A DNA stretch of 64,000 nt from NCBI GenBank assembly GCA_025453605.1, contig JALOPZ010000002.1, positions 388,631-452,630 on the forward strand. Reading direction: 5' to 3'. Both the position numbers and the translations under genes were made by a program. The notes under the pieces are model-generated. The model had not been told where the DNA came from. It did no database searches and saw only the letters and a list, made by a program, of their open reading frames with translations. Positions 1-64,000 of the stretch are shown here, in pieces. This DNA is from Candidatus Margulisiibacteriota bacterium (GTDB lineage Bacteria > Margulisbacteria > WOR-1 > O2-12-FULL-45-9 > XYB2-FULL-48-7). The number at the start of each line of letters is the position of its first letter. Positions within the stretch are counted from its first letter, which is position 1.

Positions 1-1588
1 TCTCAGGCTCCGGCTTTTCTGCGACCAGGACTTCGGTGGTCAGGAGCATCGCTGCGATCGACGCGGCGTTCTGCAGGGCTGACCGGGTGACCTTGAGCGG
101 GTCAACGATCCCGGCTTTGAACATGTCGCCGTAATCGAATTTCTGGGCATCAAAACCGATCCCCGTCTTCTCTTTCTTGAGCCGTTCGACCACGACCGAC
201 CCTTCCATTCCGGCGTTGGTCGCGATCTGCTTGAGCGGCTCTTCGAGCGAGCGCAGGACGATCCCGACGCCGACCTTTTCATCACCCGAGGTACCGGTAA
301 AGAGCTTTTCCATCGCCGGCAGGATGTGAATGAAGGCCGAACCGCCGCCGGAGATGATCCCCTCTTCGACCGCCGCGCGGGTGGCCGACAGAGCGTCTTC
401 GATCCGGTGCTTCTTTTCTTTGAGCTCGGTCTCGGTGGCCGCGCCGGCTTTGATGACCGCGACGCCGCCCGACAGCTTGGCTAAGCGCTCCTGCAGCTTT
501 TCCTTATCATAGGAAGAGTCGGAGAGCTCCACCTCTTTCTTGATCTGGGCGATCCGGTCCTTGACCGACTTGGCCGCGCCGGCGCCTTCGATGATCGTGG
601 TGTCCTCTTTGCGGACGACGATCTTCTTGGCCTTGCCGAACCAGCTTTCGTCGATGTTCTCCAGCGACAGGCCCTTCTCCTCAGAGACGACCTCGCCGCC
701 GGTCAGGATCGCGATATCCTCGAGCATCGCCTTGCGCCGGTCGCCGAAACCGGGGGCCTTGACGGCCACGGCGTTAAGCGTGCCGCGCAGTTTGTTGACG
801 ACCAGGGTCGCCAGCGCCTCGCCCTCGATCTCGTCGGCGATAATGAGGAGCGGCTTGCTCGCCTGGACCGTCTTCTCGAGCGACGGGAGCAGGTCCTTGA
901 CCGCGCTGATCTTTTTGTCGGTGATCAGCATGAAGCAGTCTTCCAGGACACATTCCATCCGCTCACGGTCGGTGACCATGTACGGCGACGCGTAGCCCTT
1001 GTCGAACTGCATCCCTTCGACGACCTCGAGGGTCGTCTCGATCCCCTTCGATTCCTCAACGGTGATAACGCCGTCCTTGCCGACCTTCTCCATGGCGTCG
1101 GCGATCAGGTTGCCGATCTCGGCGTCGTTATTGGCGGAGATCGACGCGACCTGAGCGATCGCTTCCTTGGTCTCCACCGGCCGGCTCTGCTTCTTGAGCT
1201 CGGCGATCGCGCCGTCGACCCCGAACTGGATCCCGCGCTTGAGCGCCATCGGGTTAACGCCGGACACGACGTTCTTGAGCCCTTCCCGGAAAATGATCTG
1301 GCCGAGCACGGTCGCCGTGGTCGTCCCGTCGCCGGCGATGTCATTGGTCTTGCTGGCGACCTCTTTCAGGAGCTGGGCCCCCATGTTCTCGTACGGATCT
1401 TCCAGATCGATCTCCTTGGCGATGGTCACGCCGTCGTTGGTGATCGTCGGCGACCCCCACTTCTTCTCCAGCACGACATTACGACCGCGCGGGCCTAAAG
1501 TGATCTTAACCGCGTTGGCGACTTTGGATACGCCCTTTTCGAGCTTGCGCCACGCTTCATCTCCGAACATCATCTCTTTTGCTGCCAT
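1..1588 (-). CDS. groL: Chaperonin GroEL (3' end runs off the window)
   Basis: Manual translation from ATG at 1588 gives MAAKEMMFG..., [34 protein letters not shown] and GMQFDKGY; AGGAGGTGA RBS; follows groES. Not in the ORF track because no stop lies inside the window. Confidence 0.98.
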
Positions 1589-1601
1589 TTTGGGTCACCT
1601 C

Positions 1602-1898
1602 CTATCCTTTAATTGCTAAAATATCCCGCTCGGCCAGGATTATGTATTCGTCACCCTCGATCTTGACCTCGGTCCCGCCGTACTTGCTGTAGATCACCTT
1701 ATCGCCGATCTTCACTTCCGGCAGTACTTTCTGGCCGTTGTCCAGGACCCGACCGCTGCCGACCGCGACGACCGTCCCTTCCGACGGTTTCTCCTTGGCG
1801 GCGTCCGGCAGGACGATCCCCGACTTGGTCTTGGTCTCTTCCGGCTCCGGCTTGATGACGATCCGATCGCCGATCGGTGTCAGTTTTTTACTTACCAT
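1602..1898 (-). CDS. groS: Co-chaperonin GroES
   Basis: [12 protein letters not shown]...[15 protein letters not shown]...[10 protein letters not shown]; start moved to ATG 1898 behind an AGGAGGTGA RBS. Confidence 0.98.
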
Positions 1899-1924
1899 GT
1901 AGAATTCACCTCCTCGTTTTCTTA

Positions 1925-1951
1925 TTAGCACTCACTCTATGCGAGTGCTAA
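1925..1951. promoter_or_regulatory. CIRCE element (HrcA operator)
   Basis: Perfect TTAGCACTC-N9-GAGTGCTAA directly upstream of groES. Confidence 0.98.
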
Positions 1952-1952
1952 C

Positions 1953-1982
1953 ATGGTAACACGCCGCTCAAATTCTTGTCAA
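1953..1982 (-). promoter_or_regulatory. Housekeeping sigma promoter for groESL
   Basis: Minus strand TTGACA-18 nt-TACCAT with extended TGn, immediately upstream of the CIRCE. Confidence 0.75.
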
Positions 1983-2014
1983 GAGGCAACCGGGATATGC
2001 TATAATCTCCCATC

Positions 2015-2887
2015 ATGATCATCGGCATCGATCTGGGCGGGACCAAGATCGCGGCGGCGCTGGCCGCGCCGACCGGCAAGATCATCACCGACGTCAATAT
2101 TCCGACCGAGGCGGCCAAGGGCCAGGCTCAGGTGATCGATAACCTGAAAAAAGCGACCGACGCGCTGATCCGCGGCCAGAAAACCAAGGTCAGCTGTATC
2201 GGCATCGGCGTCCCCGGCCCGATCGACTACGAGACCGGCATTGTGATCGAGCCCCCCAATCTCCCCGGCTGGAAAAAGGTCAACCTGAAAAAGATCCTGG
2301 AAAAAGAGTTCAAGGTCCCGGTCCACGTCGATAATGACGCGAACTGCGCTGCCCTGGGCGAGGCTTATTTCGGCGCCGGCCGGCAAGTCCGGCATTTTAT
2401 CTATATCACCATCTCGACCGGGATCGGCGGCGGGATCATTATCGACCGCAAGCTCTACCGGGGGGCGATCGGCGCCGCCGGCGAGTTTGGCCACATGATC
2501 ATCGATCCGGCCGGCCCGCTCTGCGGCTGCGGCAACCACGGCTGTTTTGAGGCGCTCGCTTCGGGGACGGCGATCAAACGGCGCTCCGGCATGGACGCCA
2601 TTGCCGTGGAGCTGGCAGCGCGGCAGGGCGACGCCACCGCGCTGAAAGTGATCAACGAGACCGCCCATTACCTGGCGCTCGGCATCGCCAATCTGGTCAA
2701 CATTTTTAATCCGGAAATGGTCATCCTGGGGGGCGGCGTCTCCAAGATGCGAGAACTGCTGCTTAACCCGATCCGCGTCGAGTTCAAGAAGTACGCCCTC
2801 ACCCTCCCGGCCAAGCATGTCAAGATCGTCCGCGCCAAGCTCGGTTCCGAATCGGGCGTCCTCGGAGCGGTCGCGCTATGTCTCTAG
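2015..2887 (+). CDS. ROK family sugar kinase (glucokinase-like)
   Basis: IGIDLGGTK, NDANCAALGE, STGIGGG and GEFGH...CGCGNHGCFE motifs; TGcTATAAT ends 8 nt before the ATG. Confidence 0.93.
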   Translation: MIIGIDLGGTKIAAALAAPTGKIITDVNIPTEAAKGQAQVIDNLKKATDALIRGQKTKVSCIGIGVPGPIDYETGIVIEPPNLPGWKKVNLKKILEKEFKVPVHVDNDANCAALGEAYFGAGRQVRHFIYITISTGIGGGIIIDRKLYRGAIGAAGEFGHMIIDPAGPLCGCGNHGCFEALASGTAIKRRSGMDAIAVELAARQGDATALKVINETAHYLALGIANLVNIFNPEMVILGGGVSKMRELLLNPIRVEFKKYALTLPAKHVKIVRAKLGSESGVLGAVALCL

Positions 2888-3501
2888 TTATTGTCGATTA
2901 CGGCGCCGGCAATCTGCGGAGCGTGCAGAAGGCCTTCCAGCAGGTCGGCCTCGCCGCCGAGATCACCCGGGATAAAGCGACGATCCGCGGCGCCAAAGGG
3001 ATCGTCCTCCCCGGGGTCGGCTCGTTTGACGCGGCGATCGGCGAACTCCGCGGTTTTGGACTGGAAGCGGTGATCGAAGAGGCGATCGCGCTCGGCAAAC
3101 CGTTCCTCGGCATCTGCCTCGGCATGCAGCACCTCTTTGAAGCCTCGGCAGAAGGAAAACAAAAAGGGCTGGCCCTCCTCCGCGGCCAGGTCAAGAAGTT
3201 CAACTTCAGCGGCACCCCCTGGTCAGGTCAGAGCATCCCCCACATGGGCTGGAACCGCCTGCTGTTCAAGCGCAAGGCGCCGATCTTTGAGGGGATCGAT
3301 GAAGGAACGATGATGTACTTTGCTCACTCCTACTACGCCGACCCGACCGACGAGCAGATTGTCGCCGCCCGGACCGACTACGGGCCGGAGTTTGTCTCCA
3401 GCGTCTGGAAAGATAATATTTTCGGGCTGCAGTTCCACCCGGAAAAGAGCGGCGAACAAGGGTTGCACATTTTGCGGAATTTTGGTAGGTTATGCTCATG
3501 A
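2878..3501 (+). CDS. hisH: Imidazole glycerol phosphate synthase, glutaminase subunit
   Basis: DYGAGNLRSV, LPGVG, GICLGMQ, PHMGWN, QFHPEKSG. Confidence 0.97.
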   Translation: MSLVIVDYGAGNLRSVQKAFQQVGLAAEITRDKATIRGAKGIVLPGVGSFDAAIGELRGFGLEAVIEEAIALGKPFLGICLGMQHLFEASAEGKQKGLALLRGQVKKFNFSGTPWSGQSIPHMGWNRLLFKRKAPIFEGIDEGTMMYFAHSYYADPTDEQIVAARTDYGPEFVSSVWKDNIFGLQFHPEKSGEQGLHILRNFGRLCS

Positions 3502-4208
3502 GCTTTGAAGTAATTCCCGCGATCGATATCCTCGGCGGCAAGGTCGTCCGGCTTAAACAGGGCCGCTACGACGCCGCCGTCGTCTACTCCGACAACCCGG
3601 TCGAGTTCGCCCAGAAATGGGCCGCCGCCGGGGCGAAAAGGATCCACGTGGTTGACCTGGACGGTGCCCGCTCCGGCACACCGGAGAACGTTGAGGTCAT
3701 CAAGAACATCATCAAGGAGATCAGTATCCCGGTCCAGGTCGGCGGGGGGATCCGCTACCACGCCGTGATCGCCGATCTGATCAAGTTCGGCGTCGATCGC
3801 GTTATCCTCGGCACGACCGCGATCAAGAATCCCAACCTCCTGACCAACGTCTGCGAAAAATACGGCGAAAAGATCGCGGTGGCGATCGACGCCAAGGGCG
3901 AGGTCGCCGCCGGCGAAGGGTGGATGTATGTCACCAAGAAGAACATCTTCACCTTTGCCAAAGAGGCCACCACCCTCGGGGTCAAACGCTTCATCTACAC
4001 CGACATCAGCCGCGACGGAATGCTGGAGGGGCCCAATTTTGCCGGGATCGAGAAGTTCGCCGCCGAGATCAAGGTGCCGGTGATCGCCTCGGGCGGTGTT
4101 ACCACTAAAGAGGACATTGAGCGGCTGAAAACGATCGGCGTGGAAGGCTGCATCGTCGGCAAAGCGCTCTACGACGGAAAAGTTAGGCTGGAAGAGCTGG
4201 TCGCCTGA
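3498..4208 (+). CDS. hisA: ProFAR isomerase
   Basis: IPAIDILGGKVVRLKQG, HVVDLDGA, QVGGGIR, TDISRDGMLEGPN, IASGGV. Confidence 0.97.
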   Translation: MSFEVIPAIDILGGKVVRLKQGRYDAAVVYSDNPVEFAQKWAAAGAKRIHVVDLDGARSGTPENVEVIKNIIKEISIPVQVGGGIRYHAVIADLIKFGVDRVILGTTAIKNPNLLTNVCEKYGEKIAVAIDAKGEVAAGEGWMYVTKKNIFTFAKEATTLGVKRFIYTDISRDGMLEGPNFAGIEKFAAEIKVPVIASGGVTTKEDIERLKTIGVEGCIVGKALYDGKVRLEELVA

Positions 4209-5255
4209 TCAGCGCAGCGCCGCCAGGATCGCCCGAGCCCGGTGCCGGTAAGTATGTTCCGCCAGGGTCCGTTTTTGGGCCGCAGCCATGACCGCCTGAC
4301 GGGCCGCCTCATCACGCAGATAATACTCGATCTTTTCCTTCATCTCCGCGACTGAACCGACGACGATCACTTCGCGGCCCGGTTCATAAAGTTTTCCCAG
4401 GTCGGGCCGACTGGCGTCAACCAGCTGAAAAGCGCCGAGTCCGGCCAGGAAAAAGGTCCGGTCGTTGGGCGACTGCGCCGTTACCTTCCCCTCGTTCTGG
4501 TCGATCGGCTGGCCATAGCTGTCGCGGTGGAGGTTGAGATTGATCCGGGCGCCGCGCATGTAGCGGCTCGCCTCCGGCCAGGGGGTGAACTGTTCGGTCA
4601 CAAATTCCTTTAGTTGGTCGTAATGACGCAGGTTCTGCGCCCACGACTCGGACAGGACATGCGAACCGATCAGCCTGACCCGGTAGCGGCTCAAGAAATC
4701 GGCCGCTTCGTCAAGCCAGCGGACGCGGGTGGAAGCGCGGAACGGCGTGCCGATAAAACAGATGTCGCTCCGGTATTGCGCGGTGATCTCCCCACCATCG
4801 AACTGAGGCAAATAAGCCAGGGGAAGATAGGTCGCCGCCGGGCAACCGCCGGCGCGGTGCAGGTCAAGCGTCGACGAATCGACCGAAAAGAGCCGATCGC
4901 AATGGCGGGAGACCTTGAGCGAGGCGTCAACGCAGTAAGGCTCGTCCAGCTCCCAGTCGGCGATCCGGACCCCACCCGCCCGCAAGCGAACGAATACCTC
5001 GGCCGGCAAAAACCGGCCGTTGAGCGCCAGCAGCCACGTGTCAGCGGCCCCTTTGAGCTGGTCGCAGAGGACCGTGGCGACCCGGGCCTTAGCTTGCGCC
5101 TGGTCAAGCCCCAGTTGGGCCTTGACCTGTTCAGCAAGGGCAACATACTCCACAACCTCGGGCTCGACCCCTTCCGCCTGAAAAGCGGCCGTGATCTGCC
5201 GGCTGATCGACCCGATCAGCGTGGAAGAGTCAAAATTAACGAAGATCAATCTCAT
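4209..5255 (-). CDS. CgeB/DUF3880-like glycosyltransferase
   Basis: W-x-x-DEPY, DICFIG, INLNLH, NDRTF, GREVI and terminal HTYRHRA, typical of CgeB-family GT-B proteins. Confidence 0.8.
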   Translation of the reverse strand: MRLIFVNFDSSTLIGSISRQITAAFQAEGVEPEVVEYVALAEQVKAQLGLDQAQAKARVATVLCDQLKGAADTWLLALNGRFLPAEVFVRLRAGGVRIADWELDEPYCVDASLKVSRHCDRLFSVDSSTLDLHRAGGCPAATYLPLAYLPQFDGGEITAQYRSDICFIGTPFRASTRVRWLDEAADFLSRYRVRLIGSHVLSESWAQNLRHYDQLKEFVTEQFTPWPEASRYMRGARINLNLHRDSYGQPIDQNEGKVTAQSPNDRTFFLAGLGAFQLVDASRPDLGKLYEPGREVIVVGSVAEMKEKIEYYLRDEAARQAVMAAAQKRTLAEHTYRHRARAILAALR

Positions 5256-6685
5256 GACCGTAAATTCTGCCTCATGGTCAGTTCCAGTTGTTTGAGCATG
5301 GTCCGCAGGTCGCGCTTCAGGCCGCCGTAAGCTTTTAGCTGCTCCCGGTAATCGCCTTTCAATGCCTGATCGAACTTAACCTGCGAGACCGACGGATCGA
5401 CGTAATAGTTGCGCAGCTGCGAGCGCCGGTAATACTTTTTGGCCCCCTCTTTGTTGCCGGCTTCAAAATTGACCATTGCCATCAACATATCCCGGTCAAG
5501 GGCACTAGTATTGATCACGTTCCGGAAGGTCGGCACAAAGACCCGGACAGCCGGGATGCCGAGCCGGGGGTGGGTCTTGTCGATCAGAAAAACGTCGTGA
5601 CCTTCGCCCCGCAGGAGCGCCAGTAATTCCAGGACCTCGTCCCGAAAATCATCCCGGCTTAAATTCCGGAGCGCCTCCATTTTAACCGGCGCGGCCGGCA
5701 CGCTGAGCATCTCGTCATTGAGCAGGGCGAGGAAACCGTAATTCTGGCGCGGCATTTTGGCAAGCATGGCCGGCCAGTTGAAATGGAGCTCCTGCTCGAT
5801 ATTGGTCATCAGCGAATAGCCTTCAAAATATTCGGCCAGAGCGCGGATCAGCGCTTTGTCCGGATCGGTGTGGGCGCCGTAGCCGCAGCCGCGGAACGAG
5901 AGTTTGTTCTGGCGCTGCCCCGCCTGCCCGTAAACACAGAAAGTCGGCACCCCCAGCTCGAACGAGATATCCTTGACCGCGATCCTGACCCCGACCGCGG
6001 CGGCGCTGGCCAGCGTGCGAACGACCAGCGGGTGCTTGACCGATCGGAGATCGAGTTCCCGCGGCGTCTTTTTAGCCGCAAAGAATCGGAAGACGTTTTC
6101 CCGCTCGATCACCTCGCACAGGGCCTGCACGATCGCTTCTTCCAGGGCGTTGCCGGCCGCCAACCCGTTGGAAGTTTGCGTGTAATTGTGCCAGTTGAGC
6201 GGATAATAATACGGCCGGTAATCGTTGAGCGAAACGGCCTTGAGCCACTTAAGCGGAATATCCTTGACCTGCGCCAGTAATTCTTCCCTATTATCCCAGT
6301 CGGGAAAACAACGGAAAAAATAAGTTTCGTCGGGGACCGGGAAACTCCATTTTTTCATCTCGCTCCACGACTTGACCATGTAACCGGGGGCATGCTCGTA
6401 ATCAAAATGGAGCCAGGAGTAGCGTTCGGCAAATTCCATCACCGCGCTCGCCTCGGATTGGTCGGGCGTCAGTCCTTTGCCGTTGGTCGTCAACTGGTCG
6501 CTAACGCTGGCAAAAGAGAAGGCCCCATCGACGTCGATCGGCCGCTCCTCCAGCTTTAGATGAGAGAGATCGGGCTGCTTTTGCAGTTTGGCCAGCGTCG
6601 CCTTGACCGTTTCGGCCGGCGCCGCGGCCTTGTCCTGGTCTTCCCAGGAGTGTTTCAGACAGCTTGCGAGTCGAAACTCAGCCAC
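5252..6685 (-). CDS. YcaO-family ATP-dependent amide-activating enzyme
   Basis: GKGLTPDQSEASAVMEFAERY, SNGLAAGNALEEAIVQALCEVIER, GYGAHTDP..ALIRALAE, PAVRVFVP; probable GTG start at 6685 after an AAAGGA RBS. Confidence 0.92.
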   Translation of the reverse strand: MAEFRLASCLKHSWEDQDKAAAPAETVKATLAKLQKQPDLSHLKLEERPIDVDGAFSFASVSDQLTTNGKGLTPDQSEASAVMEFAERYSWLHFDYEHAPGYMVKSWSEMKKWSFPVPDETYFFRCFPDWDNREELLAQVKDIPLKWLKAVSLNDYRPYYYPLNWHNYTQTSNGLAAGNALEEAIVQALCEVIERENVFRFFAAKKTPRELDLRSVKHPLVVRTLASAAAVGVRIAVKDISFELGVPTFCVYGQAGQRQNKLSFRGCGYGAHTDPDKALIRALAEYFEGYSLMTNIEQELHFNWPAMLAKMPRQNYGFLALLNDEMLSVPAAPVKMEALRNLSRDDFRDEVLELLALLRGEGHDVFLIDKTHPRLGIPAVRVFVPTFRNVINTSALDRDMLMAMVNFEAGNKEGAKKYYRRSQLRNYYVDPSVSQVKFDQALKGDYREQLKAYGGLKRDLRTMLKQLELTMRQNLRS

Positions 6686-7112
6686 GTTTTTTTCCTTTCG
6701 CTGATCGCAATAAGAGAAATTCAGCGCCGCTCCCCTCGTCCACAAAGCCGACCAGGAACGCCGGCGCCTGGCGGTATTCTATCATCCCGGCGGCGATCTG
6801 TACCGCTTCATTTAACCGGCCGATCACCGTCACGACCGGACCGCGCAACCCGAGCGCGATCGAGACCATGCCGGCCGCCAGATTAAGGACCGTGTGGGGA
6901 AAACGGAGGGCGGAGGCGTGCGCCGGCCCGTGCTTTTTCAGGTCGCGTAGGAACTCTTTGGTACTGCTCCGCGGCCCGGTCAAGGTCGCCACCACCACGC
7001 CGGTGCCGGACGGAATGTTTTTTCGCCCGGCCGCCACCAGGGCCGCGTCAACCGCCAGCCGCGCAAACCGGTCCATTTTCCGGTATTTATTTTTTAAAAG
7101 CGAGGACCGCAT
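6678..7112 (-). CDS. Short non-catalytic ketosynthase-like (chain-length-factor-like) protein
   Basis: RKMDRFARLAV and SALRFPHTVLNLAAGMVSIALGLRGP match the KS N-terminal domain; no catalytic Cys; ATG 7112 with a GGAGG RBS. Confidence 0.75.
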   Translation of the reverse strand: MRSSLLKNKYRKMDRFARLAVDAALVAAGRKNIPSGTGVVVATLTGPRSSTKEFLRDLKKHGPAHASALRFPHTVLNLAAGMVSIALGLRGPVVTVIGRLNEAVQIAAGMIEYRQAPAFLVGFVDEGSGAEFLLLRSAKGKKRG

Positions 7113-8175
7113 TGCTCCCTCCAAACCCGAAATTGGCGGACAGGACAGCCCGCAGAGGGCGGGACCGGGCCTGGTTCGGTACATAATCGAGGTCGCACTC
7201 CGGATCGCGCTTTTTGTAATTGATCGTCGGCGGAATGAACGAGTAACGGATCGCCAGGACAGAGGCGAGCGCCTCCACCGCTCCCGCCGCGCCCATCAGA
7301 TGGCCGATCATCGATTTGCTCGAACTGACCGGCAGCTTGGTCGCCCGCACGCCGAAAACCCGCTTAAGCGCCCGGGTCTCCATCGCGTCGTTCTGCGGCG
7401 TCCCGGTCCCGTGGGCGTTGTAATAATCGATCTCACTCCGATCAAGGCGGGCGGCGGTCAGCGCCGCTTTGATCGCCCGGGCGGCGCCCCGGCCGCTCGG
7501 ATCGGGGGCAGTTTCGTGATAAGCGTCACCGGTCAGGCCGTAGCCGGCAAACTCTGCCCAAATGTCAGCGCCGCGGCGGAGCGCCCGCTCCCGCTCTTCC
7601 AGGATGAGAAAAGCCGCTCCTTCACCGATGACCAGCCCTTGCCGGGCCGCGTCGAACGGCCGGCAACAGAGCGGGTCAAGCGAGCGGAGAGCGTGGAATC
7701 CGGAGAAAGTTAAAAGCTCGAACGCTTCAGCCCCGCCGGCCAGGACAACATCGTGTTTGCCTTGCCGGACCAGGTCAGCGCCGCAAGCGAGCGCGGTCGC
7801 ACCGGCCGCGCAGGCGTTGCTGACGGTGATCCGCCGGCCGGAAAAACCGAGCTGCCGCGCCAGGACCTGAGCGGAGCAGCCGCCGCCGCTGACGGTCCCG
7901 ACCGAGATCCCCCACGGTCCGGCGCCGATCCCCGCCTGTTCACTCGCCTCCCGGGCCGCCAGTAAAGCCAACTGGGCAACGCGCTCGACTCCCGGCAACA
8001 ACCCGGTTAACCCGCGAACCTCACCGCCGATCCGGGCGCGCATCTCCCTGGTAGAGAAAGAGGTAATTCTGGTAATGCCGGAGCGGCCGTGCGCCAGAGC
8101 GCGGTGGAACGAACGGAGGCCGACTCCGTTGGGGGCGACAACGCCGAGGCCGGTGATAACGACCCGGCGCTTCAC
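7087..8175 (-). CDS. Beta-ketoacyl-ACP synthase (FabF-like, type II)
   Basis: RRVVITGLGVV, SNACAAG (Cys), NAHGTGT (His), KSMIGHLMGAAG (His), NFGFGGSN. Confidence 0.93.
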   Translation of the reverse strand: MKRRVVITGLGVVAPNGVGLRSFHRALAHGRSGITRITSFSTREMRARIGGEVRGLTGLLPGVERVAQLALLAAREASEQAGIGAGPWGISVGTVSGGGCSAQVLARQLGFSGRRITVSNACAAGATALACGADLVRQGKHDVVLAGGAEAFELLTFSGFHALRSLDPLCCRPFDAARQGLVIGEGAAFLILEERERALRRGADIWAEFAGYGLTGDAYHETAPDPSGRGAARAIKAALTAARLDRSEIDYYNAHGTGTPQNDAMETRALKRVFGVRATKLPVSSSKSMIGHLMGAAGAVEALASVLAIRYSFIPPTINYKKRDPECDLDYVPNQARSRPLRAVLSANFGFGGSNAVLAFKK

Positions 8176-8432
8176 TTTTTGCCGGTCAGTTTTTCGACGA
8201 ACTCAGCCAGGGTGCCGACCGTTTTGAAGACCTGATCCGGCTTTTTTAGATTGCGGTTGTTGATCTTGACCTTGAACTCGCGCTCGATCGCCACGATGAT
8301 CTCGAGCGAATCGACCGAATCAAGACCGAGCCCTTTCCGGAAGAGCGGCTCGCTGTCTGGGATCCTGGCTGGATCACGGTCCAGGTTCAACTGCTCGACC
8401 AGCATTTTTTTCAAGCGTTCTTTTACCGTCAT
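8172..8432 (-). CDS. Acyl carrier protein
   Basis: 86 aa with the LGLDSVDSLEI phosphopantetheine site. Confidence 0.93.
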   Translation of the reverse strand: MTVKERLKKMLVEQLNLDRDPARIPDSEPLFRKGLGLDSVDSLEIIVAIEREFKVKINNRNLKKPDQVFKTVGTLAEFVEKLTGKK

Positions 8433-8450
8433 TAAAGCACCTCCGTGAGA

Positions 8451-9182
8451 TCAGGCGGTCAAACCGCCGTCAACGACCATGGTCTGGCCCTGGACATAGG
8501 ACGAATCGGCCGAAGCGAGAAAAACAACCGCGCGGGCGACCTCGGCCGGCTTTCCGGCCTTACCCAGCGGGATCATTTTCAGATATTTACTTTTCAATGA
8601 GTCGGTCAGTTCCGATTCGATCAGTCCGGGCGCGACCGAGTTGACCCGAATGTTATAACGCGAAACTTCTTGCACCAGCGAGCGGGTCAACCCCGCGATC
8701 CCCGCTTTGGCCGCCGCGTAGTTCGCCTGGCCCTCCACGCCGCGGAGCGCGGAGACAGAGGAGACGTTGACGATCGCGCCGCTCTTGCGGGCGATCATCG
8801 GCTTAAGGACCGCCTGGCAGCAGTTAAAGATCCCTTTCAAATTGACGTTCAAGACCTCATCCCATTCCGCTTCAGACATCAGCATTAAGAGTTTGTCGCG
8901 GACAATGCCGGCATTATTGACCAGAATGTCGATCCGGCCGAAGCGGCGGAGGACCTCGGCCACTGCTTTTTCGACCGCAGCCGACTTTTCAACTTGAATG
9001 GCTAACGGAAAGGCGCGTCCACCGGCTGCCTTGATCTGCTTGACTGTTCGGAGCGCGGCCGCTTTATTGCGCCCGTAACCAACAACTACCAACGCCCCTC
9101 CCCTGGCCAATTCAAGGGCGATGGCCCCACCCAGTGCGCCGGAACCGCCAGTCACCACTGCCACCTGATTTTCCAGCTTCAT
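8451..9182 (-). CDS. fabG: 3-oxoacyl-ACP reductase (FabG-like SDR)
   Basis: VTGGSGALG, DILVNNAGI, NYAAAKAG (YxxxK), NSVAPG. Confidence 0.9.
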   Translation of the reverse strand: MKLENQVAVVTGGSGALGGAIALELARGGALVVVGYGRNKAAALRTVKQIKAAGGRAFPLAIQVEKSAAVEKAVAEVLRRFGRIDILVNNAGIVRDKLLMLMSEAEWDEVLNVNLKGIFNCCQAVLKPMIARKSGAIVNVSSVSALRGVEGQANYAAAKAGIAGLTRSLVQEVSRYNIRVNSVAPGLIESELTDSLKSKYLKMIPLGKAGKPAEVARAVVFLASADSSYVQGQTMVVDGGLTA

Positions 9183-9264
9183 TTTATTAGATAATAACGC
9201 AAAATGTTTGACTAAGCAATAACGTTGTGTTAGTTTATCGACCGAAGCCGTTAAGGAGGATATT

Positions 9265-9774
9265 ATGCTGCATTATTTCGGTAAATTCTGGACCAGGGTC
9301 CTGTTATGGTTGACCAGAATAACAGTTAAGATTGAGGGGGAGAAGAATATTCCGGCCGGGCCGGTCATCTACATTCAGGACCCGGCCGAAGCGCGTGACG
9401 GGATGGCAACACTCGCCTATCTCCCCGGTAAAGCGCACTTTATCTTTTCCTGCCGCCGCTTGGTCATCCCGCTCTTTGGTTTTCTGACGCTGGACCCAGC
9501 GAACCTGACCGTAATGCACGACGACGCGCTGGCGATCATCGGTAAACTGGAGAAGAAAGAAAGCGTCATTTTCTTTACTGACAAAGGAGAGATCAAGGGG
9601 GGAGTAACACTGATCGCACTGGAGACCAAACTGCCGGTCGTGCCGGTCAAAGTAAAACGTCAGGGGAAAGTAGTGACGATCAAGATCGGCAAACCGCTCC
9701 GCGCGGGGAACGCCGCCGACGACCACCGGCACCGGCAGGCGCTGAAAGCCGACCTGGAGAAGGCGCTGGCTTAA
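9265..9774 (+). CDS. Degenerate PlsC-like acyltransferase-fold protein
   Basis: VKIEGEKNIPAGPVIYI...GVTLIALETKLPVVPV...IKIGKP follows the PlsC layout, but HX4D reads QDPAEARD; AAGGAGGA RBS. Confidence 0.65.
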   Translation: MLHYFGKFWTRVLLWLTRITVKIEGEKNIPAGPVIYIQDPAEARDGMATLAYLPGKAHFIFSCRRLVIPLFGFLTLDPANLTVMHDDALAIIGKLEKKESVIFFTDKGEIKGGVTLIALETKLPVVPVKVKRQGKVVTIKIGKPLRAGNAADDHRHRQALKADLEKALA

Positions 9775-10085
9775 CTCGCGCCGAGGCCGCCAAGCTGGTC
9801 TTTGGCCTGCTCGATCGCGGCCAGGACCTTGTTCGCTCTGGCCTGTAAGGTGGGCGGGATCTGGCGAAGTTGTTTTTCCAGTTGGCCCAGCCGCTGCATC
9901 GTCTGTTCGCGCAGCTTGGTCTCGGCGATCTTATTCCCCTGCGAGACTTCCTCGTTGGTCTTCTGGTTGTAGTCCCGGATGATCCGCGAAACCTCCGCTC
10001 CCACGTTATCGATCTGCAGCGCCATCGCCTGGGCAGAATTGGCCAGCGAACCGAAACCGTAACTACCGTTTATATTCATGTTCAT
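9771..10085 (-). CDS. Hypothetical helical protein, last gene of the sigma-28-like cluster
   Basis: 104 aa; strong AGGAGGAG RBS; Gln/Ala-rich helical sequence; co-oriented with the cluster. Confidence 0.8.
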   Translation of the reverse strand: MNMNINGSYGFGSLANSAQAMALQIDNVGAEVSRIIRDYNQKTNEEVSQGNKIAETKLREQTMQRLGQLEKQLRQIPPTLQARANKVLAAIEQAKDQLGGLGAS

Positions 10086-10098
10086 CCTTCTCCTCCTT

Positions 10099-11721
10099 TT
10101 AAACCGCTTCGCGGACCAGGCGCAATTCCTGGCCGGGATTACCCAAATTGGACTCGGCGCAGAGCCGGGCGATCACGTCAGTCAGCAGCTTCTGCTTGCC
10201 GGTCAGGAACGCGACCGGCCCCCGGGCCTCGATCGCCGCCTTGACCACGGCCAGCTCTTCCTGGGCTTCCTGCAGCATCTTGGCGTTCGCCTTGTCGCGG
10301 AGCGAATCGAGCTCGGTCTGCGACAGAGCGACGCCGAGCTTTTCCAGATTCCGCAGGACCGTCTTGATCTTCTTTTCCGTGATCGACCAGGCGCTGCCGG
10401 ACAGCTTAGCATAGGTCGCCCGCTCTTCAAAGCCCTCGCGCAGCATTTCCATCAGTCGATAACGGGCCAACCCTTTCCCCTCCGTCTCGATCTGTTCTGT
10501 ATTGCTGACGCCGAGCTTGATCAGCCCGTTCTTGAGCTTGATCATCTTGAACTGGGTTTCCAGGATTGTCCGGGAGTCGCCGTTGACCGCGCGGCGCAGA
10601 TAGAGGGCGCGGAGCTTATCGGTCAGGATATCTTTTTCCTCGTCGGCCGTGTACTGGTACTGCCGCGGCCGTTCGTCGGCACTTCCCCCCTGCCCGCCGG
10701 CCGCCGCCTGGGCCCCCTGGTTATGGGCGATAACCGGCAGCAAGCCCTGGTCGAGACTGATGTCGGGGAGGCGCTGCATAAAGCCCTGGATGTCGAAACC
10801 GATCTTCTCGCCGAGCTTGAGGACCTGGTCGATCTCCTTGACGATCTTGTTTTCCGGCTGTTCGCCGACAGTCTTGCTGGTCAACCCCTCGGTCAGTTTT
10901 TCCGCCACAAAATCCTTGAGCTCCTGGGACTGGTCGCCTGTTTGGCGGTCGACCGCCCCTTTCAGGTCGCCCTCCCGGCCGCCGAAATCGTAACCGCCAA
11001 GCTTGTCGTTAAAGAAAGCAAAATCGATATACCCCTGGACCTCTTTCTTGCTGAGCAGCTCTTCGACCGATTTGCCGGGGGCGCAGAGCTGCTTGATGTA
11101 GCTCTGCTTGACCTGGCGCATGATCTCGGAGCGGACCGAATTGGCGGCGTTGAGCTTGACGCTCTGCAGTTCCTTGGGCGAAAAGCCTTTATCCTTGAGG
11201 AGCGAGGTTTCCAGCTGCTCCAGCTTTTTCTTCGCTTCGCCGCCGCCGGAGACTAAAAATTGCGAATAGGCGCCAAGATATTCCTTGACCGCCGCCCGGC
11301 TCGCCGGCCGCTGGTCAGCCTGCTGGCCGTCGGAACCGCCCTGCTGGCCGGGATCCTGCTTGGCCTTCTGGTTCTTACCGACATAATAGTCGGCCGACTT
11401 GATCTCTACCCGGTCACGGCCGCCCTCTTCCTTGTTCTCCAGGGCAAAGCCGAAATCCTCTTTCAGGCTCTGCATGATCTTGTTCGCCGGCATCTGCTGG
11501 GCCAGGCGGGCGGCGATCTGCGCCAGGATATGTTCCCCGGCTTTGCCTCCCCCTTTCTCCAGCGCTTTTTGCAGAGCGCTTTCGCTCAGAACGTTGCTCT
11601 GTTCCTGGTTCTGATCAACTTTTTTGTCGAGCGTGTTCTGGAGCAGCGTGTCCAGGCTCTGAGCCTGCGCCAGATTGGCGGCGACCGCTAACTGTTGATT
11701 ATTGGCTTGTTCGATCCCCAT
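10099..11721 (-). CDS. Hypothetical all-helical protein with three internal modules
   Basis: 540-aa ORF tightly packed with neighbours; modules end GFSPKEL, GVSNTEQ, GVALSQTEL; Gln-rich N-terminus. Confidence 0.85.
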   Translation of the reverse strand: MGIEQANNQQLAVAANLAQAQSLDTLLQNTLDKKVDQNQEQSNVLSESALQKALEKGGGKAGEHILAQIAARLAQQMPANKIMQSLKEDFGFALENKEEGGRDRVEIKSADYYVGKNQKAKQDPGQQGGSDGQQADQRPASRAAVKEYLGAYSQFLVSGGGEAKKKLEQLETSLLKDKGFSPKELQSVKLNAANSVRSEIMRQVKQSYIKQLCAPGKSVEELLSKKEVQGYIDFAFFNDKLGGYDFGGREGDLKGAVDRQTGDQSQELKDFVAEKLTEGLTSKTVGEQPENKIVKEIDQVLKLGEKIGFDIQGFMQRLPDISLDQGLLPVIAHNQGAQAAAGGQGGSADERPRQYQYTADEEKDILTDKLRALYLRRAVNGDSRTILETQFKMIKLKNGLIKLGVSNTEQIETEGKGLARYRLMEMLREGFEERATYAKLSGSAWSITEKKIKTVLRNLEKLGVALSQTELDSLRDKANAKMLQEAQEELAVVKAAIEARGPVAFLTGKQKLLTDVIARLCAESNLGNPGQELRLVREAV

Positions 11722-11723
11722 GT

Positions 11724-12767
11724 TCAGTTCCCCGCCCCGAACGGATAGATGGCGCGCGCCAGCGCCAGGTTCGCTTCGGCTTTCTCGCGTTCGCCTTTCT
11801 GCTTATAGGCCTGCCCGAGCAGGTAGTGCGGCAGCGCCTGATAGAGATACGGGTTCTCGACCGGGCTGTCCCACTTCTTGCCAGTGACCTCGGTCATGAT
11901 CTCGATCACCTGATCGGCCTTCCCCTGCATCAGGAACATGGTCGCAAAGACATCCTTGGCCGGAATATTTTCTTTATCAGCGGTATAAAGCTCCATTGCC
12001 GCCCGGCCGGCCGCCTGATATTCACCGAGCTGCAACAGATTGATCGCGATCTTCTCCTTAGCTTGCAAGACCAGGTCGGCAGCGGCTCCGAGCGTAACCA
12101 CCTGGCGGTAATGCTCGATCGCCTCCGCCTTGCGGCCGACCTCGGCCAGCGTGTTGGCCAGAAGAAAATGATAATACGGATCGGTCGGATTGGCGGCGCA
12201 GGCGGTGCCGTAGAGCTCCAGATAGCGTTCCCGTTTGGCCGCCATCTGCTCCGCCTCGCGCTGCTTACCCCAGTGATAAAGGGTGATCGGCAGCGCCGGG
12301 CCGCTGACGACCTTACCAGCCGCGTCGACCAGCTGCTCATTGATCGGCCTAACAAAGTGAATACCGAGGCCGTTCCGGAAAGCCTTGACCCGCTGGTAGC
12401 GGAACCCGTTCTGCGTCGTGCCGTAAGGGGCTTCGCACATCGTGATCTCGTAAGCCTCGGCCTTCCCGTTCTCAATGGCCGTACGCAGCTTCTTCAGTTC
12501 TGCGGTCTCCAGATACTCATCGGCGTCGATCCAGATGATCCAGTCGCCGGTCGCGTGCTTGAGCGATTCGTTGCGGGCGGCGGCAAAATCCTTGATCCAG
12601 GGGAAGTGATAGACCCTGGCGCCGTACTTTTCGGCAACCGCCACGGTCTGATCGGTCGAGCCGGTGTCGACCAGGATGAGCTCGTCGACCCCCTGGGCCA
12701 GCGCCGGAAGGACCAGCTGCAGAACAGCCGCTTCGTTCTTGACGATCATGCAGGCGGAGATTTTCAT
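11724..12767 (-). CDS. GT2 glycosyltransferase with C-terminal TPR repeats
   Basis: ISACMIVKNEA, VDTGSTDQT, WIKDFAAARNESL, IDADE, then TPR-like helices (PTDPYYHFLLANTL, HYLLGQAY). Confidence 0.92.
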   Translation of the reverse strand: MKISACMIVKNEAAVLQLVLPALAQGVDELILVDTGSTDQTVAVAEKYGARVYHFPWIKDFAAARNESLKHATGDWIIWIDADEYLETAELKKLRTAIENGKAEAYEITMCEAPYGTTQNGFRYQRVKAFRNGLGIHFVRPINEQLVDAAGKVVSGPALPITLYHWGKQREAEQMAAKRERYLELYGTACAANPTDPYYHFLLANTLAEVGRKAEAIEHYRQVVTLGAAADLVLQAKEKIAINLLQLGEYQAAGRAAMELYTADKENIPAKDVFATMFLMQGKADQVIEIMTEVTGKKWDSPVENPYLYQALPHYLLGQAYKQKGEREKAEANLALARAIYPFGAGN

Positions 12768-13153
12768 CAGACCGCCACCTTGACCCGGGTCGGGTTAAGC
12801 TGTTGAGCGGCACGGCGGACCAATTTGGTATCGCCCTGTTCTTTTTCGAGCGTCTTGGTCAGCTGGGCCGCGTGCTGGGCCCGCAGGGCCTGCGCTTTGC
12901 GGATGTAGGAGTTGAGCCGTTCCAGCTTGATCAGGATCTCTTTTTTGTTGGTGCCGAAGATGCTCATCTCGTATTCAAGGTTCGATTTTTCCATGTAGAA
13001 ATCGCCGGTGATCCGGTCGATCGCTTCCAGCTTCATCTCCGAGAGCACGGCCGGCCGGTAATCGTGGCTGATGCCGAGCCGCTCCGCCTGGACCAGGAGC
13101 TGGTTCTTCAGTTCGGTAATGACTTTTTTCTGCGCTCTTTTTTTCTTGCTCAT
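12767..13153 (-). CDS. Hypothetical basic coiled-coil protein (128 aa)
   Basis: Start reassigned to ATG 13153 (MSKKKRAQKK), which overlaps the upstream stop as ATGA. Confidence 0.8.
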   Translation of the reverse strand: MSKKKRAQKKVITELKNQLLVQAERLGISHDYRPAVLSEMKLEAIDRITGDFYMEKSNLEYEMSIFGTNKKEILIKLERLNSYIRKAQALRAQHAAQLTKTLEKEQGDTKLVRRAAQQLNPTRVKVAV

Positions 13154-13680
13154 GCCAGTATCTCGTGCATCGTTTCGTCGTAAATGGTCTGCCGCATCGC
13201 CGTGTGGTTCTGGTCGATCTGGTCGGCGCGGACCTGGGAGCGGAGGTCGGAGAGCTCTTCGGCGCTGACACCGAAGTGAGCAAGCTGGTCCATGACGTTG
13301 CCGACGAGCCATTCGGAGACGCGGGCCAAAAGCCGGTTGTGCGAAAACATGTTGCCGTAGGCGCCGACGTAGGCTTTCTTGAAGCGGTTGACCAGCTCTT
13401 CGCGCATGGTGGCCGGTTTGGCGCTGTCGAGCTTCCCGCCGACAGTGGTGGTAGCTGACGCGAGCAGTGAGGTAGAATCGTCAAGCCCGGGGACGACCGC
13501 CTTAAAATCGGCGCCGCTATTATCCTCGACCCATTTCAGCTGCGATTCCCTAGTCGCGGCAGCGGATTTGTCGGTCAGCGACTGCTGTTCTTGCGGCTTT
13601 TGCTGGCCAAGCGCCAACTTCGCCTGGAGGGCGTACTCTTTGGCTCCCGAAAATCCGCTGGTAAGTGCTAGTTCGCTCAT
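13150..13680 (-). CDS. Hypothetical protein with one copy of the module found in 10099..11721
   Basis: 176 aa; KAYVGAY...GVSAEELSDLR; directly downstream of a sigma-28-like motif. Confidence 0.85.
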   Translation of the reverse strand: MSELALTSGFSGAKEYALQAKLALGQQKPQEQQSLTDKSAAATRESQLKWVEDNSGADFKAVVPGLDDSTSLLASATTTVGGKLDSAKPATMREELVNRFKKAYVGAYGNMFSHNRLLARVSEWLVGNVMDQLAHFGVSAEELSDLRSQVRADQIDQNHTAMRQTIYDETMHEILA

Positions 13681-13697
13681 AGCTCTGCTCTAATAAT

Positions 13698-13726
13698 ATA
13701 TCGGGCCAAGAGGGGGAAAACTTGCA
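13698..13726 (-). promoter_or_regulatory. Sigma-28-like promoter copy 1
   Basis: TGCAAGTTTT-N11-CCCGATAT, 17 nt before ATG 13680. Confidence 0.8.
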
Positions 13727-13754
13727 TCAAAAGAGCGTTTTTTTGTAGGCTAGA

Positions 13755-16031
13755 TCAGGCTTTTTTCGGCTTCTTTTCGGGAGCTTTCTGCAACTGGCGG
13801 CTCCGTTCGGCCCGTTCCGCGTTGCTCCGTTTATCGGCCGCCTTAGCGGTCGCTTCCCGTTCCTGCTGCCGTTTCTCAGCCGTTTTCTGGTCGGCGCGGC
13901 GGCTGGCCGCCTTTCTGGCTTCGTTGGCCGCCTCCACTTTTTTGTTAGCGGCGATCTCGTTGCCCTTTTCGGTAAAATCTTCCTTATCCTGATTATATTC
14001 GCGCTCGTTAGCTTTGCGCACATGCGCCCGCTCCCCGGCCAGGCGGAGCCCCATCCCGTTGCCGCTCTTGTAGAGCTGGCCGAGCAGGTGGACGACCCAG
14101 TTCTTGGTGTAGGCCGTGCCGGAGGTCGCGGTCGTCGAGTTCAGGCCAACAAACTGCATCCCGGAGTAAGCCGGGTGGTAATAATCCTCGTTCTGCTTGG
14201 TGTTCATCGTCACCCCATAGAGCGAGCTGACGATCGAACGCCAGTAAACCGTTTCGTCATTCGGGGATAACCTGGTCGCGCCTCCACCCGATCCGTTATT
14301 GGCGATCAGGATAACACTATCGGCAAATTTTCGGTCGTAACCGTAAGCGGCTGTCCGCTGCTCCGCGGCATACTTGTGAACGTTATAAACATATGCGCCG
14401 TTCACCGGGGTCCATTTAATATCTTCAGTAAAATCGGCCCCGCCCGGCCCGCCAAATTCGCCATAGCCGATCGCGACCCATTTCCCCTCTTTATCCTGGA
14501 CATAATCGTTGGTCCCGATCGTCACCGGAATCCCGCTGACCGCCAACCCGATCCCGAGGTCGCCGCCATAATTTACCTGGTTCGCCTCGCGAGCATAATA
14601 ATTTCCGAACCAGCTCTTGATAAAGGCATTAGCCTTGTCGTAGAGCTTCTTGCGGTTCAGAAAATCCTGCTTTTCCGCGTCGCTTAGCTCATCGACGTCC
14701 GTGTTGTCATATTGCTCCTGGGTCAGGCCGGAATAAGTGTACCGCCAGGTAAAAAGGTTCTGGCTGGCCAGGTCGGAATCCTGATCGACCGATGGGGTAT
14801 GATCGTTCATCCGATAATTTTCGTAGTCGCCCAGATAGTCGTTGAACTGGCGGGCCCCCATCGCCTGGGAAAAATCCCAGAACCGCATATTATCCAGCTG
14901 GGAGAGACTTAAACCAGCATTTTTGTTCCCTTCCCAGTACGCAGTCATGTGATTGGTGACGGTATGCTGGAGCTGAAAATAATTGGTAAAAAGGGAGATC
15001 TCATGGTAGTTATAATACGGCTTGTGCGCCCGAACAAAGGCATCGATATGCGTCATCATCTGTTTGTCATTACGCGTCTGATCGACCGGGCCAAAGACCT
15101 GTCGCTCCATGAACCAGATCCGGCGTGACGATTCCTTCATTGCCAGGGTGAGCATCATCTTACCGGTGGCGTCGAGGCCATTATAAGCCCCGCTCATGAC
15201 GATGTCGTAAAAGCTTTTGTTGCCAAAAGTGCTGTTCAACCAACTGGTCAACCGGGTAAAGCTCCAGCTCTCACCGGTCCAATCGCTAAGCAGCCCTAAT
15301 CCCTCGTCCCCATTGATAAAGTAGGCCTGATTGGCATCAGCCGCCCCTACCGCGTCCGGTGTCCCCGGCCGTTTGGCCCGGCTTAGGTGGTTCCACTCGC
15401 CGGCAGCGACCCGGAAATCGAGATTTTTGTACGATAACCCCATGTTCTTACCGGCCGAGACATTGGCCTGCTCATTGCTGCCGGGGCCGAACGAACCGGA
15501 TTTGTGCCGCTGGCCGGAGACCCAGTTATTGCGCCAATCGTTCAGGCCGCTACTGCCGGGATGCGACGCCTCCCAGGCTTTGAGTGAGACTTCGTTATCG
15601 ACCACGCCATTTTTGGCTAATCGTTTCATTTCTTCGTAATACCGGTACATCTTTTGGTCGTCCGCGTTGCTGCTCCCGGCCTTGCTCTTCCAATCGTCGG
15701 TGAACTGGCGCCATTCACTACCGTCGTTTTCATCGATCGTAAAGCCCCATTCGTTGAACTCTTTCAGCCAGTCATCCGTGACTCTGGTCGTTTCTTTGCC
15801 GTTCTGCAGCGCGACTCCCTCGCCTTCGTCGGCAAACGCGGTCCCTTCACAGTACATCTGCTCAAAGCCGGGGAGCCACTTCATCATCTCCTGGCCAAAA
15901 TTGGCCAGCCGGGCTAAGCCGGCATCTTTGGTGAGAAAGTTCTGCAGGTCGCGGGTCCGGGGCATAAGCTTGCGGCGCGGCGGCCGCAGCTGATATTCGT
16001 CCGTAGCGAGGAGGTTATTCCACGACGTCAT
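13755..16031 (-). CDS. Hypothetical Trp/Tyr/Asn/Asp-rich protein with a charged C-terminal coiled-coil tail
   Basis: 758-aa ORF; AGGGAG RBS; no signal peptide; no family recognised. Confidence 0.85.
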   Translation of the reverse strand: MTSWNNLLATDEYQLRPPRRKLMPRTRDLQNFLTKDAGLARLANFGQEMMKWLPGFEQMYCEGTAFADEGEGVALQNGKETTRVTDDWLKEFNEWGFTIDENDGSEWRQFTDDWKSKAGSSNADDQKMYRYYEEMKRLAKNGVVDNEVSLKAWEASHPGSSGLNDWRNNWVSGQRHKSGSFGPGSNEQANVSAGKNMGLSYKNLDFRVAAGEWNHLSRAKRPGTPDAVGAADANQAYFINGDEGLGLLSDWTGESWSFTRLTSWLNSTFGNKSFYDIVMSGAYNGLDATGKMMLTLAMKESSRRIWFMERQVFGPVDQTRNDKQMMTHIDAFVRAHKPYYNYHEISLFTNYFQLQHTVTNHMTAYWEGNKNAGLSLSQLDNMRFWDFSQAMGARQFNDYLGDYENYRMNDHTPSVDQDSDLASQNLFTWRYTYSGLTQEQYDNTDVDELSDAEKQDFLNRKKLYDKANAFIKSWFGNYYAREANQVNYGGDLGIGLAVSGIPVTIGTNDYVQDKEGKWVAIGYGEFGGPGGADFTEDIKWTPVNGAYVYNVHKYAAEQRTAAYGYDRKFADSVILIANNGSGGGATRLSPNDETVYWRSIVSSLYGVTMNTKQNEDYYHPAYSGMQFVGLNSTTATSGTAYTKNWVVHLLGQLYKSGNGMGLRLAGERAHVRKANEREYNQDKEDFTEKGNEIAANKKVEAANEARKAASRRADQKTAEKRQQEREATAKAADKRSNAERAERSRQLQKAPEKKPKKA

Positions 16032-16049
16032 GCCTGCTCCCTAGCGGGG

Positions 16050-16376
16050 TTACCCGCCAAACAGGGAGAAGAGCTTATTGGAGAGATCGAGATCGTTCTT
16101 CTTGATAGCGAGGAGGCGATCGATCACGGAGAGCGTATCGGAGTTCCACTTGTCGGCCAGATAGGTGGCGGCCGCCGAGTCTTTTCTCACGATGTGGCCC
16201 TGGATCTCGACCGTTTCGGTCGTGTCGTCCGACATCGCTTCAACATAGGTCTTCATGTCCTGGTTGAACTTCTGCCAGAAATCGACGATCTTATCGGTAA
16301 CGCTGCTGGCGTCCTTTTCGTAGGAAGCCCCCTGTAGCTGGGATAATATTGCGTAACCGCTCTGAATTTCACTCAT
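16050..16376 (-). CDS. Small helical-hairpin protein, paralog of 16464..16799
   Basis: 108 aa; AAGGAG RBS; aligns without gaps at both ends with the upstream 111-aa protein. Confidence 0.85.
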   Translation of the reverse strand: MSEIQSGYAILSQLQGASYEKDASSVTDKIVDFWQKFNQDMKTYVEAMSDDTTETVEIQGHIVRKDSAAATYLADKWNSDTLSVIDRLLAIKKNDLDLSNKLFSLFGG

Positions 16377-16429
16377 CTTTTTCCATCTCCTTTTCCGTCC
16401 GCTTCAACCAGGGTTGCCTGATTTAAGAG

Positions 16430-16456
16430 GACGGGGCCCCCGGAGGGGCCACCGTC
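16430..16456 (-). terminator. GC-rich stem-loop (partial terminator or mRNA stabiliser)
   Basis: GACGG-T-GGCCCC-TCCG-GGGGCC-CCGTC just after the stop of 16464..16799; weak U-tract (CTCTT). Confidence 0.65.
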
Positions 16457-16463
16457 AACATTC

Positions 16464-16799
16464 TTACAGCTTCTGGGACAGCTTCGCATTGATCTGCTTG
16501 TCGAGGTTCGAGGCAGAGGCCAAGCCGCTCGCCTGGTTCTGCTGCCGCATGCTAAATTGTTCATTGACGTACAGGAAAGCCGAACCGTCAACCTTGACCG
16601 CTTTCCCGGCGCTGGTGACCACGCAACCGGCCGCATTCGCTTCGGCAGTCGTGTGACCTTTTCCCGCGTTGTAATCCGAAGCCTGGATGTCAGCACCAGA
16701 GTTCGCGTCAACGCCTTCGAAAGCATTGATGACCTGGTTTTGCCACGCATCGGTCTTTTGGTCCATCTTTATAAAAGAATCTGTCATATCTACGCTCAT
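16464..16799 (-). CDS. Small helical-hairpin protein, candidate major polymer subunit
   Basis: 111 aa with its own promoter, structured 5' UTR, AAGGGGGTGA RBS and 3' hairpin. Confidence 0.85.
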   Translation of the reverse strand: MSVDMTDSFIKMDQKTDAWQNQVINAFEGVDANSGADIQASDYNAGKGHTTAEANAAGCVVTSAGKAVKVDGSAFLYVNEQFSMRQQNQASGLASASNLDKQINAKLSQKL

Positions 16800-16870
16800 G
16801 TTCTTTCACCCCCTTTTAGTTTGGCCCGCCTGTCGAGAGCGAGCCTGATCTCCGATCCCCTTCCAATTGC

Positions 16871-16899
16871 TTATCGGGTCGAGCCCCGCAAAACTTGCA
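16871..16899 (-). promoter_or_regulatory. Sigma-28-like promoter copy 2
   Basis: TGCAAGTTTT-N11-CCCGATAA. Confidence 0.8.
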
Positions 16900-16901
16900 T
16901 C

Positions 16902-17156
16902 CTAGACAACGGTATTTTGGACCAGCATCCCGGGGAGCGGCAGCCCGCCGAGCCCGGCCATGTAGCTTTTCACTTCGTGGGCCGCCGGCATAATAGCGTC
17001 GAGCTTGGCGCCGGCGCCGGCCGTCCCCGACCCGTCATTCCCCAAACCGAGCGCCTGGGAGACGTTATCACCGAGGGAATTAAGCGAGAGACCGCCTCCG
17101 CTCAGGTCGATCCCGTATTTGCTCTTGAGAGACTCTTCGGCGCGCAGCATGCTCAT
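16902..17156 (-). CDS. Hypothetical Gly-rich small protein (84 aa)
   Basis: Start reassigned to ATG 17156 (MSMLRAEE), 10 nt after the -10 box of promoter copy 3. Confidence 0.7.
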   Translation of the reverse strand: MSMLRAEESLKSKYGIDLSGGGLSLNSLGDNVSQALGLGNDGSGTAGAGAKLDAIMPAAHEVKSYMAGLGGLPLPGMLVQNTVV

Positions 17157-17166
17157 GGCACTGTTA

Positions 17167-17195
17167 TTATCGGGGGGAGAGGCGGAAAACTTGCA
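17167..17195 (-). promoter_or_regulatory. Sigma-28-like promoter copy 3
   Basis: TGCAAGTTTT-N11-CCCGATAA. Confidence 0.8.
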
Positions 17196-17216
17196 TTGCG
17201 GAGGTGACAGGGAAAA

Positions 17217-17415
17217 CACTAATTCTCACTAATTTGTCCGCTCGCGAATAACGCTAATGGGATTTTCACTAATTAGGCGAAGCACTCTAATTGACGCTTA
17301 TATCGCGAATATTGAGTAACATTAAATAATTAGCGTAGATTAGTGATGATTAGCGTCTTTAGCAAAATCCCATTAGCGATATTAGAGATCCTGGGTAATT
17401 AGTGATAATTAGCGT
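17217..17415. repeat. AT-rich palindromic element made of short repeated units
   Basis: Left half repeats C[A/G/T]CTAAT(T); right half repeats (A)ATTAG[T/C/A]G; perfect 15-bp inverted repeat CGCTAATGGGATTTT (17252-17266) / AAAATCCCATTAGCG (17364-17378). Confidence 0.85.
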
Positions 17416-17720
17416 TTTGAGGGGTGGCCCAGGTCATTTAGGAGCTGGCGGATCCGGTCTATCGACGATTCCAGGGCTTTTTCTTCTTCTTCGCTGAAGC
17501 TGAAAAGCTTTTCCAGCTTCTCTTCTTTCTGCTTGTTGAGGTTCAGCAGAGCGGCCGAATTACCGTCGGCAATTTGCAGGTTGGCCGACTTGGCCAGCTG
17601 GCTCAGGTTCGCCGCAAAGCTCGGGCCGTTCTGGGCCTGGCTCGACGAACTCTGCTTATTGGCCGGCTTGATCGCCGCCGCGTCGTTGATAATATTCGGA
17701 TTCACGTTCCCGATGTTCAT
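17409..17720 (-). CDS. Hypothetical small protein
   Basis: 103 aa; ATGA overlap with the giant ORF; Asn/Ser-rich disordered N-terminus then PSFAANL and a helical C-terminus. Confidence 0.82.
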   Translation of the reverse strand: MNIGNVNPNIINDAAAIKPANKQSSSSQAQNGPSFAANLSQLAKSANLQIADGNSAALLNLNKQKEEKLEKLFSFSEEEEKALESSIDRIRQLLNDLGHPSKR

Positions 17721-20700
17721 GCTGAATAGTTCCTTCCGACCCCGGCCAGAACAGCTTCTTCCTGCTGGGCCGCCAGATACCGGTCGTAGGCCGACGCCGG
17801 CTTGGCGAACCGGGGCTGCTTGGTTTCTTTCTTGACGCTGGCCTCGGTCCGGGCCGCGGCAACCTCGATCTTCTTCGCCGGCTTCTCTTCCTTGACCGGG
17901 AGCTCGCCGACACTTGCCAGGATCATCCCGGCCCGCTCAACCTCAAGATTATACAACCGCGGCGGCTGAGGCGCCAGCGGGACAACCGGGACCGGCTGCG
18001 GTTGGACCGCTGCCGTTTTGACCGGCCGGGCCGCCGCCAGCTTCTTCAAGATCTCTTCGACCGTCGCCTTATCAACCCCCTTGAGCAGAGCGAGACAGGT
18101 ATTCTCGTCCTTATTTCTCAGGTTGAGATCGGCGATCAGCTGATCGGCTTTGGAGACATAGATATCCTGCTCTTCTTCGACCCGGTGGGCATTGGCTGCC
18201 TTGGCGTCGGCCGCCTTTTGCGCGGTTGCTTCGTCGATCTTCCGGCCGGCATCCAGAGCCGCCTGTCCGGCCGCCACGATCTGCTCCCCTGCCTGCTGCG
18301 CGGCCGGTGTCGCAACGCTGGCCAGAGTCGTTGTCTGGGTCGTCGATCCGCTGCCGCTTTCGACCGCTTCACCCAGGTTCTTGAGCATGGTCTGCAGGGC
18401 GGCGATCTCTCTGTTCAGCTCCTTGATCTCGCCGCGGTTCCCTTTGATCTCCCCCATCAGTTCGTCGATCTTCCCTTTGGCCGCCTCGGTCCCGGCCAGG
18501 GCCGCTTTATGAGCTAGCTTGGCGTTCCGATATGAATCATTAATAGCTATTTTGATATTCTCTTTCTTCGTCAGGTCTGCCTGCTTAGTTTTCCGCTCTG
18601 CCGCTGTCAGCTTACCGCTCTCCAACTCCTGCCGGAGCGCGGCGATCTCCTTCTTATTCTGAACATACTGTTGCTCCAGGCTGGTCAGGTTATTGGCTGT
18701 TTTGACGACCGTCAGCGCGGCTGTCCCCTTGGCTGTCGCCAGCTCGTTGCGCTGGGCGACCAGAGCGGTGATCTCCGCCTGTTTCTGGGCGATCTCCGCC
18801 TGTTTCTGGGCGATCAGCGTCTTGATCTCCGTTTTGGTCAGCTGCTCGGGGTTACCGGCTGCCGCCTGGTTCGGAGCGGTTTTGAACTGGCCTTTGAGGC
18901 CGGATACTTCCTGTTCCAGCTTGACCTGAGCCGCTTTCCCCGATTCGATCTTGGCGTCAAAAGATTTGGTCAGGGCGTCAAGCGAATCGGCCAGGACTTT
19001 CTGGGAGCGGGCCGCCTGTTCCTGCCGCTGGAACTGGTGGGTCACGACCTGCTGGGCCGCCGCCGGATTGCCGGCCGCCGCCGCACCCGCTTCACCGGCC
19101 CGGGTCTGATCGGACGCAGTTGCCTTCTCCAGTTCGTTAACGGTCGCGATATCCGGGTTAAGGAAACTCTGGATAGTATAAACGGAGCTCTCCGGCATCA
19201 TCTTAAAGAACGAAAGGGCGGCATCGGCCTGCATTGATTTAAAACCGAGAACGTCCATCCCCTCTTCGCTCTGCGCCATCATATACTGGTGGGTCTCGAT
19301 GTCAGACTCCATACTATCGAGCGCGCCGGCAAAACCGGCCCCCTCTTCTTCACGCTCTTCAGTCGCGCAGGCGTTATTCTCTTCCTTCTTCTCTTTCCCG
19401 TCCGTTTTCTTCCCGCTCAGATCATTATGGACCGTATTCGATTTTTCATCATCGCCGGTGAAGCAGAGCGGGATCAGAGCGTTCAAGGAGCGGCCGACCA
19501 GATTGATGGTTGAGGAGAGTTTACCAACATTGCGCATGCTCCGGATCAGTTCACCCTTCTGGGAATTCAGCTTTTCTTTATCGACGTTCGATTGCGCCGG
19601 ATAGCTCTCCGCGATCTGCTTATCGATCTGCGCGATCTCTTTCTTCGTCCCGGCCCTGGCGATCGAGCACGAGAGCGAGATGGTCGAGACCGCGGCGCCA
19701 ACGAACGCCTGGGTCATCTGAACATATGCTTCGCGCTTCTGGTTCTCGCGCTGAACGATCGACTCCAGCGTCCCCTTGAGCGCCTCCAGGATCGAGAGGG
19801 CCGCCGAGCGGTTCGCTTCGACGATATCGGTCAGACTGGTGGAGGCCTGGAACTTGCCCATCGCCGCCTTGATCTCGCGCATGATCTGCATCGCCATGGC
19901 GATCGCCAGCTTGGCGTTGTATAAGCGCTCCATCCGGGTGTTGACCAACGCGGTATCGCCGCTGACGGACGAAAGACCGTAGTCGAGCGAGTTGATCAGA
20001 TCGGTCGACATCTGGCGCATGATCTCGTCTTCGCGCGCGTCCAGCTCGTCGGTCCAGTCGCCGGTTTTTTCGCTCTTCTTTTTGCCGTTCATTTCGTCGA
20101 CCGTGTCGTTGACATTGTAGTTCTTGAGCGCGCCGATATCGGCATTGGTCGTGTTGTTCGCTTCGATCACGCTGTACATGTTGGCGGCCAGGTTGCCGAG
20201 GGCCGGCAGGACCTCAGCCAACGCCATCCCGAACGAGCCGGCGGAGGTGGTCGCCATCAGGGACATGCTGGCGGCCGAGCAGGCGATATTGATCCCGCCG
20301 GTAATGCCGGCGTTGATCAGCTGTTTCTCGGCGTCACGCCCCTGGTTCATTACCGCCGCGGTCGTCCGCAGGTCGGCCGCCAGGTTGCTGACGATCCGGA
20401 GAGCGGCCGAGAAGCTGGCCTGATTGACCGATTTGGTCAGCTCCTCGGCGGCGGTCCCCGGCGCGACGCCGGTCAGCTCGCGCTGGACCGCGGCCCGGAC
20501 CTTGGCGCCGAGCGTCAAGGCATCGGAGAGGACCTGCTTCAGGGTGAAGATCCGCTGGATCTGCTTGATCGTTTTGGCGAGCTGGCTGTTGTTAAGCCCG
20601 TGGTAGCCGTCGCCGGTCCCGATCAGACCATTGGCCAGGAAGTCGAGCATCGCCTGCGCTTCCATCCGATCCAGTTTCCCCTCGATCGAATCGTCGTTGG

Positions 20701-23677
20701 CCGCCCGATTCGCCAGAAAAGCGTCCATCTCTTTGTCATTGGACCGATAGCTGATATTGCGCGATTCGTTGCTGGCGGCCAGACCGATCGAAACAGCCGA
20801 GCCGGCGATCGCCGCGCCGAGGTTAATGAACGCCCCGGCGACCGAACCGGCCGGTAAGAGCGAGACGATAAAACCGGCGATCGCGCCGACGCTCTGCCCC
20901 GCCGCGCCAGCGTTCATTTTGCCAAGGGCGATCTGCTTCTGGGTCTCCATGTTCCGGGCGGTGATGTACTGCGACAGCTGGAAGGTGATCGCCGAGGCGA
21001 CCGCCTGCCGCTGAGCAAGGAGCGCTTCGACGCTCTTCATCGTCAACCCTTCGATCGTCGATTCGCCCAGGCTCCCGCCGAAGGTCGCCTTGACCAGCCG
21101 GTTAATATCCTGCTTCTGTTTGGCGAGATAAAAAAGGACGCGGATCGCGTTGTTAAGGGCGTTCAGCTTCCGCTCGAAATTGGCGATCGCCTTGGAATCG
21201 AGGTGGTACATCCCGTCCTTGGTTTTGACCAGAAAAGCGTCGCCTTTGGCGAGGGCGCTCTCCATCTGGGCGATCTCGGCGTCAATGCTGTTAAAGACGT
21301 CGACGACCGTCTCGCCGGTGGAAGCGGTATCCGCTACCACATCAGAAGGAGTCGGCGCGCTGACATTGGGGGTGTCGATATCGCTCAAGATCTGGGAAGC
21401 GGCCAAAGCGGCGGTAGCGCCGAGCGCCGCACAAGCCGCGCCGACCGCGGTCAGCGCCGGCACCCAGGCTGGTGTCGAGGAACCGAGAGAGGCGACCGTG
21501 CAGATCGCGGCGATCACGACCGACGCGATCATCAGAACAATAGCGGCCGCCTGCATCGCCTTGGCCTGCTCCAGCCGGTCAAAGGTGTCGATGTTGAGGA
21601 GGAGCTGGTTGAAAACCGCCGCCCGCATCATCAGCTGCGAGAGGGCGGCGTCGACGATCTGGGTGGTCGGGCCGGTCATCAAGTCGGCCCCGGCGGCGAC
21701 CAGTTCGGCGTTGGTGGCAAAACCGCTCAGGCCGGTCAGCTCGCGGTAAACAGTGTTGCGGATCTCGCTCTTGAGCACGGCCAGGGCGGCGGCCATCCGG
21801 TAAGCGTTCTGTGCTTTGACGACGTTCCCCCGAACGACCTTAACCAGCTGGTCGATGTGCAGGTCCTGGATCGCGTCGCTGTTGTAGAAACCCGGTTCCG
21901 CCCATTTCACCGCTTTACCGTTGCTGCTGTAGTAGATCCCGTCGGACGAATCGCCGTCGGGATCGAAATCTTCGATCCCGAAATAATCGCGCTGGCCCGG
22001 ATCTTCTAAACTATCGAGGACCATGCCTCCAGGCACCAAAAGAATGCCGTAACCGCCCAGCTTGTCGTTGACATAATTCCAGGCCCGGGAGATCCCCTCG
22101 TACAGGACAAAGCGGATCCCGTCGACGAGATTATCGAGCACGATGTTGTCGAGGATATCGTCAACGACGACCCGGCCGATCCACTGGATAGCGTCGCCAA
22201 CACCGCCGTGAGTGCCGTAACCGCCATCCGCCCCCCACCCCTCTTTGGACGCCCAGGCCTTCTCCCACCCTTCGCCGCTAGTCCAGTTCTCGTTATCGTA
22301 GGCCCAGCCGAAAAGGGTCCAAATGATGTGGTCGACGAACTCGCCGATATAATTGAGCGCCGTGGCGATCACGTCAAGGATATTGGCTACCAGGGTCAGA
22401 CAAAACTCGACCGGGTTACGGGTCATATTGATCCCCATCTGACCCAGGTTAAGGACCTGGCCGATGATCGCACCACCGACCCCCAGTTCTTCTCCCAGCC
22501 AGTTCTGGCCGGCGCGCAGACACCCCCCCATACCGGACCAGAATTCATCCCAGCCGCCCGACCACATCTTGTCCCAGGCGGCGTCGCAGTCGTCGATCGC
22601 CTCCATCTCCTCGAGCTTCTTGTTGACTTCCTCCATCTTATCGTCGATCTGCTTGCCGAATTCATCCAGCTTGACCGTCAGCGCGCCCAGCCCGGAGGCG
22701 ACCGAAAGGGCCAGCATCCCCATCGCGCTGTTCTCCGGCATCTGCGCCAGCCCGTCGGTCATCTCTTTGATCATCGTCTGGATCAGCTGCTTGAACACTT
22801 CCAGGTTCCGCTTCATCGCTTCCAGGTACTGTTTCTGGTCCTGGCAGATCTTCCGGTTCAGCTTCTGGGCCTCATAACCTTGCGACCACCAGTTCGACCA
22901 CTTAAAGCCGCTGCTGTTCGACTCGTTCTGAGCGTCGGCCAGCTTTTTGTTGTAAACCGCGGTGTTATGGGTGTTGACCTCTTCCAGCATCTTGGCAAAA
23001 CCTTGCTGAGAAGCTTTCAGGATACCGGAGAAAAGCTTGAGGACGCCGGCGCGCATACTGGCCGATTTACCGCCGTTATCCATCTGCTGGCCGGTATAGA
23101 TCTCGTCGATCAGGTTGTTGATATCCCCCTTGAGCGACATGGCGATCGCCAGGCCGAGGAGCATGTTGAGGTAATGCATCATCTTGCGGGTGAACTCTTT
23201 AAGCGCCTCGTCCTTGAGGTAATAATAACCGTCGGCGCCGGCGCTGGTGTCGATCATTTTATCGGGATCAAAACCGCTGAAGAGGCCGTCCAGCCCTGCG
23301 TCAACAGTGCCGAAAGCTTCTTCCGCGCCGTAGTCGCCGGTCTCGGTCGGGGCGCCGGTCTGGCCAGCGCCAGTAGTCGGGCAAGCATCGCCAGGCTGAC
23401 CGACGCCAGGGTTAACCGGCATGGTCGCCAGGCCGTAAGCGGCAGAGTTGACAACGTAGTTGTCGCCTTCCCGCCCGGCGGCGCGAATATGGGGAGCGGG
23501 GGGATTGGTCCCGGCGGTGACGGTTGCCGCGTCGGGGCCGTTCAACTCCGCCCCGGCCGCCAGGATCGGATCGGCGGTCACAAACTGCGGTTGAGCGGCA
23601 GCGGCGGATGAGCCAAGGAGCTCACCATCGCGGGTGATGTTCTTAATATCAGGGGCTTGAATGGTCGGTGCTGTCAT
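17717..23677 (-). CDS. Giant protein with ~5 degenerate coiled-coil+hydrophobic-hairpin repeats and a long C-terminal coiled coil
   Basis: 1986-aa ORF; recurring DG[YM][YH] and RELTG motifs at about 205-aa spacing; no signal peptide. Confidence 0.9.
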   Translation of the reverse strand: MTAPTIQAPDIKNITRDGELLGSSAAAAQPQFVTADPILAAGAELNGPDAATVTAGTNPPAPHIRAAGREGDNYVVNSAAYGLATMPVNPGVGQPGDACPTTGAGQTGAPTETGDYGAEEAFGTVDAGLDGLFSGFDPDKMIDTSAGADGYYYLKDEALKEFTRKMMHYLNMLLGLAIAMSLKGDINNLIDEIYTGQQMDNGGKSASMRAGVLKLFSGILKASQQGFAKMLEEVNTHNTAVYNKKLADAQNESNSSGFKWSNWWSQGYEAQKLNRKICQDQKQYLEAMKRNLEVFKQLIQTMIKEMTDGLAQMPENSAMGMLALSVASGLGALTVKLDEFGKQIDDKMEEVNKKLEEMEAIDDCDAAWDKMWSGGWDEFWSGMGGCLRAGQNWLGEELGVGGAIIGQVLNLGQMGINMTRNPVEFCLTLVANILDVIATALNYIGEFVDHIIWTLFGWAYDNENWTSGEGWEKAWASKEGWGADGGYGTHGGVGDAIQWIGRVVVDDILDNIVLDNLVDGIRFVLYEGISRAWNYVNDKLGGYGILLVPGGMVLDSLEDPGQRDYFGIEDFDPDGDSSDGIYYSSNGKAVKWAEPGFYNSDAIQDLHIDQLVKVVRGNVVKAQNAYRMAAALAVLKSEIRNTVYRELTGLSGFATNAELVAAGADLMTGPTTQIVDAALSQLMMRAAVFNQLLLNIDTFDRLEQAKAMQAAAIVLMIASVVIAAICTVASLGSSTPAWVPALTAVGAACAALGATAALAASQILSDIDTPNVSAPTPSDVVADTASTGETVVDVFNSIDAEIAQMESALAKGDAFLVKTKDGMYHLDSKAIANFERKLNALNNAIRVLFYLAKQKQDINRLVKATFGGSLGESTIEGLTMKSVEALLAQRQAVASAITFQLSQYITARNMETQKQIALGKMNAGAAGQSVGAIAGFIVSLLPAGSVAGAFINLGAAIAGSAVSIGLAASNESRNISYRSNDKEMDAFLANRAANDDSIEGKLDRMEAQAMLDFLANGLIGTGDGYHGLNNSQLAKTIKQIQRIFTLKQVLSDALTLGAKVRAAVQRELTGVAPGTAAEELTKSVNQASFSAALRIVSNLAADLRTTAAVMNQGRDAEKQLINAGITGGINIACSAASMSLMATTSAGSFGMALAEVLPALGNLAANMYSVIEANNTTNADIGALKNYNVNDTVDEMNGKKKSEKTGDWTDELDAREDEIMRQMSTDLINSLDYGLSSVSGDTALVNTRMERLYNAKLAIAMAMQIMREIKAAMGKFQASTSLTDIVEANRSAALSILEALKGTLESIVQRENQKREAYVQMTQAFVGAAVSTISLSCSIARAGTKKEIAQIDKQIAESYPAQSNVDKEKLNSQKGELIRSMRNVGKLSSTINLVGRSLNALIPLCFTGDDEKSNTVHNDLSGKKTDGKEKKEENNACATEEREEEGAGFAGALDSMESDIETHQYMMAQSEEGMDVLGFKSMQADAALSFFKMMPESSVYTIQSFLNPDIATVNELEKATASDQTRAGEAGAAAAGNPAAAQQVVTHQFQRQEQAARSQKVLADSLDALTKSFDAKIESGKAAQVKLEQEVSGLKGQFKTAPNQAAAGNPEQLTKTEIKTLIAQKQAEIAQKQAEITALVAQRNELATAKGTAALTVVKTANNLTSLEQQYVQNKKEIAALRQELESGKLTAAERKTKQADLTKKENIKIAINDSYRNAKLAHKAALAGTEAAKGKIDELMGEIKGNRGEIKELNREIAALQTMLKNLGEAVESGSGSTTQTTTLASVATPAAQQAGEQIVAAGQAALDAGRKIDEATAQKAADAKAANAHRVEEEQDIYVSKADQLIADLNLRNKDENTCLALLKGVDKATVEEILKKLAAARPVKTAAVQPQPVPVVPLAPQPPRLYNLEVERAGMILASVGELPVKEEKPAKKIEVAAARTEASVKKETKQPRFAKPASAYDRYLAAQQEEAVLAGVGRNYSA

Positions 23678-23686
23678 TACAAATAT

Positions 23687-23715
23687 ATATCGGTCCGAAG
23701 GGGGAAAAACTTGCG
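23687..23715 (-). promoter_or_regulatory. Sigma-28-like promoter copy 4
   Basis: CGCAAGTTTT-N11-ACCGATAT, 9 nt before ATG 23677. Confidence 0.8.
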
Positions 23716-23731
23716 TAATTTGGGGACTTTT

Positions 23732-24964
23732 TTAGCTGGCGGATGGGACAGCAACCTGCCCCTTATTTTGCCTAATACCGTCTAAAATCTGACCGATCCG
23801 GCCGACATCCGTTTGACCTAATTGTTTAAGTGTTACCCTGATCTGCCAAAAAGCCTTGCTGTAGCCTGGCTCTTTGACATCGACCCGGGCGAGTTTCGCC
23901 TCAATTTCCGGGTTTTTAAGCTCCCGAAGCTTGCCGAGCGCCTTATCGTTCCACTCTGATTCTTCGATCGCCTTGCGCTCCGGCAGCTTACCCTCGATCA
24001 TGTACTGCCTGAGAATGGTCGCCGCGAACCGGTCGCGGGAGAGAGCGTCTGTCAACTCCATATCCAGCCCGTCGCGGGACATTTCGCCCTGAAGCTGCAA
24101 AGCCAGTTTGTAAAAGACCATCAGCGCCTGCTGTTGTTCGTGCTTTGAACCGTTGAGCAGCTCAGCCAGTTGGCTGGCCACGTCGTCGGCCCGGTATTCG
24201 CCGTCCTGAGGCGGGAAGTAAGCCTCCATCAGCGCCCGATGCCGCGAGGTCATCAGCTTGAGTTCTTCATGATTGTTTTCCGTCAATCCTCTGGCCACCG
24301 CCAGCAGGTTTTTGGCGCCGATCAATGTCCGGATCCGGGAGGCGGACAAAAAAGTCCGCGCGTCCTGACCGGTCCCACGCAAATAGGTTTTCCCCTGGCG
24401 CAAATTCTCGACCAGTTCACCGGTTGAGACTTTGTCCTTATCACCCATCAGACTGTGCCACTGCTGTTCGCCCACTTTCTGGCCGATCATCTCGGCAAAA
24501 TCCTCTCTGGTGATCCCCCCGCGCAGCTCCGCGGCGGTAAGGACCCTCATAAATTTATCCCGCGGCAGGCTGGCGACGTCGCCGCTCAGAAAATAGACAG
24601 TTTCAAAATAAGCATCCACCCCATCGTTAGCCGGCCGTCCGTTGGGTACAGCGGTCTGGCGCCCCCCCGCGACAGCCACCTTCCCACCCCCGGCCGCTGG
24701 GGCATCCCCTTTGATCTCCGTATCGGCCAGCAACCCGTCATCCCCGGCCACCGCTTTCCACTCCTTTTCGGAGAGAGAGATCTTGACCGTGTCGGAGCAA
24801 TAATCCTGCAGCTCCTTCAGGCTGATCTGTTTATCGCCATCCTGATCGAGCAGCTTGATCTCCCCATCGGCCCCCTGTTTGCTCGAGGAGGCGCTAAGCT
24901 TATTCTTACCGACATATGACGCCACCTGCCGGGCGCTCAATAAGACTTTACCGGTTTCGTTCAT
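23732..24964 (-). CDS. EF-hand-containing hypothetical protein
   Basis: 410 aa; canonical loop DQDGDKQISLKE (24812-24847) plus degenerate loops (AGDDGLLADTE, MGDKDKVSTGE). Confidence 0.8.
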   Translation of the reverse strand: MNETGKVLLSARQVASYVGKNKLSASSSKQGADGEIKLLDQDGDKQISLKELQDYCSDTVKISLSEKEWKAVAGDDGLLADTEIKGDAPAAGGGKVAVAGGRQTAVPNGRPANDGVDAYFETVYFLSGDVASLPRDKFMRVLTAAELRGGITREDFAEMIGQKVGEQQWHSLMGDKDKVSTGELVENLRQGKTYLRGTGQDARTFLSASRIRTLIGAKNLLAVARGLTENNHEELKLMTSRHRALMEAYFPPQDGEYRADDVASQLAELLNGSKHEQQQALMVFYKLALQLQGEMSRDGLDMELTDALSRDRFAATILRQYMIEGKLPERKAIEESEWNDKALGKLRELKNPEIEAKLARVDVKEPGYSKAFWQIRVTLKQLGQTDVGRIGQILDGIRQNKGQVAVPSAS

Positions 24965-25191
24965 TTTTTATCCCTCTGCTCGCGCAGCGCCGTCTTCAGG
25001 TCGGTCAGCTGGGAGCGCATCTTCTGCTGGACCTGCTCCAGATGCGCCTGGGCCGCTTTGGTCCGCCGCCGGGCAGCCGCCAGGGCGACATAGCCGGTCA
25101 GCACCCGCCCGATCGCCGAAACGATCAGCAAGAACGAGAGCGCCAGCGAAAAGCTGACCAGATTAAAGTTTTGCGCCAAATAATCGAACAT
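24961..25191 (-). CDS. Small membrane protein (TM helix + coiled coil)
   Basis: 76 aa; AAGGGGAG RBS; LVSFSLALSFLLIVSAIG hydrophobic stretch; ATGA overlap with the next gene. Confidence 0.8.
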   Translation of the reverse strand: MFDYLAQNFNLVSFSLALSFLLIVSAIGRVLTGYVALAAARRRTKAAQAHLEQVQQKMRSQLTDLKTALREQRDKK

Positions 25192-25201
25192 TATTCTCCC
25201 C

Positions 25202-25489
25202 TTATTTCAAAAGCGAGATCGTCGCCGTATTGAACCACTGACGGACTTTCCCCTGAATAAGATCCGGCATAGTCGAACCTTGGGCGGCCGCGCCCACCTT
25301 GGGCTGGCCGTTCCGGTCAGTCCGCTGGACCGCGTTCTGCGCCGCTTTGGTATCGCCCTGGACCGGCGAATGAAGCATATCCAAACACCGTTCGGCCGCC
25401 TCATCGGTCGCCCGCCGGCGCTCGCCGAGATTTTGCCGGCCCGGGCACTTGTTCGAGTCGGCGAGCTGATTGGTCATTTGGACGCCCAT
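25202..25489 (-). CDS. Hypothetical protein (95 aa)
   Basis: AAGGAG RBS; TAATG coupling with the upstream gene. Confidence 0.65.
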   Translation of the reverse strand: MGVQMTNQLADSNKCPGRQNLGERRRATDEAAERCLDMLHSPVQGDTKAAQNAVQRTDRNGQPKVGAAAQGSTMPDLIQGKVRQWFNTATISLLK

Positions 25490-25662
25490 TACAGCAACTC
25501 CTTACGGGCGGCGGCGTAGTCGCCCTTGTTGCCCGACGGTATTTCCTCGGGCGTGATGCCGGACCGGTTCTCCAGAGCGAGCAGATCGGTAACCTCTTTA
25601 CAGAGGGTATCGATCTCCGCTCCGAGCTTATTCAAATTGATGTTTTCGACCGTCGATTCCAT
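25489..25662 (-). CDS. Hypothetical small protein (57 aa)
   Basis: ATG 25662 (MESTVENINL) after a GGAGGGA RBS; first gene behind promoter copy 5. Confidence 0.65.
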   Translation of the reverse strand: MESTVENINLNKLGAEIDTLCKEVTDLLALENRSGITPEEIPSGNKGDYAAARKELL

Positions 25663-25685
25663 ATCTGATAGTCCCTCCACTGGTT

Positions 25686-25714
25686 ATATCGGGCTTACCC
25701 CCAAAAAACTTGCA
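25686..25714 (-). promoter_or_regulatory. Sigma-28-like promoter copy 5
   Basis: TGCAAGTTTT-N11-CCCGATAT. Confidence 0.8.
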
Positions 25715-25720
25715 TCGGGA

Positions 25721-26440
25721 TCACGGTTTTTTTACGGCCTCAACCAGGGGGGCAAAAAAGGCGCGGATCCGGTCAACTGTCCCAGCCTCCCCGGGGTCCC
25801 AGCTCTTCCCCAGGACCAGGTCAACCTCGCCCAGGAGAAAGATATCCCGGTTAGGCTTGTTCCCCTCGCCGACCGTCCTGATCGTCAGCGGACGGACGGT
25901 CGCCCCGGCTTTAGCCGCCAGACTAAGCAATTTCTCCAGTTTTTCGCGGGAATGACGGCTTTCTCCGTAGAAGATCTCATAGTAAATAACGACCGGTTTT
26001 TCGGACTGCAGCCGCTGATAGATCGCCCCGGCAAATAGCCAGGCAGCCGGCCGGTCATCATCCCGACGCGGATAGGGGATATAACCGAGGGTCCGCAAGA
26101 CCCGGCCGACGATCCAGAGCTTGAGGAGCGAATCGGCTACCACCATCGGGAGCTCGGACGAGAGGGCGGCTACCAGGTAGAGAGGAGCGTTGCGGCACGG
26201 TCGGTTGACCAGCAGAATGGTCCGGCCGGCGGCCAGCACCGCCTGACCGGGGGCGACGATCCGGACCCCGCCCAACCGGAGAAAAAAGGCGACGATCACC
26301 CGGGCGATCTGACGGTATAACACTTTTCCCGCCGGGCCCCATGGGGCGATCAGCCAGGAAAACAGGTAAAAGAAAAGAAAGAGCAGCCTAATCCCGAGCC
26401 AGTAATAAAGGTTGGCGATCAGGCGCCGCAGCCATCTCAT
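25721..26440 (-). CDS. Degenerate PlsC-like acyltransferase-fold membrane protein
   Basis: N-terminal TM segment and PlsC-like layout; motif I reads NRPCRNAP (no His or Asp); similar to 26643..27323 (PLYLVAA, GRVL). Confidence 0.65.
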   Translation of the reverse strand: MRWLRRLIANLYYWLGIRLLFLFFYLFSWLIAPWGPAGKVLYRQIARVIVAFFLRLGGVRIVAPGQAVLAAGRTILLVNRPCRNAPLYLVAALSSELPMVVADSLLKLWIVGRVLRTLGYIPYPRRDDDRPAAWLFAGAIYQRLQSEKPVVIYYEIFYGESRHSREKLEKLLSLAAKAGATVRPLTIRTVGEGNKPNRDIFLLGEVDLVLGKSWDPGEAGTVDRIRAFFAPLVEAVKKP

Positions 26441-26646
26441 GGCTTGTTATCGTCGTCAACCTGGCTGAAAAAATCGATCTTATAAACCTCGGCCGTTTTC
26501 TGTTCCAGGGCGCTCTTTTCTTTTTCCAGCCGGTCGATGGTCTCACGCAGGCTCGCGGCGCTGGCCGCGGCGGCGACCGTATTCCGCACGACCAAACTGA
26601 TCAGCACGATCAGGACCACCAGCACGATCAGCCAGATGATCATCAT
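26437..26646 (-). CDS. Small membrane protein (TM helix + coiled coil)
   Basis: 69 aa; GGAGGAGG RBS; overlaps both neighbours. Confidence 0.75.
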   Translation of the reverse strand: MMIIWLIVLVVLIVLISLVVRNTVAAAASAASLRETIDRLEKEKSALEQKTAEVYKIDFFSQVDDDNKP

Positions 26647-27323
26647 TTCCCCTCCTCCAACACCCGAAATAAATTCGCCAAAGTGCTCTTTTCGGCTGGA
26701 CCGGCGGGCCGCCAGGGGGAACCGATCTTAAGCCGGACCCGGCCGGGGTTGATCAAATACTCCGACGTGACCGGCGGCTGCTCGATCAGGAGCGGGATGA
26801 TCGCCGCTCCGCACAGGCGCGCGGTCCTGACCAGCGCGTCGTCAAGTTCGGCCGGTTTGCTGACCAGCCGCCGCAAGGCGGGCGGAAAGACCAACACCTG
26901 CTCTCCCCGCTGCAGCGCCTCCCGCAGGGATAAGAGAAAGGCGACGTCGGTCCCACCCAATTCGTAGATCAGGCAACCGGCGCTTTTTAAAACCCGGCCG
27001 AGGAGCGGAACCCGTAAAATATTGGAATCGGCGACCAGGCGCAAACGCTCCGGCCGGGCGGCGACCAGGTAAAGCGGTTCCAGTAAACCGGGATGCTCGG
27101 CTACCCAAAGAGAGCCGCCGCGCATTTTTCCCTGCGGCGCGCCGACCACTTCTACCCTGATAAAAGTGCAAGCCAGCAGAAGCTTCATCATTTGTCGGAA
27201 TATAGCGTAATACAGCGGACGAGCCAGGTCGCCCAGCGGCAACAGCAGCCAGGCCAGAACAGCCAGGATCAGCAAACCGATCAGGCAGAGGAGAAAGAAA
27301 TACGCCGAGAAAAGCCATGCCAT
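26643..27323 (-). CDS. PlsC-like acyltransferase (variant HX4E)
   Basis: SLWVAEHPGLLEP, VPLLGRVL, LQRGEQVLVFP, AAIIPL. Confidence 0.75.
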   Translation of the reverse strand: MAWLFSAYFFLLCLIGLLILAVLAWLLLPLGDLARPLYYAIFRQMMKLLLACTFIRVEVVGAPQGKMRGGSLWVAEHPGLLEPLYLVAARPERLRLVADSNILRVPLLGRVLKSAGCLIYELGGTDVAFLLSLREALQRGEQVLVFPPALRRLVSKPAELDDALVRTARLCGAAIIPLLIEQPPVTSEYLINPGRVRLKIGSPWRPAGPAEKSTLANLFRVLEEGK

Positions 27324-27365
27324 GATGGGGGGATTATAGCAAATCGACCGGCCGGTGACTATCGT

Positions 27366-28271
27366 TTAGATCTCGTTCAAACCGGCCCGTTTGGCACTGG
27401 TTTCCGGTTCCGGCAGGATCGAGACCGACCAGTAGTGGACCGGGCTGGTCCGGTTCAAATAGGCGTAATCGAGGTTGATCCCGCCGACGCTGATCCCGAG
27501 TCCGGTCGTCGTGCAATCGGTGGAACGGCCGGTCCGCAGCGCTAAACCCTTGACCGGCGTCCATTCACAGCCGAGCTCCTCGCCTTCGACCGTCCAGGTG
27601 ACATTGCCGTCAAACAGCCGGCCGGCCGCGCCGGCCAAAACCGCGTACTGCTTCCGGTCGACGGTCGAGAGATTGGCAATGGCGCTCTTGTCATTCCCCA
27701 TAAAGTTCTGGACCGCCAGACCGAGCGACAGGTCGCCGTTCGGCTTAAAGATCGTCGCCAGGTCGAGGTCGACGCTGGAGCCGCCATCCTGGGCGAGACC
27801 GTTGGCGATGCCGATCTTCCGGCTCGATAATTTCACGTTCATCCCGAGCTGCAGGGAACCGAGGCTGGCGGGGACCCGCATCGCCTGGTTCAGGTCGCGG
27901 GCCATCGTGATATAAAGTGTCTGGGTCGTGTATTTGACCGGGCTGTCGCCGTCATAGGTCGTGACCGGGACAGTCCCCTCGATCGGATCGCTGGAGCCGA
28001 TGTAACCGATCCCGAGATTACCGAACGGGGTCGTTTCCACTCCGCCGATCATCGTATATTCCCGACCCTCCTGAAGCCTGGTGGCGGCCATGACCGATTC
28101 CCGCTTCAACCCGGCAATACCGGCCGGATTAATGAAGATCGCGTTGACGTCATCGGACATCGCGACCCAGGCGCCCCCCATCCCCATCGGCCGGGCCCCG
28201 AGGTTTTCCTGAGCCAGCGCCGGAACCATTAACATAACTAATAGGAGCGCACAGAGAGTTGTTTTGTTCAT
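27366..28271 (-). CDS. PorV/PorQ-like (FadL-type) outer-membrane beta-barrel protein
   Basis: Signal peptide, then GARPMGMGGAWVAMSDDVNAIFINPAG; amphipathic strands; LDYAY near the C-terminus. Confidence 0.82.
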   Translation of the reverse strand: MNKTTLCALLLVMLMVPALAQENLGARPMGMGGAWVAMSDDVNAIFINPAGIAGLKRESVMAATRLQEGREYTMIGGVETTPFGNLGIGYIGSSDPIEGTVPVTTYDGDSPVKYTTQTLYITMARDLNQAMRVPASLGSLQLGMNVKLSSRKIGIANGLAQDGGSSVDLDLATIFKPNGDLSLGLAVQNFMGNDKSAIANLSTVDRKQYAVLAGAAGRLFDGNVTWTVEGEELGCEWTPVKGLALRTGRSTDCTTTGLGISVGGINLDYAYLNRTSPVHYWSVSILPEPETSAKRAGLNEI

Positions 28272-28281
28272 TTCACTAACT

Positions 28282-28310
28282 CTATCGGGCCGAAGGGAGG
28301 AAAACTTGCG
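28282..28310 (-). promoter_or_regulatory. Sigma-28-like promoter copy 6
   Basis: CGCAAGTTTT-N11-CCCGATAG, 10 nt before ATG 28271. Confidence 0.8.
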
Positions 28311-28316
28311 TGGTTT

Positions 28317-29408
28317 TTAGCCTAAATTATCGGGCCGGATCCGGCTCTGGGGAGGGACCTCCTGGCCGGGGCGGATGACTGCCCGGTTGGCGATCACCGT
28401 GCCGGCACCGATCCGGGCTTTTTTGCCGAGGTGGGAGAACGAACCGACCACCGCGCCGTCGACCACCGCCTCTTCGCAAACGACCACGTCTGACCAGATG
28501 ACCGACCCGGTCACCGCCGCGCCGTCGGCGATCACGCATTTGTCGCCAATGACTGAATCCTTGATATAGACGTCCCGGCCGATCCGGCAGCGGTCGCCGA
28601 TGATCACCGACCCCTCGAACCGGGCGCTCCGGTCGATGTTCTCCCGCTCGCCGACCCAGGTAGAGCTGGCCAGTTTTTTGCCGGGGATGCTGATCTTGAG
28701 CGCGCCGCTCATCGCGTCGTAATTGGAGCGGATGTACTGGTCAAGCCCGCCGACATCGTTCCAGTACTCAACCATCTGGTAGCCGAACAGCGGGGCCTGC
28801 TCCTTGACCAGGCGGGGAAAGAGCTGCTTGCCAAAGTCGTAAAAACCGTCCGGGATCAGATCAAGAATGGCCGGCTCAAAAATATAGATCCCGGTATTGG
28901 CCAGATCGCTCAAGGCGACCGCCGGCTCCGGCTTCTCCTGGAAACCGGTCACCCGCCCCTGCTGGTCCTGCAGAACTACGCCAAACCCCCTGACATCGGG
29001 GACCTTAGCCAGCGCGATGGTCGCCAGCGCTTTTTTCTCCCGGTGATAAGCAAGAAACCGGCCCAGGTTGATGCTGGTCAGCGCGTCGGACGATAAAACG
29101 AGGAATGTTTCGTCGACCCGGGCGATCCCGGCCATCTTTTTGACCCCGCCGGCTGTCCCGAGCAGCGTCTCTTCGTAGGAGTAATCGATATTGACGCCGA
29201 AGGAGTGCCCGTCGCCAAAGTAGTTCTCGATCTGCTCCGGGTGGTAGTGGATGTTAGCAACGATCTCGGAAAAACCGTGCTGTTTGAGCAGCTCGATATT
29301 ATGCTGCATCGTCGGCAGATTGACGATCGGGACCATCGGCTTGGGGACCGCCAGGGTCAGCGGTTCGAGCCGGGTCCCAAAACCGGCCGCCAGGATCAGG
29401 GCCTTCAC
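28317..29408 (-). CDS. NDP-sugar pyrophosphorylase (mannose-1-phosphate guanylyltransferase-like)
   Basis: ILAAGFGTRLEPLT...PKPMVP, LGTAGG, FQEKP; C-terminal hexapeptide repeats. Confidence 0.92.
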   Translation of the reverse strand: MKALILAAGFGTRLEPLTLAVPKPMVPIVNLPTMQHNIELLKQHGFSEIVANIHYHPEQIENYFGDGHSFGVNIDYSYEETLLGTAGGVKKMAGIARVDETFLVLSSDALTSINLGRFLAYHREKKALATIALAKVPDVRGFGVVLQDQQGRVTGFQEKPEPAVALSDLANTGIYIFEPAILDLIPDGFYDFGKQLFPRLVKEQAPLFGYQMVEYWNDVGGLDQYIRSNYDAMSGALKISIPGKKLASSTWVGERENIDRSARFEGSVIIGDRCRIGRDVYIKDSVIGDKCVIADGAAVTGSVIWSDVVVCEEAVVDGAVVGSFSHLGKKARIGAGTVIANRAVIRPGQEVPPQSRIRPDNLG

Positions 29409-29836
29409 TTATCGATCTTCCTTAACCGCCTCAGGTGGCGCTCGTCACCGGAGAACGGGGTTTTTAACCAGATCCCGAGGAGTTTAAGCGCTTTAGCCGC
29501 GGTGATCACCCGACCGCCGAAACAGATGATGTTGCTGTCCCCGTGCTCCCGACTCTGTTTAGCTGTATAAGCGTCGGTGACGACCACCGCCCGCACCCCT
29601 TTGACCCGGTTCGCCGTGATGGAAACGCCGACACCGGAGCCGCAGACCAGTATCCCCCGGTCATACTTTTTCGCGGCAACCGCCCGGGCGACCGGATAAG
29701 CAAAATCGGGATAATCGCACGACTCCTCGGCAAAAGTGCCGAAATCCTTGAATTCGATCCCCCGCTTTTTCAAATACGCCAGGATCCTGGTTTTTAACGG
29801 AAACCCGCCGTGGTCGGAACCGAGTGCGATCTTCAC
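29405..29836 (-). CDS. rpiB: Ribose-5-phosphate isomerase B
   Basis: [25 protein letters not shown]. Confidence 0.96.
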
Positions 29837-30540
29837 TTGATAGCCTCCTTCATCTCCCGGGTCGCCTCTTCCAGGCCGACCAACAGGCCGCGGGCAATTA
29901 TCGCAAAGCCAATGTTAAGCTCTTCCAGCCCCGGGATCCGGGCGACCGGCCCGACATTCTGATAATCGAGTCCGTGCCCGGCGTTGATCCGCAGACCGAT
30001 CAATCTCGCCTGCTGGGCGGCGACCCCAAGTTTTTCCAATTCACGGGGCGCTCTTTTCCGGCAATAACGACCGGTGTGCAGTTCGATAAAATCGGCCTGG
30101 AGCACCGCCGCTTCGGCGACCTGATCGTGATCGGGGTCGATAAAGAGGCTGACGAGTATCCCTTTGTCCTGTAATTTCCGAATGACATTCCTTAATTTTG
30201 AATTTTTACTTTTTACTTTTGACTTAAGGTCGAGCCCGCCCTCAGTGGTGAGCTCGCGCCGTTTCTCGGGAACAATGGTGACCAGATCGGGTTTTAGTCT
30301 GATAGCGATCCGGGCCATCTCGTCGGTCGCGGCCATTTCCAGGTCGAGCCGGCCCGGCAAAGCGCGCAAGCGGCGGACGTCGGCGTCCTGAATATGCCGG
30401 CGGTCTTCGCGCAGGTGGCAAACCACTCCGTCGGCCCCGCCGGCAATGACCGCCCGGGCGGCGCTGACCGGATCAGGGATTGTTTCCTGACGGGCCTGGC
30501 GCAGGGTCGCAACGTGGTCGATATTTACCCCGAGTCTCAT
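29833..30540 (-). CDS. pdxJ: Pyridoxine 5'-phosphate synthase
   Basis: [51 protein letters not shown]; start ATG 30540. Confidence 0.97.
30194..30225. repeat. Heptamer tandem repeat inside pdxJ
   Basis: AATTTTG-AATTTTT-ACTTTTT-ACTTTTG-ACTT, encoding [11 protein letters not shown]. Confidence 0.8.
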
Positions 30541-31013
30541 AGCTCTTTGTGGATCAGACAAACCGCGTAAGCCTTGATCCCCTGCCTGGTCCCGGTAAAA
30601 CCGAGCCCTTCCTCGGTTTTCCCCTTGACGTTGACCAGCTCGGGCGCGATCTTTAGCGCGCCGGCGATCCGGCTCTTCATCGTCTCAAGGTAAGGAGCGA
30701 TCCGCGGCGCTTCGGCGACGACCGTCGAATCAATATTGTTGATAAAATAACCGCGGCTGCTGACCAGTTCACTGACAAAGGCGAGCATTTTTAAGCTATC
30801 GGCACCCTGCCATTCCGGGTCGCCAGGCGGAAAATGCCGGCCGATATCCCCCTCGCCGAGCGCGCCGAGGAGCGCATCGATGATCGCGTGGAGGAGAACG
30901 TCGGCGTCCGACCACCCCTCCAGCCCCTGGGGATGCTTAATCTCCACCCCGCCGAGGAGGAGCTTTCCCCCTTTTTTGAACTTATGAACGTCGTAACCAA
31001 AACCGATTTTCAT
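30537..31013 (-). CDS. ispF: 2-C-methyl-D-erythritol 2,4-cyclodiphosphate synthase
   Basis: [47 protein letters not shown]. Confidence 0.97.
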
Positions 31014-31014
31014 T

Positions 31015-31042
31015 ACTTTTTACTTTTTAATTTTTAATTTTG
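31015..31042. repeat. Heptamer tandem repeat filling the spacer upstream of ispF
   Basis: ACTTTTT-ACTTTTT-AATTTTT-AATTTTG. Confidence 0.8.
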
Positions 31043-31044
31043 AG

Positions 31045-31641
31045 TTAATAGCCCTTAAAAAAGTATAACACATTGGCCACATACTCCCAAACAACGAACC
31101 CGGTGTCTTCGTGTCGGGTCCACCAGCGGTCGGGATTGAATTCGCTCCGGCGGCACGGGTACGAGATCACCCTGATCCCGGCCGGGGCAAAGACCTTGCG
31201 AAAGACGACCGCCGCCCGGCGGCTGTGGTAAGGGGAAGTGACCAAAATAACGCTCCGCGCCCCGCTCTCCTTCACCTGCGGCAGGGAAAAAATCGCGTCT
31301 TCGAGGGTCGAACGGGATTCGGCCTGGAGGCTGATCGCCGCCGCCGGGACTCCCGACTCGACCGCCTGCTTTTTCATCCACTGCGCGGCGGTCAGGTGCC
31401 AGGCGAGCGGACCGCCCGACATCAGGAGGCGCGGCGCGTAACCGGCCTTATAAAGACCGACCGCCTCCGCGACCCGCTCGCCGTTGTTGTCCCCGCTCAG
31501 CACGATGATCAGGTCGGCCCGGTCAAGGCTGTCGCGGACGACCAGATGATCGGCCAGGAACGGGAGAAAATACGGCTGCGTCAGGTAGATGCCGAGCGCC
31601 AGAATGAACAGGGTTAAAAGAAAACCTGCTAACCTTTTCAT
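31045..31641 (-). CDS. YdcF/ElyC (DUF218) family protein
   Basis: N-terminal TM, ADLIIVLSG, LLMSGG, SRSTLEDA, LVTSPYHSRRA. Confidence 0.88.
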   Translation of the reverse strand: MKRLAGFLLTLFILALGIYLTQPYFLPFLADHLVVRDSLDRADLIIVLSGDNNGERVAEAVGLYKAGYAPRLLMSGGPLAWHLTAAQWMKKQAVESGVPAAAISLQAESRSTLEDAIFSLPQVKESGARSVILVTSPYHSRRAAVVFRKVFAPAGIRVISYPCRRSEFNPDRWWTRHEDTGFVVWEYVANVLYFFKGY

Positions 31642-32777
31642 CGCGGCAACCGGAAGAGCGACCGGAAGAGGAAGCGCGGATTGCGCGCCAGCCCCATCAG
31701 GAGGGCGCCGATCGTCGGGTAAGTGCGCGGATTGGAGACCAGGCTCCAGATGACCGACGAATGGTTCTCAAAATCACCGATCTTCTCGATCAGCCGGGAG
31801 TTGTCCCGGACATACTCGAACATTTTTTTCAGGACGTCTTCGCCCATGTTTTCCAGAATATTGCGCAGGAGGAGGCAGATCCGGATCTCCTGCTCGAACT
31901 CTTCCGACCAGCGGGTCTGATACTGGGCCAGGTTATTGTCCCGGACTGCGTCGACCAGCATTTCCGCCGCTTTTAACCCGTAGTAGATGCCGCCGGAGGT
32001 GATCGGTTTGACCTGGCAGGCGGCGTCGCCGACCAGCATTGCCTGCCCTTTAACCAGCTCGCAGGTGCCGATCGGGATCGCGCCGGCGTTTTTCTCGATG
32101 ATCTCCCCGGTCAATTTATGCTTTTCCAGGAAGCGGTTCAGTTCCTGGTACGGATTATTGCAGATCGTGCCGACCCTGGCCACCCCATTCCCTTCCGGGA
32201 TCAACCAGGTAAAAAGGGAGAACGGTTTGACGTAGTCGACTTCGACCGCGTCGAGCCGCTCGGGGGTCATTTTGATCCGGTACTGATAGCCGCGGTACAG
32301 CTTCATGTCGGAATTAAAACCGAGCGCCTTGCGGACCCGGGAATTCGGCCCGTCCGCGCCGATCACCAGGTCAGCAAAATACTCGCCGTTATTAGTCTTC
32401 AGAAAGTACCCTTCCCGGATCGGGTGGATGTCCTGCAAGGTGGTATTGAACTCAATCTCCAGTTTGTGGCTTAACTCCTGGTCAAAAAGAGCGCGATCGA
32501 CGATGTAGGCGACCGTCTGGCGATGGAGGTCAAAAGCGGCGCCATTGTAGCTGACCCGAGCGCCGTTGATCGTGTTCTGGATCGATCGCCGCGAGAGAGG
32601 GAGCCGAAGCTCTTCGAACAGCCCCTTCCCGACTATCCCGGCGCAGGAGACCGGCCGGCCGACCTGCGCGTGCTCTTCCAGCAGGAGCGGATTATAACCG
32701 GCGTGTTTTAAAAGCTGGGCGGTGTAGCAGCCGATCGGCCCGGCGCCGACAATGATGATCTTGGCGTTCTTTTTCAT
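31638..32777 (-). CDS. Geranylgeranyl reductase family FAD oxidoreductase
   Basis: IVGAGPIG, PVSCAG, DRALFD, IGADGPNS, LVGDAACQVKPITSGGI. Confidence 0.88.
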   Translation of the reverse strand: MKKNAKIIIVGAGPIGCYTAQLLKHAGYNPLLLEEHAQVGRPVSCAGIVGKGLFEELRLPLSRRSIQNTINGARVSYNGAAFDLHRQTVAYIVDRALFDQELSHKLEIEFNTTLQDIHPIREGYFLKTNNGEYFADLVIGADGPNSRVRKALGFNSDMKLYRGYQYRIKMTPERLDAVEVDYVKPFSLFTWLIPEGNGVARVGTICNNPYQELNRFLEKHKLTGEIIEKNAGAIPIGTCELVKGQAMLVGDAACQVKPITSGGIYYGLKAAEMLVDAVRDNNLAQYQTRWSEEFEQEIRICLLLRNILENMGEDVLKKMFEYVRDNSRLIEKIGDFENHSSVIWSLVSNPRTYPTIGALLMGLARNPRFLFRSLFRLPR

Positions 32778-32836
32778 GTCGCAGCGTTAATTATAGCGTA
32801 TTTGCGGCGGCCGGTAAAGAATGGTAGAATCACGCC

Positions 32837-35221
32837 GTGCAGCGCTGGTTGCTCCTCACTCTGATCGTTCTGCTCGGCGGGACGGCATTCGCCGCGCCCC
32901 GGTTGACCGTCGACCAATCCGGCGCCCTTTACCAATCCTGGCTGGCCCCGACCGGTGAAAGCCTCGCCCTGACTATCCGCCGCTCCCCCGATCAGGGGAT
33001 CAACTTCGGTCCGGCGCAGATCCTTTACCGCTGTTCGGCGGAAACAACGAGCGCCGATCTCGCCTTCGGCCCCAACCGCGCGCTCGCCCTGGTCTATGGC
33101 ACTACCCGGGAAGCCTGGTTCACCTTCTCGGCCGATAACGGCCGCACCTTCTCCTTGCCGCAGCAGTTAACCGGCGAAGCGGCAACGGACCCGGCGGTCG
33201 CTCTGGATGGGGCCGGCCAGCCGCATTTTCTTTACCTGGTCAAGATAGCGGACCGCGATCTGACCGAACTCCGCTACGTCCCCGGTCTGTCGACCGAAGC
33301 GGTCGTCCTGGAGCGCTCAGCCGACACGCTCGGCGCGCCGCGGCTGTTCGCCTCCCCCTGGGGACTGATCGCCCTCTTCACCAAAACTTACCAGACCAGG
33401 CAGAACACTTTTTACGCCGTCTCCCCCGATAACGGCCGCCATTTTAGCCGTCCCCAGCTCCTCGACCCGGCGCCGGAGATCGCCGCGTTCATTTACCAAT
33501 ACCGGAACGGTAAACTGGATCTCCCCCGGCCCGCACCACCCGAACCGCACACACCTTCCCCCGAGGCGATCAGTAACAGCGCCACGGTCGAGATCAGTTA
33601 CCGGCAGCCGGCGACCGATCCGGTCGTCACCCGCCTCGATCTCTCGACCGACCCTGATTTTCCTGCCGACCGGACCTGGACCTTTGAACGGCTCGATCTC
33701 CCGGCGACCGGGGAAGGAGTGTATCGGCTGCCGATCGCTCTCGCCGACGCCGTTTACTACTGGCGGCTGATGACCTTTAACGGAGTGACCGCCAGCCAGT
33801 CCTCACCGACCAGGGTCCTCCGGCTCGACCGGCAAGCGCCGCTGATCACGCTGACCGGACCGGCGGGGACGACCAGCGAAGCGCGGCAGATCACCGTCAC
33901 CGGTCTGTTGAGTGAAAAAGGGACGCTGACGATCAACGGGACGGCGACGACCGTGGAGTCGGGAGGTAAGTTTTCCCGGCCATGGACGCTGGCGCCCGGG
34001 GCCAATCAATTGCGGCTGATCGCGACCGATGAGGCCGGTAACGCCGGCACCCTGACCCGGCCGGTCGCTTATTCGACGGTCAAGCCGCTGCTGACCGTCC
34101 TCAAGCCGCGCCCGGATGATTGGTTCAGACCCGATTCGAGCATTCTTTTTTCTATAACGGTCACCGACCTGCAGGCGGACGTCGCCGACGAGAGCGAAGC
34201 CGAGCTGGTGATCGCCGGCCAGAGCGTGCCGGACCAGCTTATTTACAGCCGGGACGACGGCTCGCTCTCCGGTTTTATCAAGCTGCCGATCGAGCTGGGC
34301 GACGGGCGGTTCAACGTCACCATCCGGTTGCGCGACGAGGCCGGCAACCTGGCCGAGGAAAGGTTGACACTGAACATCGATCGGACGGCGCCGGTTTTAG
34401 TGCTGGCCAGCGGTGAGGCGTTCTTCTGCAACGCGCCAGCCCTCGTCCCCCTGCCGCTCTGCGACACCGGAGCCGGGCTTGATCCGGCCGGCACGCTGGT
34501 CAACCTGCTCGGAACATCAGGCGAAGTTGTCGTCTCCGGCGAGGCCCTTCTGCTTAAACCGGTCAGATCGCTCGCGCCCGGTAGTTACGAAGTGATCGTC
34601 ACCCCGCGCGACCGGATCGGCAACACCGGACCGCAAACTATTTTTACCCTGGTGATCGACGATCAAGCGCCGACGCTGATCATCACCGGAAGTCAGGAGA
34701 GCGGCGGACGCCTTCGCCTGGCAGGAGAAGTAGTCGATCAGTCCCCCGACCGCCTCAAGGTTTATAATAGCGGCAAGCTGATCGATAATTACCAGCTATG
34801 TGGCCCCCTCTTTATCCGCGAGTTCCCGCTGACGGCCGGTCACAATGAACTGCGGATCGAGGCGGTCGATCGGGCCGGCAACAGCAGCAGTCAGCAGTTG
34901 AGCGTCCAGGTCGCGGCGATCCAGCGTTCAGCCACGGTCGCCAGGCTCGGCCACGCCCCCAACCCATTTACCGCCGGCTCCGGCGAAATGTACTTTACTT
35001 ACGTCCTGAACTCAAGTGCCGATCTCAAGTTCTTCATTTTCGACCTGAGCGGCACGCTGATCTGGCAGCGGACGCTGACCGGAACAGGCAGCGGCAGTTT
35101 GGCCTGGAACGGGATCGATCACTTCGGGCGGACCGTGGCGCGGGGGGTTTATCCTTACATTGTCCAGGTGGCGGCTGGCGGGGTTGACGAGCTCTACCGC
35201 GGTAAAATAATCGTTTACTAA
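32837..35221 (+). CDS. Exported protein: Asp-box region, Ig-like repeats, C-terminal FlgD-Ig/T9SS-CTD-like domain
   Basis: Signal peptide; SxDxGxxF boxes (SPDQGINF, SADNGRTF, SPDNGRHF); repeated D[ER]xGN and [IL]DxxAP; C-terminal APNPF...IFDLSG...WNG...GVYPY...GKII. Confidence 0.82.
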   Translation: MQRWLLLTLIVLLGGTAFAAPRLTVDQSGALYQSWLAPTGESLALTIRRSPDQGINFGPAQILYRCSAETTSADLAFGPNRALALVYGTTREAWFTFSADNGRTFSLPQQLTGEAATDPAVALDGAGQPHFLYLVKIADRDLTELRYVPGLSTEAVVLERSADTLGAPRLFASPWGLIALFTKTYQTRQNTFYAVSPDNGRHFSRPQLLDPAPEIAAFIYQYRNGKLDLPRPAPPEPHTPSPEAISNSATVEISYRQPATDPVVTRLDLSTDPDFPADRTWTFERLDLPATGEGVYRLPIALADAVYYWRLMTFNGVTASQSSPTRVLRLDRQAPLITLTGPAGTTSEARQITVTGLLSEKGTLTINGTATTVESGGKFSRPWTLAPGANQLRLIATDEAGNAGTLTRPVAYSTVKPLLTVLKPRPDDWFRPDSSILFSITVTDLQADVADESEAELVIAGQSVPDQLIYSRDDGSLSGFIKLPIELGDGRFNVTIRLRDEAGNLAEERLTLNIDRTAPVLVLASGEAFFCNAPALVPLPLCDTGAGLDPAGTLVNLLGTSGEVVVSGEALLLKPVRSLAPGSYEVIVTPRDRIGNTGPQTIFTLVIDDQAPTLIITGSQESGGRLRLAGEVVDQSPDRLKVYNSGKLIDNYQLCGPLFIREFPLTAGHNELRIEAVDRAGNSSSQQLSVQVAAIQRSATVARLGHAPNPFTAGSGEMYFTYVLNSSADLKFFIFDLSGTLIWQRTLTGTGSGSLAWNGIDHFGRTVARGVYPYIVQVAAGGVDELYRGKIIVY

Positions 35222-36612
35222 TACGCGCCGCTCCCGGTCAGCGTGACCGGGATGGTGCGGAGCAAGATCTTCAGGTCCTGCCAGAGCGACCAGTTCTCGA
35301 TGTAATAAATATCAAGCCTCACCATATCCTCGAACGGCAGATGCGACCGGCCGGAAACCTGCCAGAGCCCGGTGATCCCGGGACGGACCCGCAGGCGTTT
35401 GCGGTGCCAGGCGTTATATTTGGCTACCTCGCGGGGCAGAGGAGGCCGCGGTCCGACCAGGCTCATCTGGCCGAACAAAACATTGATCAGCTGCGGCAGC
35501 TCGTCGATGCTGAAGCGGCGCAAAAACCTGCCGGGCGGGGTCAGGCGGGGATCGTTCTTCATCTTGAAAATATGCCCTGCCACCTCGGACCGGTCCGCCA
35601 GCTGGTCGATCATTTTGTCCGCGTCCTTGATCATCGAGCGAAATTTATACATCGGAAAGGTGCGCCCGTCGAGCCCGACCCGCTCCTGCGCGTAGAGGAC
35701 CGGTCCGGGCGAGGTCAGCTTGACCAGCAGGGCGACCGCGCCGAGCAGCGGCGACAGGAGGAGCAAGCCGAGACCGGACGCGAGGAGATCGACCGACCGT
35801 TTAACTGCCGCGTTCAAACCTTGCAGCCTGATCTCGGAGACGGTCAGCAGCGGGACGCCGGCGATCTCGTCGACGTCGACCCGGCTGGCGATCAACTCCA
35901 GGATCCCCGGGACGATCTTAAACTCGACGCCGAACCGCTCGCACTCGGTAATGATATCGAGGACCTTGTCGGCCGGGATCTTGGCGCTGGCGATCAGCAC
36001 CTCATTGATCCGTTCGCGCGGGATAATGTCTCTGACCGCCGCCAGCGTCCCGAGGACCGGCACCCCTCTGATGCACTGCTTCTGCTTAGCCGGATCGTCG
36101 TCCAGATAACCGACCACCCGGTAGCCGAGCCCCCGGTCCAGCAGCAGCTTGGCGACCAGCGTCTCTCCCATCTCCCCCGCCCCCAGGACGAGCGTATTCT
36201 TGACGCCGCGACCGCAAGCGCGCAGCAGGCGCTGGCCGCCCGCCAGCGCGATCCGGCTGAGCGCCAGCAGGAGAAATGATATCCACCAGGCGTTCAAGAC
36301 GACCAGGCGGGAGAACCAGAGCTCGCGGTAGAGAAAAAGAAAGCCGACCAGCACCAGCGAGGAGACCGAGACGCTGAAAAAGAGGAGCGCCAGTTCATCG
36401 ACCAGCGCGGTGAACTTTTTATTGTCGTAGAGGCCGATCAGCTTGTTGATCGCCAACCAGACGATCACCACAAAAGCGAGCGTGTTAAAGTAACGTTCAA
36501 AGATCGGCAGCGACTGGGGGGCGAGAAAGAGCATGACCTTGAACCGGAGATAGTAAGCCAGGATGAAAGAGAGGATGATGCCGCCGGCATCGATCAGCGC
36601 TTTCAGGATCAT
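35218..36612 (-). CDS. Undecaprenyl-phosphate sugar phosphotransferase (WcaJ/CpsE-like)
   Basis: KRSVDL, KFRSM, DPRLT, IDELPQLINV, MSLVGPRP, PGITGLWQV, DIYYIENWS; start ATG 36612 (ATGA overlap). Confidence 0.94.
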   Translation of the reverse strand: MILKALIDAGGIILSFILAYYLRFKVMLFLAPQSLPIFERYFNTLAFVVIVWLAINKLIGLYDNKKFTALVDELALLFFSVSVSSLVLVGFLFLYRELWFSRLVVLNAWWISFLLLALSRIALAGGQRLLRACGRGVKNTLVLGAGEMGETLVAKLLLDRGLGYRVVGYLDDDPAKQKQCIRGVPVLGTLAAVRDIIPRERINEVLIASAKIPADKVLDIITECERFGVEFKIVPGILELIASRVDVDEIAGVPLLTVSEIRLQGLNAAVKRSVDLLASGLGLLLLSPLLGAVALLVKLTSPGPVLYAQERVGLDGRTFPMYKFRSMIKDADKMIDQLADRSEVAGHIFKMKNDPRLTPPGRFLRRFSIDELPQLINVLFGQMSLVGPRPPLPREVAKYNAWHRKRLRVRPGITGLWQVSGRSHLPFEDMVRLDIYYIENWSLWQDLKILLRTIPVTLTGSGAY

Positions 36613-38804
36613 CTCACTCTTTCCCACGCTTTGTACAGTTCCAGGTTATCAGGGAACTTGTCGAGGCCGTCCTTGATCAGCCGGCGGGCGCTGACGAGCC
36701 GGCCGACCTGCCGGTCGAGCGCTTCCATCTGGTGGAGGACACCGGGAACCGTCGGATTAACGTAAAACGCCCGTTCGAACATCTCGGCCGCTTCGCGCAA
36801 GCGGCCTTCACTCTGCAGGAGCTGGCCGCGCGTTTCGTACGCTTCGGCATAGTACGGATCGATCTTCAGGGCGATCTCGATATTACGCCAGGCCAGCTCG
36901 CGGTTCCCCTGCGAATAGTAAACGCGGGCGAGCATATAATAGTTATCGGCGTTGAGCGGATCGACCTTCGTGCCGTATTGGAGGTATTTCAGCGCGGCCG
37001 AAGTGTCCCCCTGGTTCAGGTAGACGATCGCCAGGTGGGAGATCGTCGTCCCTTCGAACGGCATGATCCGGAGCGCCTGCTGCAGCTCGGCCGCCGCGGT
37101 CGGCAGCTGGCGCATTTCCATGTAAGTCTTACCGCTCTTAAAGTGGATGTCCTGGCGGAACGAAATGAACCCGACCGAAATAATGGCCGCGGCAATTAAG
37201 GCAATGACCGCGACCGCCAGCCACGGGAGCTCCGACCAGACGATCGGCGCCGCTTTCTCTTCCCGGCGTTCTCCGGCGACCATCACCATCCCCCAGAGGA
37301 CCCAGAAGAGCGAGGTGATTGCGACGACGCCAAAACTGAACTGGTTCTGGACCAGGTAAGCGACGATCGCCGCCAGCAGACCGGCCAGCATCAGCCGCTC
37401 GTGGTCGCTGGCCCGCGCCAATTTCTGCCAGCCGGTGGCAAAGACCGTCCCGATAATCAGCAAGTAGAGGAAGAACGAGATCAGCCCCTTGGTGACCGGG
37501 ACGTCAAAGGTCTCGTTGTGGCACCGGTCCTGCTTAACGTGAAAAGCCTCTTTGAAGCGGAAGAGATCGGTCTCGTAGCGGGGAAAGACCATCTTCAGGA
37601 CTTCCGGTCCGACCCCGAAGAGCGGATTATCGGCGACCACGCCGAACGCGCTTTTCCAGGTCTCGCCGCGCGAACCGGCCGCCCCTTTCAGCTCCAGTTT
37701 GCTGGTCACCTCACCCTGCCCGGCGCTCTCCTGCTTGGCGCCGATCTCGCCGGCAAACCGTTCGAACGGCGAATATTCCGGCCGGAGCATGGTAAAGAGC
37801 GAGATCGCGACGATGACCAGCCCCAGCACGCTCAATTCGCGCCAGTTGCGGAAAAGCCAGCGCCGCCCGGCGACGACGACAAAGAGGACCGCGCCGGTAA
37901 AAAAGCCCATGTAGCCCCCCCGGCTTTGCGTGTAGAGGAGACAGATGTAGATCAGCGTCAGCGCACCGCCCCAGAGCGTGTCCAGGACCAGCGGCTGCAG
38001 CCGGTCGGAGTGGAAGGCGAACAAAAGCGCCGCGGCGGTCGCCAGCGCAAAACCGAGATACCAGACCACGACATCGCTGGCCTGCAGGGTAAAGAGCATC
38101 GCGATAAAAACAATCTGGGCGGCCGCAAAATAACTGAGCGGCAGGATCTGCAGGGTCCAGTCGGTTTCTTTGACCGGTTTTTTCTCTTCCAGAAAAAGGT
38201 AGAGGCCGAGGAAGAAAGCCATCAGAATATAAGCGGCCAGGAAGTTCGGCTGGCCGATCGTGCCGATCACCCTCTGCCAGGTGATGACCCCGCCCCAGGC
38301 GTAGGGATCGAGCTCCTGGCGCTGAATGACGCCGTAAACCGCCATCGCCACCCCGGACTGAACGACGATGATGATCAGCCTTTTGAGCCGGTCGGCGGAA
38401 GCGGCAAAATTGGTCGTGATAAAGAAGAGGAGCCCGAACAGGTACCAGGTGGTCAGCCCTTCAAAGCGGCCGTAGAAGCCGGTAAAGCTGGTGTAAACGT
38501 GGACCGAGGTGATCGTGGCGACCGTGGTGGTTAACAGAAAGGAAACGACCGGCCAGTCGAGCGCGGTCCGGATAAAACGGTGCTCGCGCAGAACGATCAG
38601 CTTGAGCGACCAGACGCCGAGCGCGACGACCACAAAACAGCGGAGCCAGGCGACCTTAGTGCCGGAAAAAACGATCCCGAGCCGGCGGTCAAAAATGATC
38701 GGGATCAGAAAAACAATGACCAGCAGGCAGATCTCCATGATCTGGTCAAAGGAAATTGTCGTCCCGAAATTAGCGCCGCCGCTCTTGACCGAACTTTTCT
38801 TCAT
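36609..38804 (-). CDS. O-antigen ligase/oligosaccharyltransferase-like membrane protein with C-terminal TPRs
   Basis: Many TM segments; GTIGQPNFLAAY, TQSRGG, PLFGVG, RCHN; TPR helices. Confidence 0.88.
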   Translation of the reverse strand: MKKSSVKSGGANFGTTISFDQIMEICLLVIVFLIPIIFDRRLGIVFSGTKVAWLRCFVVVALGVWSLKLIVLREHRFIRTALDWPVVSFLLTTTVATITSVHVYTSFTGFYGRFEGLTTWYLFGLLFFITTNFAASADRLKRLIIIVVQSGVAMAVYGVIQRQELDPYAWGGVITWQRVIGTIGQPNFLAAYILMAFFLGLYLFLEEKKPVKETDWTLQILPLSYFAAAQIVFIAMLFTLQASDVVVWYLGFALATAAALLFAFHSDRLQPLVLDTLWGGALTLIYICLLYTQSRGGYMGFFTGAVLFVVVAGRRWLFRNWRELSVLGLVIVAISLFTMLRPEYSPFERFAGEIGAKQESAGQGEVTSKLELKGAAGSRGETWKSAFGVVADNPLFGVGPEVLKMVFPRYETDLFRFKEAFHVKQDRCHNETFDVPVTKGLISFFLYLLIIGTVFATGWQKLARASDHERLMLAGLLAAIVAYLVQNQFSFGVVAITSLFWVLWGMVMVAGERREEKAAPIVWSELPWLAVAVIALIAAAIISVGFISFRQDIHFKSGKTYMEMRQLPTAAAELQQALRIMPFEGTTISHLAIVYLNQGDTSAALKYLQYGTKVDPLNADNYYMLARVYYSQGNRELAWRNIEIALKIDPYYAEAYETRGQLLQSEGRLREAAEMFERAFYVNPTVPGVLHQMEALDRQVGRLVSARRLIKDGLDKFPDNLELYKAWERVR

Positions 38805-39879
38805 ATTTCTCCCTTATCAAACCGGCGATCCGCTCCAAAAAGAGCGGTTTGCTGAACCGCTGCGCTTGCTGCCGGACCCGCGCTTTAGCGAACTGCCGGA
38901 AGCGGAATTGGTGCAGGACCGCGGTCAGGGCGGCCGCGGTTTGCGGCGTAAAGAACAGGCCGCTCTCCCCTTCGACCACCGTTTCCCGGGCGCCGCCCGC
39001 CTTGTAAGCGATCACCGGTCGGCCGCAGGCCATCGCTTCCAGCGGCGTGATGCCAAAATCCTCTTCCCCGGGGAAAAGGAGGGCGCGGCAGCCGGCCAGT
39101 TGCGCGGCGACCTCCCGGTCGCCAAGCCGGCCGAGAAAAACAGTGTTCGGCCCGGCCCGTTTTTCCAGGGCGGCGCGGGCCGGACCTTCGCCGATGACCC
39201 GGAGCGGCACGTCGGCCGCGCGGCAGGCGTCGATCGCCACGTCGAGCCGCTTGTAAGCGGCGAGGCGGGAAACGACCAGAAAATAATCGCCGTCAACGCT
39301 CCCCGGCCGGAACAGATCGCTCTCGACCGGCGGATTTATTATAACAGAATCGCGACCGTAAATCCCGCGGATCCGTTCGGCCACGGTGGCCGAATTGGCG
39401 ATGAATTGGTCGACCCGGGCACTGGTCTGCAGGTCCCACGTTTTCAGCGGTTCCAGAAAAAAAGGGAGGATCTGTTTGACCAGCTCGGGTAAGCCTTCCC
39501 GGGCGACGTAATCGTCGTAGCGCCAGACAAAGCGCATCGGCGTATGGCAGTAGCAGAGGTGAAGTTGGTCGGGGCGCTTTTTGACCCCCTTGGCGTAGGC
39601 CGAGCTTGACGAAATGATCACGTCGTACTCGCCCAGGTCAAAGCGCTCGAACGCCAGCGGGTAAAAGAGGAACAACGCTTTGAACCAGCGGCTAGCCAGC
39701 GGAATATTTTGCAGCCAGGAGGTCCTGATATCCATCCGGCGGAAATTATCCGGCAGCCGGGTTGGATCGTAGAGCGAAGTGTAGATCGGCGCGTCGGGAT
39801 AAAGCTCATGGAGGGCGGCCACCACCCGCTCCGCGCCGCCGAACTGGACGAGGTAATCGTGGACGATCGCCACTCTCAT
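38770..39879 (-). CDS. GT4 glycosyltransferase
   Basis: VAIVHDYLVQFGGAERV, YCHTPMR, EDFGITPLEAMACG. Confidence 0.94.
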   Translation of the reverse strand: MRVAIVHDYLVQFGGAERVVAALHELYPDAPIYTSLYDPTRLPDNFRRMDIRTSWLQNIPLASRWFKALFLFYPLAFERFDLGEYDVIISSSSAYAKGVKKRPDQLHLCYCHTPMRFVWRYDDYVAREGLPELVKQILPFFLEPLKTWDLQTSARVDQFIANSATVAERIRGIYGRDSVIINPPVESDLFRPGSVDGDYFLVVSRLAAYKRLDVAIDACRAADVPLRVIGEGPARAALEKRAGPNTVFLGRLGDREVAAQLAGCRALLFPGEEDFGITPLEAMACGRPVIAYKAGGARETVVEGESGLFFTPQTAAALTAVLHQFRFRQFAKARVRQQAQRFSKPLFLERIAGLIREKYEEKFGQERRR

Positions 39880-40967
39880 TTCAGCAGCCTGGCGGCCAGG
39901 AGCTCAAAGTTCCGGTCGGCCAGCCTTTTCAGGCTTTCCCGGACGCCGGTCAGCTTTGCCCGGATATCATTGGCCTGCTCCAGGCTCCGGACGATCCGGT
40001 CGCTCAGAGTGGAAAGGTCGTTAAGATCGAGGCACGGCTGATTGATCGTCGCCAAAAACGAGCGGACTTTGGGATCGTAGGTCAGGCCGATCAGCGGGAC
40101 GGCAGCCAGAGCGGCAAAGATCAGGCTGTGCAATCTCATCCCGACCAGGAGATCGAGCCCGGCCACGATCGTCAGCATTTCGGCGGGTCGGCAGAGGCGA
40201 AAAACGACTTCCGACCGTTCCTGCATCAGCTCGCTGATCCGGCGGGCCTGGCGGAGGTCTTCGGGGCATTGGAAGAGGAGAAAGACCGGGCGGACCCCTT
40301 TGTCGCGAACCAGGCGATCGAGCGCGGCGGCCAGATCGCTAGCCGACTGTTCACTCAGTAACGTCCGGTTGCGCCGCGAGCGGAGCGCGATCCCGGCGAG
40401 CGGCCGGTCAAGCGGGATCCCTTCCAGCGCCAGCAATCGTCTCCCCTCCGCCCGGTCCGGCAGAGGGAGAAGCGCGGTCGGATCGCCAGTCACGGCGAGC
40501 GGCGGGCGGTTCACACCGAGCCCGCGCAAGCCGGTTTCCGCGTCGGTGTCGCGCACGGTGATCAGATCGACCCGATTAAGGACCCAACGGGCCAAAAAAC
40601 GGTTGAACGGCCAGTTGAGCGGACCGTAGCCCTGGCCGAGGACCATCACTTTTTTGCCGAATAATTTCGCCAGCCAGACGATGCCGAGGTAATACCAGAG
40701 GCTGCGCGCGCTGGTCACGTCCTGGAAGAGGGTCCCGCCGCCGCTGATCACGATGTCGCTCCAGCGGAGCGCCCGCCAGACCGCACGTAATTTTCCGCGC
40801 GGGACGCCCGCCACATTGTAATAGGCGGCGGTTAATTGCGGCGCGGCCGAGAGCACGGCGATCTCAACGTCCGGCACGCGCCGGCGCAGGCCGATAACGA
40901 TCGACTCCAGCACCGCCTCGTCGCCGACGTTGTTGTAACCGTAGTAACCGGATAGGAGGACCCTCAT
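39876..40967 (-). CDS. csaB: Polysaccharide pyruvyl transferase
   Basis: LSGYYGYNNVGDEA, ISGGGTLFQDVTS, GQGYGPL, ITVRD, GMRLHSLIFA, YDPKV. Confidence 0.93.
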   Translation of the reverse strand: MRVLLSGYYGYNNVGDEAVLESIVIGLRRRVPDVEIAVLSAAPQLTAAYYNVAGVPRGKLRAVWRALRWSDIVISGGGTLFQDVTSARSLWYYLGIVWLAKLFGKKVMVLGQGYGPLNWPFNRFLARWVLNRVDLITVRDTDAETGLRGLGVNRPPLAVTGDPTALLPLPDRAEGRRLLALEGIPLDRPLAGIALRSRRNRTLLSEQSASDLAAALDRLVRDKGVRPVFLLFQCPEDLRQARRISELMQERSEVVFRLCRPAEMLTIVAGLDLLVGMRLHSLIFAALAAVPLIGLTYDPKVRSFLATINQPCLDLNDLSTLSDRIVRSLEQANDIRAKLTGVRESLKRLADRNFELLAARLLK

Positions 40968-42865
40968 TCTTCCGCCTTGATATAGCGGGCGGCGATCAGC
41001 GCGACGAGCGCGCCGACGACCGCACCGAGGCAGAGGGCGTTGAGCGTCCGGACCAGCGAAATAAGGAGCGGCGTGTGGATGTGGGAAAAAGTATTAAAGA
41101 CCGAGGTCGAAGCGACCGCGCCGACCGTCGCCGCCAGCCAGAGCCAGGTCCGGTTGCCGCGCCAATAACAAAGCGCCGCCACCATCAGCGCCGGATAACC
41201 GATCAGGAATTCTTTGGTCCGCGGCCGGACGAACATCACGATCTCCAGCCAGTTGCGCAGGTATTTTTCGACCCCCGGCACCGGAATAATAAAGTTACCG
41301 GAGCGGGCAACGAGCAGCGCCACCGCCCCCAGACCGCAAAGGCCGAGGCCAAGCGTTAGCAGACTAACGCGGACGCTCAGAAAGGTCCGCAGCCGGTCGC
41401 GGAGAAAATAGGCGGCGACGATCAAAAGCGGGACCGTCAACGCCAGTTTAACCGCCGGAAAGACCTCGATCCCGCTTAAGAAGCGGCTATCGGCAAGGAG
41501 CCCGATCATTAGGATAATTCCGAGACCGGTCGTCAGGACGACGCCGAACAGGACCAGCCACGACTTAAGTAACCACTGTTTTTCGTCCCGGCCGCTCCCG
41601 CTCAGATTGGCGATCACCGCGTAGGAGGGGAAGACCAGACTAGCGAGAAAGGCGAGCCCCTTTTGCAGCAACAAAGTTTGGCCAAACTGCTCCGCCAGCG
41701 CGAGCCCCTCCACCCCGCCGAGCAGGATGATCAGGCTGAGCCAGCCCGGGATCTTAATGAACCGGTCAAGCAGAAAGAGGGAGCCGCAAAGGACGCCGGC
41801 CCCAAGTAGAATGATCTGCCACCCCTGAGGCGTCAGCGGTCGGGCGGCCGTCGCTCGCCCCAGAGTAAAACCGGCGCCTTGCAGGCGTTCGGTCAGCTCC
41901 CGGAAATAGCGGAGATTATAGGCGACCGGGAAAGCGTCGATCTGCGGCGGGAGGAAGGGCCGGAGGTAGATCAACCTGACTCCCCGTTCCCGGACCGCGC
42001 GGACGAAACGGTCGAGCGCCTCAGCTTTATCGATCTTGGCCAGCTCATCTTTGGGAACGCTGTGGACCCGGACGACGCTTTGCCCCATCAGTTTTTTAAG
42101 CCGCTGGTCGCCCTCCTGCTTGACGATCTCAACATATCCATAATTTACCCGGCTCTTGCGCAGAGCGTCGGCCAGGGCCGGGATCGCGTCGGGGTAACCG
42201 AGGAGCTCTTCGCCGTCAAAGATCACCAGGCCGTACGGCCGGAGCGCTTCGATCTTGCCGCCGAGGTTGCCGAGGTGATAATGCGGGTCGTTCCAGACCC
42301 GCGGGACAACGGTGAAACCGAATTTACGCAGGTACTGGAGCTGGACCTCCGAAAGACCGAGCCCGAGGAGCCGGAGATCTTCTTCCAGTTCATCGAGCTC
42401 AAGGACATTGCGGCCAAGGAAGCGGGCGCTCCGGTCGCCGAGCGCCCAGCGGAGCTGATCGGCGACGCGCCGGCGCGCCCCAGCGTCAAGGAGATATACA
42501 TAGGTCCGATCAGGTTTAATTAGGCCTCTGGCGGCCAGCGCCGACAACGCCGCCGGTCGCTCCTTAAGCCGCAATAAGCCCGACCCCTTGACGTAAAATA
42601 GCTCGCCGTTCGCCGCTCCGTCCGGCAAGGTCTCCTCAAAAACTCCGAGCTCGGTGATCCCGAGCGCGCGGACCTCCTGCAGGACCGTCCCGATCGGTTT
42701 TTTCTCGAACGCGGCCATCTTCTTCAAATCGTTCAGGTCGAGGACCAGTTCCACCGCCCGGCCGCCGCTTTCGGCGGTCAAGCGGAGCAGGCCAAGGTAG
42801 GCGCCGAGCAGCACCGCGGCGGTCAGGACCAGGAGCAGGATCGCCCGATTCAGTTTATCGATCAT
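40964..42865 (-). CDS. DUF5693-like membrane protein
   Basis: RAVRERGVRLIYLRP, RPRTKEFLIGYP, NTFSHIHTPL; adjacent to csaB. Confidence 0.85.
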   Translation of the reverse strand: MIDKLNRAILLLVLTAAVLLGAYLGLLRLTAESGGRAVELVLDLNDLKKMAAFEKKPIGTVLQEVRALGITELGVFEETLPDGAANGELFYVKGSGLLRLKERPAALSALAARGLIKPDRTYVYLLDAGARRRVADQLRWALGDRSARFLGRNVLELDELEEDLRLLGLGLSEVQLQYLRKFGFTVVPRVWNDPHYHLGNLGGKIEALRPYGLVIFDGEELLGYPDAIPALADALRKSRVNYGYVEIVKQEGDQRLKKLMGQSVVRVHSVPKDELAKIDKAEALDRFVRAVRERGVRLIYLRPFLPPQIDAFPVAYNLRYFRELTERLQGAGFTLGRATAARPLTPQGWQIILLGAGVLCGSLFLLDRFIKIPGWLSLIILLGGVEGLALAEQFGQTLLLQKGLAFLASLVFPSYAVIANLSGSGRDEKQWLLKSWLVLFGVVLTTGLGIILMIGLLADSRFLSGIEVFPAVKLALTVPLLIVAAYFLRDRLRTFLSVRVSLLTLGLGLCGLGAVALLVARSGNFIIPVPGVEKYLRNWLEIVMFVRPRTKEFLIGYPALMVAALCYWRGNRTWLWLAATVGAVASTSVFNTFSHIHTPLLISLVRTLNALCLGAVVGALVALIAARYIKAEE

Positions 42866-43933
42866 CCCGTTTCACTCCTCTCAAAGAGGCTTCGATGAAC
42901 GGATCGAGGTCACCGTCGATCACCCGCTGAACGTCGCCGACGTCGATCCCGGTCCGGTGGTCCTTGACCATCGTGTACGGCTGAAAAACATAGGAGCGGA
43001 TCTGGCTCCCCCACTCGATCTTCTTCTTTTCGCCGCGCAGCTCCTCGATCTTCTCTTTATGCTGGGCGAGCATCATCTCGTACAGTTTCGCCTTGAGCAG
43101 CCGCATGGCGATATCACGGTTGTTATGCTGGGAGCGGTCGCTCTGGCTCTGGGTGACCAGGCCGGTCGGCAGGTGAGTGATGCGGATAGCCGAGCTGACC
43201 TTGTTGACATTCTGCCCGCCGGGGCCGGAAGCGCGGTAAGTGTCGACCCGCAGGTCGCTCGGGTTGATCTCCACTTTGATGTCCTCGGTCGTCTCGGGAA
43301 TGACCTCGACCGAGGCGAACGAGGTATGCCGTTTCCCTTCGGACGAGAACGGCGAGATCCGGACCAACCGGTGGATCCCCGACTCATTTTTCAGATAACC
43401 GTAAGCGTACGGTCCGGAGATCATCATGGTGACGCTTTTTAAACCAGCCTCTTCCCCGTAGGAAAGTTCCGGGACCTCTACGCTAAACCCTTTCCCCTCC
43501 GCCCAGCGGCTGTACATCCGGTGGAGGATCTGGGCCCAATCCTGGGCGTCGGTCCCGCCGGCGCCGGCGTTGATCGCCAGAATGCAGTTGTTGGCGTCGT
43601 ATTCGCCGGACATCAGCGTGGCGATCTCCAGTTCGTCGGCTTTTTTACTCAGCTCTTTGAGTTCGGCCGCCAGCGCGTCGACATCGTCCTGCCCGGCCAT
43701 CCCGGCCAGCTCCGCCAAGTCAGCCACGCCGTGCTTGAGCGCCGCCCAGGTGGCGAGCGCTTTTTCCACGCTCTTCTTCTCCTGGAGGACGCTTTTCGCT
43801 TTGGCCTGGTCGCTCCAGAGCTGGGGGTCGGCCGCCTGCTGGTCGAGCGCCGCCAGGCGGGCGCGTTTTTTATCGAGGGCGATGATCTTTTCGATCTCCG
43901 CGCTCCGCGCCGTGAGGCCGGCGACCTTATCCC

Positions 43934-43952
<19 letters not shown>
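42855..43952 (-). CDS. prfB: Peptide chain release factor 2 (single reading frame)
   Basis: [28 protein letters not shown]; probable ATG 43952. Confidence 0.97.
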
Positions 43953-46435
<2,483 letters not shown>

Positions 46436-46441
46436 CGGCGG

Positions 46442-46816
46442 TCAAAGCTCAGGCGGGAGACCGGGGGACTTAAGGCGCGACTCGATCTTAAGCTTTTGCG
46501 CTTCGCGCTTCTTTTCGTGGCCGAGCTTTTCTTTGTGTTTCTCGACCTGCCGTTTAGCTTCGTCAAGCGCCAGGTCAAAGGCGGCGTACGCGTCCTGGCC
46601 CGCCTCCTGCGCCTGGATCACTTTTTTGCCGCTCAACCAGGCGCGGATCTCCGCCACCTGGCGCTGGTTATCATCGTAATTGGCCCGAGCTTCGAGGACG
46701 ACCTCGACCTTTTGGATCCCGCTGAAAAACTCTTCCAGCTTGGTGATCTTGCCCTGGACGTAATCGCGCAGCGCTGGGGTCAGTTCGAGCTTCTGGCCGG
46801 TGATTTGTATCTGCAT
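46442..46816 (-). CDS. hpf: Ribosome hibernation factor (RaiA/HPF)
   Basis: MQIQITGQKLELTPALRDYV...DAYAAFDLA; lies between comF and secA. Confidence 0.9.
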   Translation of the reverse strand: MQIQITGQKLELTPALRDYVQGKITKLEEFFSGIQKVEVVLEARANYDDNQRQVAEIRAWLSGKKVIQAQEAGQDAYAAFDLALDEAKRQVEKHKEKLGHEKKREAQKLKIESRLKSPGLPPEL

Positions 46817-46825
46817 ACTCTTATT

Positions 46826-47446
46826 CTACTCGACCGCCCGGGAGAGTGTCAATATCTCGATCCGCCGGGCCCCGGCAGTTTTCAAGGCGCGAACGCACTC
46901 GCCGACCGTCGAACCGGTGGTGTAGATGTCATCGACCAGCATCACCTTGCGGTTTTGGACCGCCGCCCGGTCGCCGACCCGGAAGGCCTCTTTCAGGTTG
47001 GTGAACCGCTCCTGCCGCGGCAGGTCGAATTGAGCGTGGGTGTTGCGCTGCCGTTCCAGCGCCGTGACGACCGGTTTGTCGTAGTAGCGGCCGATCACGC
47101 GGGCCAGGAGCTCTGCCTGATTATACCCCCGCTGCCGCAGACGTTTCCGGTGGAGCGGGACCGGCACCAGCGCCTCGACCTCGCTCATCTTCAGGCCGGG
47201 GGCCTGGCTCAGGTACTGGACCAGGAGGACGCCGAGCGGCTCGGCCAGCCCTTGCCGGCCTTGGAATTTAAAGCGGTGGAGCGCCTCTTTGACGACCCCG
47301 TCGTAAACTGCCGCCGAGTAAACGCCAAGCTGCGGCCGGAGAAATTTGATCTGCCGGCAGCACTCCGGACAAAGCGCGTCCCGGCCGGGCTGGCGGCAAA
47401 CCTCGCATTTAGGGGGAAAGATCAGGTCGAGCAGCGCCTTGAACAT
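46826..47446 (-). CDS. comF: ComF family protein
   Basis: LIFPPKCEVC...CPEC, VPVPLH, RGYNQ, LVDDIYTTGST. Confidence 0.93.
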   Translation of the reverse strand: MFKALLDLIFPPKCEVCRQPGRDALCPECCRQIKFLRPQLGVYSAAVYDGVVKEALHRFKFQGRQGLAEPLGVLLVQYLSQAPGLKMSEVEALVPVPLHRKRLRQRGYNQAELLARVIGRYYDKPVVTALERQRNTHAQFDLPRQERFTNLKEAFRVGDRAAVQNRKVMLVDDIYTTGSTVGECVRALKTAGARRIEILTLSRAVE

Positions 47447-47483
47447 TGCCATTGATTATAGCATATGCTACGATTAACCCAAC

Positions 47484-48104
47484 ATGACCTGGGACGACAT
47501 TCTCGAGCTGATGGGGCAAGGCGAAGGCCAGTCGGTCGAGTTCGAAAAGAGCATCCCCGCGGCCGACGACATTGCCCGCGAACTGGTCGCCTTCTCTAAC
47601 GCCGACGGCGGCAAGATCATCTACGGTATCGACGACAAAAACCAGCATTTGGTCGGGGTCGACATCGACGGCCGGTTTGAAGATTGGGTCAAAGAGATCG
47701 GCAAAGAGCACTGTTCTCCGCCTATTACTCCGACCCTTGACTTGGTCAATAAAGCCGACAAAAAGATCGTGGTCATCACCGTCCCCGAGGGGCTTGATAA
47801 GCCGTATAAATCGGACGAGATCTGTTATGTGCGCGATGGCAGCACTTCCCGACCGGCCAAGGACAACGAGGAGCAGGAGATGACCAATCCATGGTCAGGC
47901 AAAGGATTAAACAAGCGCCAGATCCGTTCCCTGCAGCTGATGACCGAACACGGCGCCATTACCAATCGGGAATACCGCGAAGCGTTCAATGTCTCCCACA
48001 AGACCGCCCATTTGGAACTGACGATGCTGGAGGACAAAGGGCTGGCCAAGTCAGAAGGGGCCGGCCGCTCGACCCGCTACATCGTCGTCCCGCAAGCGGC
48101 GTAA
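47484..48104 (+). CDS. AlbA_2/Schlafen-like domain + winged-HTH protein
   Basis: GEGQSVEFEK, VAFSNADGGKIIYGIDD, YVRDGS; C-terminal ITNREY...GAGRSTRY. Confidence 0.85.
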   Translation: MTWDDILELMGQGEGQSVEFEKSIPAADDIARELVAFSNADGGKIIYGIDDKNQHLVGVDIDGRFEDWVKEIGKEHCSPPITPTLDLVNKADKKIVVITVPEGLDKPYKSDEICYVRDGSTSRPAKDNEEQEMTNPWSGKGLNKRQIRSLQLMTEHGAITNREYREAFNVSHKTAHLELTMLEDKGLAKSEGAGRSTRYIVVPQAA

Positions 48105-48107
48105 TAG

Positions 48108-49064
48108 CTAGCCGCGTCTGACCAGGGAGCCGACGATCTCCAACCCGGCGAACCGGCCGGTCCCGGCAAAGATCTCGGCCCGACCGTTCTTCACCTTGGC
48201 GTATAACCTGACCCGGACGGTGGCCGGCAAATGTTCAAAGATCCGCCCCTCCATCGCCCCGACGACCGGAGCGGCAAGCTCTGTCCCGCCGGCCGCGCCG
48301 CCAACCGCCCCGATGTCGAGCACGTAATCCTTATCCTCAAAGGTCAGGGTCACGCCATTCGGCTGGTAAGTGAGCTCCTTGAGCCGGGAACCCAAATAGG
48401 TGGTGAACCGGTAGAGTTTACCGCCATGCCGGAAGCCGACGATGAAACCGTTGAACGACATCCCGAGCCACGGGACCCGCGCTACAGAAACGGACAAAGA
48501 AGTCCCCTCCGGCGCAAAATCGTTGCTCTGCAGCCAGACCCACGCTTTGGGCATAGAATGGCCCCAATCTTTCTCAATGTACCCGCGCCCGCCGGTGTAA
48601 TTCTCCTTACTGCCGCCAACTGTCAGTTGGCCGGTCAGGGAATGATCAAAACTGATGATCCCGTGCTGGCACTCCATCCGGGGAACAAAAGCGAACGGCC
48701 CCATCGCGCCGGGAGAGAATAAACTGACCGGCCACGGCTGCAGCCGGCCAAAAGTGACCGCCCCCTTAATCCCGGGGAGATCCAAAGCAAACCCCGCGCC
48801 GGAAAAATGGTTCGGACCGACCCGGAGATCGAACTTTTTCGGATCGGCTTTAAAGTCGGTGACCGGAAAACGGTGGTACGCTGACTGGTGGCTGCCGCCA
48901 TCCAGGATCTGGATAAATGAGTGCGCGTCGTTACGGGTGAGCGAAACCCCGGGGATAATGGCGATCGGCCGGACACCGGCCGGATCGACCAGCTTAAAGT
49001 ACCACCCTTCGAAATAACCGCTCTGCCGACCGGAGCCTTGAAAAGAAGCCGGCTCGTACAACAA
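48108..49064 (-). CDS. Tocopherol cyclase-like protein
   Basis: YFEGWYFK, MGPFAFVPRMECQH, GYIEKDWGHSMPKAWVWLQSN, AGLE. Confidence 0.85.
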   Translation of the reverse strand: MLYEPASFQGSGRQSGYFEGWYFKLVDPAGVRPIAIIPGVSLTRNDAHSFIQILDGGSHQSAYHRFPVTDFKADPKKFDLRVGPNHFSGAGFALDLPGIKGAVTFGRLQPWPVSLFSPGAMGPFAFVPRMECQHGIISFDHSLTGQLTVGGSKENYTGGRGYIEKDWGHSMPKAWVWLQSNDFAPEGTSLSVSVARVPWLGMSFNGFIVGFRHGGKLYRFTTYLGSRLKELTYQPNGVTLTFEDKDYVLDIGAVGGAAGGTELAAPVVGAMEGRIFEHLPATVRVRLYAKVKNGRAEIFAGTGRFAGLEIVGSLVRRG

Positions 49065-49067
49065 GGT

Positions 49068-49592
49068 TTAAAAGTTCACCCGATAAACCGGCACGCCAGG
49101 CTCAACGATATAGATCAGCCGGACCGGGTTATAGTCGCTCGGGATCTGGGCGACATAGCAGGCTTTGAGGCCGGCCGCCGGCAAAAGCCGCCGCGGTGAT
49201 TCCCATTTTTTCCAATCGTTCCGGTTGACGTGGCGGACCTTTTCAAAAAGCTGATCATCGGCGTCAACCAGCTGCAGCTTGCAGTTGACCCCGCCGTAGG
49301 AACCGGTGAACTTGCGGGCGTTCTTGACCTCGGTCTCGATAACGATCCACTTTTCGTCTTTTCCCGGCTTCTCCCCTTTGGGGCCGACCTCCGGGTATTC
49401 AACGCTGATCACCTTGAATTTGCTTGTCCCGTTAAAAAGCTGAGCCCCGATCTTTCCTTCGTCAATCCCTTTGAGCTGGTTCTGCCCGCCCGGGATGACC
49501 TTCTTCTGGACCGCTTCGGCCCGGCAGGTAAAACCGCCGACCAGGATCAGGGCGGTCAGGGAGAGGGAGATGATCTTGATTAGTTTTGTCAT
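49068..49592 (-). CDS. Exported hypothetical protein (Ig-like, DUF4352-like)
   Basis: Signal peptide from ATG 49592; beta-rich, WIVIETEVKN, LQLVDAD. Confidence 0.7.
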   Translation of the reverse strand: MTKLIKIISLSLTALILVGGFTCRAEAVQKKVIPGGQNQLKGIDEGKIGAQLFNGTSKFKVISVEYPEVGPKGEKPGKDEKWIVIETEVKNARKFTGSYGGVNCKLQLVDADDQLFEKVRHVNRNDWKKWESPRRLLPAAGLKACYVAQIPSDYNPVRLIYIVEPGVPVYRVNF

Positions 49593-49594
49593 GT

Positions 49595-50089
49595 TTACAG
49601 CTTCGCTCCCGCCCGGTTGTCCCAACCCTGGGTGCTCTCCCCGCTCTTTGAACCGTCGGGGTGGAGCTCGATATTGTTCCAGCTGATCGTCTCATAGGCG
49701 AGCGTCACTTCTTCGATCAGCGCGCTCTCATACTTCAGCTCGACATTCTTGACAGTCGCTTTACCGAGCGTGATCTTGGTCACGACCATCATGCTGCCGC
49801 CGACCGGCTTCATCACATCGATCACCAGCGAAGGGTAAACGGTACCGTCCAGACAGGCCGCGAACAGCGTGTTGCTCGCCGCGTCCAGGTTTTTCTCGAT
49901 GACCAGCGGCCCCGAGCCGCCCGTCTTGTTCGACATTTTCAGCGCCACGAGCCCGACCCCGTCCCGGTGTTCCCGGTCGGTCACCTCACCCTTGAGCCCC
50001 GGCCCGGTCAGGACCATATTGTAAGCGGCAAAAGCGGGGACAACCGTCAGAGCCAGCAGGATCAGAACACCAACTAACTTTGTTTTCAT
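49595..50089 (-). CDS. Hcp (T6SS tube)-like protein with a Sec signal peptide
   Basis: MKTKLVGVLILLALTVVPAFA, then GLKGEVTDREH, KNLDAAS..LFAAC..G, EEVTLAYETI, DG...GWD; AGGAGG RBS. Confidence 0.8.
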   Translation of the reverse strand: MKTKLVGVLILLALTVVPAFAAYNMVLTGPGLKGEVTDREHRDGVGLVALKMSNKTGGSGPLVIEKNLDAASNTLFAACLDGTVYPSLVIDVMKPVGGSMMVVTKITLGKATVKNVELKYESALIEEVTLAYETISWNNIELHPDGSKSGESTQGWDNRAGAKL

Positions 50090-50170
50090 TTGCATCCTCC
50101 TTATCCAACTTATAAAGTATAGCATAAAGCATCATTTGGCCGTCCAGACCACTTGTGCTATATTGAATAT

Positions 50171-51970
50171 ATGCTGCAGATCAACGACCTTTCATTATCG
50201 TTCGGCGGGCAGGAACTGCTCGACGAGATCAGCTTTAACATCCACAACGGGGAAAGGATCGGGCTGGTCGGCCGGAACGGCTCGGGGAAGACGACCCTGT
50301 TTCGGTTAATAACCGGCGAAGTAAAACCGGATGAAGGGCGCATTTCACTGCCGAAGAACTACACCATCGGTTACCTTAAACAGCATCTCAAGTTCAGCCA
50401 GCCAACCGTACTGGAAGAAGCTTGCCTTGGCCTGCCGGAAGAGGAAAAGGACCAGATCTGGAAGGCGGAGAAGATCCTGACCGGGCTCGGGTTCGGCGAA
50501 GACGATCTGGCCAAGTCGCCGGCCGAGTTCTCCGGCGGCTTCCAGGTTCGCCTTAACCTGGCCAAAGTGCTGCTGGCAGAACCGCATCTCCTGCTGCTCG
50601 ACGAACCGACCAACTATCTGGACATCGTCTCGATCCGCTGGTTTACCCGCTTTCTGCAGCGCTGGCCCAACGAAATGATGATCATCACCCACGACCGCGA
50701 CTTTATGAACAGCGTCACCACTCACACCATGGCCATTCACCGGCGCAAGGTCAAAAAGATCGAGGGGGACACGGCCAAACTGTTCGAACAGATCGCGGTC
50801 GAAGAAGAAGTTTACGAAAAGACCCGCCAGAAAGAAGAGAAAAAGCGGGAAGAGACGATCGAGTTCATCAACCGGTTCCGCGCCCTCGCCGCCCGCGCCA
50901 GCCTGGTCCAGTCGCGCGTCAAGGCACTGGAGAAGATGGGAAAAAAGGAAGAGCTGGCCAAGATCATGGACCTCGGTTTCCGTTTCAACGCCCAGGAGTT
51001 CCCGGCCAAGCAATTGATGCGGGTCAACGAAATTTCCTTTGGTTACACTCCGGACCGGACCCTGATCGACCAGCTGTCGCTCAATATCGCCAAAAGGGAC
51101 CGGATCTGCGTCGTCGGCAAGAACGGCAAAGGGAAATCGACCCTCTTAAGACTGCTGGCGGGCGAACTCAAGCCGCAGTCCGGCGAGATCACCAGCCATG
51201 ACAACTGTCAGATCGGCTATTTCGGCCAGACCAATATCGAGCGGCTCAACGAGAGCCTGACGATCGAGCAGGAATTCAGCAAGCTCCGGCCCGATCTGCG
51301 CTACACCGAGATCCGCAAGACGTGCGGCGCGATGATGTTCGGCGGCGACCTGGCGTTGAAGCCGATCTCCGTCCTCTCCGGCGGCGAAAAGAGCCGGGTT
51401 TCGCTGGGGAAGATACTCCTCTCCCCGACCAATCTCCTCCTCCTGGACGAACCGACCAACCATCTCGACGTCGAATCGTGCGATTCGCTGATCGCCGCCC
51501 TCGACGAGTTCCCCGGTGCGGTCATTATCGTCACCCACAGCGAGATGTTCCTCCACCATCTGGCCAAGCGGCTGATCGTTTTTAATGAAGACAAGACGTT
51601 CGTCTTCGATGGGAGCTACCAGGACTTTCTCGACAAGGTCGGCTGGGAAACGGAGACGAAAAAGCCGAAAAAAGAAAAGGCGGCCGCGGCTGCCCGCCAC
51701 GCGCAGGAAAAGCGCGCAGCGGAATACCAAAAACAGCGCAGCGCGCTGCTGGCCAAAACGACCGCGGTCGAAAAAATGATCGACGACGAAGAAGTTGCGC
51801 TCGAAGCGGCCAATCTCAAGCTGGCAGAAGCGGCCGGCAAGCTCAGCGGCGAAGAGATCCAAAAACTGCAGATCAAAGCCCACCAGCATCAGGAAGTGCT
51901 CGACGCCGCCTACCGCCAGCTGGAACAACTGATCGCGGAGCTGGACACTCTGGACAAAGCGAAGCCGTGA
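50171..51970 (+). CDS. ABC-F family ATPase
   Basis: Two ABC domains (GRNGSGKT, FSGG, LLLDEPTN; GKNGKGKS, LSGGE, LLLDEPTN); no TM; coiled-coil tail. Confidence 0.95.
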   Translation: MLQINDLSLSFGGQELLDEISFNIHNGERIGLVGRNGSGKTTLFRLITGEVKPDEGRISLPKNYTIGYLKQHLKFSQPTVLEEACLGLPEEEKDQIWKAEKILTGLGFGEDDLAKSPAEFSGGFQVRLNLAKVLLAEPHLLLLDEPTNYLDIVSIRWFTRFLQRWPNEMMIITHDRDFMNSVTTHTMAIHRRKVKKIEGDTAKLFEQIAVEEEVYEKTRQKEEKKREETIEFINRFRALAARASLVQSRVKALEKMGKKEELAKIMDLGFRFNAQEFPAKQLMRVNEISFGYTPDRTLIDQLSLNIAKRDRICVVGKNGKGKSTLLRLLAGELKPQSGEITSHDNCQIGYFGQTNIERLNESLTIEQEFSKLRPDLRYTEIRKTCGAMMFGGDLALKPISVLSGGEKSRVSLGKILLSPTNLLLLDEPTNHLDVESCDSLIAALDEFPGAVIIVTHSEMFLHHLAKRLIVFNEDKTFVFDGSYQDFLDKVGWETETKKPKKEKAAAAARHAQEKRAAEYQKQRSALLAKTTAVEKMIDDEEVALEAANLKLAEAAGKLSGEEIQKLQIKAHQHQEVLDAAYRQLEQLIAELDTLDKAKP

Positions 51971-52010
51971 CGTTTGTTATCCGTTTGGCGTGTGCTATAA
52001 TATTTCCACT

Positions 52011-52751
52011 ATGACAAGAAAACCGATCATGGCCGGCAACTGGAAAATGTACAAGACCCCGACCGAGGCGGCGGATTTCGTTAAGGCGCTCGCCCCCCAG
52101 GTGAAGGATGTCCACGACAAGACGATGCTCCTCTGCGCTCCGTTCACGGCGCTGCAGAAATTGAGCGACGCCGCGGTCGGGACCAATATCGCCGTCGGCG
52201 CGGAAAATCTCTACTGGGAAGACGAAGGGGCCTTTACCGGCGAAGTCTCCGCCCCGATGCTCAAAGCGGTTGGCTGCACCTATGTTATCATCGGCCACTC
52301 CGAACGGCGGCAGTACTTCGGCGAGACCGACGCGACGGTCAATAAGAAGCTGTTTGCGGCGCTCAAGCACAATCTTCTGCCGATCATCTGCGTCGGCGAG
52401 ACTTTAGCCCAAAGAGAAGGGAACGAAACCTTTAAAGTAATCGAAACACAGATCAACGGAGCATTCCAGGGCGTGACCAACAGCCACTGGACGTCGATCA
52501 TAATCGCCTACGAACCCGTTTGGGCGATCGGCACCGGCAAAACGGCGACCCCGGCCCAGGCCCAGGAAGTCCACGCTTTTATCCGGAAGTTATTACCCAA
52601 AGATGTCGCCAACGATATCCGGATCCTCTACGGCGGTTCGGTCAAACCGGAGAACGTCAAGGAATTGATGGGTCAGCCGGATATCGACGGCGGGCTGGTC
52701 GGCGGGGCGGCCTTAAAAGTCGACAGCTATCTCAAGCTGATCAAGTACTAA
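52011..52751 (+). CDS. tpiA: Triosephosphate isomerase
   Basis: AGNWKM, GHSERR, AYEPVWAIGTG, YGGSV, LVGGA. Confidence 0.99.
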   Translation: MTRKPIMAGNWKMYKTPTEAADFVKALAPQVKDVHDKTMLLCAPFTALQKLSDAAVGTNIAVGAENLYWEDEGAFTGEVSAPMLKAVGCTYVIIGHSERRQYFGETDATVNKKLFAALKHNLLPIICVGETLAQREGNETFKVIETQINGAFQGVTNSHWTSIIIAYEPVWAIGTGKTATPAQAQEVHAFIRKLLPKDVANDIRILYGGSVKPENVKELMGQPDIDGGLVGGAALKVDSYLKLIKY

Positions 52752-53728
52752 ATACTCTTGGCGATCGTCTGAAGCAGCCGCCGGTAAAGCAGTTTTTGCG
52801 TCAGTTCGTCCTTGTACGCCGCGCGTTCGTACTTCGGCCGGGCCTTCAACCCTTTGATCTCATCCGCCACTCGCTCTTGCTCCGCGCCCAGGCCAACCAC
52901 CATAATCGTCGGCAGTTTTTTGGGGAGCGCGGCCGAGAGGCCGGCCGCGAACCGGGCGACCAGCCCGCGCCTGGTCAAAGCGTCGCGGAAGATCTTTTCG
53001 CTTAGCCCCCGGCGAAGATAATCGATCGGCCCGACGTTGGTGGCGATCTCGGAGAGATTGCTGATCCGGACCTCGACCCCTTTCTTTGTCTCGACAAAGA
53101 TAAAATGGCTCGGGTTAAGATTCGACATGCCAACTTGCTCGTCCAGCGCTAAGATCCGGCCAAAGATCTCGCCGAGCGCGAAAATGTGCCGGTCGGTCAG
53201 CCTCTTTTTTTCGACCAGATCGTGCAGGGTGTCGCCAGCGATGTATTCCCGGACAAAAAGCGGCACGGTCACCCCCGGGCCGAGTTCGATCATATAGATC
53301 CCGTAATGTTTGGCCAGTAGGCCGGAGCGGCGGAGCCCATTGGGGACCCGCTCTTCCTTGACCAGTGCCTCCATCGCCCGCATTTTGCTGTCGCGCAGCG
53401 GCAGCATCAGCGCCAGCGCGCCGCTGCTTCCCAACGCGACCTGGCCGACCACATATCCGTCATCGTTAAAGACCCTGACCAGGGAACACTCGCCGACCGG
53501 TTTTCCGCCGAGCCGCCGGCCGATCATGGCGGCAAAATCGTTATCCCAACGCCGGTCGGTCAACAGCTTTCCCAAAAAGCGGATCAGCCGCTCGTGATTA
53601 CCGCCGACCTCCAGCCGGGCTTTCGGGGTCAGCAGGAAATTAGAACTGCCGGCCCGGACAACGCCGGCGAACGGCAGACACGACTGCCTCGCCTGACCGC
53701 CCGCTTTGATCCTTTTAATGCCGTTCAT
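52748..53728 (-). CDS. Protein-kinase-fold protein with degenerate catalytic motifs
   Basis: LFVREYIAGDTL (hinge), MSNLNPSHF in place of HRDLxPxN, VRISNL in place of DFG; start ATG 53728. Confidence 0.6.
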   Translation of the reverse strand: MNGIKRIKAGGQARQSCLPFAGVVRAGSSNFLLTPKARLEVGGNHERLIRFLGKLLTDRRWDNDFAAMIGRRLGGKPVGECSLVRVFNDDGYVVGQVALGSSGALALMLPLRDSKMRAMEALVKEERVPNGLRRSGLLAKHYGIYMIELGPGVTVPLFVREYIAGDTLHDLVEKKRLTDRHIFALGEIFGRILALDEQVGMSNLNPSHFIFVETKKGVEVRISNLSEIATNVGPIDYLRRGLSEKIFRDALTRRGLVARFAAGLSAALPKKLPTIMVVGLGAEQERVADEIKGLKARPKYERAAYKDELTQKLLYRRLLQTIAKSI

Positions 53729-53738
53729 AGTTACCTGC

Positions 53739-53767
53739 TTATCGGCCCCCGGTCCGGATAATTTCAT
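53739..53767 (-). promoter_or_regulatory. Sigma-28-like promoter, weaker copy 7
   Basis: ATGAAATTAT-N11-GCCGATAA; perfect -10 box, 10 nt before ATG 53728. Confidence 0.6.
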
Positions 53768-53839
53768 CTTTTTTTGCCGGCTGATCTATGATAATATTGT
53801 AACGGTTCAACGCTGAAATAAACGAGGGGAGCGGATAAA

Positions 53840-54820
53840 ATGGCAAAAAGATTGTACGAAGAAATGGGCCTGGTCAACACGAAAGAGATGTTCCGGAAAG
53901 CAATGGCAGGGAAGTACGCGGTCCCGGCTTATAACTTCAATAATATGGAGCAGCTGCAGGCGATCATCGGCGGCTGCGCGGAGAGCAATTCCCCGGTCAT
54001 CATCCAGGTTTCGAGCGGGGCGCGAAAATACGCCAACCAGACCCTCCTCCGCTACATGGCGCAGGGGGCGGTCGAAATGTGCCGTAAAGATCTAAAATCG
54101 AACATTCCGATCTGTCTCCACCTTGATCACGGCGACACCTTTGAGCTGTGCAAATCGTGCATCGACTTTGGTTTCTCTTCGGTCATGATCGACGGCTCTG
54201 CCCACACTTATGAAGACAACATCGCGCTGACCAAAAAGGTCGTCGACTACGCCCACCAGTTCGATGTCACGGTCGAAGGGGAACTCGGCGTCCTGGCCGG
54301 GATCGAGGACGAGGTCAAGGCTGAGAAGCACACTTACACCGACCCGGCCCAGGTCGAGGATTTCGTCAAACGGACCGGCGTCGATTCACTGGCCATCTCG
54401 ATCGGCACCTCGCACGGCGCCTACAAGTTCAAGGTCAAGCCGGGCGAGTCGGTCCCCCCGCTCCGCTTTGATATCCTGGCCGAAGTGGAAAAAAGACTGC
54501 CCGGCTTCCCGATCGTCCTGCACGGTGCCTCTTCGGTCGTCCAGGAATATGTCGCCCTGATCAACAAGTTCGGCGGCAAGATGGACAACGCGGTCGGCAT
54601 CCCCGAAGAACAGCTGCGCAAAGCGGCCGGCTCGGCCGTCTGCAAGATCAACATCGACAGCGACGGCCGCCTGGTGATGACCGCGATCATCCGCAAGGTC
54701 TTCGCGGAATCACCGTCCGAGTTTGATCCGCGCAAATACCTCGGCCCGGCCCGCGAAGAATTAAAGAAGCTGATCGTCGCCAAGAACACGAATGTATTAG
54801 GTTCGGCTGGAAAAGCCTAA
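53840..54820 (+). CDS. fba: Class II fructose-1,6-bisphosphate aldolase
   Basis: LHLDHG, SSVMIDGS, VEGELG, IGTSHGAYK, VLHGASS, KINIDSD. Confidence 0.97.
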   Translation: MAKRLYEEMGLVNTKEMFRKAMAGKYAVPAYNFNNMEQLQAIIGGCAESNSPVIIQVSSGARKYANQTLLRYMAQGAVEMCRKDLKSNIPICLHLDHGDTFELCKSCIDFGFSSVMIDGSAHTYEDNIALTKKVVDYAHQFDVTVEGELGVLAGIEDEVKAEKHTYTDPAQVEDFVKRTGVDSLAISIGTSHGAYKFKVKPGESVPPLRFDILAEVEKRLPGFPIVLHGASSVVQEYVALINKFGGKMDNAVGIPEEQLRKAAGSAVCKINIDSDGRLVMTAIIRKVFAESPSEFDPRKYLGPAREELKKLIVAKNTNVLGSAGKA

Positions 54821-54836
54821 GAAAGAGGGATAACAG

Positions 54837-56045
54837 ATGAAGGTCAAGTTTCAGGGTAAAGAGCTGAATATTAAGCGGATCGGGATCCTGACCGGCGGCG
54901 GCGACTGCGCCGGCCATAACGCGGTGATCGTCGGCCTGCTCCGGCGGATCAACCAGGCTAACCTTACCCTTCCCACCGACGAAAAAATGGAACTGGTCGG
55001 CCTGCTGGAGGGGTGGAAATCGCTGACCCGCGATCCCGGGACAGAAATGGCTAAGATCGTTAAACCGCTCAACCTGATGGAGATCGAAGAATCTTTTACC
55101 GTCGCGGGAACTATCCTGAAATCTTCCCGCACCAACCTCTTCTCCAAGGCTAATCTCGAAGCCAAGCTGCCCGAGAAAGCGATGGCCAACCTGAAAAAGC
55201 TGAACATTGACTGTCTCTGCGTTCTGGGCGGTGACGATACTTTGGGCGCGGCCGGGAAATTGGGCCAGCAGTTTGTTTTCCCGATGTTCGGCGCCCCCAA
55301 GACGATGGACAACGACGTCCACGGGACCGAGATGACCTATGGGTTTGAATCAGCGGTCGAAGAAGCGACCCACTTTATCGAGAACATCCGGACGACCGCG
55401 GAATCGCACAACCGCTGCTTCGTCGTTGAGCTGCTCGGCCGCTCGGCCGGTTGGGTTGCCCTCTGGGCCGGGATCGCCGGCGGCGCGGAGGTCACCCTCC
55501 TCCCCGAAGAGAACCTCAACCTCGATAACGTCATCAAACAGGTCGAGCACGCCATCAAGCTGAAACAACACTGCCTCGTCGTCGTTTCGGAAGGGGTCCG
55601 CCTCTTCGACACCCGCTACCCGGCAGCGATCAACCAGCGGCATAAAGAGATGCTCGAAGCGGTCAAGGCCGATCCCAAATACGCGCTGGTCAAGGCGCGC
55701 GACGAAATGCCGAAAAAGAAAGATTCGTTCGGCAACGAACAGCTCGGCGGGATCGGCGAGTATATTTTCGCTATTCTGGAGAAACACACCAAAGGGTTTG
55801 AATACCGCTACCAGAACTGCGGTCACGCCATCCGCGGTGGCGTCGCTCACGTCATGGACCGGATCCTCGGGCTGCGCTACGGCGACGCGATCTTCCAGTT
55901 CATGAAGGATGGCCAGTTCGGGGTTTATCCGGGGCTGGAAGCCGATAAGATCATGGCGCGCGACTTATTGAAAGTCAAAGGCGAACGGTTCGTGCCGCAA
56001 GACCACCAATTATTCGCGATGCGCAACGCGGTCGAGTACTACTGA
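54837..56045 (+). CDS. Phosphofructokinase, PPi-type signature
   Basis: LTGGGDCAG, GGDDT, PKTMDND, VELLGRSAG. Confidence 0.88.
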   Translation: MKVKFQGKELNIKRIGILTGGGDCAGHNAVIVGLLRRINQANLTLPTDEKMELVGLLEGWKSLTRDPGTEMAKIVKPLNLMEIEESFTVAGTILKSSRTNLFSKANLEAKLPEKAMANLKKLNIDCLCVLGGDDTLGAAGKLGQQFVFPMFGAPKTMDNDVHGTEMTYGFESAVEEATHFIENIRTTAESHNRCFVVELLGRSAGWVALWAGIAGGAEVTLLPEENLNLDNVIKQVEHAIKLKQHCLVVVSEGVRLFDTRYPAAINQRHKEMLEAVKADPKYALVKARDEMPKKKDSFGNEQLGGIGEYIFAILEKHTKGFEYRYQNCGHAIRGGVAHVMDRILGLRYGDAIFQFMKDGQFGVYPGLEADKIMARDLLKVKGERFVPQDHQLFAMRNAVEYY

Positions 56046-56047
56046 GG

Positions 56048-57022
56048 TCAAGTCGCCAGCATGTTGGCCAGCTTGTAGGCGGCCAGGTCGAGCTTCTTTT
56101 TGCGGCGGGCGACCTCGTCGATCGGGGTTTCCACCACTTTATCCGAGATAATACCGACCATTAAGGCCGATTTTCCCTCGATCAACAATTGAACAGCCCG
56201 GGCGCCAAGCTTGCAGGCGACTTCACGGGAGAGCGCCGACGGCGATCCGCCCCGCTGCATGTGTCCCAGAATGCTGACGCGGACGTCGAGCGTCGTCCGC
56301 TTGCGCAGATGGACGGCGACCTCGTTGGCCGAGATCGCCCCTTCGGCGACGACGATTATAAAACTCGATTTCCCCCGCTGCTGGCCGTAACGGATCTTCT
56401 GGCCGATCGCGTCGATGTTGTACGGGATCTCCGGAATAATGATCGCCTCGGCGCCGGCCGTCAGCCCAACGTCAAGCGCGATAAAACCGTTGTTCCGGCC
56501 CATCACTTCGATCACGAAAACCCGCTCGTGGGAGGTGGCGGTGTCGCGGATCTTGTCGATCGCTTCCAGGGCGGTGTTGACCGCCGTGTCAAAGCCGATG
56601 CTGTAGTCGGTCCCGTAAATATCGTTGTCGATCGAGGCCGGGATATTGATCACCCGGGTGCCGAATTCCTTGTGCAGGGCGTGGGCGGCCCCCAGCGACC
56701 CGTCGCCGCCGATCACCACCAGCCCTTCGATGTTGTAAGCGCACAGATTTTCGTAGGCCTTTTTGCGGGCCGCCTTCTGGCGGAACTCGGGACAGCGGTG
56801 AGTGTGGAGGATCGTCCCGCCGTGGTTGATGATCCCGCTGACCGAAGCGAGCTCCATGTTGATGATCTTGTTGTCGATCAGGCCGCGCCAACCCCGCTCG
56901 ATCCCGTAAACCTTTAGCCCGCTGAAGATCGCCGTCCGGACCACCGCCCGGATGGCCGTGTTCATCCCCGGCGCGTCGCCGCCCGGTGTAATGACGCCGA
57001 TCGTCTTGATTTTTTTACTCAT
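56048..57022 (-). CDS. pfkA: ATP-dependent 6-phosphofructokinase
   Basis: GGDAPGMN, GGDGS, PASIDND, EVMGR, LGHMQRGG; start ATG 57022. Confidence 0.95.
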   Translation of the reverse strand: MSKKIKTIGVITPGGDAPGMNTAIRAVVRTAIFSGLKVYGIERGWRGLIDNKIINMELASVSGIINHGGTILHTHRCPEFRQKAARKKAYENLCAYNIEGLVVIGGDGSLGAAHALHKEFGTRVINIPASIDNDIYGTDYSIGFDTAVNTALEAIDKIRDTATSHERVFVIEVMGRNNGFIALDVGLTAGAEAIIIPEIPYNIDAIGQKIRYGQQRGKSSFIIVVAEGAISANEVAVHLRKRTTLDVRVSILGHMQRGGSPSALSREVACKLGARAVQLLIEGKSALMVGIISDKVVETPIDEVARRKKKLDLAAYKLANMLAT

Positions 57023-57041
57023 AGTTAGTATAGTATATGTT

Positions 57042-58580
57042 ATGACGAGAAAAATCAAGATATTCGATACCACCCTGCGCGACGGCGAACAGTGCCCCGG
57101 CGCCTCGCTCAATCCGGAAGAAAAGCTGGAGATCGCCCGCCAGCTGGCCAAACTTAACGTTGACGCCATCGAAGCCGGTTTCGCCATCGCTTCCCCCGGC
57201 GATTTTGAGTCGGTCAAGCAGATCGCCGAGCAGATCAAAGGGCCGATCATCTGCTCGCTCGCCCGCGCTAAGAAAGAAGACATTCAGCGCGCCTGGGACG
57301 CGGTCAAATATTCGGCCAAACCGCGCATTCACGTTTTCCTGGCCACCTCCCCGATCCACATGGAGAAAAAACTCCGCATGACCCCCGAGGCAGTGCTTAA
57401 AACAGCGGTCGAGATGGTCAAATTCGCCTGCTCGCTCTGCCCCGACGTCGAATTTTCACCGGAGGATGCCGGCCGCTCCGAACCGGAGTTCCTTTATAAG
57501 GTCATCGGCGCGGTGATCGACGCCGGCGCCCAAACGATCAACGTCCCCGACACGGTCGGCTACACCACCCCGTGGGAGTTCGGCCAGCTGATCGAGAATA
57601 TCATCAAGCACGTGCCTCAAGTCAGGGCCAAGAACGTGACGATCTCGGTCCACTGCCATAATGACCTCGGCCTGGCGACGGCCAATTCGCTCGCCGCGGT
57701 CCGGGCCGGCGCCACTCAGGTCGAATGCACGCTCAACGGGATCGGCGAACGGGCCGGCAACGCCTCGTTCGAGGAAGTCGTCATGACGCTCAAGACCCGG
57801 CGCGATTTCTTCGCTGCCCAGGTCGACATCAACACCCGGGAGATCTATAAGGCGAGCCGGATGGTCAGCAATCTGACCGGGCTCGTCGTCCAGCCGAACA
57901 AGGCGGTCGTCGGAGCCAACGCCTTTGCCCACGAAGCGGGGATCCATCAGGCCGGCGTCCTGCGCGCCCGCGAAACCTACGAGATCATGCGGCCGGAAGA
58001 TATCGGGCTGACGGAGAACAAGCTGGTCCTGGGCAAGCACTCCGGGCGCCACGCGGTGGCGGAGCGGCTCAAGGCGCTCGGTTACGACCTTAACGAAGCG
58101 AACCTCGAAAAAGCGTTCAATAAGTTCAAAGAGCTGGCGGACAAGAAAAAAGAGGTCGGCGACCGCGATCTGGAGGCGATCGTTTCCGACGAGGTCTACG
58201 TCGTGCCGGAGACCTACACGCTCGAGGCGGTCGAGATCGCGTCCGGCACCCACACCAAACCGACCGCCAGGGTCAAGCTCCTTTATCAGGGGAAGGTGAA
58301 AGAAGTTAACGTGGCCGGGGTCGGCCCGGTCGACGCCATCTACTCCGCCATGCAAAAGATCACCGGGGTGGCGCCGGAGCTGGTCGATTTCACTATTCAG
58401 GCGATCACCGGGGGGACCGACGCGCAGGGGGAAGTGACGGTCCGGATCAAGGAGAACGGCCGGATCTACGTCGGCCACGGGGCGTCAATGGACATCATTA
58501 TGGCGAGCGCCAAAGCGTTCCTCGCCGCGATCAACCGGCTCCTCTACGCCAGAACAAACCCGACTACTCTTCGACAGTGA
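57042..58580 (+). CDS. leuA: 2-isopropylmalate synthase
   Basis: IFDTTLRDGEQ, PDTVG, HCHNDLG, GIGERAGN, AHEAGIHQ, GPVDA; start ATG 57042. Confidence 0.97.
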   Translation: MTRKIKIFDTTLRDGEQCPGASLNPEEKLEIARQLAKLNVDAIEAGFAIASPGDFESVKQIAEQIKGPIICSLARAKKEDIQRAWDAVKYSAKPRIHVFLATSPIHMEKKLRMTPEAVLKTAVEMVKFACSLCPDVEFSPEDAGRSEPEFLYKVIGAVIDAGAQTINVPDTVGYTTPWEFGQLIENIIKHVPQVRAKNVTISVHCHNDLGLATANSLAAVRAGATQVECTLNGIGERAGNASFEEVVMTLKTRRDFFAAQVDINTREIYKASRMVSNLTGLVVQPNKAVVGANAFAHEAGIHQAGVLRARETYEIMRPEDIGLTENKLVLGKHSGRHAVAERLKALGYDLNEANLEKAFNKFKELADKKKEVGDRDLEAIVSDEVYVVPETYTLEAVEIASGTHTKPTARVKLLYQGKVKEVNVAGVGPVDAIYSAMQKITGVAPELVDFTIQAITGGTDAQGEVTVRIKENGRIYVGHGASMDIIMASAKAFLAAINRLLYARTNPTTLRQ

Positions 58581-58797
58581 TACAGGTCAGGGTCCGGGCC
58601 ACGCAACCGGTCGCCTGGATCTTTTTAACGATAAAATCGCCCAGCGACTTCAGGTCAGCCGTTTCCACAAAAGCGATCACGTCGTAGGGACCGGTCACCA
58701 GGTGGACGGTCTTCATCCCCGGCAGGTTCTTGATCGCGTTGATCAGCTCGATCGCTTTGCCCGGCAGCGCTTCAACCAAGATATAAGCTCTGGTCAT
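58564..58797 (-). CDS. Stand-alone Lrp/AsnC ligand-binding (RAM) domain protein
   Basis: AYILV...VTGPYDVIA...TLTCI. Confidence 0.88.
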   Translation of the reverse strand: MTRAYILVEALPGKAIELINAIKNLPGMKTVHLVTGPYDVIAFVETADLKSLGDFIVKKIQATGCVARTLTCITVEE

Positions 58798-58854
58798 GAA
58801 AAAGCACCCCCCTTATCTGGCCAAAGTATAGCACAAATGGTATAATGGCAATAG

Positions 58855-59487
58855 ATGAACGCTTTTTGGGCAAAACTGAGCACATATTTCGTCCGCGGAC
58901 TGATCACTCTGCTGCCGCTCCTGGTCACGATCTGGCTTCTCTGGTTCATGTTCTCGTTCCTCGACGGGATCCTCGGCAATATCATCACCCTCTTCATCGG
59001 CCACCCGCTGCCGGGGGTCGGTTTTATCATCACTATCGCTCTGATCTTCATCGCGGGATACTTCGGCACTCAGCTCTTCGGCGTCCGGCTCTTTAAGTTC
59101 GGCGAGACTCTCCTCTCCCGGGTCCCGATCGTCAAGAGCATCTACTCGGCGACCAAGCAGGTTAACGACGTCCTCTTCCAGGAAAAATCGGCCGATGAGT
59201 ACCGGCGCGCCTGTATCGTGGAATATCCGCGCAAGGGGATCTGGTCGCTCGGTTTCGTCACCTCGGACGCGGCGGCAGAGATCGAAGCGAAAGCCAAGGA
59301 AAAGATGATCAATATCTTTATCGCCAACACCCCCACTCCGGCGACCGGTTTTCTGATCATGGTCCCGGCCCGCGAGGTTATCCTGCTCGACATGAAGATC
59401 GAAGACGCGATCAAGTACCTGATCTCCGCCGGCGTGCTTAAGCCCGCCACCATCCCCCAGGAAGTGCCGATCAAAAAAGAGTCATAG
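58855..59487 (+). CDS. DUF502 membrane protein
   Basis: YFVRGLITLLP, PIVKSIY, VEYPRKG, GFVT, TPTPATGFL, ISAG. Confidence 0.92.
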   Translation: MNAFWAKLSTYFVRGLITLLPLLVTIWLLWFMFSFLDGILGNIITLFIGHPLPGVGFIITIALIFIAGYFGTQLFGVRLFKFGETLLSRVPIVKSIYSATKQVNDVLFQEKSADEYRRACIVEYPRKGIWSLGFVTSDAAAEIEAKAKEKMINIFIANTPTPATGFLIMVPAREVILLDMKIEDAIKYLISAGVLKPATIPQEVPIKKES

Positions 59488-62400
59488 GCCGAGGTTAAAG
59501 TAGATCTGCTCTGTTCCGCCGCTGTCCAGCCCCCTGGCGTAACCGATCTTAAAACTGAAGAGATAATAGCTCCAAAAAGCGCTCCAGTCGATATTTAACT
59601 CCGCCCCGATCCCGCGTTTGAGCGGCATCTCGGTTATCCGGCCGGCGGTCGCATTCCCCAGATCAAAAAAGAGCGCCCCCCAGAACCGGTCGTAAAAGGT
59701 CATGCCGTAAAGCGGCCCGTTCTCCGGGTAGCCGAGCGGAAAGCGGTACTCCAGCGAACCGGCGGCCCCTTTATCACCGGTCAGATCACCGTAGTTATAA
59801 CCGCGGACATTGATGTATTTATAGTTAAAGTTCCCCTGCGCCATTTGGTGGCCGCGGCTGGCAAAGCCGTTCACCCTCGCCGCCAGGACGTGGTGGGCCG
59901 GCGGCAACCGAAAGTAGCTGCTCAGCACGCCGCTGTAGTTGGTGAAAGCAAAAGCGCTGTTCAGGTTCGGCGTATAGCTCTCCACTTTGCAGGAGAGATC
60001 GAACCCGTCTTCGTTGCTGATCGAAGCGGCATAAGCCCGGGTGTTAAGATAACGCCAGCCCAGGATCACGCCGTTCAAGGTCCCCCGGTCAGGGAACGGC
60101 GGGGTCAGACCGGCCGGATCGGTAACGCTGCTCAGGTTGATCGACTCCAGCCCGATCGTGAAAGCCTGTTTATCATATTCCCGGAACAGCCGGTTCTGGA
60201 ACCAGGAAAAGAGAAGACTGGCTGCCTGCTGTTCCTCCCAGTAGGCCTGGCCGCTCCAGTCGTAGCCGACCGTGTAGCGGTAGAGCCCGAGATTGATCTG
60301 CGGCGCGTATTGGTTATTGACGTAAGCGAGGGCGTAAAACGGTTTACCGGCGGCAAAATCCCACCCCCCGGTCAGCGAATAAAGGTGCTGGCCGAGCGGA
60401 TCGATCCCGGCCAGGTAGACCGACGTCTGGCCGCCGGTATTGGAAACGTAGCTCTCCGGCAGCCAGAACCGCGGTCTTAGCTCAGGCCACGGGTTGTAAT
60501 CCCTGATCGTCCAGCTTTCCGGTGACGCTTGCCGCTTTTCGCCCGACGTTTCGCGCTTCGCAACCGCCACCGCATTTCGCACTTCTGTCCAGCTAGCAGG
60601 GTTCAAGTCCAATACCGCGATATCATAACCGCGGGACGAATAAGAGACATAGGCCAGCTGCTTGCCGTCCGGGCTGACATCGGGCATCATCGCCCCGCCG
60701 ATCATATTCGTCACCTGGAATAATCGACCGGAAGCCAGATGTAAGGCGTACAGGTTAATGAAACCGGAATAGTCCGCATCGAAGAAAAGGTACTCGCCAG
60801 CCGGGGAAAAGACCGGGTTGGCTTCGCTGAACGCTCGGGTAAAAGGCCGGGCGGCATCGGTCAGTTCAACTTCGACCCCGGTCGCGGTATCGGCCAGAAC
60901 GATCACCTGGTTGCCGCTTGCCAGCTTCTTGGCGACCGCGATCTGCCGGTTGTCCGTTCCGAGGGCCGGGGCAAAATATTGGGCACCCGCCTCCGCCGAA
61001 AATATTCTGGTCTGGGCGAGACGGCCATTGTAAGCGGCAAAGGCCAGGCGCCGCTGCCCTCCCCGATTAACGATATAAGCAACGGTCTTACCGTCCGCGG
61101 CCAGGGTTGGGTCGGTCGCTCGCGCCCCTTCGCTCAGACGAGTGAGCCCGCCGCTCCCCAGGTCGAGCCGGTAAAGGTCCTTGTAAGTGTAATAATTGCG
61201 GTAAATATCCGCTTTAGCAAAGAGGAGCGACCGGCCATCCGGGGTAAAGGTAAAACGATCGTCACTGACCCGCGCTTCGAGCACTTTCTCGTCCCGCCGG
61301 TTGACGGGGTCGATCCGCCTGATCTGCGGATAGTCGTCCACGTTCTGCTGGAGATAATAAATGGCGCGGCCGTCGCGCGACCATTTGGGCTGCAGGTTGT
61401 AATTACCGCTCCGCGTCAACAGCCGCGGCTCGGTCAGCTTACCCAGCCCCGCGGCCTGCCGCTGATAAGTGAGCTTGCTCTTGTCCAGCCACTCTTGCCA
61501 GAGGGTTTTCAGGTTCTTACCGAAGTGGGCCTGGAACGCCTCGTCGATCCCGGTCGAAAAAAGGTAATCGCCGTAATCGTGGGTCAGCGCGATCAGTTCG
61601 CCCTCGCCGTAAGTTTTGGCCAGATACTGGAGGAACATCACCCCGTAAAGGTAGCGTAAATGGCCCTGCGGCCAACGGACGGTCGTCACCGCCGCCTGAT
61701 CGATGCTCTTGACGTTGTTCTCCAGCACGTCCATCCGCATCATCATCTGCCAGCGCGGGTCCCGCCCCCGGCCGGCGTTGGTGTAGGCGGTCTCCAGATA
61801 GGTAGCGATCCCTTCCGTCATAAAGGCCGGTTCGATCGCGTTGGGAAAGATCAGCCGGCCGATCACCGCGCGCGAGGCGGCAAAACCGTCCTCGACCATA
61901 TCCAGGTGGACGGCGTGGACATATTCGTGGAGAAAAAGATAACGGAGGTAATCGTCGTACTTGTAGGGGGTCAGATTGCTGCTTAGATCGGTCAGATAAA
62001 GAATGATGTTGGGGTACGGAAAGACCGTCGTCATTCCGTTACCATAGTCGGTCACGTCCATCAGCGCCACATGGGTCTTGAGGTCTAACCGGTATTTGAA
62101 GATCCCGCTGATCGTGGCGTGGACCTCTTCGGCCAGCGGCGCCAGCTGCCGCGCCTGCTCTTCGACCGCCGGATAGAAGTGGATGAAGAAGTGTTCGGTC
62201 TCCAGGGTTTTCCACTTTAGAGCGGGATCAAGATAGGTCGCGGCCTGGGCCGGCATGATCAGAGCAAGCCCCAGCAGCAGACCGGCCAGAACGGTCTTAA
62301 AACCCTTGACCAGAGCGTCGGCCAGCTCTTCAAACGACGGTGTCCGGCCGATGATCTCCGCGACGCTGACTGCGGTGAGGTCGTCAGACGGTTTTTTGAG

Positions 62401-62970
62401 AACGCGCAACATTTCCGCCGGGGTCTGACGGACAAAAACTGAGCCTTGCTGCAGCAAGGCTTTGCGGCCCCTCTTCTGTGCCGAGCCAACGATCTTTTGG
62501 CCGCCGACCACCACTTCATATTCAGCCGGGTAAGAGAAGCATAATGATGAATTCTCCGCCTTCGGCGGACCTAATGCCGAATTTTGGATTTCCGCCTGGA
62601 CTCCGCAACTATTTAAAGCGAAAACCACCGCCTCAGAGATTTTTTTGTACGCAGGGACCAGACCTTTGGGCAAGATCGGGTCATCTTTGTCCATGACCAG
62701 CGAGTATGTCACTTCCGCTTCGTTATGGAAGACGATCCCGCCGCCGGTCGGTCTTTTAATGACATCCCAGCCGCGCGCCGCCGCCAGTTCAACGTTGATC
62801 TCCGCATCTATTATTTGACTGTGGCCGAGCGTAATGCAGGCTGGCCGCCAGGAGTAGAGCCGCAGGGTTGGTGCGATCTTCCCCTGTTCAAAGTCGTGGA
62901 AGAGCTGGAGGTCGAACTCCATATTGGCCAGGCCGGTCGTCTGCGGAGTCTTTAGGAGTTGCCAGTCCAT
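59482..62970 (-). CDS. Fusion ORF: lipoate-protein ligase domain + signal-like segment + HExxH peptidase + PD40 propeller + BamA/Omp85-like barrel
   Basis: RPTGGG..H and KIVGSAQ...LQQGS; then [17 protein letters not shown]; HEYVH...EGIA; PKWSRDG, PDVSPDG; VRGY; terminal IYFNLGL. Confidence 0.85.
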
Positions 62971-64000
62971 CGCAGGTCGGGCTCGCGGGCGGCCCTGGCT
63001 TCATCCAGGCGGCTGACGGGAGTGTGGTGTGGAGCGGACCTGACGAGCTCCGGATCAGTCGCGCATTCCCGGGCGATCTTGATCAGGGCAGCGCAAAAAG
63101 CGTCGAGCGTCGCCCGGGACTCGCTTTCCGTCGGCTCGATCATCAGCGCCTCCTCGACGATCAGCGGAAAATAGATCGTCGGCGGATGAAAACCGTAATC
63201 GATCAAGCGTTTAGCGATGTCGAGCGCCCTGATCCCGAACTTTTCCTTCTGCCACTTGGCCGAAATAACGAACTCATGCTGACAGGTCCGGTCGTACGGG
63301 AGGTAGTAATGGTCTTTCAACTGGTTCATCATGTAATTGGCGTTCTCGACCGCTTTTTCCGACGCGGCCTTCAGCCCGGCCGCCCCGAGCGACCGAATAT
63401 AAGCGTAAGCCCTAATTATGACGCCGACGTTACCGTGGAACGAATGGACGCGACCAATCGATCTGGGGTAGCTCTCGGCCGTTAGTTGGAAGCCGGCAGG
63501 CCCTTTAATTACCCTAGGAACAGGCAGGAAAGGTTCCAGCTTCCTGGTAACGCCGACCGGGCCGGAGCCCGGGCCGCCCCCGCCGTGCGGGGTGGAGAAT
63601 GTTTTGTGTAGGTTGAAATGAGCAACGTCAAAGCCCAGGTCGGCCGGACGGCAGATCCCCAGATTGGCATTGGCATTTGCTCCGTCGTAGTAGAGCAACC
63701 CTCCCGCCTGGTGCACCAGCTCGGCCACCTCCAGGATATGCTCATCGAAGAGCCCGAGGGTGTTGGGATTGGTCAGCATCAGGCCGGCGGTGTCATCCCC
63801 CAGCGCCTGCCTAAGCGCCGCCAGATCGACGTTCCCCCGCCCGTTCGATTTGATCACCACCGGCGTAAAGCCGACCATCGAAACGGAGGCCGGGTTCGTC
63901 CCATGCGACGAATCCGGAATAATGATCTTATTCCTCACTTTCAAATTTTGACTTTTTACTTTTGACTTATTCTCCTCGTGGTACGCTTTGATCATCATCA
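62952..64000 (-). CDS. gcvPB: Glycine dehydrogenase subunit 2 (5' part outside the window)
   Basis: [54 protein letters not shown]. Confidence 0.97.
63937..63968. repeat. Heptamer tandem repeat inside gcvPB
   Basis: ACTTTCA-AATTTTG-ACTTTTT-ACTTTTG-ACTT, encoding [11 protein letters not shown]. Confidence 0.8.

Follow-up and report, generated by a model that had tools for sequence, protein, structure and literature searches.

The phylum Margulisbacteria has, distinct from the flagellum, a second type III system of flagellar descent, and an operon of orphan genes that is syntenic across the phylum encodes two small proteins, A and B, which on the evidence of their profiles are distant paralogues. 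We regard it as slightly favoured that A is the major and B the minor subunit of an extracellular tube exported by this motorless machine. This reading draws on the paralogy of the two proteins, the phylum-wide synteny of their operon, an export apparatus for which flagellin and motor genes were not detected, the separate clade formed by its FlhA and the pattern of promoter and hairpins around gene A.

The window, that is the whole stretch of 64,000 nucleotides analysed here, comes from a genome (G000) of 1.53 Mb that is 91% complete, and all features of the operon given below lie on its minus strand. Gene A (16464..16799, 111 aa, P0002) is predicted to encode a helical hairpin, the candidate major tube subunit, and gene B (16050..16376, 108 aa, P0001) its paralogue with a similarly predicted hairpin, the candidate minor subunit. 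Both open reading frames were confirmed together with the stretches of residues quoted from them in an earlier note on this DNA, and a gap of 87 nt separates them. About 70 nt ahead of A lies a sigma-28-like promoter motif, GCAAG-N17-CGATAA (16871..16898), of putative function, and the A-B gap holds tandem stem-loops (16395..16450) which likely form the 3' end or a stabiliser of a short A transcript. Upstream of A are a small orphan ORF (16902..17219), 105 aa as called, which probably starts later because a promoter motif at 17167-17194 falls inside its called 5' end, a 103-aa orphan (17409..17720) whose position is kept in relatives, and a helical giant of 1986 aa (17717..23677) with hydrophobic segments at about 710-760 and 930-965 and a coiled-coil tail, which is a candidate pore or translocon. 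Further upstream lie ORFs of 95, 76 and 410 aa (23732..25489), the 76-aa one having a TM-like segment and being syntenic in relatives. Directly after B comes a 758-aa orphan (13755..16031) with a charged helical C-tail, a candidate tip or cap judged only by its position, followed by a 176-aa orphan (13150..13680), a conserved helical orphan of 128 aa (12767..13153), a GT2 glycosyltransferase with TPR repeats (11724..12767) that is missing in some loci, a 540-aa orphan (10099..11721) and a helical orphan of 104 aa (9771..10085), which is the last operon gene in close relatives.

On both sides of the orphan operon (window positions 4209-9774 and 25721-27323) we observed a fatty-acid-synthesis-like cluster, in which a reductase, an acyl carrier and a ketoacyl synthase were recognised by inspection and YcaO, a glycosyltransferase and acyltransferases by Pfam. 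This flank is retained in G122 and L007 and missing from distant loci; its products might modify secreted proteins.

Single A and B sequences gave no match in Pfam, and word-based searches returned just seven (A) and three (B) near proteins, the query itself counted. Single-sequence and shallow-profile searches of 146 genomes of the phylum reached the genus only (3/146 and 2/146), one of the three matches being weak and lying inside a 6917-aa frame, and a contig scan with A1 recovered none of 68 candidates. As searches of this kind stop at the genus, homologues were gathered by means of synteny. The 540-aa orphan occurs in 128 of the 146 genomes and in all 72 of high quality, and 40 loci carrying it were fetched, picked for long contigs and spread. 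In the recurrent gene order the giant is followed by two small genes (about 100 and about 85 aa), A, B, the gene for the large protein, the 176-aa and 128-aa genes, the glycosyltransferase where present and the 540-aa gene; of these, the core from A through the 540-aa gene extends to distant classes. A and B were found together in 34 of the 40 loci; B stood without an adjacent A match in three, and neither was seen beside the 540-aa gene in the other three, one of which is a contig of 3.9 kb.

The position-defined alignments of 42 A rows (A8) and 40 B rows (A9) are real families, with P<1e-3 for 38/42 A rows and 40/40 B rows in a leave-one-out analysis from which rows of >35% identity were removed. 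Their mean column identity of 17% (A) and 21% (B) indicates fast divergence. At E<=0.001 the B profile picked out 211 of 1.84 billion cluster representatives, and among the 150 matches listed 148 were 71-145 aa long and two were repeat artefacts. P0016 and P0056, large top matches of the representative search with the B profile, proved to be summed weak repeats and were dropped. With a deeper B profile the family was placed in 119/146 genomes and 65/72 of high quality, mostly as a single copy. A neighbouring gene of the operon is present in 31 public loci; the titles of 24 name Margulisiibacteriota, Saganbacteria or WOR-1, and those of seven say just 'bacterium'.

Some loci deserve separate mention. 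Two kinds of lineage-specific duplication were seen: an additional A-like gene of 194 aa with a larger insert is present in G127 (L078:7145-7729), and two B genes stand in tandem in G040 (L089:7476-8159), as they do in G032 and G041-G044 by the deeper B profile. An unrelated 119-aa ORF lies between A and B in G086 (L083:11512-11871), with a similar ORF at G000:C1:29588-29950. The operon of G096 (L081:10812-14123) is rearranged, the large gene being upstream of A and B, and the gene after B in G118 (L070:14287-15186) is just 299 aa, with A not detected.

The earlier note had described A and B as a tandem paralogous pair with ungapped alignments at both ends. The relationship is invisible pairwise, as BLASTP of A against B gave no alignment at E<=100, and the comparison of shallow profiles reached a Prob of 2.8% with E 0.016. 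Both proteins have homologues in other genomes, where the order of the pair is kept. The deep profiles, however, bear the relationship out: hhalign of A8 against A9 gave Prob 79.9%, E 1.4e-5 and a score of 32.9 over 49 C-terminal columns, against 8.8 for the reversed control, <=9.7 in 60 column shuffles and <=14.2 in 60 seven-column block shuffles. Besides, among the 7882 ORFs of the genome the B profile matches A best after B itself (E 0.046), and 33 of the 42 A rows match the B profile too at P<1e-3. A quick tree of both families showed two label changes, a count that none of 500 shuffles equalled, and a single ancient duplication was not supported as a clean split. As to the proposed alignments, the G..V..D..A..Y register at the C-end was recovered, but after the Y the deep profiles align with an offset of four residues, leaving the L, D and KL matches unsecured, and the alignment at the N-end was recovered by none of the profile comparisons.

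Both proteins are predicted to fold as helix/beta-hairpin/helix hairpins. The AlphaFold2 model of A places a helix at residues 5-32, a variable insert, a beta-hairpin at 59-69 and a helix at 73-110 (pLDDT 78.1, pTM 0.59), and that of B a low-confidence N-terminus, a helix at 26-49, a beta-hairpin at 55-64 and a helix at 68-106 (pLDDT 64.0, pTM 0.38). The variable middle formerly ascribed to both holds for A, whose insert ranges from 0 to 44 residues over the 42 rows, but not for B, in which it is the N-terminus that varies (13-41 residues). The helices of B are almost constant in length (24-25 and 37-40 residues), and the shortest A rows have 89-99 aa. Both families are acidic, with a median pI of 4.5-4.7, and a Sec signal or hydrophobic leader was seen in none of the 42 A and 40 B rows, in agreement with the earlier statement that a prepilin site is lacking. 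The ESM Atlas gave no usable feature match, every TM being <0.5, and Foldseek against the PDB returned nothing at E<=0.001 for A and B. The best matches in a wide structural alignment (Z 6.7 and 6.9) were generic hairpins; EsxA/B chains were among the fold matches at Z 5.7-6.1, and SctF was not among the best 50.

Flagellin genes are transcribed from sigma-28-type promoters. The motif GCAAG-N17-CGATAA, the -35 part of which deviates from the sigma-28 consensus, was scanned for with <=1 mismatch. Its pattern had been modelled on the site in the window, and the relatives are not independent. It was found upstream of A in 17/36 loci, of the 176-aa gene in 19/24 and of the giant in 12/14, and upstream of B in 0/38, the large gene in 0/29, the 128-aa gene in 0/26 and the 540-aa gene in 2/35; the antisense controls gave 0. 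The genome has 16 exact sites against 1.85 expected, and unrelated genes are preceded by them too. The A-B gap often folds into two tandem hairpins, with a z of -4.0 in the window and z <-2 in 34/35 loci (mononucleotide shuffles). Contigs from RNA libraries of two studies, which cannot rank expression and are no proof of A as the most expressed gene, span A with its flanks (16423-16804 and 16477-16835) with zero differences, and full-length cover of this kind was found neither for B nor for the 758-aa gene nor for the rest of 9500-26000, where only short, partial, loose-ended pieces occurred. The sigma-28-like promoter and the 3' hairpin of A fit a major subunit A and a minor subunit B.

Six further motif sites, with TTTT after CAAG, lie at G000:C1:217579, 324309, 354885, 473214 and 510280 and at C5:58588; at least three of them precede orphan-looking ORFs (99, 912 and 204 aa), one with an S/T/P/N-rich N-terminus, and the six form a candidate regulon of more substrates. 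The leader of A contains ACAGGC on the sense strand at about 16825-16835.

The machine itself is encoded in two parts. The export-gate cluster comprises FliK, a 271-aa FlgE/F/G-type gene, FliM/N/O/P/Q/R (the FliM and FliO matches lying below the cut-off), FlhB, FlhA and a sigma factor, and the basal-body set comprises FlgF/G/A/H/I, a sigma factor, FlgB/C, FliE/F, a FliG of 153 aa and FliH/I/J. Flagellin_N, FliG_C, FlgD and MotA_N were not found in this 91% complete genome. Across the phylum FlhA is present in 135/146 genomes and flagellin in 15/146, flagellin being thus missing from 131/146 genomes and from 61/72 of the high-quality ones. Thirteen of the 15 flagellin genomes (G058-G070) have >=2 FlhA matches, and family B was found in 12 of these 13. 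In a midpoint-rooted FlhA tree of 28 rows, in which four of G058-G070 were sampled with one cellular FlhA outgroup only, one copy groups with the FlhA of the window genome and of flagellin-less genomes (100/99) and the other with the FlhA of Thermomicrobium. Five injectisome SctV rows stand apart (100/100, with thin outgroup sampling), and the FlhA of the window genome is not a member of their clade. The Thermomicrobium-grouping copy of G070 lies amid genes for FlgD, a 656-aa FlgE, FliL, FlhF and MotA, and the other copy does not. It is from the scarcity of flagellin together with the two FlhA clades that the second flagellum-derived type III system of the phylum follows.

Lone flagellin-domain matches in two single-FlhA genomes (G126:C4:62270-62632 and G007:C64:1277-1687) may be contamination or remnants. 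In distant classes (L094:16323-17588, L104:10257-11261 and L088:939-1925) either FliP is 328-421 aa long with an apparent N-terminal extension or an extra exported-looking gene precedes it. Just upstream of the export-gate cluster (G000:C1:1-12540) lies a surface-protein-like ORF of at least 3137 aa with TPR and barrel-like neighbours.

Operon and machine are both present in the window genome, where about 210 kb separate the operon from the nearest basal-body cluster. As both are near-universal in the phylum, their co-occurrence by itself says little. Physical linkage of the operon to type III export apparatus genes was detected in 5/40 loci. In four of these (G040, G006, G012 and G039), belonging to four families, a FlgE/F/G-type gene of 283-288 aa stands right after the 540-aa gene on the same strand and matches the short FlgE-like protein of the window genome with P 1.9e-33 to 3.5e-25, FlgG itself giving 7e-26. 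In the fifth (G029), the start of A lies about 4.5 kb past a fliQ-fliR-flhB-flhA-sigma cluster, and the genes in between are unrelated. The association with type III export that had been proposed for the pair gains from the flagellin-less export system, the linkage in distant relatives, the promoter and hairpin pattern and the predicted hairpin folds, but similarity in sequence to axial proteins is not clearly above background.

By sequence, A and B lie outside the SctF, SctI, flagellin, WXG100 and pilin families, and the likeness proposed here, to needle and rod or to flagellin with a minor paralogue, is one of function. The cut-off of PF09392 (SctF) was passed in 0/146 genomes, none of its 36 weak matches in the phylum coincides with the B genes placed by the deeper B profile, and the family was not among the Pfam families shown for the profiles A8, A9 and A15; profile searches of PDB and Pfam for A and B returned only repeat, coiled-coil and designed-protein noise. 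When 30 injectisome proteins were ranked, needles took the first three places with the A profile and the first four with the deep B profile. Compared with a needle profile of 8 rows, A8 gave E 0.082 and a score of 13.0, with shuffles reaching 12.7, and deep B gave E 0.017 and a score of 17.0, with shuffles reaching 13.7, whereas the SctI-SctF control reached E 2.8e-4; on the needle HMM the reversed sequences of A and B do as well as the real ones. Needle homology on the strength of the panel ranking was rejected, the reversed and shuffled controls having taken away most of the signal, and it is not counted as homology. For the SctI inner rod, hhalign yielded E 0.48-0.71 against a 4-row SctI profile, which is no profile match, and the best HMM scores of flagellar rod, hook and FliE proteins against A and B were <=7 bits. 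Flagellin_C appeared in 1/42 rows of A8 (E 0.045), and A and B belong neither to flagellin nor to Flg_bb_rod. WxG, which is absent from both window proteins as had been stated before, occurs anywhere in the sequence in 6/42 A rows, 3/40 B rows and 4/146 further B proteins and is not conserved. As for a type VII ATPase, the one PF01580 match in the 91% complete genome, in a 747-aa frame, is taken as an ordinary FtsK. The comparison of profiles with SctF, SctI and flagellar axial proteins, a check suggested in the earlier note, thus gave similarity not clearly above the background of helical hairpins.

The likeness to SctF (PrgI/MxiH/YscF) and SctI consists of small helical hairpins (about 70-90 aa in SctF, predicted in A and B), the lack of a Sec signal and a tandem paralogous pair (mxiH-mxiI), and in weak profile alignments the C-terminal helices of A and B fall on that of the needle. 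A and B differ from SctF in their predicted beta-hairpin and, in A, in an insert of <=44 residues, and the window proteins are without the PxxP turn. The machine differs from an injectisome in that rod and L/P rings are kept and FlhA falls outside the five SctV sequences compared. With flagellin FliC, A shares conserved terminal helices around a variable middle, a putative sigma-28-type promoter of its own and a glycosyltransferase in the cluster, but A and B are three to five times shorter than the phylum's flagellins. WXG100/ESAT-6 proteins resemble the pair as tandem helical hairpins of about 100 aa with generic fold matches, but A and B have no conserved central WxG and carry a predicted beta-hairpin at the turn, and a search of the 91% complete genome with PF01580 found no multi-domain EssC/EccC.

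Among the partner proteins, the giant has 3-5 TM-like segments in 14/14 homologues. It matches a 4-row SctE profile at E 0.002 with a score of 38.8 (27.3 reversed, <=25.1 in six shuffles), a weak match that may reflect composition. The 540-aa protein was tried as the gatekeeper SctW and left unsupported at E 0.21. Profile searches of PDB and Pfam for the 540-aa protein and the giant, and of PDB for the 758, 176 and 128-aa proteins, gave repeat, coiled-coil and designed-protein noise only.

The variable domains of flagellin face outward on the filament. In the proposed tube, A and B, because they lack a Sec signal, would travel unfolded through the FliPQR/FlhAB gate and on through the rod, which the L and P rings hold, and would polymerise distally. 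The lumen would be lined by the two terminal helices of each subunit, with the beta-hairpin and variable insert pointing outward in the manner of flagellin variable domains. The promoter and 3' stem-loops of A would yield a short abundant mRNA, and B, read through from the A transcript, would serve in low copy as an adaptor or as the subunit next to the tip. The tip itself may be the 758-aa protein and the pore the hydrophobic giant, for contact with another cell.

The evidence from linkage, promoter and missing signal applies equally if A and B are substrates of the machine that form no tube, being soluble secreted factors or translocon-associated proteins, with the short FlgE-like protein as the whole conduit. 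The 271-aa FlgE/F/G-type gene adjoining FliK, the fast divergence expressed in the column identities of 17% and 21% and the absence of SctF similarity would all accord with such substrates. However, a mostly single-copy and syntenic B (119/146) and fixed helix lengths suit a structural part over an effector, and we consider this alternative unlikely, though deserving of some weight.

A and B could also act in the cytoplasm as helical chaperones of the machine or as its regulators, or form a heterodimer like ESAT-6/CFP-10, which would be in keeping with tandem hairpins of about 100 aa, fold matches to EsxA/B at Z 5.7-6.1 and an acidic pI of 4.5-4.7. This appears quite improbable to us, as WxG is rare (6/42 A, 3/40 B and 4/146 further B), the single FtsK_SpoIIIE match is taken as an ordinary FtsK, the promoter and hairpin that set A apart speak against a 1:1 stoichiometry, and a hypervariable insert is unlikely for a chaperone. 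An envelope or cytoskeletal module unrelated to the type III machine, adjacent to it through chance or shared regulation, would explain why linkage is lacking in the window genome and in 35/40 fetched loci, and the sigma-28-like motif occurs beyond the locus and the orphan genes tested are without family match. Against such a module stand the same-strand rod/hook-type neighbour in four loci of four families and flhA nearby in a fifth; moreover, the machine needs some distal substrate and the known ones were not found. This reading we judge improbable.

Abby and Rocha 2012 (PMC3459982) describe, for one lineage of systems, an exaptation by which the flagellum gave rise to the injectisome. The non-flagellar type III systems of Myxococcales resemble the present one in flagellum-derived export without motility parts, and protein translocation is argued for them in that paper, which lists them as lacking FlgBCDEK, FliEG, FlgH and SctF. 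The Margulisbacteria system, in contrast, keeps FlgB/C/F/G/H/I, FliE and a short FliG, has a true flagellum alongside in one lineage and is tied to an orphan operon. The hook-basal-body remnant of Buchnera retains the basal body with filament and motor gone, as a lineage-restricted reduction of a sole flagellar system, and is not known to have new filament genes. The machine of Margulisbacteria differs from it in being phylum-wide, paralogous to the flagellum and accompanied by novel partner genes. In the literature on Margulisbacteria, Saganbacteria and Termititenax we found no description of the system; a termite-gut genome paper of 2019 in ISME J may discuss both flagellar sets. The words 'flagell', 'type III' and 'secretion' are absent from the main text of PMC6349859, the supplements of which may list these genes.

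Taken more broadly, and with a probability that we put somewhat short of even, the flagellar system was duplicated before the phylum radiated and one copy became an injection device independent of the injectisome, with rod and L/P rings and not a secretin, a new needle of A and B with a variable outer loop, a tip of 450-1100 aa, a giant multi-hairpin translocon and a sigma-28-type regulon. A second system across the phylum, with an FlhA clade of its own and retained in one branch together with a true flagellum, would independently replicate the textbook transition from flagellum to injectisome and would allow a test of which parts have to be invented anew. As A and B are small and soluble, the claim of a self-assembling tube can be tested without culturing the organism. 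If true, this sister lineage of Cyanobacteria, with its small genomes, would have contact-dependent secretion into other cells as an ancestral trait, which would suggest that these uncultured bacteria of 1-3 Mb live by contact with other cells.

Follow-up and report, generated by a model that had tools for sequence, protein, structure and literature searches.

A single-chain five-repeat protein of Margulisbacteria as a candidate tip or translocon of a flagellum-derived type III machine

The five-repeat gene and its surroundings

In the genome of a member of Candidatus Margulisiibacteriota (assembly GCA_025453605.1, about 91% complete), a protein of 1986 residues is encoded on the reverse strand at 17717..23677 of the window, i.e. 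the whole stretch of 64,000 nucleotides analysed; all ranges in the window given below are on the same strand. The open reading frame is genuine and free of internal stops, and it was divided into domains by profile comparison. The N-terminal 139 residues (23261..23677) are polar and of low complexity, rich in Ala, Gly, Thr and Pro as the original prediction had stated, and constitute a candidate type III signal region. A hydrophobic signal peptide was not found; a hydropathy peak above 1.6 was seen in 0 of 24 N-termini. Unit 1 (residues 140-345; 22643..23260) has a two-helix core and no hydrophobic hairpin. It is followed by a lineage-restricted insert rich in Trp, Gly and Asp (residues 346-585; 21923..22642), which is covered in 6 of 24 alignment rows and holds 13 of the 19 Trp residues of the protein, in line with the Trp-rich insert noted before at this place. 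Unit 2 (residues 590-800; 21278..21910) carries the strongest hairpin (residues 707-765) and is the sole SctE-like unit; unit 3 (residues 812-1012; 20642..21244) has a hairpin at residues 921-970, unit 4 (residues 1014-1222; 20012..20638) a weaker one at residues 1119-1154 and unit 5 (residues 1224-1420; 19418..20008) a long helical hairpin that is borderline hydrophobic. The charged, helical C-terminal tail (17720..19417), rich in Ala, Glu, Lys, Leu and Gln, is variable, from about 300 to more than 3000 residues in homologues.

The degenerate repeats first noticed by eye were not found by BLASTP self-comparison, but profile comparison revealed a significant five-unit internal repeat. When an alignment of 24 rows was used in hhalign, each of the 10 possible pairings of the five units matched (92.6-99.5%, E 4.6e-7 to 3e-23), whereas 18 of 18 control comparisons that included the Trp-rich insert or either of two segments of the tail stayed below 0.6%. 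The motifs ADGYYYL (23236), KDGMYHL (21220), GDGYHGL (20614) and DYGLSSV (19984) are where they had been placed, and the additional unit suspected near 21850 starts near 21900-21850. The start-to-start spacing is 448, 229, 204 and 204 residues; a period of about 205 residues, originally proposed for units 2-5, therefore applies to units 3-5 but not to the step from unit 2 to unit 3. Each unit consists of a beta-hairpin and two helices, the first of 40 and the second of 70 residues, and the predicted conserved Asn is kept at equal register in every unit (N238, N690, N909, N1111 and N1312). Among 139 proteins with at least three units, 96 have all five and 120 have them in order, and the number per chain does not exceed five in nearly all homologues. 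Judged from these alignments, the five repeats are ancient, homologous helical units. A mutual-information analysis of 105 proteins was set aside because the invariant Asn columns dominate the signal.

Uncharged runs extend over 59 residues in unit 2, 50 in unit 3 and 36 in unit 4. A 19-residue hydropathy peak above 1.6 was found among homologues in 24/121 (unit 1), 93/96 (unit 2), 82/111 (unit 3), 89/135 (unit 4) and 61/127 (unit 5), and the hydrophobicity of units 2 and 3 is within the range of nine SseC-family proteins. The Ala/Gly-rich hairpin expected of most units is thus strong in units 2 and 3, weaker in unit 4, borderline in unit 5 and absent from unit 1. Since unit 1 lacks it, the number of membrane hairpins that one chain could supply is three or four rather than five, and the idea that a single chain provides several pore protomers may hold in this reduced form. 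Units 2-5 are predicted to pack as one defined bundle (AlphaFold, pLDDT 79, pTM 0.75).

A sigma-28-like promoter (GCAAG-N16-CCGATA; 23688..23714) ends 10 nt before the ATG. A relaxed form of the motif was present in 20 of 21 upstream regions of homologues, compared to 184 of 20000 random windows (0.9%), and 6 of the 15 matches to the strict motif genome-wide fall in the five-repeat gene cluster. The same promoter type is found as well in front of genes beginning with signal-peptide-like sequences (window position 28309; contig C1, position 510171) and is, therefore, not a marker of type III substrates alone. Downstream, a 103-residue orphan (17409..17720) overlaps the stop codon and is conserved beside the gene. 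Then follow a 111-residue protein of helix-insert-helix layout (16464..16799), which has a sigma-28-like promoter to itself and is a candidate filament or needle subunit without significant PDB or Pfam match, and a 108-residue protein of like layout (16050..16376), possibly its paralogue (57%, E 1e-4) and without credible PDB match. The cluster continues with a conserved 758-residue orphan (13755..16031), two conserved helical orphans of 176 and 128 residues behind a further sigma-28-like promoter (12767..13680; the latter with a homologue in 15 of 20 loci), a GT2 glycosyltransferase with TPR repeats (11724..12767) and a conserved helical 540-residue orphan (10099..11721), which has a homologue in 14 of 20 loci and gave no usable match in a PDB profile search or the ESM Atlas. 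Upstream, a 76-residue single-TM protein and a variable 410-residue protein (23732..25191) are conserved in position. Acyltransferase and barrel genes are also among the neighbours.

Members of the family are present in 56 of 65 genomes of the class and 94 of 146 of the phylum; the 52 phylum genomes without a match include G039 (100% complete) and G051. The gene is single-copy and vertically conserved, and its cluster is stable across classes. Homologues are 1,200-5,100 residues long, with differences of thousands of residues in their N- and C-terminal regions, and some carry enzyme domains, among them N-terminal transglutaminase-like domains. One belongs to Ca. Termititenax persephonae, from a group whose members are reported to be attached to spirochetes. 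One representative homologue (P0146) turned out to be a false positive, eel obscurin. In the literature searched, which covered few subscription papers, we found no description of the five-repeat protein or of a Margulisbacteria type III system.

Resemblance to translocators

A Pfam search with the full protein gave no match. The best homologue unit scored 28.2 bits against SseC (PF04888), below the gathering threshold of 30.2, and matches to PF04888 at E<=1 were obtained for 5 of 66 unit sequences. Unit 2 matches the junction of coiled coil and TM1 of SctE (Pfam E 1.9e-6), and in hhalign it reached 72-73% over 27-37 columns of a nine-sequence SctE profile, with 1% for the reversed control; all other units stayed below 4%. 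In units 2 and 3 a coiled coil clearly leads into a hydrophobic segment of two helices; in unit 4 this layout is weak. Of the likeness to SctE/SctB translocators put forward originally, a weak one of unit 2 is left, in a genome that does encode a type III export machine; the remaining units do not share it. DUF2207_C matches 13 of the 66 unit sequences, similarly weakly. Foldseek gave no match at E<=0.001 for either of two models, and VIA-align retrieved generic helical hairpins only (best Z 11.2 and 7.9, under its stated helical threshold); there was no translocator, tip or ClyA-type toxin chain among the structure matches listed for both models. The best ESM Atlas hit (0.86) is unnamed, and RTX and IpaB-N clusters (0.76) are at chance level. 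The most SseC-like unit had no tblastn match in plasmids.

Like the SctE/SctB translocators (YopB/YopD, IpaB/IpaC, SipB/SipC, SseC/SseD; PF04888), the protein has a coiled coil followed by a hydrophobic hairpin of at least 40 residues, lacks a signal peptide and comes from a genome that encodes a type III export gate. Unlike them, it unites five units in one chain, remains under the Pfam cut-off and belongs with a flagellar-type machine that has L/P rings. Neither a TPR class II chaperone nor an SctB partner was recognised by Pfam/NCBIfam among the neighbours, several of which are orphans, and the only neighbouring TPR sits on the glycosyltransferase. SctE and SctB are described as separate proteins with one or two TM segments, one copy of SctE being mentioned in the tip (PMC6140923).

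A flagellum-derived export apparatus

The genome encodes FlhA/B, FliP/Q/R/O/M/N/F/E/H/J and FlgB/C/F/G/A/H/I, a FliI recognised from sequence, a FliK-like protein, a 271-residue hook-like protein and a FliG shortened to 153 residues. Flagellin/FlgL, MotA/ExbB, FliD, FlgD and FliG_C were not found in this 91% complete genome; with no flagellin, FliD, FlgD, MotA or full FliG found, the gene set is not that of a motile flagellum. FlhA was found in 62 of 65 class genomes and flagellin in one, and FliP in 132 of 146 phylum genomes and flagellin in 15, of which 13 have a second FliP. FliP accompanies the five-repeat protein in 89 of 94 phylum genomes, but since it is nearly universal, this co-occurrence says little. 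The export genes (contig C1, 19-28 kb; contig C2, 178-189 kb) lie apart from the five-repeat gene (contig C2, 406-412 kb). An apparent linkage to fliP in genome G122 was dismissed, as fliP there is the other, flagellar-type copy.

FlhA scores 755 bits on the FlhA model compared to 660 on SctV, and FlhB, FliR, FliQ and FliP likewise score as flagellar. Abby and Rocha define NF-T3SS by the lack of the rod genes flgB, flgC and fliE and by a linked secretin SctC (PMC3459982); here flgB, flgC, fliE, flgH and flgI are present and two secretin genes are in unrelated loci, which places the machine outside this definition. In the phylogeny, Margulisbacteria FlhA groups with SctV at 96/91. A grouping of the Margulisbacteria-type FlhA with the second FlhA of genome G134 was not rejected by the AU test (p 0.45), nor is it rejected that the gate arose through duplication inside the phylum.

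The Buchnera basal-body-only flagellar locus and the NF-T3SS of Myxococcales are described as filament-less, motor-less export apparatuses with a proposed role in protein secretion (PMC3459982). The Margulisbacteria version, known from its genes, is similarly a flagellum-derived apparatus without filament or motor. It differs from both in being phylum-wide, in standing, in 13 genomes, alongside another flagellar system that is full and in having a conserved candidate tip/translocon, and from the Myxococcales systems in keeping rod, short hook and L/P rings, which those lack (PMC3459982).

Possible function and significance

Taken together, we consider it about an even chance (probability roughly 0.5) that the protein is a late substrate of this non-motile machine and forms a single-chain, pseudo-pentameric tip/translocon. 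The polar N-terminus would direct export via the flagellar-type gate, and the neighbouring proteins of about 110 residues may build a short hook or needle. The five helical cores would then dock, by symmetry, on its five-site end, and each chain, by itself or together with others, would insert three or four hairpins into the target membrane, thereby anchoring the cell and opening a conduit. The variable tail and the N-terminal transglutaminase-like domains of some homologues may be host-adapted cargo or stalk. The protein is predicted to anchor the machine in the membrane of another cell, likely a microbe, and probably to perforate that membrane.

Rather unlikely, but the strongest competitor, is a tip cap or adhesin that is exported by the same machine and makes no pore, i.e. 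a FliD/SctA-like pseudo-pentameric cap whose hairpins are buried or serve as host-surface anchors. The tip and cap complexes of SctA (LcrV/IpaD/SipD) and flagellar FliD are pentamers, and five long helical hairpins would suit a five-site filament end. A cap would agree with the unit count fixed at five, with hairpins weak in units 4-5 and absent in unit 1, with a model that predicts a defined bundle without membrane and with FliD not being found. Against this stand the uncharged runs of 40-60 residues conserved in units 2 and 3 (93/96 and 82/111), as in SseC-family proteins. Moreover, this protein is a single chain with hydrophobic hairpins, unlike SctA and FliD; no sequence or fold match to them was found among those listed, FliD, IpaD and LcrV being absent from the 25 families listed for the unit sequences.

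We regard as improbable a pre-concatenated alpha pore-forming toxin of the ClyA/Hbl style, released or contact-dependent, that would lyse or feed on neighbours without translocating effectors. Long helices with an Ala/Gly-rich hydrophobic hairpin are shared with this family, and AhlB (E 0.08), HblD (E 1e-4; 3 of 66 unit sequences) and MakA (E 0.003; 2 of 66) match weakly. Unlike a patchily distributed toxin, however, this gene is single-copy and vertically conserved, with a stable cluster; its product, unlike the ClyA family, is a tandem fusion, and no significant match and no ClyA/Hbl fold among the structure matches listed was obtained. About as improbable is a scaffold or channel of the producer's own envelope that is co-regulated by the sigma-28-like factor and is no type III substrate. 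The gene is indeed unlinked to the export genes, acyltransferase and barrel genes are nearby and the promoter regulon takes in signal-peptide-like genes, but a signal peptide was seen in 0 of 24 proteins, the hairpins have an Ala/Gly-rich composition and are no more than marginal in units 4-5, and termini that vary by thousands of residues, with enzyme domains in some homologues, speak against it. A phage or injection-system tape-measure protein, suggested by the long, helical, Ala-rich chain and one tape-measure chain match (E 2.4), is largely refuted by the gene context, a scan of 28 neighbouring ORFs having revealed neither phage nor tail genes, and fits neither the fixed number of 200-residue units nor the 0 PHROGs families obtained for four queries.

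Starting from the tip/translocon reading, it is tempting to speculate, though we find it doubtful as a whole, that the Margulisbacteria possess a phylum-wide injection machine used on microbes, in which rod, short hook and L/P rings are kept, whereas a needle of about 110-residue subunits and a single-chain tip-translocon replace filament and cap. Among living systems, its export gate may be the one most closely related to injectisomes, and unit 2 a surviving cousin of SctE.

Known translocons and tip complexes are assemblies of separate small proteins. A conserved five-unit single chain would set the stoichiometry genetically and would make a structure that is difficult to determine more tractable. 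The phylum neighbours the Cyanobacteria, and its few observed members attach to spirochetes or inhabit animal cells; a translocon would explain what a flagellar machine with neither filament nor motor is for and why this uncultured phylum has retained it. Abby and Rocha left the origin of the translocon unplaced (PMC3459982). If the grouping of FlhA with SctV holds, the Margulisbacteria machine would bear on the origin of injectisomes from flagella and on the source of their translocon.

Repeat architecture and likeness to translocators

The ORF at 17717-23677 of the window (minus strand) is free of stops and encodes P0001, a protein of 1986 residues. The repeat-opening motifs named in the original prediction were found at the positions it gave. 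BLASTP of P0001 against itself detected no internal repeat, and therefore an alignment of 24 rows, made up of P0001, 21 ORFs from 20 related loci and two homologues from the databases, was built and split into units. With hhalign all ten pairs of the five units matched (92.6-99.5%); pairing with the Trp-rich insert or the tail, done 18 times as a control, gave less than 0.6% each time. At E<=0.001 a unit profile retrieved 195 cluster representatives; the best 150 were examined, one of them a false positive. When 152 proteins were rescanned, 57 proved to have five units and 60 to have four; 25 had three, eight had two and a single protein had one. None of the 152 had more than five; the first profile search had given six stretches for a few rows. 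According to unit-specific profiles, all five units are present in 96 of 139 proteins having at least three. Homologues range from about 1,200 to 5,152 aa due to variable ends. Six of 12 very long homologues (P0109, P0113, P0120, P0140, P0141 and P0148; 3.6-4.9 kaa) have a transglutaminase-like domain N-terminal to the repeats, possibly a fused enzyme cargo.

In the AlphaFold prediction for unit 3 (66 rows; pLDDT 78.9, pTM 0.54), a beta-hairpin leads into helices of 40 and 67 residues, after which come a return helix and two short ones. Units 2-5, modelled jointly (55 rows; pLDDT 79.1, pTM 0.75), show the unit pattern four times, which suggests that they pack in a defined manner. Fold searches with the unit models found no specific match.

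The claimed resemblance to translocators holds for the layout; in sequence it is limited to unit 2. Pfam SseC matched five of 66 unit sequences, the best (E 1.9e-6) with 28.2 bits and thus below the cut-off of 30.2, and the three matching sequences that were located were all unit 2. When nine SseC-family proteins were made into a profile, unit 2 matched it at 72-73% across 27-37 columns of the coiled-coil/TM1 junction, against 1% for the reversed unit 2 and less than 4% for the other units. Since the units also match DUF2207_C, HblD, MakA and AhlB weakly, the likeness is partly generic. P0001 is built like a translocator and is only a candidate for membership in the family. The known translocon, as described in PMC6140923, consists of SctB and SctE with one or two TM segments each.

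A separate machine without filament

The source genome, G000, encodes FlhA, FlhB, FliP/Q/R/O, FliM/N, FliF, FliE, FliH and FliJ, the rod and ring proteins FlgB/C/F/G and FlgA/H/I, a FliK-like protein, a 271-aa hook-like protein, a FliG shortened to 153 aa and two FliA-like sigma factors; the ATPase is probably FliI, as read from its sequence. By NCBIfam, the export gate is flagellar-type, not SctV-type. Flagellin/FlgL, MotA/ExbB, FliD, FlgD and FliG_C were not found in this genome (91% complete). Both compact flagellar clusters, at C1:18905-28154 and C2:178132-188811, contain a FliA-like sigma factor and lack filament, cap, hook-cap and stator genes.

FlhA is present in 62 of 65 genomes of the class and flagellin in one; this sole Flagellin_N match is a 253-aa frame (G003:C4:62270-62632). 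Across the phylum, FliP occurs in 132 of 146 genomes (71 of 72 high-quality ones) and flagellin in 15. Thirteen of these 15 (G122-G134) have a second FliP, and canonical FliG is confined to them; they combine the phylum-wide system with a complete flagellar one that includes flagellins, and 12 of them match the repeat. It follows that the filament-less system is a conserved machine of its own and not a flagellum in decay. Outside the class, many genomes encode long divergent FliG_C-containing proteins (about 480-560 aa, some >800 aa), often several per genome. PMC3459982 treats exaptation and the Buchnera and Myxo systems and leaves the origin of the translocon unresolved.

In an LG+C20 tree of 27 FlhA rows, five Margulisbacteria-type sequences (L023:12022-14109, L129, L138, L142 and L143) formed one clade (100/100), which joined the six SctV and not the 16 flagellar rows (96/91); both stems were long. 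FastTree recovered the same grouping with 86 rows (0.98). An AU test did not reject grouping with the second FlhA of G134 (p 0.45). Because of this value and the long stems, the sister relation to SctV is a candidate; duplication within the phylum fits the AU test and may be the origin.

Promoter and conserved neighbours

A motif that we take, from its consensus, to be of the sigma-28 family ends 10 nt upstream of the P0001 ATG. Its strict form occurs 15 times in G000 (4.7 expected from shuffles), six times within the cluster; in relaxed form it stands before 20 of the 21 homologues, compared with 184 of 20,000 random windows. Signal-peptide-like genes are also preceded by it. At 23688-23677, 17194-17156 and 28309-28271 the -10 element ends just 10-11 nt upstream of the ATG, so the mRNAs would be leaderless or near-leaderless. 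Four further orphans with polar N-termini behind the motif (C1:323936, 324191 and 732932; C2:173209) are candidate additional substrates. The genes typically under sigma-28 control are those for flagellin and the cap, so the cluster takes up the late-substrate slot.

The neighbour order is conserved: of 20 loci, 15 have a counterpart of the 128-aa orphan and 14 one of the 540-aa orphan; in other classes, homologues of cluster genes lie near the repeat gene in two genomes and none is nearby in three. Two neighbours of about 110 aa with a helix-insert-helix layout resemble each other (57%) and could be needle subunits; homology searches with them returned nothing supporting this identity. The 128-aa orphan (12767-13153), a candidate chaperone, has an ER(S/A)NLEYE motif that is strongly conserved in 16 homologues. 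The cluster is flanked (4209-9182 and 25721-27323) by ACP, ketosynthase and FabG-like genes, several acyltransferases and a gene that looks to us YcaO-like. Similar genes surround the cluster at L027 and L041, hinting, alongside the GT2-TPR enzyme, that its products are acylated.

Function and spread of the family

We give a probability of about 0.5 to P0001 being the single-chain tip/translocon of the filament-less machine. What was observed of this reading is the repeat with its hairpins, the promoter and the lack of a filament; the link between protein and machine is indirect, via promoter type and gene context. P0001 would be exported late through the machine, its five helical cores would dock at the tip of a short axial element and three or four hairpins would insert into a putative target membrane. 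The hairpin in which the long helix ends is hydrophobic in 24/121 (unit 1), 93/96 (unit 2), 82/111 (unit 3), 89/135 (unit 4) and 61/127 (unit 5) sequences. Beside the tip/translocon, a non-pore cap or adhesin is an unlikely alternative, if the best of them; a released pore toxin is rather improbable. None of the 24 N-termini in the alignment, that of P0001 included, was signal-peptide-like, and a protein of the producer's own envelope is at least as doubtful as the toxin. A tape measure is very improbable.

With a unit profile built from class members, the repeat was found in 56 of 65 class and 94 of 146 phylum genomes; those without a match include two well-assembled ones of one family. Named homologues come from Ca. 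Margulisbacteria, candidate division WOR-1 and Ca. Termititenax persephonae, and one is tagged Omnitrophota by its source. In one genome (L034, G052:C1) the repeat gene and its upstream neighbours are tandemly duplicated, the promoter motif missing before the second copy; G135, G140, G141 and G143 have 8-10 unit matches each, i.e. several paralogues. In the literature searched, neither a P0001-type protein nor a filament-less machine of Margulisbacteria was found described. The excerpts of PMC6784892 and 10.1101/568287 report a Margulisbacterium living intracellularly and do not mention type III or flagella, and 'motil' and 'secretion' are absent from the portion of PMC6349859 available. Altogether, the repeat family is real, phylum-level and previously undescribed, and its secretion context is credible.
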